Assembly: GCA_050618055.1 (NCBI GenBank)
Contig: JBNLVK010000172.1
Span: forward strand, 14,644 to 78,643
Length of the DNA: 64,000 nucleotides
From: Myxococcota bacterium
GTDB lineage: Bacteria > Myxococcota_A > UBA9160 > SMWR01
Direction of reading: 5' to 3'
Each line of letters starts with the position of its first letter. Positions within the stretch are counted from its first letter, which is position 1. A program made the position numbers and the translations under genes. The notes beneath the pieces were generated by a model. The model did no database searches and was not told the origin of the DNA. It worked only from the letters and a program-made list of their open reading frames with translations. Positions 1 to 64,000 of this stretch are shown here, one piece after another.

Positions 1-151
1 AGAAGCGGGCGTCCTCGTCGTGGTGGACGCTCACGTGGGGAAGCCCGGGCGACAGCCACTCGGTCGCCGACGGGTTGGCCGGCTCCTCGGCTCGCGCCGC
101 GGAGGCCAGCAGCAGGATGGTGGTCGCAAGAACAGCGCTCGCTCGTCCCAT
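1..151 (-). CDS. hypothetical exported protein, 5' end only (the gene continues past the window start)
   Basis: Own translation of the minus strand. ATG at 149-151 is preceded by GGAGGGACCC. The N-terminus MGRASAVLATTILLLASAARA|EEP looks like a signal peptide. The frame stays open to position 1. This ORF is not in the supplied track. Confidence 0.45.
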   Translation of the reverse strand, partial: MGRASAVLATTILLLASAARAEEPANPSATEWLSPGLPHVSVHHDEDARF

Positions 152-250
152 GGGTCCCTCCGGGCGCAACCGGCGCCCAGGTCCTCCATCGGCCTTTGCC
201 GGCGGGGACTTGAGGGACGTTCTGCGCGCGACCTGCGCCGCGCCGAGGCC

Positions 251-2206
251 TCAGTCCGCGAGTGCGTAGGCCCGCAGCGAGTCGCCGATCCCGGTCAGCG
301 GGTTGCCGCCCGCCGCGATCACCAGGAACTGCCGGCCCTGCGGCGACAGGCGATAGGTCATGGGCGTGGCGTTGCCGGTGAAGGGAATGCGCTCGCGGAA
401 GACCTCCTCGCCGGTGTCGGCGTCGAAGGCGCGCAGGTAGCGGTCGGTGGTGGCGCCGATGAAGTAGAGGCGTCCGGCGGTCACCAGCCCGCCGCCGAAG
501 TTCGGGGCGCCCAGGTGCCCGGTCCAGGGGATCGCCCACAGCGGGAAGGGCGCCTGGTCGCGGGTGGTGCCGAGACGCGAGCGCCACAGCACCTCGCCCG
601 ACGTCAGGTCGACGGCGGTGAGCGTCCCCCACGGCGGCGGGTTGCAGGGCGCGCCGAAGCGCGAGAAGAGCGGCGCCCGCACCACGCCGTAGGGCGTGCC
701 GGTCATGGGGTAGGCCTCCAGCGGGTACTGGACGCTGCCCGGCGGCATGGCGTCGAACTCGGCCCGCGGCACCAGCCGCACCGACATCGCGATGTGGGTC
801 TGGTTCGTGTACAGGATGGCCCGCTCCGGATCGATCGCGACGCCGCCCCAGTTCATGCCGCCGGCGCTGTGGGGGAACTGGATCGATCCCTCGAGCGTGG
901 GCGGCGTGAAGGCGCCGTCCCAGCGCAGCGCCGCGATCTGCTCGCGGCAGGAGGCGCGGTCGATCGGCGTGAAGCCGAAGGCGTTGTCCACCGTGAGCTC
1001 GGTGGGGTGCAGCGGCGGCGGGTGGGTCGGAAAGGGCTGGGTCGGCGACAGCGTCTCGCCGGGCACGCCGCCCTGGGGCACCGGCCGCTCCTCCACCGGG
1101 TAGAGCGGCTCGCCGGTCTCGCGGTCGAGCAGGAAGACGTGGCCCATCTTGGTGGCCTGGGCCACCGCCGGCCGCCCGCCGCCCACGCCCGGGTGCTGGA
1201 AGAGGGTGGGCTGGCTCGCCACGTCGAAGTCCCAGACGTCGTGGTGGACGGTCTGGAAGTGCCAGACCACGCGGCCGGTGCGCGCGTCCAGGGCGACCGT
1301 CGAGCTGCCGTAGTGGTCGAGCCCGCGGCGCTGGCCGCCGTAGCTGTCCGGCGACGGGTTGCCGGTGGGAACGAACACGAGCCCGCGCTCCGCGTCGCCC
1401 GACAGCAGCGACCAGACGTTGGGCGTGCCGCGCTGGTAGAGCTCGCCCTGGCGCCGCTCGACGGGGAAGCCCGGCGGCACCGGATCCCACGCCCAGACGC
1501 GGGCGCCGCTGCGCACGTCGAAGGCGCGCACCACGCCGGCCGGCGCATCCACCTTCAGCTGGTCCGCCACCAGCGCGCCGATCACCGCCACGTCGCCCAT
1601 CACCAGCGGCGGCGACGTCGGATAGTACTCCCAGGGCGCCGCCTCGCCGATGCCCTCGCGCAGCGCCACGCGACCGCCGTCGCCGAAGTCGGCGCAGGGG
1701 AGCCCCGAGTCCGCGTCCAGGGCGATCAGCTCCGCGTCCTTCGTGCCGTAGAGGATGCGGCGCTGGCAGGCCGCTCCCGCGCGCGGCTCGTCCTCCTCCC
1801 AGTACGCCACGCCGCGGCAGGTCAGCGGATAGGGGCCGCCGGTCTCGCGCGCGCGCAGCTGCGGGTCGAAGCTCCAGCGCTCCTGGCCGGTCTCCGGGTC
1901 GAGGGCGAACACGCGCATGAAGCCGGTGCAGTAGTAGAGCGTGTCGTTCACCACCAGCGGCGTCACCTGGAAGTTGGTGGGCGCCCGCTCGGCGTCGCCG
2001 GGGTGGAAGTCGCCGCTGCGATGCTCCCAGGCCAGCTCCAGGCGATCCACGTTGCCGCGGTGGATCTGGGCCAGCGGCGAGTAGTGGAGCCCGCCCTCGT
2101 CGCCCCCCCACTCGGGCCAGATCGCCACATCCGCGCCCGGACCGGGCGCCGGCGCCGCGTCGCTGCACGCGGCGAGGAGGAACAGGAATGCGAGGGCGCG
2201 TCGCAT
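251..2206 (-). CDS. PQQ-dependent dehydrogenase (quinoprotein glucose/sugar dehydrogenase family), lipoprotein form
   Basis: 651-aa ORF. Lipobox-like N-terminus FLFLLAAC|S. The sequence is beta-propeller quinoprotein-like throughout (WPEWGGDEGGLHYSPL, DVWDFD, GGMNWGG, TGEVLW). It is a paralog of 45270..47252. Confidence 0.9.
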   Translation of the reverse strand: MRRALAFLFLLAACSDAAPAPGPGADVAIWPEWGGDEGGLHYSPLAQIHRGNVDRLELAWEHRSGDFHPGDAERAPTNFQVTPLVVNDTLYYCTGFMRVFALDPETGQERWSFDPQLRARETGGPYPLTCRGVAYWEEDEPRAGAACQRRILYGTKDAELIALDADSGLPCADFGDGGRVALREGIGEAAPWEYYPTSPPLVMGDVAVIGALVADQLKVDAPAGVVRAFDVRSGARVWAWDPVPPGFPVERRQGELYQRGTPNVWSLLSGDAERGLVFVPTGNPSPDSYGGQRRGLDHYGSSTVALDARTGRVVWHFQTVHHDVWDFDVASQPTLFQHPGVGGGRPAVAQATKMGHVFLLDRETGEPLYPVEERPVPQGGVPGETLSPTQPFPTHPPPLHPTELTVDNAFGFTPIDRASCREQIAALRWDGAFTPPTLEGSIQFPHSAGGMNWGGVAIDPERAILYTNQTHIAMSVRLVPRAEFDAMPPGSVQYPLEAYPMTGTPYGVVRAPLFSRFGAPCNPPPWGTLTAVDLTSGEVLWRSRLGTTRDQAPFPLWAIPWTGHLGAPNFGGGLVTAGRLYFIGATTDRYLRAFDADTGEEVFRERIPFTGNATPMTYRLSPQGRQFLVIAAGGNPLTGIGDSLRAYALAD

Positions 2207-2256
2207 CGCGGCGCACTCTAGGCCATCCGCGTGCGGCGTGCGGGTAGAATGGCCGC

Positions 2257-3021
2257 ATGCCCGGACTGCGCGGACTCGACGGCTTCCCGGTGCTGCTGAC
2301 CGGCGGCGCCAGCGGCATCGGCCGCGCCACCGCGCTGCGCCTGGGCGAGGAGGGAGCCGTGGTCGGCGTGCTGGATCGCGACGGCGACGGCGCCGGCGCC
2401 ACCGCCGCGGCGATCGCCGACGCCGGCGGCCGCGCCCACGCCTTCGGCGTCGACATCACCGACGGCGCAGCGGTGGAATCGGCCGTCGACGACTTCGTCG
2501 CGCGCGCCGGCGACGTGAAGGGCCTGGTGAACTGCGCGGGCTGGGACCACGCCGGGAACTTCCTCGACACCGACCCGGATCTCTGGCGCAGGCTGATCGA
2601 CGTCAACCTGATGGGTCCGCTGCACGTGACGAAGGCGGTGCTCGCGCGCATGGCGGAGGCGGGCTTCGGCCGCGTCGTCAGCATCGCCAGCGACGCGGGG
2701 CGCGTGGGGTCGTCGGGCGAGTCGGTCTACGCCGCCTGCAAGGCGGGCATCGCGGCGTTCTCCAAGTCGGTGGCGCGCGAGATGGCGAAGACGGGCATCA
2801 CGCTCAACGTGGTCTCGCCCGGGCCGACCGACACGCCGCTGTTCGCCGACTTCGATTCCAGTGGGAAGCTCGGCCCGGCCCTGGCCCGCGCCATTCCCAT
2901 GCGTCGCCTGGGACGGCCCGAGGACTTCCCGGGCGCCATCGCCTTCCTGCTCTCCGACGACGCCAGCTTCATCACCGGCCAGACGCTCAGCATCTCCGGT
3001 GGTCTCACCATGCACGGATAG
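2257..3021 (+). CDS. SDR-family oxidoreductase, BadH-like (2-hydroxycyclohexanecarboxyl-CoA dehydrogenase-like)
   Basis: 254 aa. Motifs TGGASGIG, NCAGWD, SSGESVYAACKAG (YxxxK), VSPGPTDT and SISGGLTMHG. From memory these closely resemble Rhodopseudomonas palustris BadH. Confidence 0.85.
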   Translation: MPGLRGLDGFPVLLTGGASGIGRATALRLGEEGAVVGVLDRDGDGAGATAAAIADAGGRAHAFGVDITDGAAVESAVDDFVARAGDVKGLVNCAGWDHAGNFLDTDPDLWRRLIDVNLMGPLHVTKAVLARMAEAGFGRVVSIASDAGRVGSSGESVYAACKAGIAAFSKSVAREMAKTGITLNVVSPGPTDTPLFADFDSSGKLGPALARAIPMRRLGRPEDFPGAIAFLLSDDASFITGQTLSISGGLTMHG

Positions 3022-3036
3022 CCGAGGAACGAACGC

Positions 3037-3825
3037 ATGACCTTCGAAGACGTCCGCTACGAGGTCCGCGACCACGTCGCCACCATCACCATCGACCGGC
3101 CGAAGGTGCACAACGCCTTCCGCGGGCGGACCTGCGAGGAGCTGGTCAGCGCCTTCCAGAAGGCGGGCTACGACCGCGACATCGGCGCCATCGTGCTGAC
3201 CGGCGCCGGCGAGCGCGCCTTCTGCAGCGGCGGCGACCAGTCGGACCACGCCGAGGACGGCAGGTACGCCGGCGGGCGCGGGGTGATCGGCATGCCCATC
3301 GACGAGGTCCACTCGGTGATCCGCGACGTGCCCAAGCCGGTGGTCGCCAAGGTGCGCGGCTACGCCATCGGCGGCGGCAACGTGCTGGCCACCATCTGCG
3401 ACCTGACGCTGGCCGGCGAGAGCGCCGTGTTCGGCCAGGTGGGACCGCGCATGGGATCGGTCGACCCGGGCTTCGGCACCGCCTACCTGGCCCGCGTGAT
3501 CGGCGAGAAGAAGGCGCGGGAGATGTGGTTCCTGTGCCGCCGCTACAGCGCGGCGGAGGCGCTCGAGATGGGTCTGGTGAACGCGGTCGTGCCCGACGCC
3601 GAGCTCGACGCCGAGACCGACCGCTGGACGGCGGAGCTGGCCGCCCGCAGCCCCACCGCCATCGCACTGGCGAAGCGCAGCTTCAACGCCGACACCGAGG
3701 CCATCCGCGGCATCGGCTCGCTCGGCATGCAGGGCCTGGCCCTCTACTACGACACCGCCGAGTCGAAGGAGGGCGGCGACGCGCTGCGCGAGAAGCGGGA
3801 GCCCGACTTCCGCAAGTTCGCGTAG
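3037..3825 (+). CDS. crotonase-superfamily enzyme of the MenB/BadI subgroup (1,4-dihydroxy-2-naphthoyl-CoA synthase-like / 2-ketocyclohexanecarboxyl-CoA hydrolase-like)
   Basis: 262 aa. Motifs FCSGGDQ and GQVGPRMGSVDPGFG...EKKAREMWFLCRRYSAAEALEMGLVN, with a C-terminal REKREPDFRKF. These are MenB/BadI hallmarks. The gene lies 15 nt downstream of the BadH-like gene. Confidence 0.85.
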   Translation: MTFEDVRYEVRDHVATITIDRPKVHNAFRGRTCEELVSAFQKAGYDRDIGAIVLTGAGERAFCSGGDQSDHAEDGRYAGGRGVIGMPIDEVHSVIRDVPKPVVAKVRGYAIGGGNVLATICDLTLAGESAVFGQVGPRMGSVDPGFGTAYLARVIGEKKAREMWFLCRRYSAAEALEMGLVNAVVPDAELDAETDRWTAELAARSPTAIALAKRSFNADTEAIRGIGSLGMQGLALYYDTAESKEGGDALREKREPDFRKFA

Positions 3826-3864
3826 ACTGCGCGGGCCCGGGCCGGGAAGAAGGAGGAGGGACGC

Positions 3865-4596
3865 GTGGCGGAGCCGTTCGAGGATCGAAGCGAGGGCGTG
3901 CTGTCCAAGGTGATCGGGGGACGGCGCGGCTGCATGCAGGAGGTGGAGCGCCTGCTGGCGCGCGCAGACCGCGTGTCGGAGGTCGGCCAGGACCGGGTGG
4001 CCGAGGTGGCGTCGCGCCACAAGGTCGACTTCGGCAAGCGCATGCGCACCGGCCGCACCCAGCTCTACCGCCGCTTCCTCGAGCACTGCCTGCGCGACGG
4101 CCACCTCTCGGAGGAGGAGAGCGAGGCCCTGGAGCACCTGCGCTCGCTGCTGCGGCTGGACGACGAGAGCGCGTCGCGCGTCCACGACGAGGTGTCGCGC
4201 TCGGTCTACGGCGAGGCCGTCGACGAGGTGCTCGAGGACCAGCAGCTCGACCCGGAGGAGCAGGAGTTCCTCGAGCGGCTGCGCGGCCGGCTGGACATCC
4301 CCGAACCGGTGGCCGACGCGCTGCTGAAGGAGGGCGTGCAGCGCGCGCGCCAGCGCTTCTTCTCGAAGGCGGCGGCGCGGTCCGGCGTGTTCCTCACCTC
4401 CCACGAGGCGCCGCTCCAGCTGGTCGGCGCCTCCGAGACGTCGATCGAGGCGGCGGTGAACGACGCCCTCGACCAGGCCTGCCGCGCCGTGCCGCGCCTG
4501 CACTGGATCGAGGTGGGCAAGATCCGCGGCGAGGTGGTGGAAGGCCGCGTGAAGGAGTGGCAGGTCGAGCTGAAGGCCTGGCTCGACCCGGAGTAG
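3865..4596 (+). CDS. acidic helical-repeat domain fused to a C-terminal dodecin domain
   Basis: 243 aa. GTG start preceded by GAAGGAGGAGGG. The C-terminal ~65 aa (LQLVGASETSIEAAVNDALDQACRAVPRLHWIEVGKIRGEVVEGRVKEWQVELKAWL) match the dodecin pattern. Confidence 0.75.
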   Translation: MAEPFEDRSEGVLSKVIGGRRGCMQEVERLLARADRVSEVGQDRVAEVASRHKVDFGKRMRTGRTQLYRRFLEHCLRDGHLSEEESEALEHLRSLLRLDDESASRVHDEVSRSVYGEAVDEVLEDQQLDPEEQEFLERLRGRLDIPEPVADALLKEGVQRARQRFFSKAAARSGVFLTSHEAPLQLVGASETSIEAAVNDALDQACRAVPRLHWIEVGKIRGEVVEGRVKEWQVELKAWLDPE

Positions 4597-4599
4597 CGC

Positions 4600-4629
4600 A
4601 GGGAATGTCTGCACATGCGGACACTCCCT
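4600..4629. terminator. GC-rich hairpin between convergent genes (possible bidirectional terminator)
   Basis: AGGGAATGTCTGCAC/ATGCGGACACTCCCT. 13 of 14 stem positions pair (one mismatch, one G-U). There is no clear U-tract. Confidence 0.35.
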
Positions 4630-5419
4630 ACAGCTCCGGCACCGGAATGCGGAAGGCCGGCGACTCGGCGCCGCCGTCCACCTCGAAGACCTTGCCGGTC
4701 ACCCAGCTCGCCGCCGGCGACGCCAGGTAGAGGGCGCAGGCCGCCACGTCCTCGACCTCGCCGATGCGGCCCATGGGCGTGCCCTCCTCCATCTGGCGGC
4801 GGATCGCCTCGTTGGTGAGCACGCTGTCCAGCGCCGCCGTCGCCACGCCGCCCACGGCAATGGCGTTGACGCGCACCTTCGGCGCGAAGTCGGCCGCCAG
4901 CTCCTTCGTCATGAAGGCGAGGCCGGCCTTGGCCGTCCCGTAGGCGACGAAGCCGGTCTGGACCATGCCACCGGCGCGCGACGACACGTTCACCACGGCG
5001 CCGGCGCCGGCCGTGGCGACCATGCGCGGCACCGCCAGCTTCGTGGCCAGGAAGGCGGAGGTGAGGTTGAAGCGCAGCGCGTGCTCGAAGAAGCGCTCGC
5101 TGGTGTCGAGGGCCGGCCGCGGCGGCGTGCCGCCGGCGTTGTTCACCAGCACGTCGATGCGCGAGAGATCCCGCTCGGCGCGCCCGACCAGCGCCTCGAG
5201 CTGCTCGGTCTCGGTCACGTCGCAGGGCTGGGCCACGGCGCGACCGCCCCGCTCGCGCACCGCCTCGGCGGTCTCCTCGATGTCGGACGCGGTGCGCGCC
5301 GCGCACACCACGTCGGCGCCGGCCTCGGCGAAGGCCAGGGCGATGCCGCGGCCGATGCCCTTGCCCGCACCGGTCACGATCGCCACGCGCCCGTCCAGCC
5401 GGAAGCGGTCGAGGATCAC
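4628..5419 (-). CDS. SDR-family oxidoreductase
   Basis: This is the 3' part of track ORF 4628..7057. GTG at 5419 overlaps the upstream stop (GTGA). Motifs TGAGKGIGRG, NNAG and YGTAKAG. 263 aa. Confidence 0.85.
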   Translation of the reverse strand: MILDRFRLDGRVAIVTGAGKGIGRGIALAFAEAGADVVCAARTASDIEETAEAVRERGGRAVAQPCDVTETEQLEALVGRAERDLSRIDVLVNNAGGTPPRPALDTSERFFEHALRFNLTSAFLATKLAVPRMVATAGAGAVVNVSSRAGGMVQTGFVAYGTAKAGLAFMTKELAADFAPKVRVNAIAVGGVATAALDSVLTNEAIRRQMEEGTPMGRIGEVEDVAACALYLASPAASWVTGKVFEVDGGAESPAFRIPVPEL

Positions 5420-6471
5420 GCCAGCAGGTCCGGCGCGGCGCGGCCCGACACGAGCGGCAGGTCCAGGTAGGTGCGGATGCCCGGCTCGGCCCGGCACACC
5501 ACCGGGATCGAGTTCACGCAGTGCATGGCCGTCGCGCAGATGCCCGGGTTGCGGTCGAGGTCGCGGCGGACGTCCGGCGGGTGCAGGCCGTGGAAGGTGA
5601 CCGCCAGCGGCGGCTCGGCGTCGAAGGAGACCTCGAAGCGCTCCCCGCCGAGCTTCCAGGGCGGGTCCAGCGCGTGGTCGCCCATCAGCCAGTTCACGGC
5701 CGCCGTGATCACCGGCTCGCCCCGCACCGTGCCCTGCCAGCTGAAGCGCTGGGCCGCCACGGTTCCCTCGGGAATCACGCCCACCGGCGTGTCGATGTCG
5801 GCGGTCGCCACCGCCATCTCGTGGGTGGTCCGCTTCTCCGGGTCGAGGGCGAGGCCCAGGCCCGCCGCCAGCATGTCGATCGACTGCTTGAAGCCGTGGC
5901 CCAGCATGTCGAGCATGGAGCTCTGGCGCGCCTCCTCGAGCGACTTGCCGAACAGCATCACCTCGCGGACCACGAACTCGGTGGCGTAGCTGCGGATGTC
6001 GGAGAACTCCTCGGCCCGCACGTGGCGGATGTTGCGGCACAGCGCCGACATCACCAGCGGGAAGCGCTCGGTGATGCCGCCCGGGTGGATGCCGGTGCCG
6101 TGGAGCGTGACCCCGCCCTTGCGGCAGGCCGCCTCCAGCTCGGCCACACCGGAGCTCGAGAACGGGTAGAACCAGCCCAGCGGCGAGACCACGTTCTTGC
6201 CCGATTCGAGGATGCGCGCCACCTCGCCCGGGTTGGCCATGATCGGGCTGTAGTGCACGCAGTCGGCGTCCATCGCCAGCAGCTCGTCGACGTCGCGGGT
6301 GGCGGTGACGCCGACCTTCCCCAGCCCGCAGATCTCGCCCACGTCGCGGCCCGCCTTGGCGTCGCCGTGCACCCAGGCACCCACCAGCTCGAGCTCCGGG
6401 TGGGCGAGGATGCCCTCGACCGCCGCCCGTCCCACGTTGCCCGTCGCCCACTGGATCACCCGGTACGTCAT
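5416..6471 (-). CDS. NAD(P)-binding oxidoreductase of the dihydrodipicolinate-reductase-like / amine-dehydrogenase-like family
   Basis: The internal ATG at 6471 is preceded by AAGGGAG. N-terminus MTYRVIQWATGNVGRAAVEGILAHPELELVGAWV (Rossmann fold). 351 aa. Confidence 0.75.
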   Translation of the reverse strand: MTYRVIQWATGNVGRAAVEGILAHPELELVGAWVHGDAKAGRDVGEICGLGKVGVTATRDVDELLAMDADCVHYSPIMANPGEVARILESGKNVVSPLGWFYPFSSSGVAELEAACRKGGVTLHGTGIHPGGITERFPLVMSALCRNIRHVRAEEFSDIRSYATEFVVREVMLFGKSLEEARQSSMLDMLGHGFKQSIDMLAAGLGLALDPEKRTTHEMAVATADIDTPVGVIPEGTVAAQRFSWQGTVRGEPVITAAVNWLMGDHALDPPWKLGGERFEVSFDAEPPLAVTFHGLHPPDVRRDLDRNPGICATAMHCVNSIPVVCRAEPGIRTYLDLPLVSGRAAPDLLA

Positions 6472-6526
6472 GCCTGCTCCCTTCGCGGGCATTGTGCCAT
6501 GATCGTCGCCCGGACCCGGAGGAACC

Positions 6527-7276
6527 ATGGAGATCCGCGATCGCGTGGCGATCGTCACAGGCGCCGCGTCGGGCATCGGGCGCGCCACGGCCCTGGCGCT
6601 GGCCGCGGCCGGCGCGCGCGGCGTGGCGCTGGCCGACGTGGAGGAGGCGCTGCTGGACGAGGTGGCGGCGGAGGTCGAAGCGCTCGGCGCCGCCCCGCTT
6701 CCCGTCTACACCGACGTCCGCAACCCGAAGTCGCTGGAGAACCTCTTCGAGCGCACCGTCGCCGGGCTCGGGCCCTTCCGGATCCTGCACAACAACGCCG
6801 GCGTCACCACCGGCACGCCCACCTGGCCCGACCTCGCCAGCGAGCGCATCGAGGCGCTGATCGACGTGAACCTGAAGGGCGTGATCCTGGGCACGCACCA
6901 GGCGCTGCCCTTCCTGCGCGACGCCGGCGGCGGCGTGATCGTGCAGACCGCGTCGATCGCCGGCCACGCGCCGCTGCCACCCGAGGCGGTCTACTGCGCC
7001 ACCAAGGCGGGCGTCGAGATGTTCACCCGCTCCTGCGCCGCGCTGCACGAGAGCCACGGCGTGCGCGTCGTGTGCGTGTGCCCGGGCGTGGTCGAGACGC
7101 CCATGCTGCGGAAGACCGGCGTCGACGGACGCATCGCCGACTACCTGAAGCCGGTCTACGACGCCGTGCAGGTGCTGGCGCCGTCGGACGTGGCCGACGC
7201 GGTGCTGGAGCTCGTCCGTGACGACGAGGCGATCGCCCGGGTGGTCGACGTCCCCAACCCGGCGCCCCCGGCCTAG
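6527..7276 (+). CDS. SDR-family oxidoreductase
   Basis: 249 aa. Motifs TGAASGIGRA, NNAG and YCATKAG. Confidence 0.85.
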   Translation: MEIRDRVAIVTGAASGIGRATALALAAAGARGVALADVEEALLDEVAAEVEALGAAPLPVYTDVRNPKSLENLFERTVAGLGPFRILHNNAGVTTGTPTWPDLASERIEALIDVNLKGVILGTHQALPFLRDAGGGVIVQTASIAGHAPLPPEAVYCATKAGVEMFTRSCAALHESHGVRVVCVCPGVVETPMLRKTGVDGRIADYLKPVYDAVQVLAPSDVADAVLELVRDDEAIARVVDVPNPAPPA

Positions 7277-8380
7277 CTAGTCGAGCAGGGCGGCCACCGG
7301 GCCGCGCATCCGCTCCGCCACCAGCGCGTGTCCGCGCGGCGCCATGTGGCCGTTGGTGTCGGGCGGGTAGATGGCCAGCGAGGTGCGGACCGCGTCGCGC
7401 AGCGGACCGGCCACGTCCACCACGAAGCCGCCGGCGGCCTCGATGCGCCGCACCAGCGCCGCGCTGTAGCGCGCCTCGCCGGCGACCAGGGCGTCGTAGG
7501 CCGCGTGGGGCTTCGCGCCGGCGGCGCGCAGCCGGAGCTCGAAGGCGCGCTCCTTGGTGGGAATGACCGTGAACAGCGGCTGCGGGCCGCCCTGCGCCGC
7601 GTCGGCCAGGATGCGCTCCGCCACCCGCGCCATCACCTCCCAGCCGGCCGCCACCGCCGGGTCGTCCAGGTTCGAGGCCAGGCGCAGCACCGGGGTGAAG
7701 GCCACGGTCTGGCCGTTGCGACCGCCGAAGCGCAGCGCCCACACCTCCTCGGGCGGGCTCGGCCAGGTCACCGGCGGCAGGTCGTCCACGCCGAGGGCGG
7801 CGTCGGGGCGCAGCGAGGCGAAGCGCTCGATGGAGTAGGCCGCGCTGAACGAGTCGCGGGGGTCGTTGCCGGCGTAGAAGGCGACCACCACCACCTCGGG
7901 CTCGAAGAAGGCGGCCGCCTCCCACATGGCCAGGTACTGCGCCGCCCCCCAGCCGCCGGTCGACATGTCGTAGACGCCGGCCGCGTCGCCCAACCGGCGC
8001 GAGAGCACGTGGGGCCAGGCGTCGTCGATGGGGACGGTGGTCCCGTAGGTCTGGCTGTCGCCGATGGTGACGACGCGCGAGCGGCTCGGCACCGCGTGGT
8101 TGCGGAAACCCAGCGCGTCGGTCGGCCCGAGCTGGCGGCGGTCCTCCAGGAAGGGACGCGAGCGCACCACCAGGGTCGGGTCCGGCAGGATGGCCTCGCT
8201 CGACGCGCGGTCCTCGGGGCGGAAGACGTTCTCGTAGAAGGGCACGACGCGCTCGTCCGCCTGGACGATGCGCACCTCCGACGGCGAGCGCAGCAGACCG
8301 GGCGCCAGCCAGCGCACCGCCAGCAGTCCCAGCAGCAGGCTCAGCGCCGCCGACACCGCCAGCAGCAGCGCCTCCCTCAC
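7277..8380 (-). CDS. membrane-anchored SGNH/GDSL-like hydrolase
   Basis: This is the 3' part of track ORF 7277..9763. GTG at 8380 forms a GTGA overlap with the upstream stop. There is an N-terminal TM segment (LLLAVSAALSLLLGLLAV). Motifs VVTIGDSQTYG and FYAGNDPRD. 367 aa. Confidence 0.65.
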   Translation of the reverse strand: MREALLLAVSAALSLLLGLLAVRWLAPGLLRSPSEVRIVQADERVVPFYENVFRPEDRASSEAILPDPTLVVRSRPFLEDRRQLGPTDALGFRNHAVPSRSRVVTIGDSQTYGTTVPIDDAWPHVLSRRLGDAAGVYDMSTGGWGAAQYLAMWEAAAFFEPEVVVVAFYAGNDPRDSFSAAYSIERFASLRPDAALGVDDLPPVTWPSPPEEVWALRFGGRNGQTVAFTPVLRLASNLDDPAVAAGWEVMARVAERILADAAQGGPQPLFTVIPTKERAFELRLRAAGAKPHAAYDALVAGEARYSAALVRRIEAAGGFVVDVAGPLRDAVRTSLAIYPPDTNGHMAPRGHALVAERMRGPVAALLD

Positions 8381-9828
8381 GGAAGCGCCTGGCCGACCAC
8401 GCGCTTGACGGGAACCCCGGCCGGGTAGCGGCCGCCCGGCTCGATCTGGTTCAGCAGCGACAGCTCCTCGGCCGACGCCGGCCCGGGATAGGCGCGGGCG
8501 AAGCCGTCGACGGTGTAGCTCCGGCCCGGCGTCACGATGTCGATGCGCCAGGGCTTCACGTTCAGCACGGCGGAGCTGCGCTCGCGCTGCATGCTGCGCA
8601 CCGACGCGCGCAGCGCCCCGTCGTAGCCGGCGAAGGCGCTCTCGGGCGCGAAGCCGATGAGCCGGTAGACGTGATCCCCGTGGCGCACGAAGCTGGCGAC
8701 GCCGCGCACCGTTCCCTGCTGGCCGGCCGCGGCGAAGTCGGCGGTCACCGCCTGGAGCCCGCCGAGCGTCTCGTTCTTCGGCGGCGTCGACTGCATGCCC
8801 TCGGCCGACAGGAAGGCGTCGGCCGCGGCCCGCGGCGCGTCCTCGGCGGCCCGCGAGAGCTGCACCAGCGCGTCCTTGTCCGGCGCGACCGCCCCCACGA
8901 CGGCGCGCTGGTTCACCTGCTTCCAGTCCGGGGGCAGCGTCCAGCGGAAGGCCAGGTCGGGATGGTGGAAGACGTCGCCGCTGAAGAAGCCGTGGCGGGG
9001 ATCCGGGCGTTAGACCATGCCGTCGACCCGGCGCAGGTAGATGTCGCGGCCGACGGTGCCCCCGCCGCCGTCCGGCAGGCGCGCGATCTGCGCCTTCATC
9101 ACCGCCTCGCGGTTGGCCGGCTTCGGGTGCGACGACAGCCACTCCGGAATGCCGTCGGCGCCCGCCTTCGCTCCGATCCGGTCGAGGGTGTGGAACACCT
9201 TCGGCATCTCGTTCGCGGCGTAGCCCTGGGCCGTCATGTAGCGGAAGCCCAGGTCGTCGGCCTGGCTCTCGTCGTCGCGGCTGTACTTGAGCAGCAGCAC
9301 CTGGGCGGTGGCGCCGAGAAGCTGCTGGCTGAGCGCCTGGAGATTCGGAGTGAGGAAGACGGTGGGCAGCAGCACCAGGCTCACGCCGATCGCCTTGGTC
9401 TGCTGGGCCACGCTGTGGCGCGCCGTCACGTGGCCGATCTCGTGGCCCAGCACGCTGGCCAGCTGCGCCTCGTTGGCGAAGTGGGCGAGGATGCCGCGCG
9501 TCACGTAGATGAAGCCGCCGGGCACGGCGAAGGCGTTCACCAGCGGGTCGTCGACGACGTGGAACTCCCAGGGCAGGTGCGGCCGCTCCGACGCCTTCGC
9601 CATGGGCATGCCGATCTCGGCCACGTAGCGCTCCAGGGCGGGATCGTCGTAGAGACCCATGCTCGCCGCGATCTGCGGCGCCGACTGCTGGCCGAGAGCG
9701 ATCTCCTGCGCCTCGCTCATCAGCACGAACTGGGGCCGTCCGGTCACCGGGTTGGTGGCGCACGCCGCCAGGAAGCCCAGGAGCACCAGGCCGAGCAGGA
9801 CGCGGGAATCGCGGAAATGGCTCTTCAT
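8377..9828 (-). pseudogene. M48-family zinc metallopeptidase (lipoprotein) interrupted by a single in-frame TAA at 9010..9012 (fragments 9010..9828 and 8377..9009)
   Basis: N-terminal fragment: MKSHFRDSRVLLGLVLLGFLAAC lipobox and HEIGH zinc motif. Both fragments lie in the same reading frame. My own translation across the stop reads ...YLRRVDGMV*RPDPRHGFFSGDVFHHPDLAFRWTLPPDWKQVNQRAVVG..., which continues as a single protein. Confidence 0.6.
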
Positions 9829-9857
9829 GGGAAGAGCATAGCGGCGGCCGCTGCGGC

Positions 9858-11237
<1,380 letters not shown>

Positions 11238-11250
11238 ACCCGCCTGTCAG

Positions 11251-11266
11251 AGCACGGAACGTGCCA
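11251..11266 (-). promoter_or_regulatory. sigma-54 (-24/-12) promoter-like motif upstream of the response-regulator gene
   Basis: The minus strand reads TGGCACGTTCCGTGCT, against the consensus TGGCACG-N4-TTGCW. GG/GC spacing is correct and there is one mismatch in the -12 region. It lies only about 15 nt from the ATG. Confidence 0.4.
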
Positions 11267-11357
11267 GTGCGTGGCGATCCCTGCGCGCCCGCGATGCACT
11301 TCGTGGGGCCAAATGGTACAAAATGCCCCAGGGGCCGGGGCCGTCTGCCCCCAGCGG

Positions 11358-12602
<1,245 letters not shown>

Positions 12603-12647
12603 GCTGACAACGTCCGCCCCGGCCGCCCGGATGTCAAGGAAGGAGGA

Positions 12648-13364
12648 TCAGAGCAGGTCGCGGAGGCGCTTGTAGCCCGTTCCGATCTCCTCGATCAGCA
12701 GCCGGGCCGCCTCCGCGATGTCCTGGACCGGCTCCTCGGCGCGCTTGGCCAACGCCTTCGCGTGTCCCTCCACCTCGGCGAAGCGCCCCTCCAGGTTCTC
12801 CCACAGCTCCAGGGCCTCGGCCTTGCCCAGGTGGATCTGTACGCGCAGCTCGTCGCGGATCCGGCGCAGGTCGCTCAGCTCCTCGTCGAACTCGCCCTTC
12901 ACGTCCTTGACGTCCATCACTTCCTCCTCGTCGGCGTCGGCTTCGTCGGAATCGACGATGGCCGCGCGTAGTAGATCGGTTTCGGTCAGCAGTCCCAGGA
13001 ACACCCCGCGTTCGTCGACCACCGGCAGGCAGCCGATCTTGCGGCGCAGCATGCGGCGCCCGGCGTCCACGCCCGAGTCGTCGGGGCTCGCCGTGTCGAC
13101 GTCCAGGCTCATCACCTCCTTCACCTCGACGGAGCGCAGGAAGGCGCGGCGCTGCTCCGGCTCGAACTCGAGCGCGCGCGACAGCGACGCGGCCAGCAGG
13201 TCGTGGCTCGACAGGATCCCGACGAGCTGCTCGCCCTGGACCACCGGCAGGTGCCGGATGCGCCCCAGGCGCATGATGTCGTCGGCCAGGTCCAGGCTCT
13301 CGTCCTGGCGGAGCGTCACGACGTCGCGATGCATGAGCTCCGAAACGGTCCGATCCAGTGACAT
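12648..13364 (-). CDS. CBS-pair domain protein with acidic/coiled-coil C-terminal extension
   Basis: This is the 3' part of track ORF 12648..14987. ATG at 13364 is preceded by CCGGAGGTAGCC. There are two CBS motifs (HLPVVQGEQLVGILSSHDLL; CLPVVDERGVFLGLLTETDLL). 238 aa. Confidence 0.8.
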   Translation of the reverse strand: MSLDRTVSELMHRDVVTLRQDESLDLADDIMRLGRIRHLPVVQGEQLVGILSSHDLLAASLSRALEFEPEQRRAFLRSVEVKEVMSLDVDTASPDDSGVDAGRRMLRRKIGCLPVVDERGVFLGLLTETDLLRAAIVDSDEADADEEEVMDVKDVKGEFDEELSDLRRIRDELRVQIHLGKAEALELWENLEGRFAEVEGHAKALAKRAEEPVQDIAEAARLLIEEIGTGYKRLRDLL

Positions 13365-13391
13365 GGCTACCTCCGGTTCTTGCGGTGTCCG

Positions 13392-13407
13392 GTGCAATGC
13401 TTTGCAC
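13392..13407. promoter_or_regulatory. perfect inverted repeat GTGCAA-N4-TTGCAC overlapping the -12 region of the sigma-54 motif
   Basis: Read directly from the sequence: gtgcaatgctttgcac. It sits in the divergent region between the CBS and hemerythrin genes. Confidence 0.3.
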
Positions 13408-13418
13408 GCGGGGTGCCA
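13403..13418 (-). promoter_or_regulatory. sigma-54 (-24/-12) promoter-like motif upstream of the CBS / histidine kinase operon
   Basis: The minus strand reads TGGCACCCCGCGTGCA, with correct GG-N10-GC spacing. The predicted transcription start lies about 28 nt upstream of the CBS ATG, leaving room for the GGAGG RBS. Confidence 0.55.
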
Positions 13419-13481
13419 AGACAAGGGGCCGATCGAGGATTGCCGGGGCTGGGATACCATGGTGACACGGAGGGAGCCCCC

Positions 13482-13934
13482 ATGGAGCCCAGCGAAGTCC
13501 GGCAGAAGGTCCTGAACGACCACCAGGGCCTGAGAGGCCGCCTCGAGGGTGTGGAGCGCCTCGCCCGCGGGGTGGCCGAGGGCGAGAGCGCGCAGGTGGA
13601 AGAGCTGCGTCGCGAGGCGACGGAGCTGCTCCGGGTGCTCACCGCCCACATGTCCTGGGAGGACAGCTACCTGGGTCCGGCGCTGCGCGAGGCCGACGCC
13701 TGGGGACCCGAACGGGTGGCGCGCTTCGACCAGGACCACGTCCAGCAGCGCCGCGAGATCGAGGAGCTGCTGGAAAGACTGTCGGATGGGCGACAGCCCG
13801 CCTCGCCCCTGGCGCGCCGGGTGCTCGAGTGGATCCGCGACCTCTACGCCGACATGCGCGAAGAGGAGGCGGCCTTCCTGGATCCGAACGTGCTGCGCGA
13901 CGACGTGGTGGGGATCGACGTCGAGACCGGCTAG
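13482..13934 (+). CDS. hemerythrin-like (HHE cation-binding) domain protein
   Basis: The internal ATG at 13482 is preceded by ACGGAGGGAG. His/Glu motifs LNDHQGL, AHMSWEDSYL, DQDHVQQRREIEEL and DMREEEAAF. 150 aa. Confidence 0.75.
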   Translation: MEPSEVRQKVLNDHQGLRGRLEGVERLARGVAEGESAQVEELRREATELLRVLTAHMSWEDSYLGPALREADAWGPERVARFDQDHVQQRREIEELLERLSDGRQPASPLARRVLEWIRDLYADMREEEAAFLDPNVLRDDVVGIDVETG

Positions 13935-14359
13935 CGCTCCGCGTCGGTCGTCTCGATCACCTGCGCCATGACCGATTCCTCGAGCTTCTCGTGGTCGCGA
14001 AGCTCGCGGCGGAGCGCGGCCAGCGCGTCGACCAGGGCGTCGGAGGCGGAGGCGCGCGTGACGAGGCCGTACACGCCGTCCAGCAGCGCCGCGTGGTCGC
14101 GTTCGAGCCGGGCCAGGTCGGCGCGCACCGACTCGGCCAGGCCGTGGACGGCGGGGAAGACGACGCCCTCCTCCAGGTCGAAGTGGGAGCGCAGCGCGTC
14201 GCCGAAGCGGTCGAGCCAGCGCTCGATCTCGGCCGGGCTTCCGCCCGCGATCGCACCGTCGAGCCGGTCCGCGATCTCCCGCAGCTGCCGGTGCTGCTCC
14301 TCCATGCGGTGGAGCGCCCGATCCAGCCGGTGGCGCAGACCGGTCAACATGCCTTCCAT
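13931..14359 (-). CDS. hemerythrin-like (HHE cation-binding) domain protein
   Basis: 142 aa. Motifs MEEQHRQL, RSHFDLEEGVVFP, ERDHAALL and LRDHEKLEE. Confidence 0.75.
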   Translation of the reverse strand: MEGMLTGLRHRLDRALHRMEEQHRQLREIADRLDGAIAGGSPAEIERWLDRFGDALRSHFDLEEGVVFPAVHGLAESVRADLARLERDHAALLDGVYGLVTRASASDALVDALAALRRELRDHEKLEESVMAQVIETTDAER

Positions 14360-14461
14360 CCGGGACCTCCCGACCTCTGCTGCATTCTAACGCGCCGGCC
14401 GCTCGCAAGAGCGCGCCGCGGAGGCGTCGCGAACGGGCACGAGCAGCTGGCGCGATCTCGT

Positions 14462-15484
<1,023 letters not shown>

Positions 15485-15708
15485 GCCGGAGACTCCCGGA
15501 TCCCCGCGGACCGGACGCGTCTACCCTGCAAGTTGTACAAACGTGGGCGACCCGCCCGACGGTGAGGCGGCGTGGGCGGCCGGGACGCCGGCAAGCGGTC
15601 TCTTCGCAGCTCATGTCGTGCTGTGGAACCGTGCGAGTGCCGTGCCAACGCCGACTTCGCCGGCACGGCGCTTGCTGCCCTACGGGTTCGACCCACGAGG
15701 AGACCCGT

Positions 15709-15948
15709 GTGCAGCTCTCACGCTCGAAACGCTGCGGAAACCAGGCCTGCGGCTGCCGCCCGGTGTCCGCGCACGGCGACCACTGCAGCGCCTATTGCGC
15801 CAACGTGGATGCCCACGAAGCGGACGACGGCGCCTGCGCCTGCGACCACCGCGCCTGTGCCGAGGCACAGCGCGTCCCGGAGCAGGCAGACGGGAGCGTG
15901 AAGCCGGACGTGGTGACGTCGATCGGGCGCGGTCCGGGCGCCCGCTAG
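15709..15948 (+). CDS. small Cys/His-rich protein, putative metallothionein-like metal binder
   Basis: GTG at 15709 lies 7 nt after GAGGAG. 79 aa with 8 Cys in the pattern C-x3-C-x-C-x9-C-x3-C-x12-C-x-C-x4-C, plus 4 His. Third codon positions are strongly G/C-rich. Confidence 0.45.
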   Translation: MQLSRSKRCGNQACGCRPVSAHGDHCSAYCANVDAHEADDGACACDHRACAEAQRVPEQADGSVKPDVVTSIGRGPGAR

Positions 15949-15957
15949 GGCGTCGCG

Positions 15958-17121
15958 TCAGTGCGCCGACGCCAGCGACGCGTAGAGCGCCTCCACCAGG
16001 CCCGCGCTGCGCTCGTCGCCGGCCAGGCCCAGCTTCATCTGGTTCATCACGTAGCCGAAGCCCAGCCCGGCCTCCGGGTCGGCGAAGCCCAGCGAGCCGC
16101 CGGCGCCCGGGTGGCCGAAGGCGCCCTTGCCGGTGCCCGGCGGCAGTGAGCCGCGGAGCGTGAAGCCCAGGCCGAAGCGCATGGGCACCAGGATCACCTT
16201 GTCCGGACCCTCCACCTGGAGCGTGCGCGCCGCCTGCATCGTCTCTTCGCGCAGCAGCCGCACGCCGTCCACCTCGCCGATCATGGCGGCGTAGATGCGC
16301 GCCACGCCGCGCGCGCTGGCGATGCCGTTGGACGACGGCATCTCGGTGGCGTGGAGCGCGCGCGTGTTCCACATGTCGTCGTAGGCGAACAGGTTCGACG
16401 GGCCCGACAGCACGCGCCCGAGCCAGGTGTCCGGGCCCATGATCTTCTCGCGCAGCTCGATCTGCTTCGGGTCGGTGAGCGGCGGTGCCGGCAGCATGCG
16501 CGCGACCCGCGGCTCCTCGCGCTCGGGAAGGCCCACGAAGAAGTCGGCGTCCAGCGGACCCGCCACCTCTTCGGCCAGGAAGGATCCGGCGGTCCTGCCG
16601 GTGACGCGGCGGATCACCTCGCCCAGGATCCAGCCGTAGGAGCGCGCGTGGTAGCCGTGGGCCGTGCCCGGCTCCCAGCCCGGGGCCTGCCGCGCGATGG
16701 CGTCGACCACCGGCTGCCAGGCGCACACCTCCTCGAGGGTGAGGTCGCCCTCCACCGCGGCCAGGCCGGCCTGGTGGGTCAGCACCTGGCGGACGGTGAT
16801 GGCGCCCTTCCCGTTGGCGGCGAACTCGGGCCAGTAGCGCGCCACCGGCGCGTCGAGATCGATCTCCCCGCGCTCGACCAGCCGGTGCACGCAGGCCGCC
16901 GTGACGCCCTTGGTGGTGGAGAAGACCAGGCAGATCGTGTCCGCCTGCCAGGGACGGCCCGTCTGCGGATCGGCCTCGCCCGCCCACAGGTCGACCACCG
17001 GCGTGCCGCGCCGGTAGACGCAGACCGACGCGCCCACCTCGCCGTGCTCCGCGAAGTTGCGGGCGAAGGCCTCGCGCACCGCCTCGAAGCCGGGCGCCAC
17101 CTGGCCGTGGACGTCGGTCAC
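15958..17121 (-). CDS. beta-lactamase-related serine hydrolase (class C/esterase EstB-like)
   Basis: This is the 3' part of track ORF 15958..18195. GTG at 17121 forms a GTGA overlap with the upstream stop. SxxK motif FSTTKGV. Also HPGAGGSLGFADP. 387 aa. Confidence 0.85.
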   Translation of the reverse strand: MTDVHGQVAPGFEAVREAFARNFAEHGEVGASVCVYRRGTPVVDLWAGEADPQTGRPWQADTICLVFSTTKGVTAACVHRLVERGEIDLDAPVARYWPEFAANGKGAITVRQVLTHQAGLAAVEGDLTLEEVCAWQPVVDAIARQAPGWEPGTAHGYHARSYGWILGEVIRRVTGRTAGSFLAEEVAGPLDADFFVGLPEREEPRVARMLPAPPLTDPKQIELREKIMGPDTWLGRVLSGPSNLFAYDDMWNTRALHATEMPSSNGIASARGVARIYAAMIGEVDGVRLLREETMQAARTLQVEGPDKVILVPMRFGLGFTLRGSLPPGTGKGAFGHPGAGGSLGFADPEAGLGFGYVMNQMKLGLAGDERSAGLVEALYASLASAH

Positions 17122-18098
17122 GCCCCTTCCTTCAGGGCCGGCAGGACCCGGCTCGCCACCAGCTCGAGACTCGGCCAGGCCAGCTCGGGCGGAAGGCCGC
17201 CGCACAGGGGCTGGAGGAGCAGCACGCCGTTGCTGCGCACGTAGTCGACGGCCTCGTCGGGGGTGAAGATGCGGTACGGACCCTGCTCGGCGCGCAATTC
17301 GTCGACATCGGCGGCCACCGACTTGCTGGCCGACTCGGAGGCGTGCATCCAGGCGGCGTACATGCGCGCGTCGTGCAGCAGGTGCGGGCCGATCTCGCGC
17401 CAGGCCCGGTCCGGATCCTCGGCGACGAAGGCGCTGGTGACCGTGCCCGCCGGCGGGTGCAGGAACATCCCGGGCGTAGTGCCGGCCTCCTCGCAGGCTT
17501 CGCGGTACAGGGCCTCGAGCCCCGGATCGCCGCCCTGGGTGATCATGCCCAGGCCGAGCCGCGCGGCGCGCCGCACCGCCGCCTTGCTGCTGCCGCCCAT
17601 CAGCAGCAGCGGACCGCCCGGCGTGAACGGGGTCGGCGTGACGCGCGCCGGGCGTCCCTCGAACACGAAGGGCTCGCCGGAAAAGGCGCGGCGCAGCGTC
17701 TCGAGGCACAGCTCCATGCGCCGGCCGCGCCCCTTCATGTCGCGACCGAACTGGGCGTACTCCTCGGGGCGGTAGCCGATGGCGCAGACGTAGGAGACGC
17801 GGCCCCTGGACAGCACGTCGAGCACCGCCATCTGCTCGGCCAGCGCCACCGGGTCGTGCAGCGGCACCAGCAGGGCGGCCACCTGGATGGGCAGCGCCTG
17901 CGTGCGCGCGGCGATGGCCGACGCCAGCAGCAGCGGCGCCGGCAGGTAGCCGTCCTCCGAGCCGTGGTGCTCCGAGACGATGGCGGCGATGCAGCCGTTG
18001 CGCTCGCCCCACTCCGCCATCTCGACGGCGGCCGCGTAGAGGTCGGCGGCGGGAGCGCCGAAGGCGGGCGCGCGCAGGTCGAACCGCAGGCTGAACAT
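17118..18098 (-). CDS. LLM-class (luciferase-like) flavin/F420-dependent oxidoreductase
   Basis: 326 aa. The sequence is TIM-barrel LLM-like (SEHHGSEDGYLPAPL, LDVLSRGRVSY). Confidence 0.8.
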   Translation of the reverse strand: MFSLRFDLRAPAFGAPAADLYAAAVEMAEWGERNGCIAAIVSEHHGSEDGYLPAPLLLASAIAARTQALPIQVAALLVPLHDPVALAEQMAVLDVLSRGRVSYVCAIGYRPEEYAQFGRDMKGRGRRMELCLETLRRAFSGEPFVFEGRPARVTPTPFTPGGPLLLMGGSSKAAVRRAARLGLGMITQGGDPGLEALYREACEEAGTTPGMFLHPPAGTVTSAFVAEDPDRAWREIGPHLLHDARMYAAWMHASESASKSVAADVDELRAEQGPYRIFTPDEAVDYVRSNGVLLLQPLCGGLPPELAWPSLELVASRVLPALKEGA

Positions 18099-18157
18099 GG
18101 GGCTGGTAGGATACGCGCCCCAACCCGGCTCCGACGCCCCTTTTCGTGGAGAACCCC

Positions 18158-18529
18158 ATGTCCGACTCCTCCCGCTTCGACCGCGGCATCGCCATGTTCC
18201 AGGAGGTCTACGGCGGCGACGTCCCGGCCCCGCCGAAGGGCGCCATGGATTTCTTCGACCTGATGATCGAGCAGACCTTCGCCGAGCTGTGGACGCGCGA
18301 GGCGCTGTCGGTGCGCGACCGTCGGCTCGTGGTGATGGGCATCATCGCGGCGCTGGGCGAGCCCGACACCTTCAAGATCCAGGCGAAGGCGGCGCTGAAG
18401 AAGGGCGAGCTCACGCCCGAGCAGCTGCGCGAGGTGCTCATGCAGATCGCCCACTACGCCGGGTACCCGCGCGCCGCGGCGCTGGTCGGCCCGGTGGAGG
18501 GCGCGATCGGCGAGGCGAAGTCGGACTGA
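18158..18529 (+). CDS. carboxymuconolactone decarboxylase (AhpD-like) family protein
   Basis: CMD-family pattern (FAELWTREALSVRDRRLVVMGIIAALG...QIAHYAGYP). The ATG at 18158 is preferred over the GTG at 18146. Confidence 0.85.
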   Translation: MSDSSRFDRGIAMFQEVYGGDVPAPPKGAMDFFDLMIEQTFAELWTREALSVRDRRLVVMGIIAALGEPDTFKIQAKAALKKGELTPEQLREVLMQIAHYAGYPRAAALVGPVEGAIGEAKSD

Positions 18530-18536
18530 TCCCTGC

Positions 18537-21500
18537 CTAGTGCGACGCGACTGGGGCGCCCGACGCGGCCCCCCGTCCCCGCAGCCGCCGCCAGCGCTCG
18601 GCGATCCACTGGGTGGAGTCGTCGAGCACCAGGTAGAAGACCGGCACCACCAGCAGGGTGAGCAGCGTCGACGAGAACATGCCGGCGGCGGTCGCGACCG
18701 CCATCGGCTGGCGCGACTCGGAGCCCGGCCCCACGCCGATGGCGGCGGGCAGCACGCCGAAGATCATCGAGAAGGCCGTCATCAGCACCGGGCGCAGCCG
18801 CACCGGGGCCGCGCGGCGCATGGCCTCCACCTTGTCGAGCCCCTCGCGCCGCAGCTGGTTGGCGAAGTCGACCAGCAGGATCGAGTTCTTCGTCACCAGC
18901 CCGAACAGCAGGATGATCCCGATCAGGCTGAAGAGGTTGAGCGTCATGCCGAAGGCCAGCAGCGCACCGAGGGCGCCCACCATCGACAGCGGCAGGGCCA
19001 GCATCACGGTCAGCGGGTGCAGCAGGCTCTCGAACTGGGCCGCCAGCACCATGTAGATCACCAGGATCGCGAGCCCCATGGCCAGCGTGAACTGCTGGAT
19101 GCTCTCCAGGAAGGCGTCGGCGCTGCCGGAGAACGAGATGTTCACCTCTTCGGGCAGCAGCTGGTCGCCGAGCTGGCGGATCTGCTGGATGGCGGCGCCG
19201 GCCGGCAGGTCCTCCAGGTTCGCCGACACGGTCACGCTCCGCATGCGGTCGATGCGCGTGATCTTCGACGGCGCCGCGCCGGTCTCGATGTCGATCAGGT
19301 TGCGCAGCTCGATCACCTCGCCGTCGCGACCGCGCACGTACAGCCGCCCGATCGACGCCGGGTCGGTGCGCTCCTCCTCCTCCAGGCGCATGCGGATGTC
19401 GTAGCGGTGGCCGCCCGACTTGAACTTGCCGATGTCCATGCCGCCGATCGACGCCTGGACGACGCTGGCGATCGCCTCGGCGCTGATGCCCATCGATGCG
19501 GCCTTCTCCCGGTCCGGCACCACGCGCACCTCGGGCAGGCCCAGCTTCAGGCTCTTGGTGATGTCGACGAAGCCGGGCCGGCTCTCCAGCGCGCGGATGA
19601 ACTGGTCCGAGATGGAGTCGAGCTCGGTCAGCGCCACGTTGCCGCGCAGGTTGAACTCGAGCTCGCCCTGGCCGCCGCCGCCCATGAACTGGGACGGGTC
19701 CATCACGCGCGAGGTGAGGCCCGGGATGTTGCCGAAGGCCACCCGCGCCGCCTTCATCAGGTCCTGCACGCTGCGTTCGCGCTCGGCGTGGGGGACCAGG
19801 ATCGCCACCATCACGCCGTTGTTCACGGCGCCCGGTCCGTCCGGACCCGAGACGCCGACGCCGGCGAACAGCCCGTGCACCTCGGGCTGGGCGAGCATCC
19901 ACTTCTCGGCCTGGTTCAGGCGGTCGAGCATGCCGTCCAGGTTGGTTCCCGGCGGCGTCTCCAGCATGGCGAACAGCCGCCCCTCGTCCGAGGGCGGGAA
20001 GAACTCGGCGCCCAGCCGCGCGCCGAACAGCATCGCCACCACGAACGAGATGCTGGCGAGCACCATCACCGCCGCGCGGTGGGAGAGCGCCCAGTCGAGC
20101 ACGGCGCGGTAGCGGGCCTCCAGGGCCGCAAGCCAGCGCTCCAGCGTGTGGTAGACGCCGCCGTGCTCGTGCTCCTCGGGCGGAGGCATGCGCGCCGCCA
20201 GCATGGGCGTGAGGGTCAGCGCCACGAACAGCGAGAACATCACCGCCGCGGCGACCGTGATGCCGAACTCGCCCAGGAAGCTGCCCACAAGGCCCTTCAC
20301 GAACACCACCGGCAGGAACACCACGGCGATGGAGAGGGTGGCGGCGGTGGCGGCGAAGGCGATCTCGCGGGTGCCGTTGGAGGCGGCGGTCATCGGGTCG
20401 TCGCCCGACTCGCGGTGGCGCTCGATGTTCTCGAGCACGACGATGGCGTCGTCGATGACCACGCCGACGGCCAGCGCCAGCGCCAGCAGCGTCATGATGT
20501 TGAGCGTGGCGTCGAACATCCACATCACGCCGAAGCTGGCGACGATCGACAGCGGGATCGCCGCCGCCACGATCAGCGTCGGGCGGGTGCGGCGCAGGAA
20601 GACGAACACCACCAGCGTCGCCAGGAACGCGCCGAAGATCAGCGCGAACTGGGTCTCGGCCACCGACTCCCGGATGGAGTCGGAGAAGTCCATGATCTGC
20701 TCCCACGGAGGCAGCTCGATGCCGCCGGGCAGGATCGTCTTCAGCTCCTCGGTGCGCTCGCGCACCTCGTCGGCGATGGCCACCGTGTTGGCCTGGCTCT
20801 GCTTCAGGATGCCGAGCCCGGCGCCCGGCTCGCCGTTGAAGCGGGCCAGGAAGCGGTAGTCCTCGGCGCCGTCCTCGACCCGCGCCACGTCGCGCAGGCG
20901 CACGTCGGCGCCGTCCACGTTGGCCACGATCAGCTCGCCCAGCTCGGCGACCGTCTCGTACTCGGCCGCCGTCTTCAGCGAGTACTCGATCTGGCGGCTC
21001 TCGAGCCGACCGCCCGGCCGCTCGACGTGCTCGCGACCCATGGCCGCGATGATGTCGTTGGTCGACAGGCCGCGGGCGCGCAGCGCCTCGCCGTCCACCC
21101 ACACCCGGATCGCCCGCTCGCGCCGGCCGAAGATCTCGGTGGAGGCCACGCCGTCCACCGTCTCGATGAAGGGCTTCATCGTGTACTTGACGTACTCGGT
21201 GACCTCCACCGCCGGCCGGTTCGAGCTGAGCGGGATCCACAGGATCGGCCGGTTCGACATGTTGAGCTTGTCGACGACCGCCGGCTCCATCTCCTTCGGC
21301 AGCTCGAAGCGCGCGCGGGACACCTTGTCGCGCACGTCCTGCGCCGCCTGGTCGAGGTCGCGCTCCAGCTCGAACTCGGCCACCACCTGGGCGACGCCCT
21401 GGAAGGTGGTGGAGCGCAGGCTGCGCAGTCCGCCGATGGTGTTGATGTGCTCCTCGAGCACCTCGGTGACGTCCTCTTCCATCACCTCCGGCGCCGCGCC

Positions 21501-21650
21501 CTCGAGCTGCGCGGTCACCGTCACCACCGGGAACTCCATGGCCGGGAACTGGTCGATGCCCAGGTTCGCGTAGCCCAGGCCGCCGAAGACCAGCAGCGAG
21601 AGCGTGAGCATCAGGGTCAGGATCGGCCGCTTGATGCAGAGATCGATCAC
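18537..21650 (-). CDS. RND efflux transporter permease subunit (AcrB/HAE family)
   Basis: 1037 aa. The N-terminus (IDLCIKRPILTLMLTLSLLVFG) and 12-TM architecture are typical. The GTG start overlaps the stop of the adaptor gene (GTGA). Confidence 0.95.
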   Translation of the reverse strand: MIDLCIKRPILTLMLTLSLLVFGGLGYANLGIDQFPAMEFPVVTVTAQLEGAAPEVMEEDVTEVLEEHINTIGGLRSLRSTTFQGVAQVVAEFELERDLDQAAQDVRDKVSRARFELPKEMEPAVVDKLNMSNRPILWIPLSSNRPAVEVTEYVKYTMKPFIETVDGVASTEIFGRRERAIRVWVDGEALRARGLSTNDIIAAMGREHVERPGGRLESRQIEYSLKTAAEYETVAELGELIVANVDGADVRLRDVARVEDGAEDYRFLARFNGEPGAGLGILKQSQANTVAIADEVRERTEELKTILPGGIELPPWEQIMDFSDSIRESVAETQFALIFGAFLATLVVFVFLRRTRPTLIVAAAIPLSIVASFGVMWMFDATLNIMTLLALALAVGVVIDDAIVVLENIERHRESGDDPMTAASNGTREIAFAATAATLSIAVVFLPVVFVKGLVGSFLGEFGITVAAAVMFSLFVALTLTPMLAARMPPPEEHEHGGVYHTLERWLAALEARYRAVLDWALSHRAAVMVLASISFVVAMLFGARLGAEFFPPSDEGRLFAMLETPPGTNLDGMLDRLNQAEKWMLAQPEVHGLFAGVGVSGPDGPGAVNNGVMVAILVPHAERERSVQDLMKAARVAFGNIPGLTSRVMDPSQFMGGGGQGELEFNLRGNVALTELDSISDQFIRALESRPGFVDITKSLKLGLPEVRVVPDREKAASMGISAEAIASVVQASIGGMDIGKFKSGGHRYDIRMRLEEEERTDPASIGRLYVRGRDGEVIELRNLIDIETGAAPSKITRIDRMRSVTVSANLEDLPAGAAIQQIRQLGDQLLPEEVNISFSGSADAFLESIQQFTLAMGLAILVIYMVLAAQFESLLHPLTVMLALPLSMVGALGALLAFGMTLNLFSLIGIILLFGLVTKNSILLVDFANQLRREGLDKVEAMRRAAPVRLRPVLMTAFSMIFGVLPAAIGVGPGSESRQPMAVATAAGMFSSTLLTLLVVPVFYLVLDDSTQWIAERWRRLRGRGAASGAPVASH

Positions 21651-22795
21651 TGGGCGGCCACTCCGTTCTCCAGCGAGGCGGCGTCACCCGGGGCCGCGTC
21701 CTTCGCGAGCAGCGAGCCGTCCGGGTTGCGGGCCACCACCACGCTGCCCTCGATCAGGTCCTCGTGGCCGCGCGCCACTACCCGGTCGCCCGGGTACAGG
21801 CCGCGCAGCACCTCGACCGCGCCGTCGCGCACCGTGCCCGTGTCCACCAGGATGCGCGTCACGCGCTTGTTGTCGCCCACCTTGAACACGACCGCGCCGT
21901 CGGCGCGCTGGAGCAGCGCCTCCTGCGGGACCATGACGACGCCCTCGCGCTTCGAGATGCCCAGGTTGGCCCGCGCGAACAGGCCCGGGCGCAGGCGGTG
22001 GTCCGGGTTGGGCACCAGCGCGCGGACGCGCAGCGTGCGCGTGCGCCGGTCGATGGTGGGAGAAACGATGTGCACGGTGGCGTCGAAGACCTCGTCCGGA
22101 TACGGCGAGACCGTCACCTCGATGGGAATGCCCACGCGCACCCGGGCCGTGTCCTCCTCGGGCAGGGTGAACTCGACCTCCACCGGATCCAGCGACACCA
22201 GCTCGAAGAGGGGCTGGCCGACGTTCACGAACTCGCCGGGCTGCACGTAGCGCTGCGCGATCTGGCCGGCGAAGCGCGCCGTCACCGTGGCGTCGCGCAG
22301 GGCGCGTTCGGCCGTGCCCAGGTCGGCCTTCGCCACCGACAGGCGCGACAGCGCCGCCTGGAGCGCCGTCTCGGCCGCGTCGAGCTGGGTCTCCGACGCC
22401 ACGTTGCGCTCCTTCAGCGCGCGCATGCGCTCGACCTCGCGCTTCTGCTCGGCCAGCGCGGCACGCGCCTCGGCCACCCGCGCGCGGGCGCGATCCAGGT
22501 CCAGATGCCGGCGCTCCGGGTCGATCTCGACCACCACGCCGTCCTCCTCGACCGCCTCGCCCTCGTCGAGGATGCGCGTCACCTCGCCGGCCACCTGCGC
22601 GGCCACGTCGGCGCGGTTGCGCGCCAGCAGCTCGCCGGACGCCTCGATGCGTTCCTCGAGGTCGCGCACGTAGACCTCGGTGATGTAGACCGGCTTGCCG
22701 GTCGCCTCGACGGTGGCCTCCTCCTCGCCGCAGGCGACGAGGGCCAGCGCGGCGGCGAGCAGGAGCAGGATGGTGCGGGTCATGGGGTTCCTCAT
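21647..22795 (-). CDS. RND efflux periplasmic adaptor (membrane fusion protein), lipoprotein
   Basis: 382 aa. LLLAAALALVAC lipobox. Coiled-coil hairpin, lipoyl and beta-barrel pattern. ATGA overlap with tetR. Confidence 0.9.
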   Translation of the reverse strand: MRNPMTRTILLLLAAALALVACGEEEATVEATGKPVYITEVYVRDLEERIEASGELLARNRADVAAQVAGEVTRILDEGEAVEEDGVVVEIDPERRHLDLDRARARVAEARAALAEQKREVERMRALKERNVASETQLDAAETALQAALSRLSVAKADLGTAERALRDATVTARFAGQIAQRYVQPGEFVNVGQPLFELVSLDPVEVEFTLPEEDTARVRVGIPIEVTVSPYPDEVFDATVHIVSPTIDRRTRTLRVRALVPNPDHRLRPGLFARANLGISKREGVVMVPQEALLQRADGAVVFKVGDNKRVTRILVDTGTVRDGAVEVLRGLYPGDRVVARGHEDLIEGSVVVARNPDGSLLAKDAAPGDAASLENGVAAQ

Positions 22796-23439
22796 CGGGG
22801 CAGGGCTCCGCGACGCAGCAGACCGCCTTCCATCATCTGGAAGGCGAGCTCGATCATCTGGTCGGAGAAGGGGTACTCGGGGCGGGTGAGGCGCAGGGAG
22901 ATCAGGCCGTGCAGCATCGCCCAGGTCGTCTCGTAGGCGGCGTCGATGTCGCGGGTGGCCAGCGTGCCCTCGCGGGCGAGCTGCTCGAGGGCGTCCTTCA
23001 CCATCTCGCGCGCCGACTCGGCGGAAGGGATCGAGCCGGGCTCGAGCCCGGGCAGCGACAGCAGCCGGTAGTGCTCCGGGTTCTCGAGCGCGAACTCCAG
23101 GAAGGCGCGGGCGACGTCGTTCAGGTAGCGGGCCGCGTCGCCGCCGCGCGGGATCGACAGCATCACCTCGTGCACCTCGCGGAAGCGCTCATCGACCACC
23201 GCGGCCACCAGCCCCGCCTTGTCGCCGAAGTGGTGGTAGATGGTGGGCGCGGTGTAGCCGCAGCGCCGGCCGAGCTTGCGGATCGACATGCCCTCGATGC
23301 CCGACTCCAGCAGCAGCGCCTGGGCCGCCTCCAGGATGGCGGCGCGGGAATCCCGTCCGCGCCCGCCGGCGCCGGAGACATCGGTGCCGCGGGCGCGCGG
23401 CTTGCCGCGCACCGGGGAAGGGGTCGAGGATGTGGTCAT
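22792..23439 (-). CDS. TetR/AcrR-family transcriptional regulator
   Basis: 215 aa. HTH segment ILEAAQALLLESGIEGMSIRKLGRRCGYTAPTIYHHFGDKAGL. It is the first gene of the efflux operon. Confidence 0.9.
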   Translation of the reverse strand: MTTSSTPSPVRGKPRARGTDVSGAGGRGRDSRAAILEAAQALLLESGIEGMSIRKLGRRCGYTAPTIYHHFGDKAGLVAAVVDERFREVHEVMLSIPRGGDAARYLNDVARAFLEFALENPEHYRLLSLPGLEPGSIPSAESAREMVKDALEQLAREGTLATRDIDAAYETTWAMLHGLISLRLTRPEYPFSDQMIELAFQMMEGGLLRRGALPR

Positions 23440-23445
23440 GGGAAT

Positions 23446-23485
23446 CGCTATAACGTCGCTATAGCGGGCGTAACGGTGTTATAGC
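23446..23485. promoter_or_regulatory. repeated CGCTATA(A/G)CG motifs: candidate TetR operator and/or -10 boxes
   Basis: CGCTATAACG (23446-55), palindromic CGCTATAGCG (23457-66) and an inverted copy GTTATAGC (23478-85). All lie 7-46 nt upstream of the tetR ATG. Confidence 0.4.
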
Positions 23486-23555
23486 CCAGCATCTTGAGCG
23501 CTTCCAAGCGGGCCAGAAATGCGTAACATGGACGCCCACTTGGAGGGGTGGAAGC

Positions 23556-24038
23556 ATGCGCATCGCAATCCTGACCTCATGCCTCGTGGCCCTGCTGGCG
23601 GGGCTGCCTGCCGGCGCCGAGGAGGCCGCGGAGGAGGCGAAGGAGCAGCCCTCGGGCCGCGTGACCATCGGCGCCTACCAGGCGTCGTTCATCGGCAGCG
23701 GCCAGCTCGGCGGCGGCCAGCTCACCTTCCGCGGCGAGACCCACGACTTCAAGATCGGCGGTCTCGGCTTCGGGGGAATCGGCATCGCCCGGATCGACGC
23801 GGAGGGCGACGTCTTCGGCCTCGAGAAGCTCGAGGACTTCGCCGGCACCTACGGCCAGCTGCGCGGCGGCATCGGCGTCACCGACAAGAGCATCGGCGGA
23901 CCGCTGTGGGTGGAGAACACGAAGGGCGTGCGCCTCAAGCTCGAGACGAAGATGTCCGGCGTGATCCTGAACCTGGGCGCCGACGGCCTCGTCATCGTGA
24001 TGGACGACGAGGAAGAAGAGGCGTCGGAGGACGAGTAG
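23556..24038 (+). CDS. hypothetical exported Gly-rich protein with acidic C-terminal tail
   Basis: 160 aa. Signal peptide MRIAILTSCLVALLAGLPAGA|EE. C-terminal DDEEEEASEDE. No family was recognised. Confidence 0.6.
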   Translation: MRIAILTSCLVALLAGLPAGAEEAAEEAKEQPSGRVTIGAYQASFIGSGQLGGGQLTFRGETHDFKIGGLGFGGIGIARIDAEGDVFGLEKLEDFAGTYGQLRGGIGVTDKSIGGPLWVENTKGVRLKLETKMSGVILNLGADGLVIVMDDEEEEASEDE

Positions 24039-24041
24039 CGA

Positions 24042-24737
24042 CTAGGCCCGCGCGGGCAGACCCATGCGCGCGTCCAGGTCGTCGGTCAGCGCGTCGAGCC
24101 TGCCGTCGAGATCGCGGGCCAGCTCCTCCTCGTCCTCGGGGCTGGCCTCGCGCGGCACGTCGAGCGGCGAGCCGAAGCGCCCGGTCACGTGCGCGAAGGG
24201 AAGCGGCAGCAGCGTGCCGTCCCAGCTGCCGAAGCGGAAGCAGGGGCTGGCCGAGAACGCGTAGGGCGTGATCGCGACGCCGGTCATGCGCGACAGGCTC
24301 ACGACGCCGATCTTCGAGCGACGCTCCGGACCGCGCGGACCGTCCACCGGCAGCGACACCGGCGTGCCGGCGCGCACGATGCGCACCAGGCCGCGCAGCG
24401 CGGCCGCGCCGCCGGAGGAGCTGGATCCGCGCGGCGGCGGCGTGTAGCCCAGTGCCACCAGCAGCCGCGTGATGACGTCGCCGTCGCGGCTGCGGCTCAC
24501 CGGTACGCTGAAGCCGCGTCCGCGGAAGGCATAGGCGGCGATCAGGATGTCGCGGTGCCAGATGGCGCCGACGGCCGCGCCGCCTTCGTCGAGCGGGCTC
24601 TCGCCCTCCATCTCGATCCGCCAGGTCTTGCCGAGCACGCGCAACAGCAACGCGGCGAGCGACATCAACACCGGTCCGAGAGCTCGGACGGCGCGATTCG
24701 TGGATCGCTTGCGCAGGCTGCCCGAGCGCTTCCCCAT
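24042..24737 (-). CDS. DUF374-type lysophospholipid-acyltransferase-like protein
   Basis: The internal ATG at 24737 is used. Motifs AIWHRDIL, SRSRDGDVI, RGSSSSGGAAAL, VDGPRGP and SWDGTLLPLPF. Confidence 0.75.
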   Translation of the reverse strand: MGKRSGSLRKRSTNRAVRALGPVLMSLAALLLRVLGKTWRIEMEGESPLDEGGAAVGAIWHRDILIAAYAFRGRGFSVPVSRSRDGDVITRLLVALGYTPPPRGSSSSGGAAALRGLVRIVRAGTPVSLPVDGPRGPERRSKIGVVSLSRMTGVAITPYAFSASPCFRFGSWDGTLLPLPFAHVTGRFGSPLDVPREASPEDEEELARDLDGRLDALTDDLDARMGLPARA

Positions 24738-24883
24738 CGCGGCAGAGAATGGCGCGAAAGCGGCCTTCGCGCCCGTCGGTGTGAGCCCCGGCCCGTCCGG
24801 ACGGGACGGGACTTGCGTCCAGGGGGCAGGCCGGCGAGCCTGTTCCATCCAGCTTGCTGACACTCCATCAGGAGCCTCCCCCA

Positions 24884-25942
24884 ATGAAGTTCGGCGTACT
24901 CTCCGTCTTCCAGAACTACCGCGACGAGCAGGACGACACCGACGTCATGGCCGCCGAGATGTCGCTGGCCTGCGCGGCGGACGAGCTCGGCTTCGACAGC
25001 TACTGGGCCACCGAGCACCACTTCTTCGGCTACTCGATGTGCCCCGACAACGTGCAGTGGTTGGCACAGGTGGCGGGGCGCACGTCGCGCATCAAGCTCG
25101 GCACCGGAGCGGTGATCGTGCCCTGGAACGATCCGTACCGGGTGGCCGCCAAGATCGCCCTGCTCGACCAGCAGAGCGGCGGCCGCGCGCTGCTCGGCTT
25201 CGGCCGCGGCCTCTCGCGACGCGAGTACGAGGGCTTCGGCATCCCCATGGACGAGGCCCGCCCGCGCTTCGACCAGGGCACGGCGCTGGTGCTCGAGGCG
25301 CTGAACAAGGGCTTCTTCGAGGCGGACACCGAGTTCTTCCAGCGCCCGCGCCGCGACCTGCGCCCGCGCCCGACCGCCGCCTTCGACGACCGCGTCTACT
25401 CCATCGGCGTCTCACCCGAGTCGGCGCTCCAGGCGGCCGTGCTGGGAGCCCAGCTGATGGTGCTGGCCCAGCAGCCCTGGGAGGTCTTCAAGGAGGTCTC
25501 CCTCGTTCCCTACCAGGAGCGCTGGAAGGAGCTGCGCGACACGCCGCCGCCGGTGCCCTTCTGCGGCCAGCTCGTCTACTGCGACCGCGACCCGCAGAGG
25601 GCCCGGGAGCTGGGGCTCAAGTACGTGCGCGAGTACTTCACCACCATCGTCGAGCACTACGAGATCGGCGGCGACCACTTCAAGGACGCCCGGGGCTACG
25701 AGTTCTACGGCAACGCCGCCGAGGCGATCCAGGCCATGGGCCTGGAGGCGATGGCCGAGATGTATGCGAACCTGAACACCTTCGGGACGCCCGAGCAGAT
25801 CGTGGAGCAGCTACGGCACCAGAAGGAGGTGCTCGGCGTCGACCACGACGTCCTGTTCATTCCCAAGTATGGCAGCATGACCACCGAGCAGGCGATGAGC
25901 TCGATGCAGCTCTTCGCCCGCGAAGTGATTCCCCAGTTCTGA
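24884..25942 (+). CDS. LLM-class (luciferase-like) flavin-dependent oxidoreductase
   Basis: The ATG at 24884 follows a GGAG. Sequence MKFGVLSVFQ...FDSYWATEHHF...GTGAVIVPWNDP. 352 aa. Confidence 0.85.
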   Translation: MKFGVLSVFQNYRDEQDDTDVMAAEMSLACAADELGFDSYWATEHHFFGYSMCPDNVQWLAQVAGRTSRIKLGTGAVIVPWNDPYRVAAKIALLDQQSGGRALLGFGRGLSRREYEGFGIPMDEARPRFDQGTALVLEALNKGFFEADTEFFQRPRRDLRPRPTAAFDDRVYSIGVSPESALQAAVLGAQLMVLAQQPWEVFKEVSLVPYQERWKELRDTPPPVPFCGQLVYCDRDPQRARELGLKYVREYFTTIVEHYEIGGDHFKDARGYEFYGNAAEAIQAMGLEAMAEMYANLNTFGTPEQIVEQLRHQKEVLGVDHDVLFIPKYGSMTTEQAMSSMQLFAREVIPQF

Positions 25943-25955
25943 GCGAAGGAACCCC

Positions 25956-27194
25956 ATGAGCGAGCCCTACATCCTGATCACCGCCGACACCCACGCCGGC
26001 GGAAGCCACGCCCAGTACCGCGAGTACCTGGACCCGAAGTACCGCGACGCCTTCGACGAGTGGCGCGGCGGCTACAAGAACCCGGCGCTCGAGCACTACG
26101 GCAAGAAGAAGATGCGCAACTGGGACCTGGAGATCCGCAACGGCGACCAGAACGGCCAGGGCGTGGTCGGCGAGGTGGTGTTCCCGAACACGGTGCCGCC
26201 CTTCTACAAGAAGAGCATCGTCACCACCCAGCCTCCCAAGCCCGACGAGTACGAGCGCTGCCTGGCCGGCATCCGGGCCCACAACCGCTGGCTGGTCGAC
26301 TTCTGCAACGAGGACCCGGCGCGGCGCGCCGGCATCGGCCTGATCCTGCCAAACGACCTGGACGAGGCGGTGAAGGACATCGAGTTCATCGCCAGCAACG
26401 GCCTGCGCGGCGGCGTGCTGCTGCCGCTGATTCCCGAGGACTGCACCTGGCTCAAGCCCCTCTACCACCCGGACTGGGACAAGGTGTTCGCCGCCATCCA
26501 GGACGCGGGCCTGGTCATGAACCAGCACTCGGGCCAGGGCTCGCCCGACTACGGCGAGGGCGCGGTGGCCGAGGCCATCTGGATCTCGGAGGTCCAGTTC
26601 TTCTGCCGGCGCGGCTACAGCCACCTGATCATGAGCGGCGTCTTCGAGCGCTTCCCGAAGCTCCGCTACATCCTGACCGAGAGCGGCTGCTCCTGGGCGC
26701 CGCCCATGCTGGCCCAGCTCGACCGCATCCATCACGGCATCCAGCGCGGCTCGATGGGCGAGATGTACTACGAGGGCATGGAGTGGGGGCTCAAGATGCT
26801 CCCCAGCGAGTACGCCAAGCGCAACTGCTGGTACGGCGCGAGCTTCCCGTCGAAGGTGGAGCTGGGCGGCATCGACGAGGTGGGTCCCGAGAAGGTGCTG
26901 TGGGGCAACGACTACCCGCACTACGAGGGCACGTTCCCCTACAACCTGGAGTCGCTGCGGCTGACCTTCGCCGACATTCCAGAGAAGCAGCGGCGCATGC
27001 TGTTCGCCGAAAACGCGGCCGCGCTCTACGGCTTCGACCTGGACGCGCTGCGTCCGCTGGCCGAGAAGTACGGGCCCACGCCGGAGCAGATCGACGAGCC
27101 GCTGCCGCCGGACCAGATTCCGCGCGACTCCCAGTGCTACCTCTTCCAGACGGCGCTGCGCGAGCTGAAGGAACGCCAAGCCGCGAGCGCCTGA
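25956..27194 (+). CDS. amidohydrolase-2 (ACMSD-like metal-dependent hydrolase) family protein
   Basis: 412 aa. Motifs ITADTHAGG and LWGNDYPHYEGTFPY. It lies 13 nt downstream of the LLM gene. Confidence 0.85.
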   Translation: MSEPYILITADTHAGGSHAQYREYLDPKYRDAFDEWRGGYKNPALEHYGKKKMRNWDLEIRNGDQNGQGVVGEVVFPNTVPPFYKKSIVTTQPPKPDEYERCLAGIRAHNRWLVDFCNEDPARRAGIGLILPNDLDEAVKDIEFIASNGLRGGVLLPLIPEDCTWLKPLYHPDWDKVFAAIQDAGLVMNQHSGQGSPDYGEGAVAEAIWISEVQFFCRRGYSHLIMSGVFERFPKLRYILTESGCSWAPPMLAQLDRIHHGIQRGSMGEMYYEGMEWGLKMLPSEYAKRNCWYGASFPSKVELGGIDEVGPEKVLWGNDYPHYEGTFPYNLESLRLTFADIPEKQRRMLFAENAAALYGFDLDALRPLAEKYGPTPEQIDEPLPPDQIPRDSQCYLFQTALRELKERQAASA

Positions 27195-27201
27195 GGCGCC
27201 C

Positions 27202-28791
27202 GTGATGCAGGACCTGCTCCAGGCGGCCGGAGGCCTCGGGCTGTTCCTGCTCGGTGTGGCGCTGCTCACCGACGGTCTGCGTGGCCTGGCGGGCAACGCG
27301 CTCGAGCGCTCGCTGCGCCGCTTCACCCGGAGCCCGCTCTCGGGCGCCGTCTCGGGCGCGGTGGCCACCGCGCTGGTGGGATCGTCGAGCGCCACGACCG
27401 TCACCGCCGTGGGCTTCGCGGGCGCGGCGATCCTGACGTTCCCGCAGGCCCTGGGCATCGTGTTCGGCGCCAACATCGGAACCACGCTCCGCGGCTGGCT
27501 CGTGGCGCTGCTCGGCTTCCGTCCCGACATCGGAGCGATCGCCTCCCTGCTGGTCCTGACCGGCGCGCTGCTGCGGCTGCTGGGACGGGGCCGCGCGCGC
27601 CACGCGGGTCTGGCGATCGCCGGCTTCGGCCTGGTGTTCGTGGGCTTCGTGAACCTCCAGCAGGGCATGGCCGGCTTCGAGGGCCTGGTGACGCCCCAGA
27701 CGTTCCCGGCGGACACGCTGACGGGACGCCTCTGGCTGGTGGGCATCGGCGTGGCGATCACGCTCGTCACCCAGTCGTCGAGTGCCGGCGTCGCCACCGC
27801 CATCGCCGCGGTCGGCACGGGCACGGTCTCCTTCTCGCAGGCGGCGGCCATGGTGATCGGCATGGACGTGGGCACCACCGTCACGGCGGCGCTGGCCACG
27901 ATCGGCGCATCGCTGCCGGCGCGACGCACCGGCTGGGCCCACGTCGTCTACAACGTGCTCACCGGCGTCGGCGCGTTCTTCCTGCTGCCCGTCTACGCCC
28001 TCGTGCTCGAGCGGGCGGCTCCGGGCTTCGCCGCCAGCGACCCGGAGTTCGCGCTGGTCGGCTTCCACTCGCTGTTCAACTTCCTCGGCGTGGTGATCGT
28101 CCTGCCGTTCACCGGTCCCTTCGCGCGTCTGGTCGAGCGGATGATTCCGGAGCGTCCGGTCGCGCTGGCCGCCGGGCTCGACCCCCGTTTCCTCGCGGAG
28201 CCGACGGTGGCGCTGCGCGCGGTGGGCGTCGTGCTGAGCGACATCGCCCGGCTCGCCTTCGACGTGGTGTCCGCGCAGCTTCCGCCGCGCACGCCCGCCG
28301 CCCCGGAGCTGTCCGAGATCCGCGAGGCGCTCGACGAGACCCAGCGCTACGTGGCGCGCATCCGCACGCCCGGACCGGGCGGCGATGTCGACGCGCGCGA
28401 GGTGGCGGCGCTGCACGTGATCGACCAGCTGCGGCGCCTGATCGAACGCTGCGAGGAGCGGCGCCTGCCCGACGACATGGGCGACGACCCGGTGCTGCGC
28501 GAGAGCGCCGGCGCCCTGGCCGGACTGCTCGGCTCGATCGGAGCCGACGCCGAGGAGCCGCTCGCCCGACTGGAGGAGCGGCTCCGGCAGGACCGGCCCG
28601 CGTTCCGCCGCGAGATCCTGCACCGCGCCAGCGTCGACGAGCTGACCAACGAAGAGGCCCTGGAGCGGCTCGACGCCTACCGCTGGCTCGAGCGCGAGAC
28701 CCACCACGCCAACCGCATCGTCCACCACCTGGAGCGCATCCGGCAGGAGAACCCGGTGGTCGAGGCGGAGGAGCCCCCCGAGCCCGACTAG
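27202..28791 (+). CDS. Na/Pi cotransporter family protein with PhoU-like C-terminal domain
   Basis: 529 aa. Motifs GLGLFLLGV...SSSATTV...GANIGTT, repeated in the second half (QSSSAG...GMDVGTT). The start is GTG 27202 or ATG 27205. Confidence 0.88.
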   Translation: MMQDLLQAAGGLGLFLLGVALLTDGLRGLAGNALERSLRRFTRSPLSGAVSGAVATALVGSSSATTVTAVGFAGAAILTFPQALGIVFGANIGTTLRGWLVALLGFRPDIGAIASLLVLTGALLRLLGRGRARHAGLAIAGFGLVFVGFVNLQQGMAGFEGLVTPQTFPADTLTGRLWLVGIGVAITLVTQSSSAGVATAIAAVGTGTVSFSQAAAMVIGMDVGTTVTAALATIGASLPARRTGWAHVVYNVLTGVGAFFLLPVYALVLERAAPGFAASDPEFALVGFHSLFNFLGVVIVLPFTGPFARLVERMIPERPVALAAGLDPRFLAEPTVALRAVGVVLSDIARLAFDVVSAQLPPRTPAAPELSEIREALDETQRYVARIRTPGPGGDVDAREVAALHVIDQLRRLIERCEERRLPDDMGDDPVLRESAGALAGLLGSIGADAEEPLARLEERLRQDRPAFRREILHRASVDELTNEEALERLDAYRWLERETHHANRIVHHLERIRQENPVVEAEEPPEPD

Positions 28792-28997
28792 GGAGTGTCT
28801 GCGCGGGCGGGTCGCCTGCCGATCGGCGAGGCAGGCGGGCGCGGGACCCTGCCCGGTCGCGAGGCAGCGGCGGCGGCGACTGCGTGCCGGTTCCGGCCCG
28901 TCCGGGCGCGCGTGCGCCGCGTCCGGTCGGAGGGCTCCCGCGGCACGCGCCTTGCTTCGCAGCCCGACCGGACGGGGACGTCTGCTGCGGGGGAGAG

Positions 28998-29555
28998 ATG
29001 GGGGATACGCTCGACGTCGACTGGGAGAGGAGCACCGACCAGCGCACCGTGCTGCGGCTGGCGGGCGGTCTGCGTCCGGGCTGGTGCGGCAAGCTCGCCA
29101 CCGGGCTCGCGCGCCGCGGCATCGACATCGAGCGCGGCCACGCCCGCATCGTCGCGGCGGGCCGCTGGGAGGCGTCGTTCCAGCTCCACTGCCTGCCGGG
29201 CAGCGAGCCGCCGGGCGACGAGATCGTGCGCAGCCTGAACGAGGACCTGCGCGACGGCTTCATGACGCCGATCGTGCTGGACGCCTTCGCGCTGCGCACG
29301 AGCGAAGCGCGCGGCGGCTGCCTGCGGCTCGACGTGGAGGCGCCCGATCGCCTGGGCTTCCTGGCCGCGTTGCTGCGCCGCCTCGCCTTCTTCTCCCTGT
29401 TCCCGTCGGAGGTCGAGATCGAGACGGTGGGGGGCCGCGCCCGCGACCGGCTCTGGCTGCGCGCCGCCGGCGATCGCACGCCGCTGCCGCGCACCACCGC
29501 CGCCGTCCGGGCGAGCCTGGAGGCGCTGGTGCGGAAGCCGGGCGAGCGGGACTAG
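28998..29555 (+). CDS. tandem ACT-like domain protein
   Basis: The internal ATG at 28998 is used. The segment RLDVEAPDRLGFLAALLRRLAFFSLFPSEVEIETVGGRARDRLWL resembles GlnD-type ACT domains. The choice of start is uncertain. Confidence 0.5.
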   Translation: MGDTLDVDWERSTDQRTVLRLAGGLRPGWCGKLATGLARRGIDIERGHARIVAAGRWEASFQLHCLPGSEPPGDEIVRSLNEDLRDGFMTPIVLDAFALRTSEARGGCLRLDVEAPDRLGFLAALLRRLAFFSLFPSEVEIETVGGRARDRLWLRAAGDRTPLPRTTAAVRASLEALVRKPGERD

Positions 29556-30841
29556 TCGAGCGCGGCCGACAGGCGGGCGACCGTCTCCGGCCGCTCGGCC
29601 GCCAGGTCGCGCTCCTGCTTCGGGTCCGACGCCTCGTAGAGCGCCGCGCTCCCGTCGCTGCCCACCAGCAGGCTGAAGCGATCGGTGGTGACGGCGGCGC
29701 GGTGGCGCTGCGCTCCCCAGGCCGCGGCGATCGCCGGGTCCGGGTGCAGCTCGCTCACGATCGGCCGCTGCGGATCGTCGGGCGCCGCGCCGCCCAGCAG
29801 CGGAACCAGCGAGCGGCCCGCCGTGACGCGCACGTCGTCCAGGCCGGCCAGCGCCAGCAGCGTCGGACCCACGTCGACCACGCCCACCGCGGTCGCCACC
29901 CGCGCGCCGTCGTCGCCGCCGCCGGGACGCCGCACCACCAGCGGCACGTGCAGCACCTCGCGGTGCAGCGTCGTGCCGTGGCCGAAGCGGCCCCCCTCGC
30001 CCAGCGACTCGCCGTGGTCCGAGACCACCGCCACCACCGCGCGATCCAGCGCGTCGATGCGCCCCAGGTGCTCGACCAGGCCCTGCACCTGCGCGTCGGC
30101 GCTCCACACCTCGGCCTCGTAGAGCGCGCGCAGGTGGGCCAGGTCGACCGCGTCGAGCTGCATCTCGCCGCGCGAGAGCTGCATGAGCTGGTCGAGCGAG
30201 CCGTCCACCGGTCCGCTGAAGTTGCGCTGGCCCATGCGCTTGAAGCGGCCACGCGCGTCGTAGCCCGGGTGGGGCGCCATCCAGTGCACCATCAGGAAGA
30301 GCGGGCGCGTGCGCTCCTCGGCCAGCACCTCGATGGCCCGCTTCGTGATGGTGCGATCGCGCACCAGCACGGCCGATCCGGCCTGCGCCCGCGACTGCTC
30401 CTGCGGCGTCTGCGGCAGCGTCGCCACCCGCTCGAAGCCGCGCGACAGCCCGCGCGACGGGTCGGCGAAGGCGCTGCTGGCCGACACCGCCACCGTCTCC
30501 CAGCCGGCGGCGGCGAAGGCCTCGGCCAGGGTGGGCGGCTCGGGCGGCAGGCTCGCGTCCGCCGTCGTGACCCCGTGGGCCGACGGCAGCAGCGACGTGA
30601 ACAGCGACGCCAGCGCCGGCTCGGTCTGGGACGAGGGGGCGACGGCGTTCTCGAAGACGACGCCGTCCTCGGCCAGGGCGACCACGCCGCGTCCCGGCGG
30701 ATGGTGGCCGTAGCTCCCCAGGCGGTCGGCGCGCAGCGTACCGACGACGAGCAGCAGCACGTCGGGGGTGGCCGGCGGTGCACAGCCCACCCCGACCAGG
30801 GCGACGAGCAGACACCACAGCAACCGGACCCGGAGCGTCAT
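29552..30841 (-). CDS. sulfatase-like (alkaline-phosphatase superfamily) exported hydrolase
   Basis: 429 aa. Signal/lipobox LLVALVGVGC. Motifs GTLRADRLG, SSQTEPALASLFTS and VVSDHGESLGEGGRFGHG. Confidence 0.8.
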   Translation of the reverse strand: MTLRVRLLWCLLVALVGVGCAPPATPDVLLLVVGTLRADRLGSYGHHPPGRGVVALAEDGVVFENAVAPSSQTEPALASLFTSLLPSAHGVTTADASLPPEPPTLAEAFAAAGWETVAVSASSAFADPSRGLSRGFERVATLPQTPQEQSRAQAGSAVLVRDRTITKRAIEVLAEERTRPLFLMVHWMAPHPGYDARGRFKRMGQRNFSGPVDGSLDQLMQLSRGEMQLDAVDLAHLRALYEAEVWSADAQVQGLVEHLGRIDALDRAVVAVVSDHGESLGEGGRFGHGTTLHREVLHVPLVVRRPGGGDDGARVATAVGVVDVGPTLLALAGLDDVRVTAGRSLVPLLGGAAPDDPQRPIVSELHPDPAIAAAWGAQRHRAAVTTDRFSLLVGSDGSAALYEASDPKQERDLAAERPETVARLSAALD

Positions 30842-30959
30842 CAGGCCGGGATCCTAAAGGATTTCGCGTGCCTATCCACCCGGTCTGCGCGCTCGGGAGG
30901 GTCCGACCCCGGTCCAACCGGGCCTTGAGTCCCCGCCCCGACACACCGATGCAGGAGCG

Positions 30960-31484
30960 ATGCGGATCTCACCCCGAAGCCGGCGCGGGTTCACCATCAT
31001 CGAGCTGATGATCTCGGTGGCGATCGTGGGCGTGCTCGCCGCCGTCGCCATTCCGCTGCTCCAGAGCTACCAGCTGCGCTCGAAGACGGCCGAGGCCAAG
31101 ACCAACCTGGCCGCCATCCGCGTGCTCGAGAACGCCCACTTCTCCGAGAAGGACGCCTACGTCGACGTCGACCCGGAGCCGGCGGTCATTCCCGGCTCCA
31201 TCGCCGCCGTCTTCAACGGCGGCGGCAACTTCGGCGCGCTGGGGTTCCGTCCCGAGGGCAACATCTACTTCTCCTATGGCGTGGCCGTCAGCGCCGACGG
31301 CGTTGGCTTCACCGCCGACGCCGGCGCCGACATCGACGCCGACGGCTTCGTCCAGTTCTGGGCCTTCGCCAAGCCGGACGCCGGCGGCCTGCTGAAGCAG
31401 GGCAAGGTGGGCTGCGACGCCGCCGGGCTGGTGCCGGAGCAGATCGTGCCCTGCGCGCCGGACCACGGGTCCTCGGTCTTCTAG
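30960..31484 (+). CDS. type IV pilin-like protein (prepilin N-terminal cleavage/methylation domain)
   Basis: 174 aa. RRG|FTIIELMISVAIVGVLAAVAIP is a class III signal peptide. There is a C-terminal Cys pair. Confidence 0.85.
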   Translation: MRISPRSRRGFTIIELMISVAIVGVLAAVAIPLLQSYQLRSKTAEAKTNLAAIRVLENAHFSEKDAYVDVDPEPAVIPGSIAAVFNGGGNFGALGFRPEGNIYFSYGVAVSADGVGFTADAGADIDADGFVQFWAFAKPDAGGLLKQGKVGCDAAGLVPEQIVPCAPDHGSSVF

Positions 31485-33143
31485 GTGTCGAAGGAGGGGC
31501 GCGAAGCGGCTCTGCGTGCGCGCTTCGAGCGCCTCCGCGCGCTGCGCTCGGCCTGGGGCGCGCTGGCCCCGTCGGGCCTGGGCGCGCCGAACGCCAGCCT
31601 CGCCGAGGACGGCCGCGCGCTCAGCGAGGAGCTGATCGAGCGGCTGGCCGCCGAGGCGTCCGACGCCGACGCCAGCGCCGTCGAAGCCGTCGACGCCCGC
31701 CTCGACGAGCTCGAGCAGCGCATGCAGCAGGTGGCCGCCGAGCTTCCGCTGGCGCAGCTGCGCTCGACCCTGCCCGACCTGCTGGGCAGCGACCGCCGCG
31801 GCGTGCTCGACCTGCTCGACCTGGTGCTCGGCGCCGAGCTGGCCCACGCCGGACCCACCGAGGCGCGCATCCCCGTCCTCGACTACCTGATCACGCTGCT
31901 GGCCGCCGGCGGAGACGGCGACGCGCCGCTCCAGGATCCGGTGACCCTCACGCCGCGGCTCTACAGCCTGTGCCAGCAGTGCGACGCCGACACCGACCCG
32001 CGCCTGCCCGAGCTGGAGGCCGAGTTCTTCGCGGCGGCGGAGATGGAGTCGGCCGACGCGTGCGAGGAGCTCACGTTGCGCACCCTGCGGCAGCGCAAGG
32101 TCGAGCTGGGGCGCGCCTTCTTCGCGCCGCGCGTGCTGCGCGCGATCGTCACCTACAACGCGGCCCTGCTGCGACGCGTCGACGAGCAGCTGCTGGCGTC
32201 GCTCGACTGGGGCTCGGGTGGGCAGGAGGCCGCGACCGACGATGCGGCGTCGGTTTTCGAGTCGCAGGCGCTGGCGAAGATCGCCGCCGCGCTGCGCCGC
32301 CGCGCCGCCGGCGATCCGCCCCGCCACGACCCGGTGGACCGGGTGGCCTGGTGCCTGGACACCGGCTCGCTGAGCGCCCGCGAGCACGAGCAGCTGTGCG
32401 CCGATTCGGTGGGAACCCGCGAAGACGTGCCCGGCACCACCCTGCTGGTGGGCCTGCTGTGCCGTTCGGCGGTCGTGCTCGACGACGAGCTTCCGGCCGT
32501 CGGGCTGTCGGTGGAGCGCCTGACGGGGGACTGGCTCCGCGAGCTCGACGACGCGTTGCGCGCCCTGGGCAACGAACGCATCGCGGCCAACGACTACGAC
32601 GGAGCGCGTGCGCTCTCCGACCTGAAGGGCCGCTTCCTGTCGGGCAAGGCGGCGGTGCCGCGCCGCAGGACGCCGCGCGCCGCCGCCCCGCCGCCCGACA
32701 CCGCGCAGCGCGAGGCGCGGCAGATCACCCACCAGGCGCTCGACGAGCCCGAGGCACGGGCCGCGACCGGACTGGCCGCGCTGCGCGCGCTGCCCTGGGC
32801 CCGCGTCGCCCGATCCGGCGCCGCGCTGGCGGCCCTGGTGGCGGCGCTGGTCTCGGTGAACCACATCTGGTTCAGCCCCGACCGGGTGAGCGGCGACGTG
32901 CTGGCCCAGGTGTCGCCGTACCTGGACAGCGGTCGGCGCAGCGCCGGGGGAGCCGGCAACGCCTTCGTCGGCACCCTGCACGACGGCTGGAGCGCACTCT
33001 CACAGGCCGACCGCGACCGGGAGGCCGTCGCGCTGGTCGATGGCCTGCGCGAGCGCGGTCTGCGCGACGTCATGGTCTACGACGGCGACGGCGCGCTGCG
33101 CATCCAGGCACTGGGCGACGGCCCGGCGCGCCGCATCCCCTAG
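31485..33143 (+). CDS. hypothetical protein (552 aa) with one predicted TM segment near the C-terminus
   Basis: GTG at 31485 directly abuts the pilin TAG. The composition looks like real protein rather than Arg/Gly/Pro-rich artefact. TM segment SGAALAALVAALVSV. No family was recognised. Confidence 0.55.
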   Translation: MSKEGREAALRARFERLRALRSAWGALAPSGLGAPNASLAEDGRALSEELIERLAAEASDADASAVEAVDARLDELEQRMQQVAAELPLAQLRSTLPDLLGSDRRGVLDLLDLVLGAELAHAGPTEARIPVLDYLITLLAAGGDGDAPLQDPVTLTPRLYSLCQQCDADTDPRLPELEAEFFAAAEMESADACEELTLRTLRQRKVELGRAFFAPRVLRAIVTYNAALLRRVDEQLLASLDWGSGGQEAATDDAASVFESQALAKIAAALRRRAAGDPPRHDPVDRVAWCLDTGSLSAREHEQLCADSVGTREDVPGTTLLVGLLCRSAVVLDDELPAVGLSVERLTGDWLRELDDALRALGNERIAANDYDGARALSDLKGRFLSGKAAVPRRRTPRAAAPPPDTAQREARQITHQALDEPEARAATGLAALRALPWARVARSGAALAALVAALVSVNHIWFSPDRVSGDVLAQVSPYLDSGRRSAGGAGNAFVGTLHDGWSALSQADRDREAVALVDGLRERGLRDVMVYDGDGALRIQALGDGPARRIP

Positions 33144-33589
33144 GTGTAGGAGGGATCCAGCGCGATGCCGGTCTCGCGGCTCCACGCGTCGAGCGCCGCC
33201 TGGGACTTCGCCTCGTCGTAGGAGTCGACCAGCCGCTCGATGCGGCCGTCGCGCAGCCGCGCCTCGGACGCGCCCTCGAGCACGAAGTCGGGGTGGCCCG
33301 CCTTGTGGTAGGTGATCTTCCAGCCCACGTGCAGCGTGTCGCCCTCGACCTTCGGGCCGTCCACCACGTCCACGTCGCGGCTGTCGAAGTGGCGGTCGAG
33401 TCCGTCGAGCGACTTCTTCATGCCGGCGAAGATGGCGGCCGGGCCGCGCAGCTCGCAGCCGAAGGCCTGCGACTCGACCACGTACACCGCGTCGTCGTCG
33501 AACCACCGCTCGAGGCGTTCCCAGTCGTCGTCCACCAGCGTCTTCTCGAAGTCGGCGGCGTAGGCGAGGAAGCGTTCGAGTGTGTCCAT
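33140..33589 (-). CDS. SnoaL-like / NTF2-like fold protein
   Basis: 149 aa. Motifs FLAYAADFEKTLVDDDWERLERWFDDDAVY. Confidence 0.75.
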   Translation of the reverse strand: MDTLERFLAYAADFEKTLVDDDWERLERWFDDDAVYVVESQAFGCELRGPAAIFAGMKKSLDGLDRHFDSRDVDVVDGPKVEGDTLHVGWKITYHKAGHPDFVLEGASEARLRDGRIERLVDSYDEAKSQAALDAWSRETGIALDPSYT

Positions 33590-33598
33590 GGCGGGAGG

Positions 33599-33922
33599 CT
33601 AGCACCCGTCCGCCGGCGGCGAGGTGCGATCCCGCCATCGCTGCCATTCGTCTTCGATGCGCGCCTCGGCCTCGCGCAGCGCCGGCAGCGCGCGCTGGAG
33701 CAGGGCGATCAGCAGCTCCACCTGGTGGGCGTCCCAGTACTCGACGGCCTCGGCGAACGGACCCTCGACCACCAGCCGCACGCTCGGCGCGTCGGCGTGG
33801 AACTCGCGGCGCAGCACGGCGCGCATGCGGTACTCGGGCGCCCCCTCCCGCGGCGTGGGGCTCGCCGCCACGACCCGCTCGTCGCGCAGGTAGGGAGCGT
33901 CACCCACGCCGTTCTCGAACAC
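33599..33922 (-). CDS. hypothetical small protein
   Basis: 107-aa ORF lying 9 nt upstream of the SnoaL-like gene. The composition is plausible (VRLVVEGPFAEAVEYWDAHQVELLIALLQ). The start is uncertain: GTG 33922 or the internal ATG. Confidence 0.4.
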   Translation of the reverse strand: MFENGVGDAPYLRDERVVAASPTPREGAPEYRMRAVLRREFHADAPSVRLVVEGPFAEAVEYWDAHQVELLIALLQRALPALREAEARIEDEWQRWRDRTSPPADGC

Positions 33923-34046
33923 GCATCACGACCCGACCAGGGTCCCAGAGACGGGCGCCGCCGCACAGGCCCAGAGCGGACCGATCGGCTGACCGGCACG
34001 GGCCATTGGACCCCGCTCTCCGCGGGGCTTCCGGTACGATGGAGCC

Positions 34047-34742
34047 ATGCCCGCGTTCAACGAGGAGATGCGGCAGCGCGTGACGCGCGTGCTCGACACC
34101 TTCACCTGCGGCGTCGTGGCCGAGGTGGATCGCCGCATCATCTTCGCCAACGAGAAGTTCGCGAAGATGGTGGGCGTTGCGCGGGAGTCGCTGTGGGGGG
34201 TCGAGACCCACGACCTGGTGCCGCCGGAGCTGCGCGACCAGCTGGTGGAGGAGGGCAACCTGTCGCGCCAGGGCGACCGGCGCACGCGGCTCACGGCGCT
34301 GCTCATGCACGACGGCACGACCCAGCCGGTGCTCGTCATGCCGATGGCGCGCTTCGAGACGATCGACACCGGCATCACCGTGGGCTTCGCGCTGATCATC
34401 GAGCTGAGCTCGGTCATGACCGCGAAGCACATGCTCTACGACGGCCGCGAGGAGCTGCGCTCGTCGCTGTCGCAGATCGCGGTGCAGCTGCACACCGCGA
34501 GCCTGCTGGCCGGCAACTCGCCGGCCGCCGACCCGGACATCCAGCACCCGGAGCTGGCCGAGCTGTCGCGCCGCGAGCGCGAGGTGCTGGCCCGGCTGGT
34601 CGAGGGCAAGCGCGTACCGGTCATCGCCCAGCAGCTCTTCATCAGCGCCCACACGGTGCGCAACCACCTGAAGAGCATGTTCCGCAAGCTGGGCGTCGGG
34701 TCGCAGGCGGAGCTGATCGAGTACGTGCGGGAGATCGGCTAG
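34047..34742 (+). CDS. PAS-domain LuxR-family transcriptional regulator
   Basis: 231 aa. The N-terminus is PAS-like (GVVAEVDRRIIFANEKFAKMVG). C-terminal LuxR HTH (LSRREREVLARLVEGKRVPVIAQQLFISAHTVRNHLKSMFRKLGV). Confidence 0.85.
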   Translation: MPAFNEEMRQRVTRVLDTFTCGVVAEVDRRIIFANEKFAKMVGVARESLWGVETHDLVPPELRDQLVEEGNLSRQGDRRTRLTALLMHDGTTQPVLVMPMARFETIDTGITVGFALIIELSSVMTAKHMLYDGREELRSSLSQIAVQLHTASLLAGNSPAADPDIQHPELAELSRREREVLARLVEGKRVPVIAQQLFISAHTVRNHLKSMFRKLGVGSQAELIEYVREIG

Positions 34743-34846
34743 GCCGACGGGTCCGCCGCGGGCCGCGTTTTGGCCCGCATTCGCCAGCCGAACGACCCAT
34801 TCGGGGGCATGTCGGGCGCGGCCGCCGTGCCGACCCTCTCGGCCCG

Positions 34847-36088
34847 ATGGCTGCTTCCGGCCCCCACGAGCCCCCCCGCCTCGACCTGGACCGCACCGCG
34901 GAAGAGCTGCGCCTGCACGCGCGGGCGCGATCGCGCGGCGCGCGCGGCCTGCCGCCGGCCGACGCCGCCGACCTCGACGAGGTCGAGCGGGAGATCGTCG
35001 AGCGGATCCGCGGCCGGGCGCTGCGCCGCGTGGCGGACGACGCGTCCCGGCTCGAGGCGCTCGACCGGGAGATCCAGTCGACGGACGTGCCGCAGCGCGT
35101 GCGCGCCCTGCGCCACGTGCCCACCGCGTTCCGGCGGCGCCTGCGCGAGCTGACCAACCGCACGTCGCTGGGCCTGGCGCGGGCCGAAGAGGAGTACGCC
35201 CTGGCCCGCAGCGGCTACGAGGCGTTCCGCGCGCTGCACCGCATCGAGCGCGAGCCGCGCTACCCGGCGTCGAAGCTGGCGCCGGCGGCGCTGCTGATGG
35301 CGCTGGGCGTGGCGAAGGCCGGCTTCGCCGCGTCGCTGCCGGCGCTGGGCGGCCACCCGGAGCTGGCCTTCGTGGCGGTGCTGGTGGCCTTCATCGACGT
35401 GCTGATCGCGTTCAGCCTGGGACGCGTCGCGCCGTGGGTGGCGGCGCCGCAGCGGTCGCAGCGGCTGGCCGGCTGGGGCGCCGTCGCGGGCTTCCTGGCC
35501 TGGGCGGGCGCCGTCAACGCGCTGGCCGGCAGCGCCGGGACGATCGCGCTGGGCTGGCTGCTGTCGCTCGGCGCGCTGGCGGTGGGCGCCGGCTCCGACG
35601 ATCGCACGCCCGGCTACGGACGCCTGCACCGGCGCCTGCTGCGCGCCCACGACCAGCGCGACTACTGGCGCAGCGCGGCGCTCGACGGCGCCGCCACGCT
35701 GCACGAACGCCAGCAGCTCTGCATCGACCAGGCCGAGCGGACCGCGCTACGCGAGCGCGACGCGCTGGCCCGCGCCGTCGAGGCCAAGGCACGCCTGCTG
35801 GCGGGCACGCTCGAGAGCAGCCAGCACCTGGAGAACGTGGGCAACGCCCTGCTGCGCCTCTACCGCGACGCCAACGGCGACGCCCGGACCACCCCGCCGC
35901 CCCCCCACTTCGACGCGGGCTGGCGCCTGGCGCTGGAGACGCCCGGCACCGGCTCCCTCGGCTTCGACCGCTCCCGGGTCCGCGACGCGGAGGAGGCCGC
36001 CCGCCACGTCGCCGCCCTGGCCGACGAGGCGCGCCGCGCCGTGCGCGCCGACTACGACGCGTTCGTGCGCGGGTGCCGGGCCGACTAG
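34847..36088 (+). CDS. hypothetical membrane protein (central TM block flanked by charged helical regions)
   Basis: This is the 3' part of track ORF 31970..36088, with ATG at 34847. 413 aa. Hydrophobic segments span residues ~145-250. No family was recognised. Confidence 0.6.
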   Translation: MAASGPHEPPRLDLDRTAEELRLHARARSRGARGLPPADAADLDEVEREIVERIRGRALRRVADDASRLEALDREIQSTDVPQRVRALRHVPTAFRRRLRELTNRTSLGLARAEEEYALARSGYEAFRALHRIEREPRYPASKLAPAALLMALGVAKAGFAASLPALGGHPELAFVAVLVAFIDVLIAFSLGRVAPWVAAPQRSQRLAGWGAVAGFLAWAGAVNALAGSAGTIALGWLLSLGALAVGAGSDDRTPGYGRLHRRLLRAHDQRDYWRSAALDGAATLHERQQLCIDQAERTALRERDALARAVEAKARLLAGTLESSQHLENVGNALLRLYRDANGDARTTPPPPHFDAGWRLALETPGTGSLGFDRSRVRDAEEAARHVAALADEARRAVRADYDAFVRGCRAD

Positions 36089-36094
36089 CTCCGG

Positions 36095-37336
36095 CTAGCG
36101 GCTCGACGCCTGCGGGCGCACCAGCCGGCGCAGGAAGGCGCCGAGATCGAGGCCGGTCGCTTCGAGGACGGCGTCGCCGAGCGAGGCGGTCGTCACCGGA
36201 TCGCGCTGGGCGGTGAGCCGGCGCACCACCTCGTCCAGGCTGTGGGCGCCCTCGCTGCGCTCGCGGATCTCGGCGTCCAGCGCCCGCAGCGCCACCACCG
36301 CGCGCGCCGTCACGTCGCCCGACGCCGAGTCGACCTCCAGCTTCGCGGCGCGCCGACCGCGCGTCGCGAGCTTCTGGTAGATCCGCTCGACGCGATCCTC
36401 GGCCAGCGTCCCGGAGCGCCGCAGCATCTCGATCGCGTAGAGCTCCGCCAGGCCCTCCACCACCCAGTCGCCGCCGTCGCCGCCCCGGATGCCGAGCAGC
36501 GCGTGCATCACCTCGTGCAGCAGCGGGCTGGTGCCGTCCTCGCCGATCAGCGGACGACGCGCGTGCACGTACACCGACTGGGGACCCGAGAGCCCGCCCC
36601 GCCACATGGGGTCGCCGGCGCCGACCACCAGCAGCCGCGGCGGAAGCTCGCCCAGCACGTCCTCCAGCACCGGCAGCGTCCAGCGCAGCAGCGCCAGCAT
36701 GTCGAGCCGCCGCATGCCGTGCTTCTTCGGGGCGGCGATGGCCACCTCCACGCCGTGCACCTCTTCGCGCACTGCACCGAGATGACCGACCACGAACCAG
36801 CCGGTGGGACGGTCGAAGCCCCGGTGCGGGTGGTTCACGCCGTAGACGCCGCCGCGCAGCAGCGGGTAGGGCGTGGCGCGCGACCAGCCCTCGGGCACGC
36901 GCAGCCGCAGCAGCGAGTGGGAGCGCGCCCCCTTCTGCACGCGCGAGCGCGTGGGCGGCACCAGGTCGTCGCCGCGGAACAGCGCCCAGGTCTTCGTGCA
37001 GCGCGCGTCGTAGCTGCGGTCGTCGCGCAGGTGGTCGACGAGGAACGTGTACCGCAGCTGGCCGCCGGCTTCGGGCGGCTTCCAGTGCACGCTGTCGTCG
37101 ACGACCGTCACCTCGCCGTCGCCGCGGAAGTCGAAGTGGCGCTGGGGGTCGATGCGCAGCGTCAGCTCGCGGACCAGGTGGGCGTTCGCTCCCAGCCGGA
37201 TGACGACGCGGGCGGCGCGCTCGGTGGGCACCATCCGCACGTCGTAGAGCACCTCGTAGACGTCGTCCTTCGCCAGGGCTCCCGCCGGCGCCAGCGCCAG
37301 CAGCGCGAGCGCCAGCAGGAGCGCGTTCCTAGACAA
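36095..37336 (-). CDS. exported HExxH (MA-clan, M1/M61-like) putative zinc peptidase
   Basis: 413 aa. The TTG start overlaps the upstream gene by 8 nt. Signal peptide LLLALALLALAPAGALA|KDD. Motif HEVMHALLG...EGLAELY. Confidence 0.7.
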   Translation of the reverse strand: MSRNALLLALALLALAPAGALAKDDVYEVLYDVRMVPTERAARVVIRLGANAHLVRELTLRIDPQRHFDFRGDGEVTVVDDSVHWKPPEAGGQLRYTFLVDHLRDDRSYDARCTKTWALFRGDDLVPPTRSRVQKGARSHSLLRLRVPEGWSRATPYPLLRGGVYGVNHPHRGFDRPTGWFVVGHLGAVREEVHGVEVAIAAPKKHGMRRLDMLALLRWTLPVLEDVLGELPPRLLVVGAGDPMWRGGLSGPQSVYVHARRPLIGEDGTSPLLHEVMHALLGIRGGDGGDWVVEGLAELYAIEMLRRSGTLAEDRVERIYQKLATRGRRAAKLEVDSASGDVTARAVVALRALDAEIRERSEGAHSLDEVVRRLTAQRDPVTTASLGDAVLEATGLDLGAFLRRLVRPQASSR

Positions 37337-38267
37337 CCGATCCTCCGATCTCCCGTCCGATCTCCAGACGTTCGCCCACGGAGAGACCCGGGCGCCAGCG
37401 CTCCTCCACCTGCTCCAGGCGCGGCAGCAGGCCGGCCCGGTTCGCCACCTGGATGGCCAGTCCGGGGCGCGCGTTCAGCTCCAGGATCAGCGCGCCCTGG
37501 CGCGCGTCGACCACCACGTCCGCCCCCACGTAGCCGAGCTCGGTCTCGTCGGTGGCGCGCACGGCGATCTCGAGGGCGCGGTCCCAGTCGGGCAGCAGGC
37601 GGTCGACCACCAGCTCGCCGGTGTCCGGGTGCCGGCGCGTCGACGTGCTGCGGACGACCGCGTGGGTGGTGCGTCCCGTCGCCAGGTCGATGCCCGCACC
37701 CACGGCGCCCTGGTGCAGGTTGGCGCGACCCCGCGAAGCCAGCGTCGGCAGCCGCGTCATGGCCATCACCGGAATGCCCCGGTGCACCACCACCCGCACG
37801 TCGGGCACGCCGTCCGACGCGATCGTGCGGAACTCGGGGTGGATCTCCAGGCACTCCTCGGCGAAGGCCGCGTCGTTCTGGCCGCCCAGCGAGTAGAGCC
37901 CGGAGAGGATGCCGGACGCGTGGTAGCGCAGGTCCTCGGCGTCGACCCACCCGCCGCCGGCGCGGCGCATGCGTCCCTCGACCCGCTCGCGCACCAGCAG
38001 GATGCCGTTGCCCATGGAGCCGCGCGCCGGCTTCAGCGCGAAGGCGGGCTCGCCCTCCAGCGCCCGCAGCAGCGGACCCACGTCGGCCTGGGTGCGCGCC
38101 ACCGCCAGCAGCCGCGCGGTCGGCACGCCGGCCTCGCGGCACAGCCCCTTGGTCAGCAGCTTGTCGTCGACCCGCGGATAGAAGCGCCGGTCGTTCCAGC
38201 GCAGCGTGTACTCGGCGTTGCGCCGGTTGATGCCCAGGAGACCCAGGTCGTGGAGGGTGCGCAGCAT
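37329..38267 (-). CDS. RimK-related alpha-L-glutamate-ligase-like ATP-grasp protein
   Basis: This is the 3' part of track ORF 37329..41396, with ATG at 38267. Sequence MLRTLHDLGLLGINRRNAEY...KPARGSMGNGILL...LELNARPGL. 312 aa. Confidence 0.85.
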   Translation of the reverse strand: MLRTLHDLGLLGINRRNAEYTLRWNDRRFYPRVDDKLLTKGLCREAGVPTARLLAVARTQADVGPLLRALEGEPAFALKPARGSMGNGILLVRERVEGRMRRAGGGWVDAEDLRYHASGILSGLYSLGGQNDAAFAEECLEIHPEFRTIASDGVPDVRVVVHRGIPVMAMTRLPTLASRGRANLHQGAVGAGIDLATGRTTHAVVRSTSTRRHPDTGELVVDRLLPDWDRALEIAVRATDETELGYVGADVVVDARQGALILELNARPGLAIQVANRAGLLPRLEQVEERWRPGLSVGERLEIGREIGGSVV

Positions 38268-38269
38268 GC

Positions 38270-39847
38270 TCAAGCGGGCGGACCCCCGGGCAGCGCCAGC
38301 GTGCGGAAGCGCACCAGCTCGAACAGCCGGTAGCCGGTGTAGCCGCCCACCCAGACCAGCGCGCCCATCACGCACAGGATCAGCTCCGGGAAGCCGAAGA
38401 ACACCGACGCGGCCAGCTCGCTCTGGAACACCGGGTAGATGCAGACCGCCACCAGCGCGGTCCAGGCGAGCCGCGTGCAGGCCTCGCGCCAGCCCTCCTC
38501 CGAGCTGGTGATCGAGAAGCGCTCGATCAGCATGGCCAGGATCACGATGGGCAGCAGCACGCCTCCGAACAGGTTGCGGCTGTCGAGTCCGCGGCCCATG
38601 GCCGCGAACAGGGCGACGGTCAGCACCACCGTCGACAGCAGGATGCACAGGCGCGGCACCAGCAGCAGGTGCAGGCGATCGAGCAGCACGCGCGAGAAGA
38701 CGCCCACCAGGATGACCGACGAGACCATCGCCAGGCCGGGCAGCAGGTCGGTGCCGCGCAGCGCCAGCGCCACCAGCACGGGCAGGAACGTGCCGAAGGT
38801 GGGCACGCCCACCAGGTTGCGCATGAACGCCATGAGCAGCGCGCCCACCGGAACCAGCAGCAGCAGGCGCAGCGCGCTCTGGGTCGCCACCGGCAGGCGG
38901 TAGAGCGAGAGGTTGGCCAGCACCGGGTTCGGCGGCTTCATCAGTGCGGCCAGCTCCGCGGAGCTGAGCCGTTCGCGCAGCGCGCGGTAGCGGTAGGACA
39001 TGGCCGACACGCCGGTGCCGCGCACCGGCTCGCCGCCGCCGGTGTGCAGGCGCACCCAGTCGGCGGGCCGCGCGGCGAAGAATCCCTCGCTGGGCGACAT
39101 GGGTACCCAGCGCCGACCGGCGAAGGCCTCCACCCAGGTGCGGGGGCGCGGATCGCGGTCGTCGTGGAGGCTCAGCCCCAGCACCACCCGCGCCGGAATG
39201 CCGGCCGCGCGCAACAGCGTGCACAGCAGCCGCGCCTTGCCCTGCTCGCTGCCCTCGCGAGCCAGCAGCGCCAGCAGCGCGTCGTCGCTCTCGCCCTCCA
39301 CCAGGGCGATCTCGTCGGCGACGAAGGCGAACAGGGTGCGCAGGCGACCGATCGCGTCTTCGGGCTCCGGCAGCTGGAGCGAGGCCAGCAGCTCGGCCAC
39401 CTCGGGCGCGTCGGTGGGAAGGTCCTGGGTGCTGCCACCGTAGGTGGCCAGCAGCTCGCGCGGCGGCGGCTGCTGGTCCTTCTCGGAGAGGGGGACGCGC
39501 CCCGGGGCCAGCTTCACGCGGAAGCCGTGGATCAGGTTGTGGACGCCGTCGAGCACCCCGCTCCAGACGCCCACCCGCTGACCGTCCTCGCGCCGGATCG
39601 TGAACAGCAGGCGGTCCGAGAGCATGTGCTCGTCGGACACGAGCTGGCCCGGACCCGTGGACGGCAGCGTCGCGGTGACGCTGCCGCGGGTGCGCTGGCC
39701 GCGCGTGCTCACCTCCAGCTCCACCCGCCACAGGCCCTCGGGATCCGAGGGGATCACCGGCAGGCCCAGGCCCACCGCCTTCCAGGTGAAGACGCCGAGC
39801 CCCGCGGCGATCAGCGCCGCTCCCGTCCACGCGACGTTGGCTCGCAT
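38270..39847 (-). CDS. membrane protein: inactivated transglutaminase-like domain fused to a ~7-TM C-terminal domain
   Basis: 525 aa. N-terminal TM segment. The transglutaminase-like core LLCTLLRAAGIPARVVLG carries E/R/S at the catalytic triad positions. The C-terminal ~230 aa contain multiple TM helices. Confidence 0.8.
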   Translation of the reverse strand: MRANVAWTGAALIAAGLGVFTWKAVGLGLPVIPSDPEGLWRVELEVSTRGQRTRGSVTATLPSTGPGQLVSDEHMLSDRLLFTIRREDGQRVGVWSGVLDGVHNLIHGFRVKLAPGRVPLSEKDQQPPPRELLATYGGSTQDLPTDAPEVAELLASLQLPEPEDAIGRLRTLFAFVADEIALVEGESDDALLALLAREGSEQGKARLLCTLLRAAGIPARVVLGLSLHDDRDPRPRTWVEAFAGRRWVPMSPSEGFFAARPADWVRLHTGGGEPVRGTGVSAMSYRYRALRERLSSAELAALMKPPNPVLANLSLYRLPVATQSALRLLLLVPVGALLMAFMRNLVGVPTFGTFLPVLVALALRGTDLLPGLAMVSSVILVGVFSRVLLDRLHLLLVPRLCILLSTVVLTVALFAAMGRGLDSRNLFGGVLLPIVILAMLIERFSITSSEEGWREACTRLAWTALVAVCIYPVFQSELAASVFFGFPELILCVMGALVWVGGYTGYRLFELVRFRTLALPGGPPA

Positions 39848-39853
39848 TCGCGG

Positions 39854-41011
39854 CTATTCCTCGGGACGCAGCTCGTCTTCGGGGGCCCAGAGCTCGACCG
39901 TCTCCTCGTCGACGCCGATGTCGACGGGAACGATCGCGCCGATCGGCTCGAGCGCCAGGTGGAAGGCGGCGAAGCCCGGGATCACCACCTGGTTGAGCGC
40001 CATGCCGACGATGCGACCCGAGTAGGGCGAGGTGACGACGGCCCGGTGGTCCGACATGGGGTCGGTGACGGTGCCCAGCGCCTGGCCCTTCTCGACCTGC
40101 GCGCCCAGCCGGGCGCTGGTCAGCAGGATGCCGCCATCGTCCACACGCACCCAGCTCGAGCGGAAGTACAGCTCGGTGGGCGGGCTCTCGTCGGGGGGGA
40201 GGGTCACCATCCCCAATCCTGCCATCAGCCGCATGGATCCGGCTACTCCCGCCTCGATGCCCTCCTCCTCGAAGCGCATGGGCTCGCCCACCTCGAAGGT
40301 GATGGCCGGAATGCCCGCCTCCACGGCCGCCCGGCGCAGCGTCCCGGAGCGGCTGACGCTGTGGATCGCCAGCGGCGCCCGGAACCAGCGGGTCAGACGG
40401 ACCACGCGCTCGTTGCGCAGGTCGGCCCGCACGTGGGGCATGTTCGTGCGGTGGAACGATCCGGTGTGGAAGTCCACCAGGTAGCTGCAGCGCCGGATCA
40501 CCCCCTCGAAGACCCGCAGGGCGATGCGCGAGGCCGAGCTGCCGCCCTCGCGTCCGGGGAAGAAGCGGTTCAGGTCGCGGCGGTCGGGCAGGTAGCGCGA
40601 GCTGCGGCGGAAGCCGTGCGGGTTCACGATCGGCACCGCCACGACCGTGCCGCGCAGCATCTCCGGCGTGAGCCCCTCGGACACGCGCCGCACCGCCTCG
40701 ACCCCGATCAGCTCGTCGCCGTGGATGCCCGCCGTCAGGCACAGCACCGGACCCGGCGACGTGCCCCGGGTGACGACCACCGGCATGGCCACGCGCACGC
40801 CGGCGAAGGACTCGCTGGTCTCGAACTCGACCCGGCGCTTCACGCCGGCCTCGAAGCTCTCGCCCGCGATCTCGAGGGGCGCCGGCGGGACCGCCACCGG
40901 CACGCTCGCCGACGGAGGCGCCGTCAGCACGGACCCCGCCAGGGCTGCTCCGATGCAGCCGGCCCGAACGACAGACCACGAACCCGTCAAGCGCGCCCCA
41001 CGAACCCGCAC
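39854..41011 (-). CDS. succinylglutamate desuccinylase/aspartoacylase (M14-like) family protein, probably exported
   Basis: 385 aa with a GTG start. Zinc motif TAGIHGDELIG. Also NPHGF and VDFHTG. The N-terminus is hydrophobic. Confidence 0.85.
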   Translation of the reverse strand: MRVRGARLTGSWSVVRAGCIGAALAGSVLTAPPSASVPVAVPPAPLEIAGESFEAGVKRRVEFETSESFAGVRVAMPVVVTRGTSPGPVLCLTAGIHGDELIGVEAVRRVSEGLTPEMLRGTVVAVPIVNPHGFRRSSRYLPDRRDLNRFFPGREGGSSASRIALRVFEGVIRRCSYLVDFHTGSFHRTNMPHVRADLRNERVVRLTRWFRAPLAIHSVSRSGTLRRAAVEAGIPAITFEVGEPMRFEEEGIEAGVAGSMRLMAGLGMVTLPPDESPPTELYFRSSWVRVDDGGILLTSARLGAQVEKGQALGTVTDPMSDHRAVVTSPYSGRIVGMALNQVVIPGFAAFHLALEPIGAIVPVDIGVDEETVELWAPEDELRPEE

Positions 41012-41091
41012 GGTATCGCTTCGGCTCCTCGGACGCGCGTCCGGAGCGGAAAGCGACGCGGGCGGCAGCGCGCCGGTATGCTCTGGCCGGC

Positions 41092-41781
41092 GTGCGGCAA
41101 AGACCCGAAACGAAGCGGATCGCGTGGCTGCTGCTCGGCCTGCTCGCGTGCCAGCCGGCGGCGCTGCTGGCCGGTCCGGCGCTCGCGGCGGGCGAGCGCG
41201 TGATCGAGGGTCGGGTGGTGCGGGTGATCGACGGCGACGACCTGGAGGTCCGCCACGACGGCCGCACCACGCGCGTCCGCCTGTCCGGCGTCGACGCGCC
41301 CGAGAGCGGCCAGCCCTGGGGCCGGCGCGCCAGGCAGGCCCTGTCGGAGCGGACCTTCGGCAAGCCGGTGCGCGTCATCGACGTCGACGCGCGCACCTAC
41401 GGCCGCACGGTCGGCGAGGTCTACGCCGACGACGTCTGCGTCGGCTGCGAGCTGGTGCGCGAGGGCCACGCCTGGGTCTACCGCCGCTACACCGACGACC
41501 CGGTCCTGCTGCGACTGGAGGCCGAGGCCCGCGAGAACCGTCGCGGCCTGTGGGGCCTGCCGCCGAGCGAACGCATTCCGCCCTGGGAGTGGCGCCGGGG
41601 CGTGCGCGAGCCGGCGCCGGACCCGTCCCGGGACGACGCCCCCTTCCGCTGCGGCGCGAAGCGCTACTGCCAGGAGATGCGCAGCTGCGCCGAGGCGCGC
41701 TTCCACCTGGTCGAGTGCGGGCTCACGCGCATCGACGGGGACGGCGACGGCGTGCCCTGCGAGAAGCTCTGCACCGACTAG
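41092..41781 (+). CDS. secreted thermonuclease (SNase) family nuclease with C-terminal Excalibur Ca-binding domain
   Basis: 229 aa. SNase motifs VIDGDDLEV...RLSGVDAPE...GRTVGEVY...GHAWVYRRY. Excalibur motif DGDGDGVPCE. Confidence 0.85.
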   Translation: MRQRPETKRIAWLLLGLLACQPAALLAGPALAAGERVIEGRVVRVIDGDDLEVRHDGRTTRVRLSGVDAPESGQPWGRRARQALSERTFGKPVRVIDVDARTYGRTVGEVYADDVCVGCELVREGHAWVYRRYTDDPVLLRLEAEARENRRGLWGLPPSERIPPWEWRRGVREPAPDPSRDDAPFRCGAKRYCQEMRSCAEARFHLVECGLTRIDGDGDGVPCEKLCTD

Positions 41782-42656
41782 ACGTCGCGCAGGCGTTCGC
41801 GCGCCTGGCGGCGCAGGGTCAGGTCTTCGACGCGCATGTCGGGGCGCGGCTCGAGCTCGCCCACCCCCGACAGCAGCTCCCGCGCCTCGGCGCGGCGGTC
41901 CGGCGCCAGGTCGAGCAGCGTGAGGGCCAGCAGCAGCCGGTTGCCCGGGTGCTCGGGCGCCAGCCCGTAGGCGCGCTCGACCAGGGGAAGCGCGCGGTCG
42001 CGGTCGACCCAGCCCGACACGAAGGGCACCCGCGGCAGCTCGGCGTGCAGGCGGCCCAGCAGGCGCAGGGCGCCGCCGTCGTCGTAGCCGGGCTCGAGGG
42101 CGATGGTGACCCGGGTGTAGTCGTGGAGCCGGTTGGCGACGCCCTGGCGCACCGCGCTCAGCAGTCCCACCCGCTGGCTCCAGGCACCCCAGCCGATGGC
42201 GGACCAGAAGTAGAGGCGCGCCGCGTCGTGCCGGGCAACGCCGGCCGCGTTGAGGCGCGTCGGCAGCGACGCCGGGTCGAAGCTCTCGAGGCGCGCGCCC
42301 GCACCGGCGCGCTGCGCCAGCCGGTCGAGACCGTGCTCCGCGACGTCGCGCGCGCGCTCGGAGGCCCGGCTCGCCAGGGCCTCGTCGGCCTGGCTGAAGT
42401 CGCCCAGGAAGTGGAGCGCGCGCAAGAGCTTCCAGCGCGCCTCCAGGTCGTCGGCCCGCGCGTCGACCGCGTCCTCGTAGTGGCGCACCGCCTCCAGCAC
42501 CGGACCGGTCCGCGCCAGACCGCCCTGCGCACCGTCGGCGCGGCGCGCCCAGGCCGCGTCGCCGCGCGCCACCAGGTCGGCGTGCGCGGCCGGACCGGCC
42601 AGCAGCGCCAGCGCCGCCAGCGACGTCGCGACCCGCGGACGCGTTCGCTGCGTCAC
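41778..42656 (-). CDS. exported helical-repeat (TPR-like) protein, possibly TatT-like
   Basis: This is the 3' part of track ORF 41778..43022. GTG at 42656 forms a GTGA overlap with the upstream stop. Signal peptide VATSLAALALLAGPAAHA. 292 aa. The family call is tentative. Confidence 0.6.
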   Translation of the reverse strand: MTQRTRPRVATSLAALALLAGPAAHADLVARGDAAWARRADGAQGGLARTGPVLEAVRHYEDAVDARADDLEARWKLLRALHFLGDFSQADEALASRASERARDVAEHGLDRLAQRAGAGARLESFDPASLPTRLNAAGVARHDAARLYFWSAIGWGAWSQRVGLLSAVRQGVANRLHDYTRVTIALEPGYDDGGALRLLGRLHAELPRVPFVSGWVDRDRALPLVERAYGLAPEHPGNRLLLALTLLDLAPDRRAEARELLSGVGELEPRPDMRVEDLTLRRQARERLRDV

Positions 42657-43108
42657 GGCCGCGCCCCTTCCGGGGTCGGCCCGGCGAAGCGCCCGCGCAG
42701 ACCCTCCGCCGCCTGCGAGCCCACGCGCTGGAAGAGCAGGTCGAGCAGCGGGTCGGCGATGCGGCGCAGGCCGGAGAGCTCGAGCCGCGCCTCGTAGGTG
42801 ACGCGCGTGCCGCCCGGCCGCGGCACCAGCGTGATCTCGTCGATCGAGACCAGCGACGCGTCCTCGCCGCGCAGCACCAGCCGCGTCGGGCGCTCGAGCT
42901 CGTGGATGCGGTACTCGAGCGGCACGCGGCGCCCGAAGAAGGACGCGGTCACGCGGAAGCGGCTGCCCACCCGGATCTCGCCGCGCGTGATGCGGCTCGC
43001 CTCCTCGACCCCAGGATCCCACTCGGCGGTCCGGCTGAAGTCGGCCAGGTAGTCGAAGGCCTCCTCGATGGGGAGGGGGAGGTCGATCGCATCGACGAAG
43101 CGGGCCAT
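42653..43108 (-). CDS. SRPBCC (polyketide cyclase/dehydrase-like) family protein
   Basis: ATG at 43108 is preceded by CAGGAG. Sequence MARFVDAIDLPLPIEEAFDYLADFSRTAEWDPGV. 151 aa. Confidence 0.8.
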   Translation of the reverse strand: MARFVDAIDLPLPIEEAFDYLADFSRTAEWDPGVEEASRITRGEIRVGSRFRVTASFFGRRVPLEYRIHELERPTRLVLRGEDASLVSIDEITLVPRPGGTRVTYEARLELSGLRRIADPLLDLLFQRVGSQAAEGLRGRFAGPTPEGARP

Positions 43109-43162
43109 GGGTGCTCCTGGGAAGGGGTTGCGAGCCGGGAGGATCACCCGATTGTTTCGGTA

Positions 43163-43183
43163 TGTCAATATATTATCTTGACA
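43163..43183. promoter_or_regulatory. AT-rich inverted repeat TGTCAA-N9-TTGACA in a divergent intergenic region
   Basis: Read directly from the sequence: tgtcaatatattatcttgaca. The local AT-rich island lies in a ~72% GC background. It could be back-to-back -35 hexamers or an operator. Confidence 0.3.
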
Positions 43184-43223
43184 AAGATTAGACCCAATCC
43201 GGCTCTGGGCTATCCTCCCGCCC

Positions 43224-43766
43224 ATGCGCCGAGTGCCGCTACTGCTGCCCCTGCTGGCCCTGCTCGCCTGCCAGACGCCGACGGCGCCGCTGGCGGTGGC
43301 GGAGGACCTGGACCTCGACCGGTACCTGGGCCGCTGGTACGAGATCGCGAGCTTCCCGCAGCGCTTCCAGAAGGGCTGCGTCGCCACCACCGCCACCTAC
43401 ACGCGCCGCGACGACGGCCGCATCGGCGTGACCAACCGCTGCCGCGACCGGTCGTTCGACGGCGAGGTCCGCAGCGTGGAAGGGGTCGCCTGGCTGACCG
43501 ACCCGGACGGCAGCCCGGCGAAGCTGTCGGTCCAGTTCTTCTGGCCCTTCCACGGCGACTACTGGGTGATCGAGCTCGACCCGGACTACCGCTGGGCCGT
43601 CGTCGGCCACCCGTCCCGCGACTACCTGTGGATCCTGGCGCGCACGCCGACCCTCGACGCCGAGACCTTCCGCGACCTGCTGGCGCGCATCGAGGCCAAG
43701 GGCTTCGACCCGGCGCGGCTCGAGCGCACGCCGCAGCCCGAGCCCGCCGAACCCGCCGGCGCCTAG
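43224..43766 (+). CDS. blc: bacterial lipocalin (outer-membrane lipoprotein Blc)
   Basis: 180 aa. Lipobox LLALLAC|Q. Motifs LDLDRYLGRWYEIASFP, GDYWVIELDPDY and YLWILART. Confidence 0.9.
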   Translation: MRRVPLLLPLLALLACQTPTAPLAVAEDLDLDRYLGRWYEIASFPQRFQKGCVATTATYTRRDDGRIGVTNRCRDRSFDGEVRSVEGVAWLTDPDGSPAKLSVQFFWPFHGDYWVIELDPDYRWAVVGHPSRDYLWILARTPTLDAETFRDLLARIEAKGFDPARLERTPQPEPAEPAGA

Positions 43767-44074
43767 TCGAGCGTGCAGCCGTTCGGCGCGGCGTGCCAGG
43801 CGGTGCGCTCGGCCAGTCCCGCCACCCAGGCGTGCACCCCGCGGCGTACGCCGTCGACCACCGGCTCCGCCTCCACCCGGTCCATGTCGGGCAGCATGTC
43901 GAGCCGGCAGTCGTCGAAGGCGCGGCCGACGACCTCGACGCAGGCGCACATCTGGAGCGCCACGTAGCCGGCACCCACGTTCGACAGCCGCCGCAGGTTC
44001 GGGTAGGTGAAGACGGCCGCCAGTGCCGCCAGCGCGACCACGACCCCGGCGCCCCAGACGAGCCAGCGCTTCAT
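43763..44074 (-). CDS. hypothetical membrane-anchored protein with 4 Cys
   Basis: This is the 3' part of track ORF 43763..44404. ATG at 44074 forms an ATGA overlap with the upstream stop. N-terminus MKRWLVWGAGVVVALAALAAVF. 103 aa. Confidence 0.5.
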   Translation of the reverse strand: MKRWLVWGAGVVVALAALAAVFTYPNLRRLSNVGAGYVALQMCACVEVVGRAFDDCRLDMLPDMDRVEAEPVVDGVRRGVHAWVAGLAERTAWHAAPNGCTLD

Positions 44075-45273
44075 CGGCCGTCCCCCGGCGCCGTCGACCC
44101 GATGGGCGGGAAGGCCGCCACCAGGTCGGCCATGTAGTGGTTGGTCTCGCTCCAGGTGGTGGCCTGGTGCTCCCCCAGGCGCACGGCCAGCAGGTCGTGG
44201 GTGGGGACGATCAGCACCAGCTGCCCTGCGTTGCCGGTGACGGCGAACACCGACGGCGGACCGCCGGGCAGCAGCTGGAACTGGTCCTCCTTCGGCGTGC
44301 GGTTCAGCCAGAAGTGGGCGCCGTAGGTTCCGTTGTTCGCGACCGGTGCCGGCGTGCGCGCGAAGTCGACCCAGCCCTCGGGCAGCAGGCGGCGGCCCTC
44401 CCACACGCCGTCGCGCAGGTAGAGCAGGCCGAAGCGCGCGTAGTCGCGGGCGGTGGCGTAGAGGTGGCTGCCGCCCAGGTGGGTTCCCGCCGCGTCGAAG
44501 CCGAAGGCGGCCGAGCGCATGCCGATGGGTCCGAAGAGCGCGGCGCGCATGAAGCCCGCCCGCGCGGCGACGTCGGGTCCGGCGGCGCGGCTCACGATGG
44601 AGGCGACGATGGTGGTGGTGCCGGTCGAGTAGGCCCAGTGGCTGCCGGGCGGGTGGAGCAGCGGTCGCGCGCTGGCGTAGGACGCGGTGTCGCGGGCCCC
44701 TTCGCCGAAGAGCAGGTCTGCAACGAAGGAGTTGCCGCCGCGATCGCTGCCGCCCGCGTCGCCTGCCACGTCGCCGTTGTCGACGCCGGAGCTCATGTGC
44801 AGCAGGTGGCGCAGCGTGATCTCGCCGCGCGGGTCGCGGGGACCCTGCCAGGCGGGGACCGGCGCCGGCGCGTCGAGCGACAGCTCGCCCCGGCCCACCA
44901 GCAGTCCGACCAGCGCCTGGGTGAAGCTCTTCGCCATCGACCAGGAGTGGAAGCGCGAGTCGGGACCGAAGCCCTCGGCGTAGCGCTCGAAGACGATGCG
45001 GCCGCCGCGGACGAGCAGCAGCGCGCGGGTGTCCGGGCCGCCGCGACCGCTGGCGGCGAAGGCGGTCGCCACCGCGCGACCGAGCGCCGCCCGATCCACG
45101 TCCGGCGCCAGCCCGCCCTCGGGCCAGCGCTCGGTCGGCCAGGCCACGCCCGTCGGCTGGGGCGGCAACGGCACCAGGTCTTCCGCGGCGGCGGCCGGCG
45201 CGAACCCCCCGAACGCGGCGATCGCCGTCGCCAGCAGCGCCACGCGGCGTCGCCCCGCCCGAGCCACCCTCAT
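44071..45273 (-). CDS. beta-lactamase-related serine hydrolase, exported
   Basis: This is the 3' part of track ORF 44071..47142. ATG at 45273 forms an ATGA overlap with the upstream stop. There is a signal peptide and an SxxK motif (WSMAKSF). 400 aa. Confidence 0.85.
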   Translation of the reverse strand: MRVARAGRRRVALLATAIAAFGGFAPAAAAEDLVPLPPQPTGVAWPTERWPEGGLAPDVDRAALGRAVATAFAASGRGGPDTRALLLVRGGRIVFERYAEGFGPDSRFHSWSMAKSFTQALVGLLVGRGELSLDAPAPVPAWQGPRDPRGEITLRHLLHMSSGVDNGDVAGDAGGSDRGGNSFVADLLFGEGARDTASYASARPLLHPPGSHWAYSTGTTTIVASIVSRAAGPDVAARAGFMRAALFGPIGMRSAAFGFDAAGTHLGGSHLYATARDYARFGLLYLRDGVWEGRRLLPEGWVDFARTPAPVANNGTYGAHFWLNRTPKEDQFQLLPGGPPSVFAVTGNAGQLVLIVPTHDLLAVRLGEHQATTWSETNHYMADLVAAFPPIGSTAPGDGR

Positions 45274-47252
45274 TCCTCGATCGCGAAGGCCACCAGGTGG
45301 TCGCCCAGCGTGGTGCCGGCGCGGGCGTGGCCGCCGGCGGCGATCACCACGTACTGGCGCGCGCTGCCGTCCTGGAACGCGACCCGGTAGCTCATGGGCG
45401 TGGCCTGACCGCCCGCCGGCAGGCGACCCTTCCACAGCTCCTCGCCGGTCTCGACGTCGTAGGCGCGCAGGTAGTCGTCCATGGCGCCGGCGATGAAGAC
45501 GAGCCCGCCGGAGGTGACGATCGGTCCGCCGGTGCCGGGCACGCCCCAGTCGAGGGGCAGCGGAACCGGCGCCAGGTCGCGGATGCTGCCGTGGGGCACC
45601 TGCCAGCGGACGTCGCCGCTGCGCAGGTCGACGGCGGCCAGCGTGCCCCAGGGCGGACCGATGCACGGCAGCCCCAGCGGCGAGAGCAAGAGCTCCCGGC
45701 TCAGGCCGTAGGGCGTGCCGAGCTGGGGACCGTGCTCGACGCCGGGCCGGGCGGCGCGGGCCGCCTCGAAGTCGTCGCGCGGAATGAGGGTCACCACCCA
45801 GGGCACGTCCGAGCTGCGCACGATGGCGAGCTGGCGGTCCGGATCGACGGCGATGCCGCCCCAGTTCGATCCGCCCGCGTTGCCCGGCAGCATGATCGTG
45901 CCCTGCACCGACGGCGGCGTGTACATGCCGTCGAAGCGCAGCGTCTCGATCGCCTCGCGGCAGCGGCCCCGGTCCCACGGCGTGACACCCCAGGCGTCGT
46001 CGGCCGACACCGTGCCGCGCACCAGCATGGGAATGCGCGGAAAGGGCTGGGTGGGGGAGAGCACCTCGCCGGGCGGCGCGCCGGCGGTGGGAACGGGCCG
46101 CTCCTCCACCGGGTGGAGCGGCTCGCCGGTCTCCCGGTCGAGCACGAACAGCAGGCCCATCTTCGTCGACTGCACCAGCGCGTCGCGGCCCTCGCCGTCC
46201 ACGTCGATGCGCGCGAGCGTGGGCTGGGACGGCACGTCGAAGTCCCACAGGTCGTCGTGCACGGTCTGGAAGTGCCAGGCCACCTCGCCGGTGGCGCCGC
46301 GCAGGGCCACCACCGAGCTGCCGTAGTGGCTCATGCGGTGGCGCTCGCCGCGGTAGTAGTCGGGCGCCGCGTTGCCGGTGGGCACGAAGACGAGACCCCG
46401 CTCCTCGTCCACCGACATGGGCGCCCACACGTTCGGCGTGCCCAGCGCGTAGCCGGCCTCGCTGGTGAGACCCGACGCGTAGTCGAAGCCGGGCGGCGCC
46501 AGGTCCCAGGCCCAGCGCAGCTCTCCCGTGCGCGCGTCGAAGCCCCGCACCACGCCGCTCGGTGCGTCGATGCGGGCGTTGTCGCTGACCGCGGATCCCA
46601 CCACCACCACGTCGCCCACCACGGCGGGCGGCGAGGTCACCTGGTACTCGCCCTGCCAGCGCTGCGGACCGGGGCCCGCGTTGAGATCCACCTCTCCACC
46701 GGTGCCGAAGCCGGGACACGGAATGCCGGTGGCCGCGTCCAGGGCGAACAGGCGCGCGTCGTTGGTGCCGGTGAAGAGCGTGCGCCGGCAGCGGCTGCCC
46801 TCCTGGGCCGACGCGTCGAGCCAGGTCGACACACCGCGGCACACGAGCTGGTTCGCGTAGCGGCCGGTGAGGTCGATCTCCGGGTCGAAGGCCCAGAGCT
46901 CGACGCCGCTGGCCGGATCGAGCGCCACGACCCGGTTGAAGGGGGTACACAGGTAGAGGACGCCCTCCACCAGGATGGGCGTGTTCTCGAAGGCGGTGGT
47001 GCTGCGGACGTCGCCCGTTCCGTCGGAGACGTCGCCGTGCCGGTAGGTCCAGGCGGGCCGCAGCCGGCCGACGTCGTCGCGGCCGATGGCGTCCTGCACG
47101 ACGTGGCGCGTGCCGCCCGGGTCGCCGCCGAAGGAAGGCCACTCGCTCACGCCGGCCACCGGGCCGGGCTCGGGCAGGGGCGCCGCACCGCAGGCCAGGG
47201 CGGCGCAGCAGGCAGCCAGGCGGATCCAGCGGGCGGGCCCCGGTCGCGGCAT
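45270..47252 (-). CDS. PQQ-dependent dehydrogenase (quinoprotein glucose/sugar dehydrogenase family), lipoprotein form
   Basis: 660 aa. Sequence RLAACCAALAC. The propeller pattern is the same as in 251..2206 (DLWDFD, GGSNWGG, SGDVRW). Confidence 0.9.
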   Translation of the reverse strand: MPRPGPARWIRLAACCAALACGAAPLPEPGPVAGVSEWPSFGGDPGGTRHVVQDAIGRDDVGRLRPAWTYRHGDVSDGTGDVRSTTAFENTPILVEGVLYLCTPFNRVVALDPASGVELWAFDPEIDLTGRYANQLVCRGVSTWLDASAQEGSRCRRTLFTGTNDARLFALDAATGIPCPGFGTGGEVDLNAGPGPQRWQGEYQVTSPPAVVGDVVVVGSAVSDNARIDAPSGVVRGFDARTGELRWAWDLAPPGFDYASGLTSEAGYALGTPNVWAPMSVDEERGLVFVPTGNAAPDYYRGERHRMSHYGSSVVALRGATGEVAWHFQTVHDDLWDFDVPSQPTLARIDVDGEGRDALVQSTKMGLLFVLDRETGEPLHPVEERPVPTAGAPPGEVLSPTQPFPRIPMLVRGTVSADDAWGVTPWDRGRCREAIETLRFDGMYTPPSVQGTIMLPGNAGGSNWGGIAVDPDRQLAIVRSSDVPWVVTLIPRDDFEAARAARPGVEHGPQLGTPYGLSRELLLSPLGLPCIGPPWGTLAAVDLRSGDVRWQVPHGSIRDLAPVPLPLDWGVPGTGGPIVTSGGLVFIAGAMDDYLRAYDVETGEELWKGRLPAGGQATPMSYRVAFQDGSARQYVVIAAGGHARAGTTLGDHLVAFAIEE

Positions 47253-47282
47253 CGCCGAGAGCCTACCACTGCGGGCGGGGCG

Positions 47283-48319
47283 TCAGCCCAGGCTCTGGCT
47301 CTGCTCCTGCACCGGCGGGCGGTGGGACGGATCGTGGGCGATGCGCACCGTGTGGCGCAGCGCCTCGATGGGCGGGTCCAGGTAGTCCTGGTGGATCGCC
47401 TCACACAGCTCCGCGTTGGTGTCGACGATCCAGGTGAGCGTCTTGTGCACGCCCCACTCCTGCACGTCCTCGACGTCCATCTGCACCAGCTGACCGCGGA
47501 AGCGCTCGAGCAGGTCCCAGGAGCTGCGCCGCGTGCCCGCTGCCTCCTCGCCGCGCAGGCGGATCAGCAGGCCGCGGGTGCGGTCCAGGTTGTGGAGCAC
47601 CGAGCGCGGGAAGGTGCGGTCGAGGATCAGGAAGCCCGCCACCGACGGACCCGAGAGCACGTGGGCGCTGCGCTTGAAGAACGGCTCGAAGGCCGAGCAG
47701 GAGCGCAGGATGGCCAGCCACTGGGCGGCGTCGACCGTCGTCTCGCTCTCGCCGGGCGCGTCGCCCAGCGCGTGGTGCTTCACGTCCAGGATGCGCGCCG
47801 TCTGGCCCACCCGCTCGACCGCGCGGCCCAGCTTCATGAAGACGAAGGGCTCCTCGTGGAGCATGGTCGAGTAGCAGATGCCGTGGAACAGCATGCACTG
47901 CTTGCACAGGTAGTCGTAGAAGGCGGCGCGATCCTTGTGGTAGAGGCGCTCGGCCTGCCGGTCGCGCAGCCACAGCCACAGGTCGTTGATCGACTCCCAC
48001 ATCTCCACGCTCATCGTCTCGCGGATCGTTCGTGCGTTCTCGCGGGCCCAGCGCATGGAGGAGAAGATCGAGGCGGGCGCCTCCGGATCCCAGGTGAGGT
48101 AGGACTGCACGGCCTCCGGGTCGTCGATGGCGCCGGCGCCCACCTGCTCGATGAAGTGCTCCTCGGCCCCGCTCACCACCACCAGCGGCCGCCAGCGCTC
48201 GGCCGACGGCAGGTCGGCGTCGAGCTGGAAGGCCTCGTTCACCTCGAGAAGCCGCGCCAGCGTGTCGACCCGCTCCAGGTAGCGGGTGAGCCAGAAGCAC
48301 GAGTCGGCGACGCGGGAGA

Positions 48320-48323
<4 letters not shown>
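47283..48323 (-). CDS. alpha-E domain protein (DUF403)
   Basis: This is the 3' part of track ORF 47283..49922. GTG at 48323 forms a GTGA overlap with the upstream stop. Sequence [25 protein letters not shown]...[27 protein letters not shown]. 346 aa. Confidence 0.85.
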
Positions 48324-49789
<1,466 letters not shown>

Positions 49790-49890
49790 GTCTCCTGATT
49801 ACACTACCCGGTAGTCGTCGCAAGGCCAGGAAACGGAAGTCGCGTCCGGCGCTTGCATTCTGGGCGGGTTTCCGCACAAGTGGGCACGAG

Positions 49891-52800
49891 ATGACGATCC
49901 GCGTCGCGCTACACCACCGCACGCTCTACCGCTACGACCGCCGCGTCGAGCTGTCGCCGCAGATCGTGCGGCTGCGCCCGGCCCCCCACTGCCGCACGCC
50001 GGTCACCAGCTACTCGCTGCGCATCGAGCCCGCGGGGCACTTCCTGAACTGGCAGCAGGATCCGCAGAGCAACTGGCTGGCGCGGCTGGTGTTCCCGGAC
50101 CCGGTGGAGCGCTTCGGCCTGACGGTGGATCTCGTCGCCGAGCTGTCGGTGCAGAACCCCTTCGACTTCTTCCTGGAGGAGTCGGCCGAGGAGTTCCCGT
50201 TCCAGTACGAGGGCTGGCTGTCGAAGGAGCTGGCGCCCTACCTGCAGACGCTGCCGGTGGGGCCCCGGCTGGCCGACTGGCTGGCCAGCATCGACCGCAC
50301 GCCGCGGCGCAGTGTCGACTTCCTGGTGGGGCTGAACCACCGGCTCTCCGAGGAGATCCGGTACCTGATCCGCATGGAGCCGGGCGTCCAGACCTGCGAG
50401 GAGACGCTCGAGCGCGGCAGCGGATCGTGTCGCGACACGGCCTGGCTGCTGGTGCAGGTGCTGCGCAACCTGGGGCTCGCCGCGCGCTTCGTGTCCGGGT
50501 ACCTCGTCCAGCTGCGCCCGGACCAGAAGCCGGTCGACGGACCCGCCGGCGCCGAGGAGGACTTCACCGACCTGCACGCCTGGGCCGAGGTGTACCTGCC
50601 CGGCGCGGGCTGGGTGGGTCTCGATCCCACGTCGGGGCTCTTCGCCGGCGAGGGTCACCTGCCGCTGGCCGCCACGCCGGATCCGGCTTCGGCGGCGCCG
50701 GTGAGCGGCGCGGTGGGCGAGTGCGAGGTGGAGTTCGAGTTCGAGATGCGGGTCGAGCGCATCCACGAGGACCCGCGCGTCACGCGTCCCTACACCGAAG
50801 AGGCCTGGCAGCGCATCGAGGCGCTGGGCGAGCGCATCGACGACGAGCTGCGCGCGGGCGACGTGCGGCTCACCATGGGCGGCGAGCCCACCTTCGTCTC
50901 CGCCATCGACATGGAAGGCGACGAGTGGAACTACACCGCCATGGGTCCCACCAAGCGCGGGCTGGCCGAGGCGCTGCTGCGCCGCATGCACGCGCGGCTG
51001 GCGCCGGGGGGGCTCCTCCACTTCGGTCAGGGCAAGTGGTACCCGGGCGAGCCGCTGCCGCGCTGGGCGCTGGCCTGCGTTGCGCGACGCGACGGGCTGC
51101 CGGTGTGGAACGAGCCGAAGCTCCTGGCCGACGGCGAGAGCGACCACGGCTTCGGCGCCGACCACGCCGAGCGCTTCGCCCGGCGGCTGGCCGAGGAGCT
51201 GGCGGTCGACCCGGACTACGCGGTGCCGGCCTACGAGGATCCGGTGGATCACCTGCGCCGCGAGGGGCGCCTGCCGCTGAACGTGGATCCTTTCGACAGC
51301 AAGCTCGAGGACCCGAAGGAGCGCGAGCGGCTGCGGCGCGTGTTCGAGCGCGGGCTCGGCACGCCGGTGGGCATGGCGCTGCCGCTCCAGCGCGTGCGCG
51401 GCGCCAGCGGACCCGAGTGGCAGAGCGGCCTGTGGATGCTGCGCGGGAAGCACCTGGTGCTGATCCCCGGCGACTCGCCGCTGGGCCTGCGGCTGCCGCT
51501 CTCGAGCCTGCCCTGGCAGGATCCGGAGCGTGCCGACTACAGCGAGCCGCTCGATCCCATGGCGCCGCGCCAGCCGCTGGCGCCGCCCACGCGACCGCCG
51601 CGGCGCGAGCCGCCGGTGCGCATGAGCCTGCGCGGCGCCGCCGACCCCGAGCGCGAGCGCGTGAACGAGCAGCGCCTGCCGCACGACGCGGACCGCGTGC
51701 CGGGGGCCGGCGAGTCGGCCGACTGGGTGGTGCGCTCGGCGCTGTGCGTCGAGGCCCGCGAGGGACGCCTCCACGTCTTCCTGCCGCCGCTGCGCACCGC
51801 CGACGACTTCCTCGAGCTGGTGTCGGCGGTGGAGGCGACCGCAGCGGAGCTCGACATGCCCGTGGTGGTCGAGGGCTACCCGCCGCCGGCGGATCCGCGC
51901 CTCGACCGCTTCAGCGTGACGCCGGACCCGGGCGTGCTCGAGGTGAACGTGCGACCCGCCGAGAGCTGGCGCCAGCTGGTGGACGAGACCACCGCGCTCT
52001 ACGAGGACGCGCGCCAGCTCCACCTGGGCACCGAGAAGTTCATGCTCGACGGCCGTCACAGCGGCACCGGCGGCGGCAACCACATCGTGCTGGGGGGACC
52101 CTCGGCGCCGGACAGCCCGCTCTTGCGTCGCCCCGACCTGCTGCGCAGCCTGCTGGGCTTCTGGCTCGACCATCCATCGCTCTCCTACCTCTTCTCCGGC
52201 CTCTTCATCGGTCCCACCAGCCAGGCGCCGCGCATCGACGAGGCGCGCCACGAGAGCGTCTACGAGCTGGCCATCGCCTTCGAGCAGATCCCCGACCCGG
52301 GCGCGGGCGAGTGCCCGCCCTGGCTGGTCGACCGCATCTTCCGCCACCTGCTGACCGACGTGACCGGCAACACCCACCGGGCCGAGTTCTGCATCGACAA
52401 GCTCTACGCGCCCGAGAGCTCGACCGGACGGCTCGGGCTGCTCGAGCTGCGCGCCTTCGAGATGCCGCCCCACGCGCGCATGAGCCTGACCCAGCAGCTG
52501 CTGCTGCGCGCGCTGGTGGCCTGGTTCTGGCGCGAGCCCTACCGGAGCGAGCTGCCGCGCTGGGGTACCCAGCTGCACGACCGCTTCCTGCTGCCCCACT
52601 TCGTCGACCAGGACTTCCGCGGCGTGCTGCGCGACCTGACGGAAGCCGGCTACCCCTTCGAGCGCGCCTGGTTCGACGCCCACTTCGAGTTCCGCTTCCC
52701 GAAGGTGGGCAGCGTGGCGCCCCACGGTGTGGAGATCGAGCTGCGCAATGCCATCGAGCCCTGGCACGTGCTGGGCGAGGAGCCCGGCTCGGGCGGCACG

Positions 52801-53241
52801 GTGCGCAACGTGGACTCGTCGCTCGAGCGCATCCAGGTGCGGGTGCGCGGGCTGGCCGGCGATCGCCATGCGGTGGCCTGCAACGGCCGGGCGCTGCCGC
52901 TGCGGCCCACCGGCGTCGAGGACGAGTGGGTGGCGGGCGTGCGCTTCCGCGCCTGGCAGCCGCCCTCCTGCCTGCACCCGACCATCCCGGTGCACGCGCC
53001 GCTGGTCTTCGACCTGGTGGACCGACGCGCCGGCCGCTCGCTGGGCGGCTGCACCTACCGGGTCGTCCACCCGGGCGGACGCAGCTACGACACCTTCCCG
53101 GTCAACGCCAACGAGGCCGAGGCCCGCCGCGCGGCGCGCTTCGAGCCGTTCGGTCACACTCCGGGTCCGATGGAGCTGGGCGAGCCGGAGCGCAACCCCC
53201 AGTTCCCGCACACCCTGGACCTCCGACGGAGACCCGCTTGA
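49891..53241 (+). CDS. large transglutaminase-family protein (N-terminal transglutaminase core plus DUF2126-type region)
   Basis: 1116 aa. Sequence [17 protein letters not shown]. The catalytic triad context is intact ([32 protein letters not shown]). Confidence 0.9.
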
Positions 53242-55739
53242 CGGTCGCGGTGAAGGGACACTGGGACGAGACCGCCCGCCCCGACGGCGCTCCCAGCCCG
53301 GCCTGGCAGCGCCTGATGGGGGCGCTCGAGCGGCTGGGCAGCGGCGAGCTGATGGTGCGCTGGGAGCAGGCGCGCCGGCTGCTCCAGGAGAACGGCGTCA
53401 CCTACAACGTCTACGGCGATCCGCGCGGCGTCGAGCGACCCTGGCAGCTCGACGCCGTCCCCATGCTGCTCGAGTCGCAGGAGTGGGCGGGCATCGAGGC
53501 GGCCGTGGCGCAGCGGGCCATGCTGCTCGACCGGGTGCTGGCCGACCTCTACGGACCGCAGCGGCTGCTGCGCGAAGACCTGCTGCCGCCGGAGCTGGTG
53601 TTCGCGCACCCGGGCTTCCTGCGCGCCTGCCACGGGCTGGCGGTGCCCGGCGATCGCTGGCTGCACGTCTACGCCGTCGACCTGGCGCGCTCGCCGGACG
53701 GCCAGTGGTGGGTGATCGCCGACCGCACCCAGGCGCCGTCGGGTGCGGGCTACACGCTGGAGAACCGGGTGGTGATGTCGCGGGTCATGCCCGAGGTGTT
53801 CCGCGAGTTCAACGTGAACCGGCTGGCCGGCTTCTTCCAGACCTACCGCGACTCGCTGCGCCGGCTGGCGCCGCCGGGCACCGACGCGCCGCGCATCGTG
53901 CTGCTGACGCCGGGTCCGTACAACGAGACCTACTTCGAGCACGCGTACCTGGCCCGCTACCTCGACTTCACGCTGGTGGAGGGCGCCGACCTGACGGTGC
54001 GCGACCAGCGCGTGTTCCTGAAGACGCTCCAGGGGCTTCAGCCGGTCGACGTCATCCTGCGCCGCCAGGACGCCCACTTCTGCGATCCGCTGGAGCTGTG
54101 GGGCGAGAGCGCGCTGGGCGTGCCCGGCCTGGTGCAGGCGGTGCGCGCCGGCAACGTGACCATCGCCAACGCGCTGGGGTCGGGCCTGGTGGAGACCAGC
54201 ACGATCATGGCCTTCCTGCCCGGCCTGTGCCGCCACCTGCTGGGCGAAGAGCTGCGCATGCCGTCGGTGGCCACCTGGTGGTGCGGTCAGGACCGGGAGC
54301 GCGAGTACACGCTGGCGCACCTGGACGAGCTGGTGCTGAAGCCCGCCTTCGCCGGTCCGGCGGGGCCCGACCAGGAGGTGGTGTTCGGCGGCGAGCGAAC
54401 GCAGGAGCAGCAGGGCGAGCTGGCCGAGCGCATTCGCGCGAAGCCCCACCGCTGGGTCGCCCAGGAGAAGGTGGCGCTCTCGACCGTGCCCACCGGCGAC
54501 CAGGACGGTCTCCAGCCGCGGCACATGGTGCTGCGCGTCTACGCGGTGGCCGACGGCGACGGCGGCTGGTCGGTCATGCCCGGCGGGCTCACGCGCGTGT
54601 CGAGCACGGCGGACAGCCTGGTGGTGTCGAGCCAGCGGGGCGGCGCCAGCAAGGACACCTGGGTGCTGTCCGACGCGCCGACGCCCTACGTGAGCCTGCT
54701 GCCGGCGGAGGGTCGGGCCGCCGACGTGTCGCGCGCCAGCTACTCGCTGACGAGCCGCACGGCGGACAATCTCTTCTGGCTGGGACGCGGCAGCGAGCGC
54801 ATCGAGGCGAGCCTGCGCCTGGTGCGCGCGGCCCTCCAGACCCTGGCCGAGGAGCCGCTGCGTCCGGCCGACGCGCCGCTGCCCGAGGCGGTGGCGCTGG
54901 TCGAGCGGTTGAAGCTGCTGCCCGAAGGCGACGAGGAGGGCGTCGGCCCGGAGGAACGGCTGTTCGCCGCGCTCTTCGACCGGGCGCAGCCCGGGTCGGT
55001 GGCGGGCAGCATTGCCGAGGTGCACCGGCTGGCCTGGCTGCTGCGCGACCGCATCTCGCCCGACGCCTGGCGCGTGCTGAGCCGCATCGACCAGGCGTTC
55101 GTGGCGCCCGACGTGCACCCGGCGCTGCGTGTCTCGGGCGTGCTCGAGCTGCTGGACGACACGCTGCTGCGCATTGCCGCCTTCACCGGACTGGTGGTCG
55201 AGGGCATGACCCGCGGCCTGGGCTGGCAGTTCCTGGAGGTGGGCCGGCGCGTCGAGCGCGGCATCCAGATCGCCGAGCTGCTGCGGGAGAGCCTGGTGGA
55301 GGAGCTGCCGGAGGGGTCGCGCCTGCTCGAGACCGTGCTGACGGTGGCCGACTCGTCCATGACCTACCGCTCGCGCTACCAGTCGTCGCTCCAGCTCCTG
55401 CTGGTGCTCGACCTGCTGCTGCTCGACGAGCTGAACCCGCGCTCGCTGACCTTTCAGCTGCTGGGGCTGGAGGAACGCTTCCGCGGTCTGCACCGCGCGC
55501 CCCACGACGCGCTGGCGGCGCTGGTGGCGCTGGTGCGCGAGACGCCGCTCGACGCGCTGGTGGCGCTGCAGCCGTCGACCGACGGGGGACCGGCGCGGCG
55601 TCCGGAGCTCGCGCGCGTGCTCGACGGCGTGCGCAGCGGCCTGCCCGAGCTGGCCGACGCGCTGAACCACGCCTACCTGAGCCACGCGCTGCCGTTCCGC
55701 CAGGGGCCCGGCTTCCGCCCCGGAGAGGGAGAGGTCTAG
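53238..55739 (+). CDS. fused circularly permuted ATP-grasp + alpha-E domain protein
   Basis: This is the 3' part of track ORF 50427..55739. The start is TTG 53238 (TTGA overlap) or GTG 53250. ATP-grasp motifs (WWVIADRTQAPSGAGYTLENR, NALGSGLVETS) are followed by alpha-E motifs (ADNLFWLGRGSERIEASLRL). Confidence 0.85.
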   Translation: MTVAVKGHWDETARPDGAPSPAWQRLMGALERLGSGELMVRWEQARRLLQENGVTYNVYGDPRGVERPWQLDAVPMLLESQEWAGIEAAVAQRAMLLDRVLADLYGPQRLLREDLLPPELVFAHPGFLRACHGLAVPGDRWLHVYAVDLARSPDGQWWVIADRTQAPSGAGYTLENRVVMSRVMPEVFREFNVNRLAGFFQTYRDSLRRLAPPGTDAPRIVLLTPGPYNETYFEHAYLARYLDFTLVEGADLTVRDQRVFLKTLQGLQPVDVILRRQDAHFCDPLELWGESALGVPGLVQAVRAGNVTIANALGSGLVETSTIMAFLPGLCRHLLGEELRMPSVATWWCGQDREREYTLAHLDELVLKPAFAGPAGPDQEVVFGGERTQEQQGELAERIRAKPHRWVAQEKVALSTVPTGDQDGLQPRHMVLRVYAVADGDGGWSVMPGGLTRVSSTADSLVVSSQRGGASKDTWVLSDAPTPYVSLLPAEGRAADVSRASYSLTSRTADNLFWLGRGSERIEASLRLVRAALQTLAEEPLRPADAPLPEAVALVERLKLLPEGDEEGVGPEERLFAALFDRAQPGSVAGSIAEVHRLAWLLRDRISPDAWRVLSRIDQAFVAPDVHPALRVSGVLELLDDTLLRIAAFTGLVVEGMTRGLGWQFLEVGRRVERGIQIAELLRESLVEELPEGSRLLETVLTVADSSMTYRSRYQSSLQLLLVLDLLLLDELNPRSLTFQLLGLEERFRGLHRAPHDALAALVALVRETPLDALVALQPSTDGGPARRPELARVLDGVRSGLPELADALNHAYLSHALPFRQGPGFRPGEGEV

Positions 55740-56665
55740 TGCTGTACGCCCTGCGCCACCGGACCACCTACGAGTACAGCGACACGGCGGTGATCTCCCA
55801 CAACCTGGGCCACCTGCTGCCGCGCAGCTCGGAGCACCAGACGCTCCACAAGCTGGAGCTGGGCATCGATCCGAGCCCGGCGGCGGTGCAGTGGCACCGC
55901 GACTACTTCGGCAACGACGTGGTGTTCTTCGCGCTCCAGCAGCCCCACGAGCGGCTGGTGGTGAACGCCGAGAGCCGGGTGGAGGTGAAGCCGCGCGCGG
56001 CGCTGCGCCTCGAGGCGTCGCCACCCTGGGAGGAGGTGGTGGAGAGCGTGCGGCGGGGACGCGACGACGCGTCGCTGGCGGCCTACGAGATGGTCTGGGA
56101 GTCGCCGTTCGTCTCCACCGGTCCCGACTTCGCCGACTACGCGCGCGCCGCGTTCACGCCGGGCCGGCCCCTGGCCGAGGCGCTGCTCGACCTGAACGCG
56201 CGCATGCACCGCGAGTTCCGCTACGACCCGGAGGCCACCACCCTGGCCACGCCCATCGAGGAGGTGCTGGCCCAGCGCCACGGCGTCTGCCAGGACTTCG
56301 CGCACCTGATGATCGGCTGCCTGCGGTCGCTGGGGCTGCCGGCGCGCTACGTGAGCGGCTACCTGAAGAGCGCCGAGCCGAAGAAGAAGCAGGAGAAGCA
56401 GAAGCAGGCGGCCGCCGGCGAGGCCGACCTGGTGGGATCCGAGGCCTCCCACGCCTGGGTGTCCGCCTGGTGTCCCGCCAACGGCTGGATCGACGTGGAC
56501 CCGACCAACGACGTGGTGCCCTCGGAGCGCCACGTGGTGCTGGCCCACGGCCGCGACTACGACGACGTGAGCCCGCTGAAGGGCGTGACCCTCGGCGGGG
56601 GCGGCCACACGGTGACCGTGGCCGTGTCGGTGCGGCCGGTGGAGGAGGTGGAGGCCTCCGCCTGA
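55739..56665 (+). CDS. transglutaminase-family protein (small form, intact Cys-His-Asp)
   Basis: GTG at 55739 overlaps the upstream TAG by 1 nt. Sequence LYALRHRTTYEYS, with HGVCQDFAH and SHAWVSAW...DVDPTN. 308 aa. Confidence 0.88.
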   Translation: MLYALRHRTTYEYSDTAVISHNLGHLLPRSSEHQTLHKLELGIDPSPAAVQWHRDYFGNDVVFFALQQPHERLVVNAESRVEVKPRAALRLEASPPWEEVVESVRRGRDDASLAAYEMVWESPFVSTGPDFADYARAAFTPGRPLAEALLDLNARMHREFRYDPEATTLATPIEEVLAQRHGVCQDFAHLMIGCLRSLGLPARYVSGYLKSAEPKKKQEKQKQAAAGEADLVGSEASHAWVSAWCPANGWIDVDPTNDVVPSERHVVLAHGRDYDDVSPLKGVTLGGGGHTVTVAVSVRPVEEVEASA

Positions 56666-56688
56666 CGCGCGCCTGCTAGGGTAGGTAG

Positions 56689-57924
56689 GTGAAGACGGGG
56701 TACGGCAGGGCGTTCGGGGCGATCGGGCTCTGGCTGTGCATCGCGGCCGCGCCCGGCTTCGCCGAGGACGAGCCCGACCTGGGAAAGCCCGAAGCCGCCT
56801 GCCAGGCGGGTAGCGGCGCGGCCTGCGCCTACGTCGGCCGCCTGCTGCTGGTCGGCGCCCGGGGCGAGGAGCGCGCGGCCGAGGGGCGGGCGCTCCTCGA
56901 ACGCGGCTGCGAGCTCGAAGACGCGGACGCCTGCCTGCTCTTCGGCTCGGCGCTGCGCCAGGGTCTGGGCGGCCCCGCCGACGAGGCGGCAGGCGCGCGG
57001 GCCCACGAGAAGGGCTGCGACCTCGGCGCGGGGCTGGCGTGCACCCAGCTCGGTCTCGCCTTCATGCGCGGCAGCGTGGTGGAGCAGGACGACGCCCGTG
57101 CGCGCCAGCTCTTCGAGCGCGGCTGCGCGCTGGGCGACGCACAGGGGTGTCACAACCTGGGCGTCTACAGGCGCGACGGCCGAGGCGGGCCGGTCGACAC
57201 CGACGGCGCCCTCGCCGCCTTCCGGACCGGCTGCGACCTGGGCGACCTGACCCCCTGCGCCGACGTCGGCGCCAGCCTGGCGCGGGGCCGGCTCGGCCCC
57301 GAGCACGCAGCAGAGGGCCGCACGCTGCTGGCGCGCTCCTGCGACGGCGGCTTCGCCCGCGCCTGCAACGACCTGGCCGTCGCCTTCCGCCAGGGCGACG
57401 GCGGCCCCGCCGACCTGGAGGAGAACCTGCGCCTGCACGAGCGCGCCTGCGAGCTGGACTACGCGCCGAGCTGCACCCAGGCCGGCAACGCCTACCTGCA
57501 AGGGAAGGTGGTGGAGAAGGACCCGGCCCGCGCGACGGCCTTCTACGAGAAGGCCTGCCAGGGCGAGGACGAGACCGGCTGCCACAACCTGGCGGTCGCG
57601 CAGCGCGGGAGCACCGGCGCGGTCACGACGAAGATCGGCTCGATGACGGTCGGCTCGCGCGGCCGCACCGCCACCTTCCGCGACGTCGAGTCGAGCTGCG
57701 GGATGATCGCGATCACGGCGGCCTTCGGCGGCGCGGCGGCGGGCATTCGCGAGTGCCTGGACCGGGGCGGGAGCCGGCGCGTCAGCCTGGTCATCGAGGC
57801 GGGCCGGCTGGCGAGCGCCCGCGTCGAGCCCGACGACGAGGTGGGCGAGTGCATCGTGGATGCGATCGGCGGCGCTCCGCTCGGAAACTTCACCTGCACG
57901 CTCGACGCCACGGTGTCGCGCTAG
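56689..57924 (+). CDS. exported Sel1-like (Hcp-type Cys-paired) repeat protein with a C-terminal 4-Cys domain
   Basis: 411 aa with a GTG start. Signal peptide WLCIAAAPGFA|ED. There are about 8 repeats of the C-x(6-8)-C...G-x-G type (e.g. GCELEDADACLLFG, GCALGDAQGCHNLG). Confidence 0.8.
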   Translation: MKTGYGRAFGAIGLWLCIAAAPGFAEDEPDLGKPEAACQAGSGAACAYVGRLLLVGARGEERAAEGRALLERGCELEDADACLLFGSALRQGLGGPADEAAGARAHEKGCDLGAGLACTQLGLAFMRGSVVEQDDARARQLFERGCALGDAQGCHNLGVYRRDGRGGPVDTDGALAAFRTGCDLGDLTPCADVGASLARGRLGPEHAAEGRTLLARSCDGGFARACNDLAVAFRQGDGGPADLEENLRLHERACELDYAPSCTQAGNAYLQGKVVEKDPARATAFYEKACQGEDETGCHNLAVAQRGSTGAVTTKIGSMTVGSRGRTATFRDVESSCGMIAITAAFGGAAAGIRECLDRGGSRRVSLVIEAGRLASARVEPDDEVGECIVDAIGGAPLGNFTCTLDATVSR

Positions 57925-57944
57925 CGGATATCAGGGAGAGTGAG

Positions 57945-59033
57945 ATGAGATCGATGTGCTGGCTCGTGCGGGTCGTCTGCAGCCTGGGGCTCGCGTTCGC
58001 GGCGGTCGCGGCGAGCGCAGAGGAAGGTGTTCCCGCGGTGGAGTACCCCACCCTTCCCGACCGCGCCGCGTCCGCGGCGGAGCTGGTGCCCGAGGGCTGG
58101 GTCGTCGAGGAGGAGATCGCGGGCGACCTGAACGCCGACGGCTCCGACGACGTGACGCTCGTGCTGCGCATGAACGACCCGAAGAACGTCGTCGAGAACG
58201 AGGACCTGGGCGCGGACCGCCTCGACACGAACCCGCGCATGCTGGTGGTCGCCTTTGCCGACCCGGAGGCGGAGGGCCTGGCGCTCGCGCTGGCCGACCA
58301 CACCCTCATTCCGCGTCACACCGACCCTGTGATGGAGGACCCCTTCGGCGGCGTGGAGGTGTCGCGCGGGTCGCTGCGCGTGCTGGTGGGCCTGTGGATG
58401 AGCGCCGGCGGCTGGAGCACCACGAACACGAAGCTCACCTTCCGCCACCAGGACGGCTGCTTCCGCCTGATTGGCTACGACGGCACCGAGATGCAGCGCA
58501 ACACGGGCAGGCTCTCGCAGGTGAGCGTCAACTACCTGACCCGTAAGGCCCAGCGCAAGTGGGGCTACAGCGACGAAGCGATGAACGAGACCTGGGAGGA
58601 GGTGCCGGAGGCGAAGCTCCCCTGCCTGGAAGAGGTGGGCGACGCGCTGGAGTTCACGCCGGGCCTGGCGCCGCGGTCGGAGCGCGCGGAGGAGATGCTC
58701 GAGGCGGCGGCGAAGAAGGAGCCCGAGTGGTCGACGCGGGTCGCGGAGATGAAGCTCGGCTCGGGCGCGGAGTCAGTGACCCTGAAGGGGGTCCGGGCGA
58801 CGTGCGGGGAAGACCCGCTGCGCGAAGCGCTGGCGACGACGGCAGCAGAGCTATCCGCCTGCCTCTCGGAAGGAAAGACGGCCCACGTGACCGCGGCCTT
58901 CGCGGACGGCCGGGTCGCGACGCGGGTGGAGCCGGAGGATGAGGCGAGCTACTGCGTGGTCGAGGCGATGGACCGGGCGCATTTCGATGATCTCCAGTGC
59001 GTGTTCGATGCGAGGGTATCGGTAGGGCCCTGA
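57945..59033 (+). CDS. exported protein with an FG-GAP-like Ca-binding motif and the same C-terminal 4-Cys domain
   Basis: This is the 3' part of track ORF 57039..59033. ATG at 57945 follows GGGAGAG. Signal peptide VVCSLGLAFAAVAASA|EE. Motif DLNADGSDD. 362 aa. Confidence 0.65.
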   Translation: MRSMCWLVRVVCSLGLAFAAVAASAEEGVPAVEYPTLPDRAASAAELVPEGWVVEEEIAGDLNADGSDDVTLVLRMNDPKNVVENEDLGADRLDTNPRMLVVAFADPEAEGLALALADHTLIPRHTDPVMEDPFGGVEVSRGSLRVLVGLWMSAGGWSTTNTKLTFRHQDGCFRLIGYDGTEMQRNTGRLSQVSVNYLTRKAQRKWGYSDEAMNETWEEVPEAKLPCLEEVGDALEFTPGLAPRSERAEEMLEAAAKKEPEWSTRVAEMKLGSGAESVTLKGVRATCGEDPLREALATTAAELSACLSEGKTAHVTAAFADGRVATRVEPEDEASYCVVEAMDRAHFDDLQCVFDARVSVGP

Positions 59034-59168
59034 ATCCAGGCTCCGGCCAAGCCCTGCTTGCGCCGACAAGCGATGGATCCTGCCCGACACCATGCAGTTT
59101 CTGGCATGCTGTACCTCTTCATCGAGGCCATCTCTCGTCGATCGGCCCACAGCAAGAGGTCCTGCCCC

Positions 59169-59630
59169 ATGACGTCTCGGTTTGGCTCCGTGGCTCTCGC
59201 GCTCATCTCAGGCATCGCACTAGGAATCGTCGGATACGCAGCCTACCGCGGCGACCTGCGCTGGACGCCCCCGGCGGAGGCCGAGCTGGCGGCCCGGGAA
59301 GCCCAGCCCGAGGTCGCTGCGGCGCCGCCGAAGCAGGCGGCACCCGCCAAGCCGAGCCCGCTACCCAAGCTCCCCGTCTCGCTCAACCACTACGAGAACC
59401 GCCGGGGGCGAGGCTATATCGTCCAGATCCACAACCAGTCGCAGAAGCATCTGGCCGTCCTCATCGAGCTCGAGAACCCGACGCTCGAGCAGGAGCAGAA
59501 CGCGGCCGTTCAGCTCGCCCCGGGCGAGATCCGCGAGATCGGAGAGGCTCAGGGCTGGACCTTCGTCTCCGGGGAGACGATCCGCGTAAGGCAGAAGGGC
59601 TACCAGACCGCTTCGCTGACGATTCCGTAG
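59169..59630 (+). CDS. hypothetical single-pass membrane protein
   Basis: The internal ATG at 59169 is used. TM segment FGSVALALISGIALGIVGYAAY. A Pro/Ala linker precedes a ~70-aa beta-rich C-terminal region. 153 aa. This is the first gene of the low-GC cassette. Confidence 0.5.
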   Translation: MTSRFGSVALALISGIALGIVGYAAYRGDLRWTPPAEAELAAREAQPEVAAAPPKQAAPAKPSPLPKLPVSLNHYENRRGRGYIVQIHNQSQKHLAVLIELENPTLEQEQNAAVQLAPGEIREIGEAQGWTFVSGETIRVRQKGYQTASLTIP

Positions 59631-59640
59631 GAAACGAACG

Positions 59641-60723
59641 ATGCCCCTCTTCGAACTCGGAAAGGACGACCTCACCGAGATCGCGCCCACGACCTTCGTA
59701 GCCGAGCAGATCTACGAGCGCGACGATCTCCAGCGAATCCTGCGTGACCGCTTCGACGCGGTCGATCCCGACGTCCTGATCGTGGCCGAGGAGTTCGGTG
59801 CCTGGCAGGACAGCTCGCGCCGCATCGACCTCCTTGGGGTAGACCGCGGCGGAACGCTCGTCGTCGTGGAGCTCAAGCGAACGCGGGACGGCTCGCACAT
59901 GGAACTCCAGGCGCTGCGCTACGCGGCGATGATCTCGAATCTGGATGCGTCAGATATCGCCGAGGCCTACGAGGGCTACCTCCGCGGAAAGGGGGACTCC
60001 GAGACGGATGCCCAGGACGAGCTGTGCACGTTCCTCGGATCGGAATCCATCGACGAGATCGAGATCAGCGACCGGCCGCGCATCATCCTGATCTCGCAGG
60101 GATTCGGAACGGAGCTTACGACCGCGGTGCTGTGGCTCAACGAAGGCGGGCTCGACATCCGCTGTGTGGAGGCCCTTCCCTACCGCGTGCACGATCACCT
60201 GCTCCTGGACGTACGCCAGGTCATTCCGCTTCCGGAGGCCGCGGACTACCAGGTGCACAAGCAGAAGAAGAGCGAGCGGGCGCGGTCGATCCGCCAGCAG
60301 AGCAAGGACTATACGAAGTTCGACTTCGAGGCCGACGGCAAGAGGGAGACCCGGCTGCCCAAGAGGCGCTTGATCCGCGCCATCGTCCTGCACCTCTGCT
60401 CCAAGGGAGTGACGCCCAGGGAGATCCAGGAGGCGATCAGCTGGAGGAACCGGGTCTTCGCCGTCCTGGACGGCGAACTCAACCAGGCTGCCTTCGAACG
60501 CACCCGCGACGAGCAACGGCGCCGAGGCGGGAGGCAGGCCGACTCTCGCCGCTTCTTCACCGAAGACGACGAGCTGATCCACCACGCCGGCAAGACCTAT
60601 GCACTCACGGCGATGTGGGGAATCAACACGCCCCGTGCGGCGGAGGATCTGCGCGCAGCGTTTCCGGAGCATCCGTTCGAGTACGCGCCTAGCGCTGGAA
60701 CGGAAGCGGATGAAGGCGACTGA
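59641..60723 (+). CDS. NucS/DUF91-like PD-(D/E)xK nuclease-domain protein with an uncharacterised C-terminal domain
   Basis: 360 aa. The core RRIDLLGVDRGGTLVVVELKRTRDGSHMELQALRYAAM follows the D...ExK...QxxxY pattern. The gene starts 10 nt after the upstream stop. Confidence 0.7.
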   Translation: MPLFELGKDDLTEIAPTTFVAEQIYERDDLQRILRDRFDAVDPDVLIVAEEFGAWQDSSRRIDLLGVDRGGTLVVVELKRTRDGSHMELQALRYAAMISNLDASDIAEAYEGYLRGKGDSETDAQDELCTFLGSESIDEIEISDRPRIILISQGFGTELTTAVLWLNEGGLDIRCVEALPYRVHDHLLLDVRQVIPLPEAADYQVHKQKKSERARSIRQQSKDYTKFDFEADGKRETRLPKRRLIRAIVLHLCSKGVTPREIQEAISWRNRVFAVLDGELNQAAFERTRDEQRRRGGRQADSRRFFTEDDELIHHAGKTYALTAMWGINTPRAAEDLRAAFPEHPFEYAPSAGTEADEGD

Positions 60724-60752
60724 CCCGCCAAGAGTTGAGCGATATCCCCTCC

Positions 60753-62135
60753 ATGCCGGAATCTGCGATCGTGGTCCATGCCGACTGGGGCACACATCCC
60801 CGGAAACGCTGGATGGCGCGTGCCGACCGGATCGGCTCGGGGCGATTCCGCTGCTCTGCCTCGCAACCGGTCGGGAACGCCGACCGCCTGATACCCGACC
60901 TCCTGGATCAGGCGCCCTCGACCGGAGGGGTCGTCGTCGGCTTCGACTTTCCCATCGGCCTTCCAGAGAAGTACGCAGCTATCGCTCAGGTCGGTGACTT
61001 CAAGGCCTTCCTGGAAAAGGCCGGCTCGGGGGAGTGGAGCGATTTCTTCAGGGCTGCCGAACACCCCAGCCAGATCGGGCTTGGACGGCCCTTCTATCCG
61101 CAAAGACCTGGGGGAACCCGGCAGTCCCAGCTCGTCGATGCGCTTGGCCTGGCCGACTTCGACGACCTGCGTCGCCGGTGCGAGAAGGCGCGTCCGGGCC
61201 GCGGGGCCGCGTGCCCGCTTTTCTGGACACTCGGAGGCCAGCAGGTGGGCAAGGCAGCCATCTCCGGCTGGCGCGATGTGATCCAGCCTGCGATCCGGCG
61301 TCTCGGTTCCGCGATCTCCTTGTGGCCGTTCGATGGACCCCTTGCGGAGCTGATCGCACGCCAGGGGGTCGTCCTTGGGGAGACCTACCCCGCGGAGTTC
61401 TACGGTCACCTTGGCGTCGAGTTCCCGCGTCCCCAAGCAGGTGGACGCTCGGGCAAGCGGGTGCAGGCCGACCGGGCGGCGAACGCCCGCGCCCTGCTCG
61501 ACTGGGCCGCCCGAGCCGCCGTCGAGATCTCGGCCGACCTGGAGGGGGAGATCCGGGACGGTTTCGGAGACGGGTCGGACGGCGAGGATCGCTTCGACGC
61601 GGTCGTCGGGCTCTTCGGGATGCTGAACGTCCTGCTCGGATTCCGGCCGTCGGGCGAGCCGGGTGAACCCGCCGTCGCGAACGTGGAGGGATGGATCCTG
61701 GGGCAGCTCGAGTCACCCGGATCGGGTCCCACCTCCCCGGCTCCGATCGCTGTAGAATCGCCTCCGGTTCACCCCATGGGCAACGACCTGGACCGGATCA
61801 TGGCGACGCTCAGGGCGTTCGCGCGGGAACGGGATTGGGAGCGCTTCCACTCCCCGAAGAACCTGGCGATGGCGCTCTCGGTCGAAGCCGCAGAGCTTCT
61901 CGAGCACTTCCAGTGGATCACGGAAGCCGAATCGCGCGAGCTGGGCCTCGACGAGCGTGCCCAGGTCGCCGAGGAGATTGCGGACGTCCAGATCTACCTG
62001 ATGACCCTGGCGGACAAGCTCGGGATCGATCTGGTCGCGTCCGTCGATTCGAAGATCGAGAAGAACCGGGCCCACTACCCGGCGGGGGAGGTCCGCGGCA
62101 GCGCCGTCCGGCCGCCGAGAAGCCTCGACGAATGA
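60753..62135 (+). CDS. fusion protein: N-terminal DUF429-like (RNase-H-fold, tentative) domain plus C-terminal MazG-type nucleotide pyrophosphohydrolase
   Basis: ATG at 60753 (a TTG at 60735 is also possible). N-terminal motifs VVVGFDFPIGLP, GETYPAEFY and DRFDAVVGLF. C-terminal RDWERFHSPKNLAMALSVEAAELLEHFQW...EEIADVQIYLMTLADKLGIDL. Confidence 0.8.
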   Translation: MPESAIVVHADWGTHPRKRWMARADRIGSGRFRCSASQPVGNADRLIPDLLDQAPSTGGVVVGFDFPIGLPEKYAAIAQVGDFKAFLEKAGSGEWSDFFRAAEHPSQIGLGRPFYPQRPGGTRQSQLVDALGLADFDDLRRRCEKARPGRGAACPLFWTLGGQQVGKAAISGWRDVIQPAIRRLGSAISLWPFDGPLAELIARQGVVLGETYPAEFYGHLGVEFPRPQAGGRSGKRVQADRAANARALLDWAARAAVEISADLEGEIRDGFGDGSDGEDRFDAVVGLFGMLNVLLGFRPSGEPGEPAVANVEGWILGQLESPGSGPTSPAPIAVESPPVHPMGNDLDRIMATLRAFARERDWERFHSPKNLAMALSVEAAELLEHFQWITEAESRELGLDERAQVAEEIADVQIYLMTLADKLGIDLVASVDSKIEKNRAHYPAGEVRGSAVRPPRSLDE

Positions 62136-64000
62136 TCGTCTACTCCGAGCCCAAGAGCCGCTTCCAGGCCGACGTCGCGGCGAACCGGGTCTCGAACCGG
62201 ATCTCCAAGCTGCTACGGGAGAAGGTCGGCCAGAGGGTCGGAGCGAGCGAAGAGCGGTCCTGGCAGAACTCGCTGCTCTACATGAGAAACGTCCTGGACG
62301 ACGACGACATCCCGGACGATGCCCAGGTCAGCCTGGAGTACAAGATCCCGCTCACCTCGATGCGGATCGACGTGATCGTTTCCGGCCAGGATGCCGAGCG
62401 GCGCGATACGGCCGTCATCGTAGAGCTGAAGCAATGGGAGATCGTCGAGAAGACGTCGAAGGACGCCATCGTCTCGACGTTCCTCGGGGGAGGGAAACGC
62501 GAGACCAACCACCCTTCCTACCAGGCCTGGAACTATGCCGCGCTGCTCAGGGACTTCAGCGAGACCGTCCAGACCGAGGACATCGACCTGCGCCCGTGTG
62601 CCTATCTCCACAACTGCACGACACCTGACACGGTCCTCGATCCGTTCTACGCCAAGCACCTGGAGCGAGCCCCCGCCTTCCTGCGGAGCGACGCCGAGCG
62701 CCTTCAGGAATTCATCAAGCGCTACGTCAAGCACGGGGACGAGCGCGACCTGATCTTCCGCATCGATCGAGGGAGGATCCGGCCCTCCAAGGCGCTAGCG
62801 GACGTGCTCGTCTCGATGCTGGAAGGCAACGAGGAGTTCCGGCTGATCGACGAGCAGAAGCTGGTCTTCGAGACGGCTCTGTCCCTGGTGGACGAGGGGA
62901 AGGCAGATCGCAAGCGTGTGCTCATCGTCGAGGGAGGCCCAGGGACCGGGAAGTCGGTGGTCGCCATCCAGCTCCTGGTCGAACTCACGGCCCGCGGGCT
63001 CCTCACCCAGTACGTCTCGCGCAACGCCGCGCCACGCGACGTCTACCAGGCCAAGCTCTCCGGCACTTTCACCAGGACGAGGATCAGCAACCTCTTCCGC
63101 GGCTCCGGGGCCTTCATGGACGTCGAGAGCGACACCTTCGATGCGTTGATCGTGGACGAGGCACACCGGCTGAACGAGAAGAGCGGGTTCTACGGAAACC
63201 TCGGCTCGAACCAGGTCATGGAGCTCATCGACGCGGCTCGGACCACGGTGTTCTTCATCGACGAAGATCAGCGCGTCACGATCAAGGACATCGGAACGAA
63301 GAAGCAGATTCGTGAGTGGGCCGAGGAGCTGGGAGCGGAGGTCACGGAGCTCGAGCTGGCCTCACAGTTCCGGTGCAACGGCTCCGACGGCTACCTCGGA
63401 TGGATCGATCACGCCCTCCAGATCCGGGAGACCGCGAACACCGATCTGGGAGGTCTGGACTACGAGTTCCGGGTCTGCGATTCGCCTTCGGAGCTGCGCG
63501 ATCTCGTTTTGGAGCGGAATCAAGACACGAACAAGGCGCGCCTGGTCGCAGGCTACTGCTGGGACTGGAAGAGCAAGAAGGACCCTTCCGCCTTCGACAT
63601 CGAGTTCCCTGGGACCGACTTCCGCATGCGCTGGAACCTGGACACCGACGGCAACCTCTGGATCATGATGCCCGAATCGGTGAACGAGGTGGGCTGCATC
63701 CACACCTGCCAGGGCCTGGAGCTCGACTACGTGGGTGTCATCATCGGCGACGACCTCGTGGTCCGCGACGGAGAGGTGGTGACCGACGCATCGCAGCGGG
63801 CTCGGCGCGACAAGTCGGTGCACGGACTGAAGAAGCTTGCCAGGCAGGACGCGGCCGAGGCTGAGCGAGTCGCGGACCGGGTCATCAAGAACACCTATCG
63901 AACCCTCATGACACGCGGGCAGAAGGGGTGCTTCGTCTACTGCACGGACCCCGAGACGCTCGAGTACTTCCGCGCCTTCGCCTCCGGGGCCACGACGACG
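62132..64000 (+). CDS. DUF2075-type protein: N-terminal PD-(D/E)xK-like module plus P-loop ATPase/SF1-helicase-like domain (3' end beyond the window)
   Basis: This ORF is not in the supplied track because it has no stop in the window; the translation is my own. ATGA overlap with the upstream gene. Motifs MRIDVIVSG...AVIVELKQW, Walker A GGPGTGKS and Walker B ALIVDEAHRL. Also QFRCNGSDGYLGWID, CIHTCQGLELDYVGVIIG and TYRTLMTRGQKGCFVYC. The frame stays open for 623 codons to the window end. Confidence 0.85.
   Translation, partial: MIVYSEPKSRFQADVAANRVSNRISKLLREKVGQRVGASEERSWQNSLLYMRNVLDDDDIPDDAQVSLEYKIPLTSMRIDVIVSGQDAERRDTAVIVELKQWEIVEKTSKDAIVSTFLGGGKRETNHPSYQAWNYAALLRDFSETVQTEDIDLRPCAYLHNCTTPDTVLDPFYAKHLERAPAFLRSDAERLQEFIKRYVKHGDERDLIFRIDRGRIRPSKALADVLVSMLEGNEEFRLIDEQKLVFETALSLVDEGKADRKRVLIVEGGPGTGKSVVAIQLLVELTARGLLTQYVSRNAAPRDVYQAKLSGTFTRTRISNLFRGSGAFMDVESDTFDALIVDEAHRLNEKSGFYGNLGSNQVMELIDAARTTVFFIDEDQRVTIKDIGTKKQIREWAEELGAEVTELELASQFRCNGSDGYLGWIDHALQIRETANTDLGGLDYEFRVCDSPSELRDLVLERNQDTNKARLVAGYCWDWKSKKDPSAFDIEFPGTDFRMRWNLDTDGNLWIMMPESVNEVGCIHTCQGLELDYVGVIIGDDLVVRDGEVVTDASQRARRDKSVHGLKKLARQDAAEAERVADRVIKNTYRTLMTRGQKGCFVYCTDPETLEYFRAFASGATTT

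Follow-up and report, generated by a model that had tools for sequence, protein, structure and literature searches.

The rloABC operon of Pseudomonas aeruginosa was described by Lormand et al. (mBio 2025; PMC12239564). Its secreted retropepsin RloA cleaves polyglutamate and in vitro strictly requires 8 or more Glu in a row, its polyE-binding residues are needed in vivo, and either free polyglutamate or a polyglutamylated protein has been considered as its substrate (PMC12239564). The loss of RloA is suppressed by a further deletion of rloB or rloC, as seen in the rescue of the rloA1-3 deletion mutant, and the genetics of the system in P. aeruginosa involve hypo-osmotic tolerance, beta-lactam sensitivity, biofilm, cell shape and virulence-related fitness (PMC12239564). 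The reported matches of RloB lie to 96% in Proteobacteria (PMC12239564).

Here a four-gene operon of an uncultured Myxococcota lineage was analyzed within a window of 64 kb (the whole stretch of 64,000 nucleotides). Its genes B and C are counted as homologues of rloB and rloC on the basis of full-length profile matches, and the statement of an earlier sequence-only reading, that no experimental function was known for such a pair of ATP-grasp and 7TM proteins, is therefore outdated (PMC12239564). We favour, with some reserve, the view that the locus encodes an envelope system of the rloBC type, with two exported zinc peptidases, A and D, in the place of the retropepsin RloA. The operon would then be a lineage-specific version of the rlo stress-tolerance system with a clade-specific swap of the peptidase. 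The positions of all features are given in Table 1.

Table 1. Features of the operon, with positions counted along the 64-kb window.
Feature	Position	Strand	Description or basis
Four-gene operon	36095-41011	minus	uncultured Myxococcota lineage
Gene A	39854..41011	minus	AstE/AspA-type (M14-like) zinc hydrolase, 385 aa from GTG 41011
Gene B	38270..39847	minus	RloB-like membrane protein, 525 aa
Gene C	37329..38267	minus	cytoplasmic RloC-type ATP-grasp ligase (alpha-L-glutamate ligase-like), 312 aa
Gene D	36095..37336	minus	exported gluzincin, predicted M61/M1 aminopeptidase fold, 413 aa
C/D junction	37329..37346	minus	GGAGGA 37341-37346, 4-nt spacer, TTG start of D 37334-37336
Signal-peptide-like N-terminus of A, residues 1-36	40903..41011	minus	Arg-rich n-region, h-region AGCIGAALAGSVL, then PPSAS
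HGDE zinc-binding motif of A, residues 97-100	40712..40723	minus	alignment to 3cdx and 6twl
N-terminal TM anchor of B, residues 11-29	39761..39817	minus	hydropathy; helix 3-26 in AF2 model
Transglutaminase-like core of B, residues 148-260	39068..39406	minus	hhalign and family alignment
E201 of B at Cys position	39245-39247	minus	hhalign to the two active transglutaminases of the window
R236 of B at His position	39140-39142	minus	hhalign, as above
S251 of B at Asp position	39095-39097	minus	hhalign, as above
7TM domain of B, residues 288-517	38297..38986	minus	seven hydrophobic segments between residues 324 and 500
Signal peptide of D, residues 1-22	37271..37336	minus	classic, LLLALALLALAPAGALA followed by KD; cleavage expected after ALA
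Zinc site HEVMH-x15-E of D (H274, E275, H278, E294)	36455..36517	minus	alignment of 40 homologues

The four genes lie close together in one operon and are co-conserved. The stop codon of A is separated by 6 nt from the ATG of B and that of B by 2 nt from the ATG of C, and the end of C and the start of D share 8 nt (TTGTCTAG, 37329-37336), an overlap which measures 4 nt in homologous loci. GC3 is about 0.95 in A, B, C and D alike. A single operon with these junctions and a TTG start at 37336 had been proposed by the sequence-only reading, and the co-conservation in related loci bears this out; the mixed topology proposed along with it also holds by hydropathy, as C has no hydrophobic segment and is placed in the cytoplasm, B has an anchor and seven segments, and D has a signal peptide. 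No RloA homologue was found in the window by tblastn with four RloA queries (best E 0.15), and the Pfam profile search gave no PF05618 protein among the operon products.

The product of C scored 338 bits against TIGR02291, above the cut-off of 314 bits, and matched PF14397 (4e-70); its ATP-grasp family is labelled by Pfam as 'sugar-transfer associated'. The ELN Mg-binding motif is present within LILELNARPG. Assignment to RimK (TIGR00768) was rejected, with 40 bits against a cut-off of 143 bits and the RimK_N domain missing, and the match to PF08443 (RimK) is confined to residues 232-271.

Three Pfam families were matched by B, namely PF14402 (1.5e-60), PF01841 (Transglut_core, 3e-12) and PF14400 (3e-7). 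The NCBIfam model for RloB (NF052267, model type 'exception') was matched over the full length (residues 11-517) with 195 bits, under its curated cut-off of 900 bits, and the identity with proteobacterial RloB-type proteins is about 30–35%. The layout of the protein (AF2 model, pLDDT 81.6) is that of RloB: an N-terminal anchor, a periplasmic beta-sandwich with an inactive transglutaminase domain, and a 7TM domain. The triad positions were located by aligning the B-family profile to the two active transglutaminases of the same window; Cys, His and Asp are replaced by E201, R236 and S251, and no conserved Cys occurs in this domain across the family alignment of 26 homologues. The loss of the whole triad, as read earlier from the sequence, is thereby upheld, and B was rejected as an active transglutaminase-like cysteine protease (PF01841). 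Invariant Arg and Glu are abundant in the 7TM domain and the C-terminal tail GGYTGYR...RFR is conserved. In structure comparison the solved matches of B are limited to the periplasmic domain (3isr, transglutaminases), and no solved transporter was matched by the 7TM domain.

Enzymes of the AstE/AspA type cleave amide bonds to C-terminal Glu or Asp, and the substrates of the characterised AstE, AspA and DoeB enzymes are small N-acyl amino acids, not peptides. In the profile search A matched this family (PF24827, AstE_AspA_cat) with 1e-39 and 136 bits against a cut-off of 25 bits. When aligned to 3cdx and DoeB 6twl, it keeps HGDE (97-100), DLNRFFPG (146), DFHTG (180) and FEVGE (239), and has the zinc ligands and catalytic Glu of the AstE/AspA type (HxxE...H). 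At the equivalog level A was rejected as DoeB (76 bits, cut-off 403), AstE (26 bits, cut-off 306), aspartoacylase (25 bits, cut-off 180) and MpaA (18 bits, cut-off 157). A strong N-terminal hydrophobic segment was found in 111 of 120 homologues and A is predicted to be exported; the signal in its own copy is weak (best 10-mer hydropathy of the h-region 2.0) and hinges on the choice of start codon, being present only with the long GTG start at 41011, which has GAGGAG upstream. The NCBI start is placed 27 codons downstream (358 aa) and removes the signal-like segment. Of the signal-like starts claimed earlier for both peptidases, that of D stands as a classic one and that of A holds only with the long start and a weak h-region. 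The A-type partner is not confined to the clade of the window, as it also adjoins canonical rloABC in some Gammaproteobacteria; seven such loci carry rloA-B-C together with an A homologue having a signal peptide (44–49% identity).

D gave no Pfam match in the profile search, its family has no Pfam model, and no sequence match was found in the PDB. At the gathering threshold the D of the window matched neither Pfam M61 (PF05299) nor M1, and weak, sub-threshold PF05299 matches were obtained in 25 of 40 family members (best 2e-4). The top PDB structures in Foldseek search with its AF2 model (pLDDT 92) were all M61, namely 4fgm (E 1.7e-20), 7xyo (2e-19) and 8j9c (7e-18), followed by M1 aminopeptidases. 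D is predicted from this model to have the M61/M1 aminopeptidase fold and may act as an exopeptidase or as an endopeptidase. The metallopeptidase-like character given earlier to this HEVMH...EGLAELY protein is sharpened by the fold and by the sub-threshold M61 similarity. Invariant among the 40 homologues are H274, E275, H278, E294, D242-P-M-W-R-G-G and Y300, and the catalytic motifs of A and D alike are intact and conserved. The D family has more than 2,300 database relatives, carries no annotation and was previously unnamed. Since 18 of 63 sampled homologues (about 29%) stand alone in varied contexts, D is not exclusively dedicated to the operon system.

For comparative analysis 82 related loci were used, 30 of them close (B at least 41% identical to that of the window) and 52 distant; the denominators of 28 (close), 49 and 46 (distant) are the loci having room for the gene in question. 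B and C are adjacent in 81 of the 82 loci. D follows C in 27/28 loci of the close, Myxococcota-type clade versus 0/46 distant ones, and A lies upstream of B in 20/28 close loci, being missing from the other 8. A PF05618 retropepsin (RloA) upstream of B shows the reverse pattern, with 40/49 distant loci versus 0/28 close. The gene arrangement is conserved far beyond chance, and of the two peptidase partners only D is specific to the close clade. These counts supply the co-conservation which the sequence-only reading had named as a check, and its view of the pairing with two peptidases as a variant agrees with the replacement of RloA in the close clade. Three mechanistically unrelated hydrolase families (retropepsin, AstE-like and M61-like), all with export signals, alternate at B-C, which suggests that the product is amide-linked, open to hydrolysis and located outside the cytoplasm.

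A working model may be drawn as follows. C, which belongs to the TIGR02291/RloC family and is related to RimK, would build an alpha-glutamyl, oligo- or polyglutamate-type product, which may be a free peptide or Glu added to an acceptor. B would pass this product across the inner membrane or display it there, and its triad-less periplasmic transglutaminase domain would serve as a binding module, not as a catalyst. In the periplasm A and D would shorten this product or degrade it and so stand in for RloA of Pseudomonas, by which a harmful build-up would be prevented. The chemistry of the product, the export and the identity of what A and D cleave are what we infer, and export by B is a conjecture, as its 7TM domain lacks a match to a solved transporter. 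A cytoplasmic glutamyl-type product which is handled or trimmed at the envelope was also the model of the sequence-only reading, and it coincides with the current hypothesis for the homologous rlo system. A more specific version can be put forward only tentatively: a free alpha-glutamyl oligomer or polymer would be exported by RloB as a new peptide exporter, with the dead transglutaminase as receiving module, and retropepsin, AstE-like carboxypeptidases and the M61-like D would have been recruited independently by different lineages for its degradation. If this is true, D would found a new family of metallopeptidases directed at polyglutamate, and the pair of carboxy- and amino-terminal exopeptidase folds would argue for a free peptide and not for a glutamylated protein.

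It is unlikely, in our estimate, that the information flows from the outside to the inside, with B as a 7TM receptor that binds a peptide of the periplasm through its dead transglutaminase domain, A and D (RloA elsewhere) creating or destroying this ligand, and B controlling C, which would glutamylate a cytoplasmic target as RimK does with S6. The layout of B is receptor-like (an extracytoplasmic pseudo-enzyme domain, seven TM segments and a conserved cytoplasmic tail) with a 7TM domain unlike any solved transporter, C is a relative of RimK, and the rescue of rloA loss by rloB or rloC deletion fits over-activation of C equally well. A known signalling output domain is absent, however, and unless an exporter exists it is not explained where an acidic peptide ligand in the periplasm would come from. 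In P. aeruginosa no periplasmic polyE protein encoded by the genome was found, and the close linkage of C and exported hydrolases in one operon is more simply understood if they share a product.

Editing of the cell wall is to be regarded as more doubtful again. Here C would extend a peptidoglycan precursor or another envelope glycopolymer by an amino acid, B would flip or position it, and A and D would be murein-peptide amidases or peptidases remodelling the stem peptides. The cell-shape defects and beta-lactam sensitivity of P. aeruginosa rlo mutants, the over-production of membrane vesicles by a Shewanella RloB-type mutant and the sugar-transfer label on the family of C are in line with it. 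Faint matches of A to the murein tripeptide amidase MpaA (E 0.0014) and the cell-shape carboxypeptidase M99 (E 0.0066) point the same way, but they reflect the general M14-like fold and are far under the cut-offs. Against it stand the strict in vitro need of RloA for consecutive Glu and the in vivo need for its polyE-binding residues, and mur, glycosyltransferase or flippase genes are not conserved beside the operon in the 82 loci.

Mere adjacency of the peptidase genes to B-C by chance, to which the stand-alone D homologues and the close loci missing A could be referred, is given next to no credence, as it is made very unlikely by the conservation counts, D following C also in 45 of 63 metagenomic D loci with the same order and strand and with reading frames overlapping or nearly so.

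The exchange of partners provides independent comparative evidence on rlo under the favoured reading of an rloBC-type system with replaced RloA: the B-C core is constant and the exported hydrolase is swapped among three unrelated catalytic types. Two of these also partner true RimK, the known poly-alpha-glutamate ligase, as in one locus (L029) a genuine RimK adjoins both a retropepsin (PF05618) and an AstE-like paralogue that has no signal. It is difficult to account for such a pattern unless an amide-linked and probably glutamyl product comes from the core and is hydrolysed outside the cytoplasm. A and D are two new, easily expressed enzymes for probing the rlo product, and the variant defines a large family of exported M61-like peptidases.

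Comparison with known systems places the operon as follows. A circularly permuted ATP-grasp/Alpha-E/transglutaminase cluster of the same window (49891-56662) contains an ATP-grasp amidoligase and proteins of the transglutaminase fold as well, but its triad is kept, its ATP-grasp is circularly permuted and it has no 7TM or exported peptidase; it is an independent system. The rimABK system (RimK-RimB, ribosomal protein S6 polyglutamylation) likewise pairs an ATP-grasp alpha-L-glutamate ligase with a glutamate-removing peptidase, whereas RimK and RimB work in the cytoplasm and have RpsF as their target, and the operon adds a membrane protein and exported hydrolases. With M61 glycyl aminopeptidases (7xyo, 8j9c, 4fgm) and M1 enzymes D has in common an N-terminal beta-sandwich, a thermolysin-like domain and HExxH...E; it is shorter than its M61 matches (413 aa versus 520–600 aa), and about 30 residues before HExxH it carries the Arg- and Trp-containing strand G-D-P-M-W-R-G-G at the place where M1 enzymes have GxMEN. 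With the AstE/AspA/DoeB deacylases (PF24827; 3cdx, 6twl) A has in common the motifs of the zinc ligands and catalytic Glu and, by likeness, a chemistry of amide cleavage that releases a Glu/Asp-type moiety, either C-terminal or free; unlike them, A is predicted to be exported and is set in a glutamate-ligase-like system, not in arginine or ectoine catabolism. To rloABC the likeness lies in B, with its anchor, periplasmic inactive transglutaminase and 7TM (PF14400/PF14402), followed directly by the TIGR02291/PF14397 ATP-grasp C, and in the presence of an exported peptidase in the operon; the differences are D downstream of C and A upstream of B instead of a PF05618 RloA, and a host from a Myxococcota lineage.

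The operon consists of four minus-strand genes, named A to D, whose GC3 of about 0.95 is as expected of real genes in 74% GC sequence. The junctions reported in the sequence-only reading were all exact on re-reading: 6 nt separate the stop of A from the ATG of B, 2 nt separate the stop of B from the ATG of C, and C overlaps D by 8 nt, with GGAGGA lying 4 bases upstream of the D start. The cluster is flanked by a divergent gene for an exported nuclease, which marks the operon boundary on the A side, and by a convergent gene at the other end, so the four genes form a self-contained unit. These two neighbours and a nearby PAS-LuxR regulator are not conserved beside the operon in related loci. No consensus promoter or terminator turned up when 35600-41500 was scanned, such scans being uninformative at 74% GC.

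Coordinates of the operon genes, their surroundings and selected related loci
Feature	Sequence	Coordinates	Strand	Remark
Operon A-B-C-D	window	36095-41011	minus	
A, AstE/AspA-type hydrolase (predicted)	window	39854-41011	minus	385 aa from GTG start
B, RloB-like protein	window	38270-39847	minus	525 aa
C, ATP-grasp ligase (predicted)	window	37329-38267	minus	312 aa
D, M61-like protein	window	36095-37336	minus	413 aa, TTG start
SNase + Excalibur nuclease, exported	window	41092-41781	plus	divergent
PAS-LuxR regulator	window	34047-34742	plus	operon neighbour
428-aa protein	window	about 34802-36088	plus	convergent; no Pfam match
Bact_transglu_N + Transglut_core + DUF2126 fusion	window	within 49891-56662	plus	1116 aa
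CP_ATPgrasp_2 + Alpha-E fusion	window	within 49891-56662	plus	829 aa
Bact_transglu_N + Transglut_core protein	window	within 49891-56662	plus	308 aa
Sel1-repeat protein	window	56689-57924		after the 49891-56662 cluster
B-C without D	L026 (CP070706.1)	7015-11438		Acidobacteriota MAG
~300-aa protein after B-C	L030	10532-11521		Vulgatibacter-like Myxococcota
~300-aa protein after B-C	L034	6828-7697		Vulgatibacter-like Myxococcota
TPR-repeat protein after B-C	L036	2703-5165		Fibrobacterota MAG; 820 aa
TPR-repeat protein after B-C	L039	10456-12918		Fibrobacterota MAG; 820 aa
RimK set after A-B-C-D	L029 (CBDCWV010000018.1)	12146-15145		Myxococcota MAG

C scores 338 bits against TIGR02291 ('alpha-L-glutamate ligase-like protein'), over the curated cut-off of 314 bits, and its likeness to RimK is confined to the region around the Mg/ATP motif; phmmer found no PDB match for it, and hydropathy found no hydrophobic segment. 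For B, the Pfam search returned PF14400, Transglut_core and PF14402, the last of which is the Pfam family '7 transmembrane helices usually fused to an inactive transglutaminase'. B also matches the NCBI RloB model over its whole length, with a score of 195 bits that lies below the 900-bit cut-off. B and C are the counterparts of RloB and RloC in the Pseudomonas aeruginosa rloABC operon. The NCBI name for B is 'UUP1', under which the literature yielded nothing further, and no follow-up work on RloC was found.

Hydropathy places an anchor of B at residues 11-29 and a further seven hydrophobic segments between 324 and 500. Its AF2 model (pLDDT 81.6) falls into four parts: a helix at the N-terminus, a beta-sandwich, the core of the transglutaminase fold and a membrane bundle of helices. 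A whole-protein fold search found likeness to solved structures in the periplasmic part only (3isr, transglutaminases) and no match for the 7TM domain, on which the search is therefore uninformative. The earlier alignment, by which the whole catalytic triad is replaced, was right: in a profile alignment of 26 B homologues with the two active transglutaminases of the window, the Cys, His and Asp positions fall on E201, R236 and S251, and the 26 homologues hold no conserved Cys at any position of the domain. Cys209, the lone Cys of the window protein there, was dismissed as a substitute nucleophile because it is not conserved, being Val, Ala or Ile in relatives. The active proteins used for comparison in both alignments (1116 and 308 aa; GSCRD and GVCQD motifs) belong to a second, independent amidoligase/transglutaminase cluster.

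D matched no Pfam family, and sequence and profile searches of the PDB returned only noise, with no sequence relative; NCBIfam gave only a weak flagellinolysin match. Its identity was hence taken from an AlphaFold2 model that draws on 40 homologues (pLDDT 92), for which the best Foldseek matches are the M61 peptidases 4fgm, 7xyo and 8j9c (E 1e-20 to 1e-18), with numerous M1 aminopeptidases ranking next. Sub-threshold Pfam M61 matches occur in 25 of the 40 family members, and the literature on M61 structures gave nothing further. H274, E275, H278 and E294 are invariant in the family, as are Y300 and a GDPMWRGG strand some 30 residues ahead of HExxH, so D looks catalytically competent. By hydropathy its N-terminus is a textbook signal peptide. 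The family is unannotated and has more than 2,300 relatives at an E of 0.001 or better.

A belongs to the AstE/AspA-type zinc hydrolases: its match to PF24827 has an E of 1e-39, HGDE stands at residues 97-100, and for DLNRFFPG, DFHTG and FEVGE there are aligned counterparts in the solved relatives 3cdx and DoeB (6twl). It falls far under the cut-offs of the profile models for AstE, aspartoacylase, DoeB and MpaA. Export of A is the weak point of the topology assignment. A signal-like segment, with a modest h-region, is present only if translation starts at the GTG at 41011; the NCBI protein (358 aa) begins 27 codons after this first in-frame GTG and lacks the segment (window 40931-41011). A strong N-terminal hydrophobic stretch in 111 of 120 homologues, GAGGAG upstream of the long start, and gammaproteobacterial relatives with unmistakable signal peptides favour the long exported form. 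The homologues and the GAGGAG also suggest that the deposited start is too short. The N-terminus was ruled out as that of a lipoprotein, since VRAGC is not a lipobox.

Distribution was surveyed in 82 loci, 80 taken from representative genomes via the B family and two from contig look-ups, which were scored by tblastn and Pfam. B lies next to C in 81 of them. The window itself comes from an uncultured Myxococcota MAG. Thirty are close loci, with B at least 41% identical to window B, nearly all from Myxococcota or 'Deltaproteobacteria' MAGs; D follows C in 27 of the 28 with enough sequence, A stands ahead of B in 20 of 28, and none of these loci has a PF05618 gene upstream. Among the 52 distant loci (Gamma-, Beta- and Alphaproteobacteria, Desulfobacterota and others), an RloA-type gene (PF05618) stands before B in 40 of 49 and D was found in 0 of 46. 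No RloA homologue lies within the 64-kb window. Viewed from D, 80 metagenomic loci were collected, and C is directly upstream in 45 of the 63 with room for it; the remaining 18 carry lower-identity D. What the close clade conserves as a unit is therefore B-C-D, which A often joins as a fourth gene.

These 18 D genes (41-52% identity; L111, L125, L134, L136, L139-L141, L144-L146, L150, L152-L154, L157, L159, L161, L162) have no B or C adjoining, and their contexts are unrelated, with no common alternative partner gene found. The nine copies that were read all keep the signal peptide, GDPMWRGG and HExxH...E, so the family also occurs as a stand-alone exported peptidase. Some B-C pairs are differently accompanied. 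L026 (B 46% identical) is the sole close locus with sequence after C but no D, and neither of the flanking ORFs (311 and 276 aa) matches a Pfam family. The ~300-aa protein that follows B-C in L030 and L034 has only the Transglut_i_TM/Transglut_core part, an inactive transglutaminase, soluble or anchored, that lacks the 7TM domain; D and RloA are both absent from these two loci. No peptidase accompanies the TPR-repeat protein of L036 and L039.

Seven gammaproteobacterial loci join rloA-rloB-rloC to an A homologue of 44-49% identity, so the AstE-like partner is not peculiar to Myxococcota. This exported gene follows rloC in six of them (L038, L048, L061, L064, L071, L078) and lies upstream in L080; its product has a signal peptide and then an acidic, Pro-rich linker of 100-200 residues, which is absent from window A. 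In L029 a true RimK (RimK_N, RimK, TrkA_C) stands directly after the A-B-C-D cluster; next comes an AstE/AspA paralogue that lacks a signal peptide and shares 39% identity with window A, and a PF05618 retropepsin lies on the other strand. Each of the two peptidase types is thus found in a cytoplasmic version next to the known poly-alpha-glutamate ligase and in an exported version next to RloB/RloC. A cytoplasmic glutamate-ligase/peptidase set here adjoins its envelope counterpart; literature linking RimK and succinylglutamate desuccinylase gave nothing further.

The sequence-only reading knew of no experimental function for such neighbourhoods, a statement now outdated by a Shewanella mutant of an inactive-transglutaminase/7TM gene, which over-produces membrane vesicles, and by the genetics of 2025 on the rloABC system of P. 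aeruginosa. The retropepsin-like proteases of that system, RloA and two paralogues of it, are secreted and cut stretches of eight or more glutamates; the triple mutant dies in hypo-osmotic medium and is defective in shape, biofilm and beta-lactam tolerance, and deletion of rloB or rloC suppresses these defects (PMC12239564). On balance we lean towards a three-step reading, mainly because exported hydrolases of three unrelated families replace one another around a constant B-C core. C would produce a glutamyl-type product in the cytoplasm, B would carry it to the periplasmic face or expose it there, its dead transglutaminase domain serving as a binding module, and A and D would hydrolyse it, which is the task of RloA in Pseudomonas. 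What we infer here is the chemistry of the product, the role of B in its export and the specificity of A and of D. It is improbable, though worth considering, that B is instead an outside-in sensor which regulates C. Editing of the cell wall by the operon, prompted by the shape and beta-lactam phenotypes of Pseudomonas and by weak M14-type matches of A to MpaA and M99, seems slightly more doubtful still. Chance adjacency of the peptidase genes is essentially excluded by the conservation counts.

The B-C core itself is not new, being known computationally for years, as its Pfam family names tell, and genetically since 2025. The original computational description of these gene neighbourhoods is reportedly that of Iyer et al. 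2009, and part of the AstE association may already be contained in it. What is new is a clade-specific architecture which lacks RloA and has an unannotated M61-like family and an exported AstE-like enzyme around the core. This variant narrows the hypotheses about the unsolved and clinically relevant rlo system and allows direct tests of them.

Follow-up and report, generated by a model that had tools for sequence, protein, structure and literature searches.

DUF429 has been assigned to RNase H-like clade D, alongside RuvC and the terminases (PMC3985635), and domains of this type are repeatedly fused to NUDIX, RelA/SpoT and phosphomethylpyrimidine kinase domains (PMC3985635, PMC3153485). For example, M. 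smegmatis MSMEG_5849 (MS_RHII-RSD) combines a DUF429 domain with RNase HII activity and a RelA/SpoT (p)ppGpp synthetase (PMC4429107, PMC3153485). MazG-like domains have been predicted to be NTP-targeting defence effectors of the dNTP-depleting PUA-Calcineurin-CE-HAD systems (10.64898/2026.01.15.699771; PMC13092281), and the role of a MazG domain in defence has not yet been validated by any experiment (PMC13092281). The initial annotation of the window (the whole stretch of 64,000 nucleotides that was analysed) described a gene joining a DUF429-like domain to a MazG-type pyrophosphohydrolase, of which no characterised example was said to be known. This was too strong a statement, as MSMEG_5849 (PMC4429107, PMC3153485) and DUF429-NUDIX fusions (PMC3985635) precede it, and the accompanying idea that cyclic oligonucleotides or a signal might be cleared found no specific support. 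The features of the locus are collected in Table 1.

Table 1. Features of the fusion gene and its neighbours, in window coordinates.
Feature	Position	Strand	Details and basis
Small ORF at low-GC island edge	59058..59630	+	ORF list; syntenic in L086 and L177
PDC-S11 (PADLOC candidate single-gene defence protein; NucS/Cas4-like nuclease core)	59641..60723	+	360 aa; PDLC04909 E 8.7e-120
Segment absent from sister locus L086	60740..61774	+	1,035 bp, N-domain and linker; blastn
Fusion ORF	60753..62135	+	460 aa plus stop; ORF list
DUF429-like (RNase H-like) N-domain	60753..61718	+	About aa 1-322; alignment, AF2 model and homologue profile matches
Invariant acidic residues of N-domain	D11 60783-85; D65 60945-47; E210 61380-82; D279 61587-89; D282 61596-98	+	
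Pro/Ser/Gly linker	61719..61775	+	aa 323-341, within the linker sequence SPGSGPTSPAPIAVESPPVHP (aa 321-341); disorder predicted
DCTPP1/RS21-C6-type MazG-like domain	61776..62135	+	aa 342-460; Pfam and PDB matches, L086 collinearity
DUF2075 / Schlafen-group-3 helicase	62132..64000	+	Cut by window end; PF09848 E 3e-106, aa 261-606

The reading frame is open without interruption from either possible start, TTG at 60735 or ATG at 60753, to its end, and the alignment of homologues favours the ATG. The Pro/Ser linker, the MazG-like tail and the motifs named in the initial annotation (GFDFPIGLP, aa 63-71; ETYPAEF, aa 210-216; DRFDAVVG, aa 279-286) were all found in it. Importantly, the same fused ORF is present in an independent Logan assembly, L177 (SRR30568138), with one mismatch in 6,740 bp and an identical encoded protein (P0001); because a second assembly contains it, the fusion is not a single-assembly error. 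The order with the N-domain first has been seen in one strain only, no fused homologue was found among 72,556 records of a plasmid collection, and PADLOC and NCBIfam profile searches with the fusion protein gave no matches. We conclude that a predicted RNase-H-type nuclease and a dCTP-pyrophosphatase-like enzyme are genuinely fused in this gene, a rare arrangement.

The C-terminal part matches the Pfam MazG-like family PF12643 (E 2.6e-15, 56.8 bits against a cut-off of 27, aa 375-446) and, by sequence, the solved structures of a pyrophosphatase (4qgp, 3.1e-21, aa 337-447) and of DCTPP1 (6sqw, 8.2e-21, aa 343-453). Its metal ligands E378, E381, E408 and D411 (ExxE...ExxD) are intact, in segments that line up with 'gEvgE' and 'EelsD' of DCTPP1; each is at least 98% conserved across 122 aligned subfamily sequences, and the conservation of the MazG motif in the subfamily is at least 95%. 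These matches bear out the earlier claim of a complete MazG/dCTP-pyrophosphatase-type module. The claim that such enzymes are normally single-domain proteins agrees with the 120 nearest MazG homologues, all of which are single-domain (115-172 aa), and the fused state is therefore unusual.

The N-domain family alignment (61 sequences) contains 47 invariant columns, and the window protein keeps 47/47. The AF2 model of the domain (pLDDT 91.2, pTM 0.91) has the order b1-b2-b3-a-b4...b5-a, in which the invariant D11 closes strand 5-11 and the invariant D65 lies just after strand 59-64, and a DxxD falls within a C-terminal helix. The domain thus has conserved putative catalytic acidic residues at the first and fourth strands, the criterion we applied (Majorek 2014). 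Pfam returned no DUF429 (PF04250) match for the query, with aa 1-336 at E up to 1 or with the full protein at E up to 0.1. Three close homologues exceed the DUF429 cut-off of 23 (P0036, 28.2 bits; P0076, 27.1; P0057, 25.3) with matches spanning positions 9-205 of the 214 in the profile, the profile matches 14 of the 61 family members, and NCBI names some homologues 'DUF429 domain-containing protein'. Fold searches gave best E values of 0.13 (PDB) and 0.015 (BFVD), none statistically significant, and nearly all of these weak matches were RuvC, terminase, RNase H or Argonaute PIWI; the family profile matched nothing among PDB sequences. Of the proposed DUF429/RNase-H-like identity, the acidic hallmarks and the homologues above the cut-off speak for it, whereas the query itself stays below threshold and the fold matches are not significant. 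We therefore consider the N-domain DUF429-related at the family level; the acidic residues, together with the weak fold matches, suggest RNase H-like nucleases of the RuvC/terminase type.

This family is large, with >7,600 representative clusters and no member of solved structure, and the N-domain is 46-60% identical to thousands of proteins of about 320 aa, mostly stand-alone. Their genes lie mostly in housekeeping or repair-like neighbourhoods, among metabolic genes and not in defence islands; at 15 Chloroflexota loci the stand-alone gene lies 26 nt 3' of an AlkZ-related DNA-glycosylase-like gene. The conserved alphaproteobacterial neighbours of the stand-alone gene (SDR, luciferase-like, alpha/beta hydrolase, EamA) were rejected as a functional clue, as they look like lineage synteny. 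Fusion partners across the family are MazG-like (in both orders), HIT, HD_4, HEPN, HepT, DUF6946, methyltransferase, DinB and OsmC.

The fusion is the middle gene of a defence-island operon with the order PDC-S11, fusion, DUF2075 nuclease-helicase. It lies within a low-GC island, the GC content falling at about 58.8-59.0 kb. PDC-S11 has weak NucS and Cas4 matches and an orthologue, 90% identical, at the same position in the sister locus L086. The small ORF at the island edge is called as 153 aa in L177 and has no family match in profile and PADLOC searches. Downstream, the helicase start overlaps the fusion stop (ATGA), and the L086 sister of this window-truncated helicase is 796 aa long. PADLOC gave PDC-S41 as the best candidate for the helicase (3.6e-17), with partial matches to AbiO (1.7e-9) and Nhi (2.8e-9), and it has no PDB relative by sequence. 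An N-terminal PD-(D/E)xK-type motif (D80...E98-L-K100) and the Walker A sequence GGPGTGKS are at least 90% conserved across 80 sequences. Scans of 58.7-62.4 kb detected no promoter-like sites and a background level of terminator-like sites, one of them inside the fusion ORF; no tRNA that could mark an island attachment site was found within the window. The earlier sequence-only reading passed over this operon context, the MazG-helicase partnership and the 1,035-bp insertion.

Comparison with L086 suggests how the fusion arose. In the closest related loci the operon is the same and MazG is a stand-alone gene of 119 aa. By blastn, window 59388-60739 corresponds to L086 1-1352 (84.7%) and window 61775-63980 to L086 1385-3590 (82.6%), and L086 carries a 32-bp spacer in place of the inserted segment. 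M342 of the fusion aligns with the start codon of the L086 MazG (77% amino acid identity of the MazG parts). On this collinearity, M342 corresponds to the start of the ancestral stand-alone MazG, upstream of which the N-domain was inserted in frame. The fusion is probably evolutionarily recent. GC3 falls lower in the linker than elsewhere in the ORF (lowest stretch 0.53-0.58; linker 0.58, against 0.80-0.89 in the flanking segments), and an out-of-frame TAG lies at 61753-55, 21 nt before M342; residues 327-336 have a pLDDT <50 in the AF2 model. Because of the atypical codon usage of the linker and this TAG, the fusion could be a very recent stop-loss, untried by selection. An origin of the linker from the region upstream of the ancestral MazG was rejected, since the apparent extension of the tblastn match into L094 runs through a stop, and no similarity is found by blastn.

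The association of MazG with the helicase extends well beyond this locus. Each of the three nearest stand-alone MazG genes abuts a DUF2075 gene. In a helicase-anchored survey of 80 metagenome loci (helicases 54-61% identical to that of the window), a MazG gene was present in 65, directly upstream on the same strand in 59, and the helicase start was ATGA in 53. With a MazG-like gene accompanying the helicase in 65/80 loci, mostly with overlapping stop and start codons, this does not look like a single-gene system of the Nhi type. The N-domain occurred in 0/80 of these loci and is therefore dispensable for the module. More distant MazG genes on plasmids (47-50% identity) are not adjacent to DUF2075, so the pairing is specific to the subfamily. 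Beside related modules we found McrBC, SNF2-PLD, a DUF4011 helicase, Fic and HEPN/MNT, and genes flanking 50 MazG-DUF2075 loci match type I and type IV restriction enzymes, PbeA, HNH and others. No paper in the literature searched contained both DUF2075 and MazG. MazG and the DUF2075 nuclease-helicase form a widespread two-gene operon that is apparently undescribed and usually lies among phage-defence genes.

The DUF429-like domain joins this pair elsewhere as well. The reverse-order fusions P0022 (L001) and P0402 (L181), 82% identical to each other, are each encoded divergently from a DUF2075 gene, and locus L008 has N-domain, MazG and DUF2075 as separate genes in two cassettes, in which one N-domain copy is frameshifted and one MazG copy has no canonical start. 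Hence the three components recur in three gene layouts, with the DUF2075 helicase adjoining each time. In the recurrent cases the partner MazG is about 40% and the helicases are 25-62% identical to those of the window (77% and 87%, respectively, for L086). A scan of viral contigs with P0022 gave no match. A single ancestral 'defence' subclade of the three MazG-linked N-domains is not supported by the NJ tree, which is star-like and in which they form no clade. Judged from these layouts, the DUF429-like domain is a rare, recurring add-on to the MazG-DUF2075 module.

We favour, with somewhat better than even confidence, a recent in-frame fusion of a DUF429-family domain and MazG that is a conserved partner of an Nhi-like helicase within an operon predicted to defend against phage replication. 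A DUF429-family gene, whose product is predicted to be an RNase H-like nuclease with two metals, belonging to the RuvC/terminase clade, was inserted 5' of a small DCTPP1-like MazG gene; the latter is conserved next to the Nhi-like PD-(D/E)xK nuclease / SF1 helicase (DUF2075) and coupled to it in translation. The module would target phage DNA replication, the helicase-nuclease attacking replication intermediates, by analogy with Nhi. The MazG half may hydrolyse dCTP or 5-modified dCTP/dNTPs and thereby deplete or sanitise the precursor pool; its assignment to depletion, sanitation or regulation is purely inferential. The DUF429-like half might be a second nuclease acting on RNA-DNA hybrids or branched DNA, comparable to the RNase HII of MSMEG_5849, and the MazG oligomer might keep this domain as a dimer or tetramer. 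The sequences are best read as encoding an accessory subunit, part nuclease and part dNTP pyrophosphatase, of a defence module that would target replication.

The same enzymes could instead serve housekeeping DNA hygiene, with MazG clearing non-canonical dNTPs, the DUF429 half excising ribonucleotides or lesions and the DUF2075 protein acting as a repair factor. DCTPP1-type enzymes are, by established family knowledge, house-cleaning enzymes. The metabolic surroundings of most N-domain genes, the proximity to the AlkZ-related gene in Chloroflexota and the RNase HII activity of the M. smegmatis DUF429 domain (PMC4429107) fit such a role. We nevertheless consider it improbable, because the fusion lies in a low-GC island, adjoins PDC-S11 and overlaps an Nhi-like gene, because restriction, McrBC, PbeA, Fic and HEPN genes flank related modules, and because mobility is suggested by the patchy occurrence, a sister locus of 83-85% DNA identity having come from unrelated metagenome samples.

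Equally low, in our estimate, is the probability of an accidental, neutral read-through, in which an inserted DUF429-like gene recently lost its stop by frameshift or point mutation and the two halves are uncoupled or one is decaying. The sighting of this domain order in one strain only, the linker composition with its nearby TAG and the separate, partly defective genes of L008 speak for it, but the invariant residues are complete in both halves, an independent fusion of opposite order exists in two sequences, and the adjacency of N-domain, MazG and DUF2075 in four divergent loci would be difficult to account for if they were not functionally linked. Slightly less likely again, we think, is that the DUF429-like domain is not a nuclease and acts on a nucleotide or a nucleotide-capped end, making or opening a signal or cap, with MazG as the next hydrolytic step. 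The fusions of DUF429-type domains to NUDIX, RelA/SpoT and phosphomethylpyrimidine kinase (PMC3985635, PMC3153485) and the MazG-like (both orders), HIT and HD_4 partners of the present family argue for it. Against it, the acidic pattern and fold neighbours are those of RuvC/terminase nucleases, and RNA-DNA hybrids are the substrate cleaved by the sole DUF429 domain assayed (PMC4429107); since HEPN, HepT, DUF6946, methyltransferase, DinB and OsmC also occur as fusion partners in the family, the nucleotide theme is not exclusive.

Returning to the defence module, we tentatively raise a broader possibility, which we hold to be distinctly less probable than the fusion-level proposal: MazG-like and DUF2075 proteins might be a widespread, undescribed two-enzyme anti-phage system with the DUF429-like domain as a third, modular arm, and DUF429 nucleases might be repeatedly coupled to nucleotide-pyrophosphate enzymes. 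Destruction of dCTP, or of modified dCTP/dNTPs specific to the phage, would fall to the DCTPP1-type enzyme and degradation of replication intermediates to the helicase-nuclease, and the DUF429-like arm, fused in either order or encoded alongside, would cleave RNA-DNA hybrids or branched DNA. More widely, evolution would have coupled DUF429 nucleases to NUDIX, RelA/SpoT, HD, HIT and MazG. If so, an RNase H-like nuclease, a dNTP pyrophosphatase and a Schlafen-type helicase-nuclease would make up one candidate immune module, for whose joint action the two fusion orders and the split form provide a Rosetta-stone argument. A large clade of Nhi-like DUF2075 helicases would then not be single-gene systems, MazG being translationally coupled to them, and the very abundant, well-conserved DUF429-like family would gain a tractable entry to its function. 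Human Schlafen helicases and DCTPP1 are involved in replication stress and nucleotide-pool control, and a comparison of the bacterial pairing with these counterparts may therefore be worthwhile.

Among known proteins, MSMEG_5849 likewise has an N-terminal DUF429-type RNase H-like domain covalently joined to an enzyme of nucleotide pyrophosphate bonds. Its partner is a synthetase, whereas here it is an all-alpha DCTPP1-type NTP pyrophosphohydrolase; moreover, the present N-domain, at about 320 aa, is only distantly related to the 214-position DUF429 Pfam model, and its gene shares a defence-island operon with that of a DUF2075 helicase. DUF429-NUDIX fusions are a precedent for DUF429 with a nucleotide pyrophosphohydrolase (PMC3985635), but the hydrolase fold differs and the DUF2075 helicase is missing. 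The PUA-Calcineurin-CE-HAD systems have MazG-like effectors in common with this locus and differ in their PUA/HAD partner set and in lacking the helicase. DCTPP1 / RS21-C6 and the archaeal 4qgp align end to end with the C-terminal 119 aa (E ~1e-21), and the ExxE...ExxD ligands and the RDWxxFH, FQW, IYL and N..YP pocket residues are retained here; those enzymes are small stand-alone proteins, whereas this one is part of a fusion and comes from a subfamily whose genes are coupled in operons to that of a DUF2075 helicase. Finally, the helicase has the architecture of the single-protein anti-phage nuclease-helicases Nhi (S. epidermidis SERP2475) and 'Nhi-like', an N-terminal PD-(D/E)xK-type nuclease motif and an SF1 helicase overlapping DUF2075 (10.1101/776245; 10.1101/2022.05.11.491447); its sequence resembles the PADLOC models of Nhi and AbiO only weakly (~1e-9). 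Nhi is a single-gene system, whereas the clade described here nearly always has a MazG-like gene overlapping the helicase start and occasionally a DUF429-like domain.

The open reading frame of the fusion runs without interruption on the + strand from TTG 60735 or ATG 60753 to 62135, and an alignment of homologues (consensus 'M....P.LV.HADWS') favours the ATG, giving a product of 460 aa. A 6,740-bp contig of an independent Logan assembly (run SRR30568138) encodes an identical protein (P0001) and differs from window positions 57240-63979 by one base; the fused frame is therefore not the error of one assembly. The initial annotation had described a DUF429-like domain joined to a MazG-type enzyme, and this fusion is confirmed, with every motif that it quoted found in the ORF.

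Residues 342-460 make up a complete all-alpha MazG-like domain of the DCTPP1/RS21-C6 type. The C-terminal half matches Pfam PF12643 (56.8 bits against a cut-off of 27) and the solved structures of a pyrophosphatase (4qgp, 3.1e-21) and of DCTPP1 (6sqw, 8.2e-21). All four acidic metal ligands (E378, E381, E408, and D411) are present, as are pocket residues common to DCTPP1 (RDWxxFH, FQW, IYL, and N..YP), and both sets are at least 95% conserved among the best 120 homologues. Since each of these 120 is a single-domain protein of 115-172 aa, the fused copy is atypical.

The N-terminal domain (residues 1-~322) alone matched nothing in Pfam, NCBIfam, or PADLOC. Despite this, sequence comparison places it in a very large family: among 1.84 billion cluster representatives, searched exhaustively, 7,645 matched at E <=1e-3 and 525 at E <=1e-30, mostly stand-alone proteins of ~320 aa from many phyla with 46-60% identity to the query. 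An alignment of 61 sequences has 47 invariant columns, among them D11, D65, E210, D279, and D282. DUF429 was matched by 14 of the 61, three family members pass the curated Pfam cut-off across nearly the whole model, and NCBI labels homologues 'DUF429 domain-containing protein'. The AlphaFold model is confident (pLDDT 91.2, pTM 0.91) and predicts the order b1-b2-b3-a-b4, a long helical insert, and b5-a, with D11 at the end of b1, D65 directly past b4, E210 at the end of b5, and D279-x-x-D282 opening a C-terminal helix, a layout that resembles the D/E/D-x-x-D arrangement of RuvC. Foldseek found nothing significant for this model, the lowest E-value being 0.13 in PDB and 0.015 in BFVD; the best of these non-significant matches are nearly all RNase H-like folds (RuvC, Ydc2, RT RNase H, Argonaute PIWI, large-terminase nuclease domains, RNase H, and Holliday-junction resolvases). 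Majorek et al. assign DUF429 to the same RNase H-like superfamily clade as those folds (PMC3985635). The family members that match DUF429, the fold neighbours, and this placement together support the label 'DUF429-like RNase H-fold domain' at the family level, with no single significant score proving it for the query. To that extent the earlier interpretation stands; what it overlooked is the operon context, a PDC-S11 relative and a DUF2075 helicase.

At about 58.8-59.0 kb the GC content drops from 0.72-0.78 to 0.62-0.67, which marks an island edge. Within the low-GC stretch lie three genes in one direction, the fusion being the middle one. The ORF downstream of it matches the Schlafen-group-3/DUF2075 helicase family (PF09848, 3e-106), with weak matches to PDC-S41, AbiO, and Nhi, and has a Walker A motif and, near its N-terminus, a conserved D...E-L-K nuclease motif.

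Genes in and beside the low-GC stretch of the window
Feature	Coordinates	Strand	Description
ATP-grasp/alpha-E/transglutaminase genes	~53300-56665	+	CP_ATPgrasp_2 + Alpha-E fusion protein (PF14403 2e-159; PF04168 2e-62), then Bact_transglu_N/Transglut_core protein
Sel1-repeat protein	56689-57924	+	
Predicted secreted protein	57945-59033	+	362 aa
PDC-S11 relative	59641-60723	+	360 aa; PADLOC candidate defence family PDC-S11 8.7e-120; NucS/Cas4-like core
Fusion	60753-62135	+	DUF429-like + MazG-like
DUF2075 helicase	from 62132, past window end	+	ATGA overlap with fusion stop

The genes at the head of the table, on the high-GC backbone, are the known circularly permuted ATP-grasp/alpha-E/transglutaminase gene set. 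The predicted secreted protein had no family match; by eye, its C-terminal ~70 aa are like those of the Sel1-repeat protein, both ending '...VEPEDE..YC/ECVV/IVDA...F.C..DA.VS'. A full-length sister of the window's DUF2075 protein (796 aa; positions 1742-4132 of the sister locus L086) has a weak C-terminal match to Peptidase_S24 (LexA-like, 4.9e-7); the window copy ends with the window at residue 622, and the matching part lies outside the view.

Comparison with L086 bears on the origin of the fusion. The nearest stand-alone MazG protein (P0270, 77% identity) is encoded in loci L086-L090, in the gene order PDC-S11 (90% identity), MazG (119 aa), and DUF2075 (87% identity, 796 aa). At the DNA level, L086 1-1352 aligns with window 59388-60739 (84.7%) and L086 1385-3590 with window 61775-63980 (82.6%); the 1,035 bp between them, 60740-61774, hold the N-domain and linker, where L086 has a 32-bp spacer. 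M342 of the fusion (ATG 61776) lines up with the L086 MazG start ('MGRDLDRIMAALR' versus 'MGNDLDRIMATLR'). Because the N-domain is absent from the related MazG-DUF2075 loci examined (L091-L096 and 0 of 80 loci anchored on the helicase), parsimony suggests that N-domain and linker were inserted in the window's lineage.

MazG and the DUF2075 helicase form a conserved pair. Each of the three nearest stand-alone MazG genes looked up borders a DUF2075 gene, and a metagenome scan with the window's helicase yielded 80 loci (L097-L176, 54-61% identity), 65 with a MazG-like gene: directly upstream on the same strand in 59, convergent downstream in 4, divergent in 1, and farther upstream in 1. In 7 of the 15 others the upstream sequence is too short to tell. 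An ATGA stop/start overlap occurs at 53 of the 80 helicase starts. In 50 longer loci the pair is flanked by genes that match restriction enzymes of types I and IV, PbeA, HNH nucleases, mad genes, ThsC-like HIT, and several PDC candidates, and individual related loci have PLD-SNF2-DUF3427, Fic, HEPN/MNT, or McrBC as neighbours. MazG-like and DUF2075 nuclease-helicase genes thus form a conserved two-gene operon, usually amid restriction or other defence genes. No paper in the literature searched names DUF2075 and MazG together, and the operon appears to be undescribed. MazG domains have been predicted to be defensive, without validation (PMC13092281), and in rare PUA-Cal-HAD systems they take the place of an effector that depletes dNTPs (10.64898/2026.01.15.699771).

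The N-domain joins this pair elsewhere too. P0022 (474 aa, locus L001) has the reverse order, with MazG at residues 1-115, a linker, and the N-domain; next to it, in divergent orientation, lies a DUF2075 homologue (52-62% identity), and SNF2-PLD, McrBC, and a DUF4011 helicase are close by. The layout recurs in P0402 (L181), which shares 82% identity with P0022. Locus L008 (1553-7434) carries two tandem N-domain/MazG/DUF2075 cassettes, one with an intact N-domain gene, a divergent MazG lacking a canonical start, and a DUF2075 gene, the other with an N-domain copy that carries a frameshift and its own stop, a ~90 nt spacer, an intact MazG, and a DUF2075 start that ends with the contig; their sequences suggest decay. 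The first of these MazG copies reads FHGAKDL and EHFRF in place of the subfamily-invariant FHSPKNL and EHFQW. In the other three-way loci the MazG is ~40% identical to the window's (77% for L086) and the helicase 25-62% (87% for L086), and the three MazG-linked N-domains do not group together in an NJ tree, which is star-like. Since the fusion exists in both orders, it must have arisen independently at least twice. Fused forms are nonetheless few: only P0001 and P0022 among the best 120 cluster matches, none among the best 150 cluster representatives or 72,556 plasmids, and no N-domain/MazG fusion in the 80 helicase-anchored loci. The three-way association is thus recurrent but rare, and the fusion elaborates the conserved MazG-DUF2075 operon in a way that is both rare and recent.

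On the reading with most support, the fusion protein would serve as an accessory subunit of a MazG/Nhi-like module directed against invading DNA replication. The helicase-nuclease would break down replication intermediates, as shown for Nhi, and the DCTPP1-like half may hydrolyse dCTP or 5-modified dCTP/dNTPs; DCTPP1 itself prefers 5-modified dCTP. The DUF429-like half could contribute a nuclease activity of RNase H/RuvC type that cuts branched DNA or RNA-DNA hybrids, and the MazG half would hold the nuclease in an oligomer as well, given that all-alpha MazG enzymes form dimers or tetramers.

Three rival readings have to be set beside it. The fusion could be a neutral, recent read-through: the linker (19 codons) holds the lowest-GC3 stretch of the ORF (0.53-0.58 versus 0.80-0.89) and an out-of-frame TAG (61753-55), which fits, if weakly, the recent loss of a stop or a change of frame. 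Another stretch of the ORF has GC3 just as low, so the signal is no more than a hint. The linker showed no similarity to regions upstream of related MazG genes. Alternatively, it could serve housekeeping pool sanitation and excision repair. Most N-domain family members lie in ordinary neighbourhoods, and in 15 Chloroflexota loci (L037, L040, L044, L045, L052, L053, L055, L056, L061, L063, L067, L071, L072, L079, and L080) the gene lies 26 nt 3' of an AlkZ-related DNA-glycosylase-like gene (PF24741, 1.4e-31). This pairing hints at DNA processing, and the glycosylase-like and stand-alone DUF429-like genes may form a repair-type operon. Finally, the two halves could act in a two-step small-molecule nucleotide pathway.

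The N-domain family is promiscuous in fusions; DUF6946 recurs as partner in seven proteins (P0392 (2e-79), P0394, P0395, P0398, P0399, P0143, and P0409), and HD_4, HIT, HEPN_Swt1, HepT, DinB_2, OsmC, methyltransferase, and AIRS occur in single cases. The HD_4 domain, in P0415, is of the (p)ppGpp-hydrolase type. One DUF6946 fusion gene adjoins a DUF4011/AAA_11/AAA_12 helicase and a phage integrase. A plasmid of Microvirga sp. VF16, pMVF16-5, encodes a protein annotated 'DUF429 domain-containing protein' (NZ_CP069359.1 45870-46793) with 46.6% identity to the N-domain; a DUF3578-domain gene lies ~1.9 kb upstream.

The main interest is that the MazG-helicase pairing is conserved and that the three-way link recurs; both can be tested directly. 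Nhi-like helicases and fusions of DUF429 to nucleotide enzymes are already known. The window's DUF2075 protein shares the architecture of Nhi and 'Nhi-like' defence proteins (10.1101/776245; 10.1101/2022.05.11.491447); DUF429 fusions on record include NUDIX, RelA/SpoT, and phosphomethylpyrimidine kinase (PMC3985635, PMC3153485), and in one characterised case, MSMEG_5849, a DUF429 domain with RNase HII activity is joined to a (p)ppGpp synthetase (PMC4429107).
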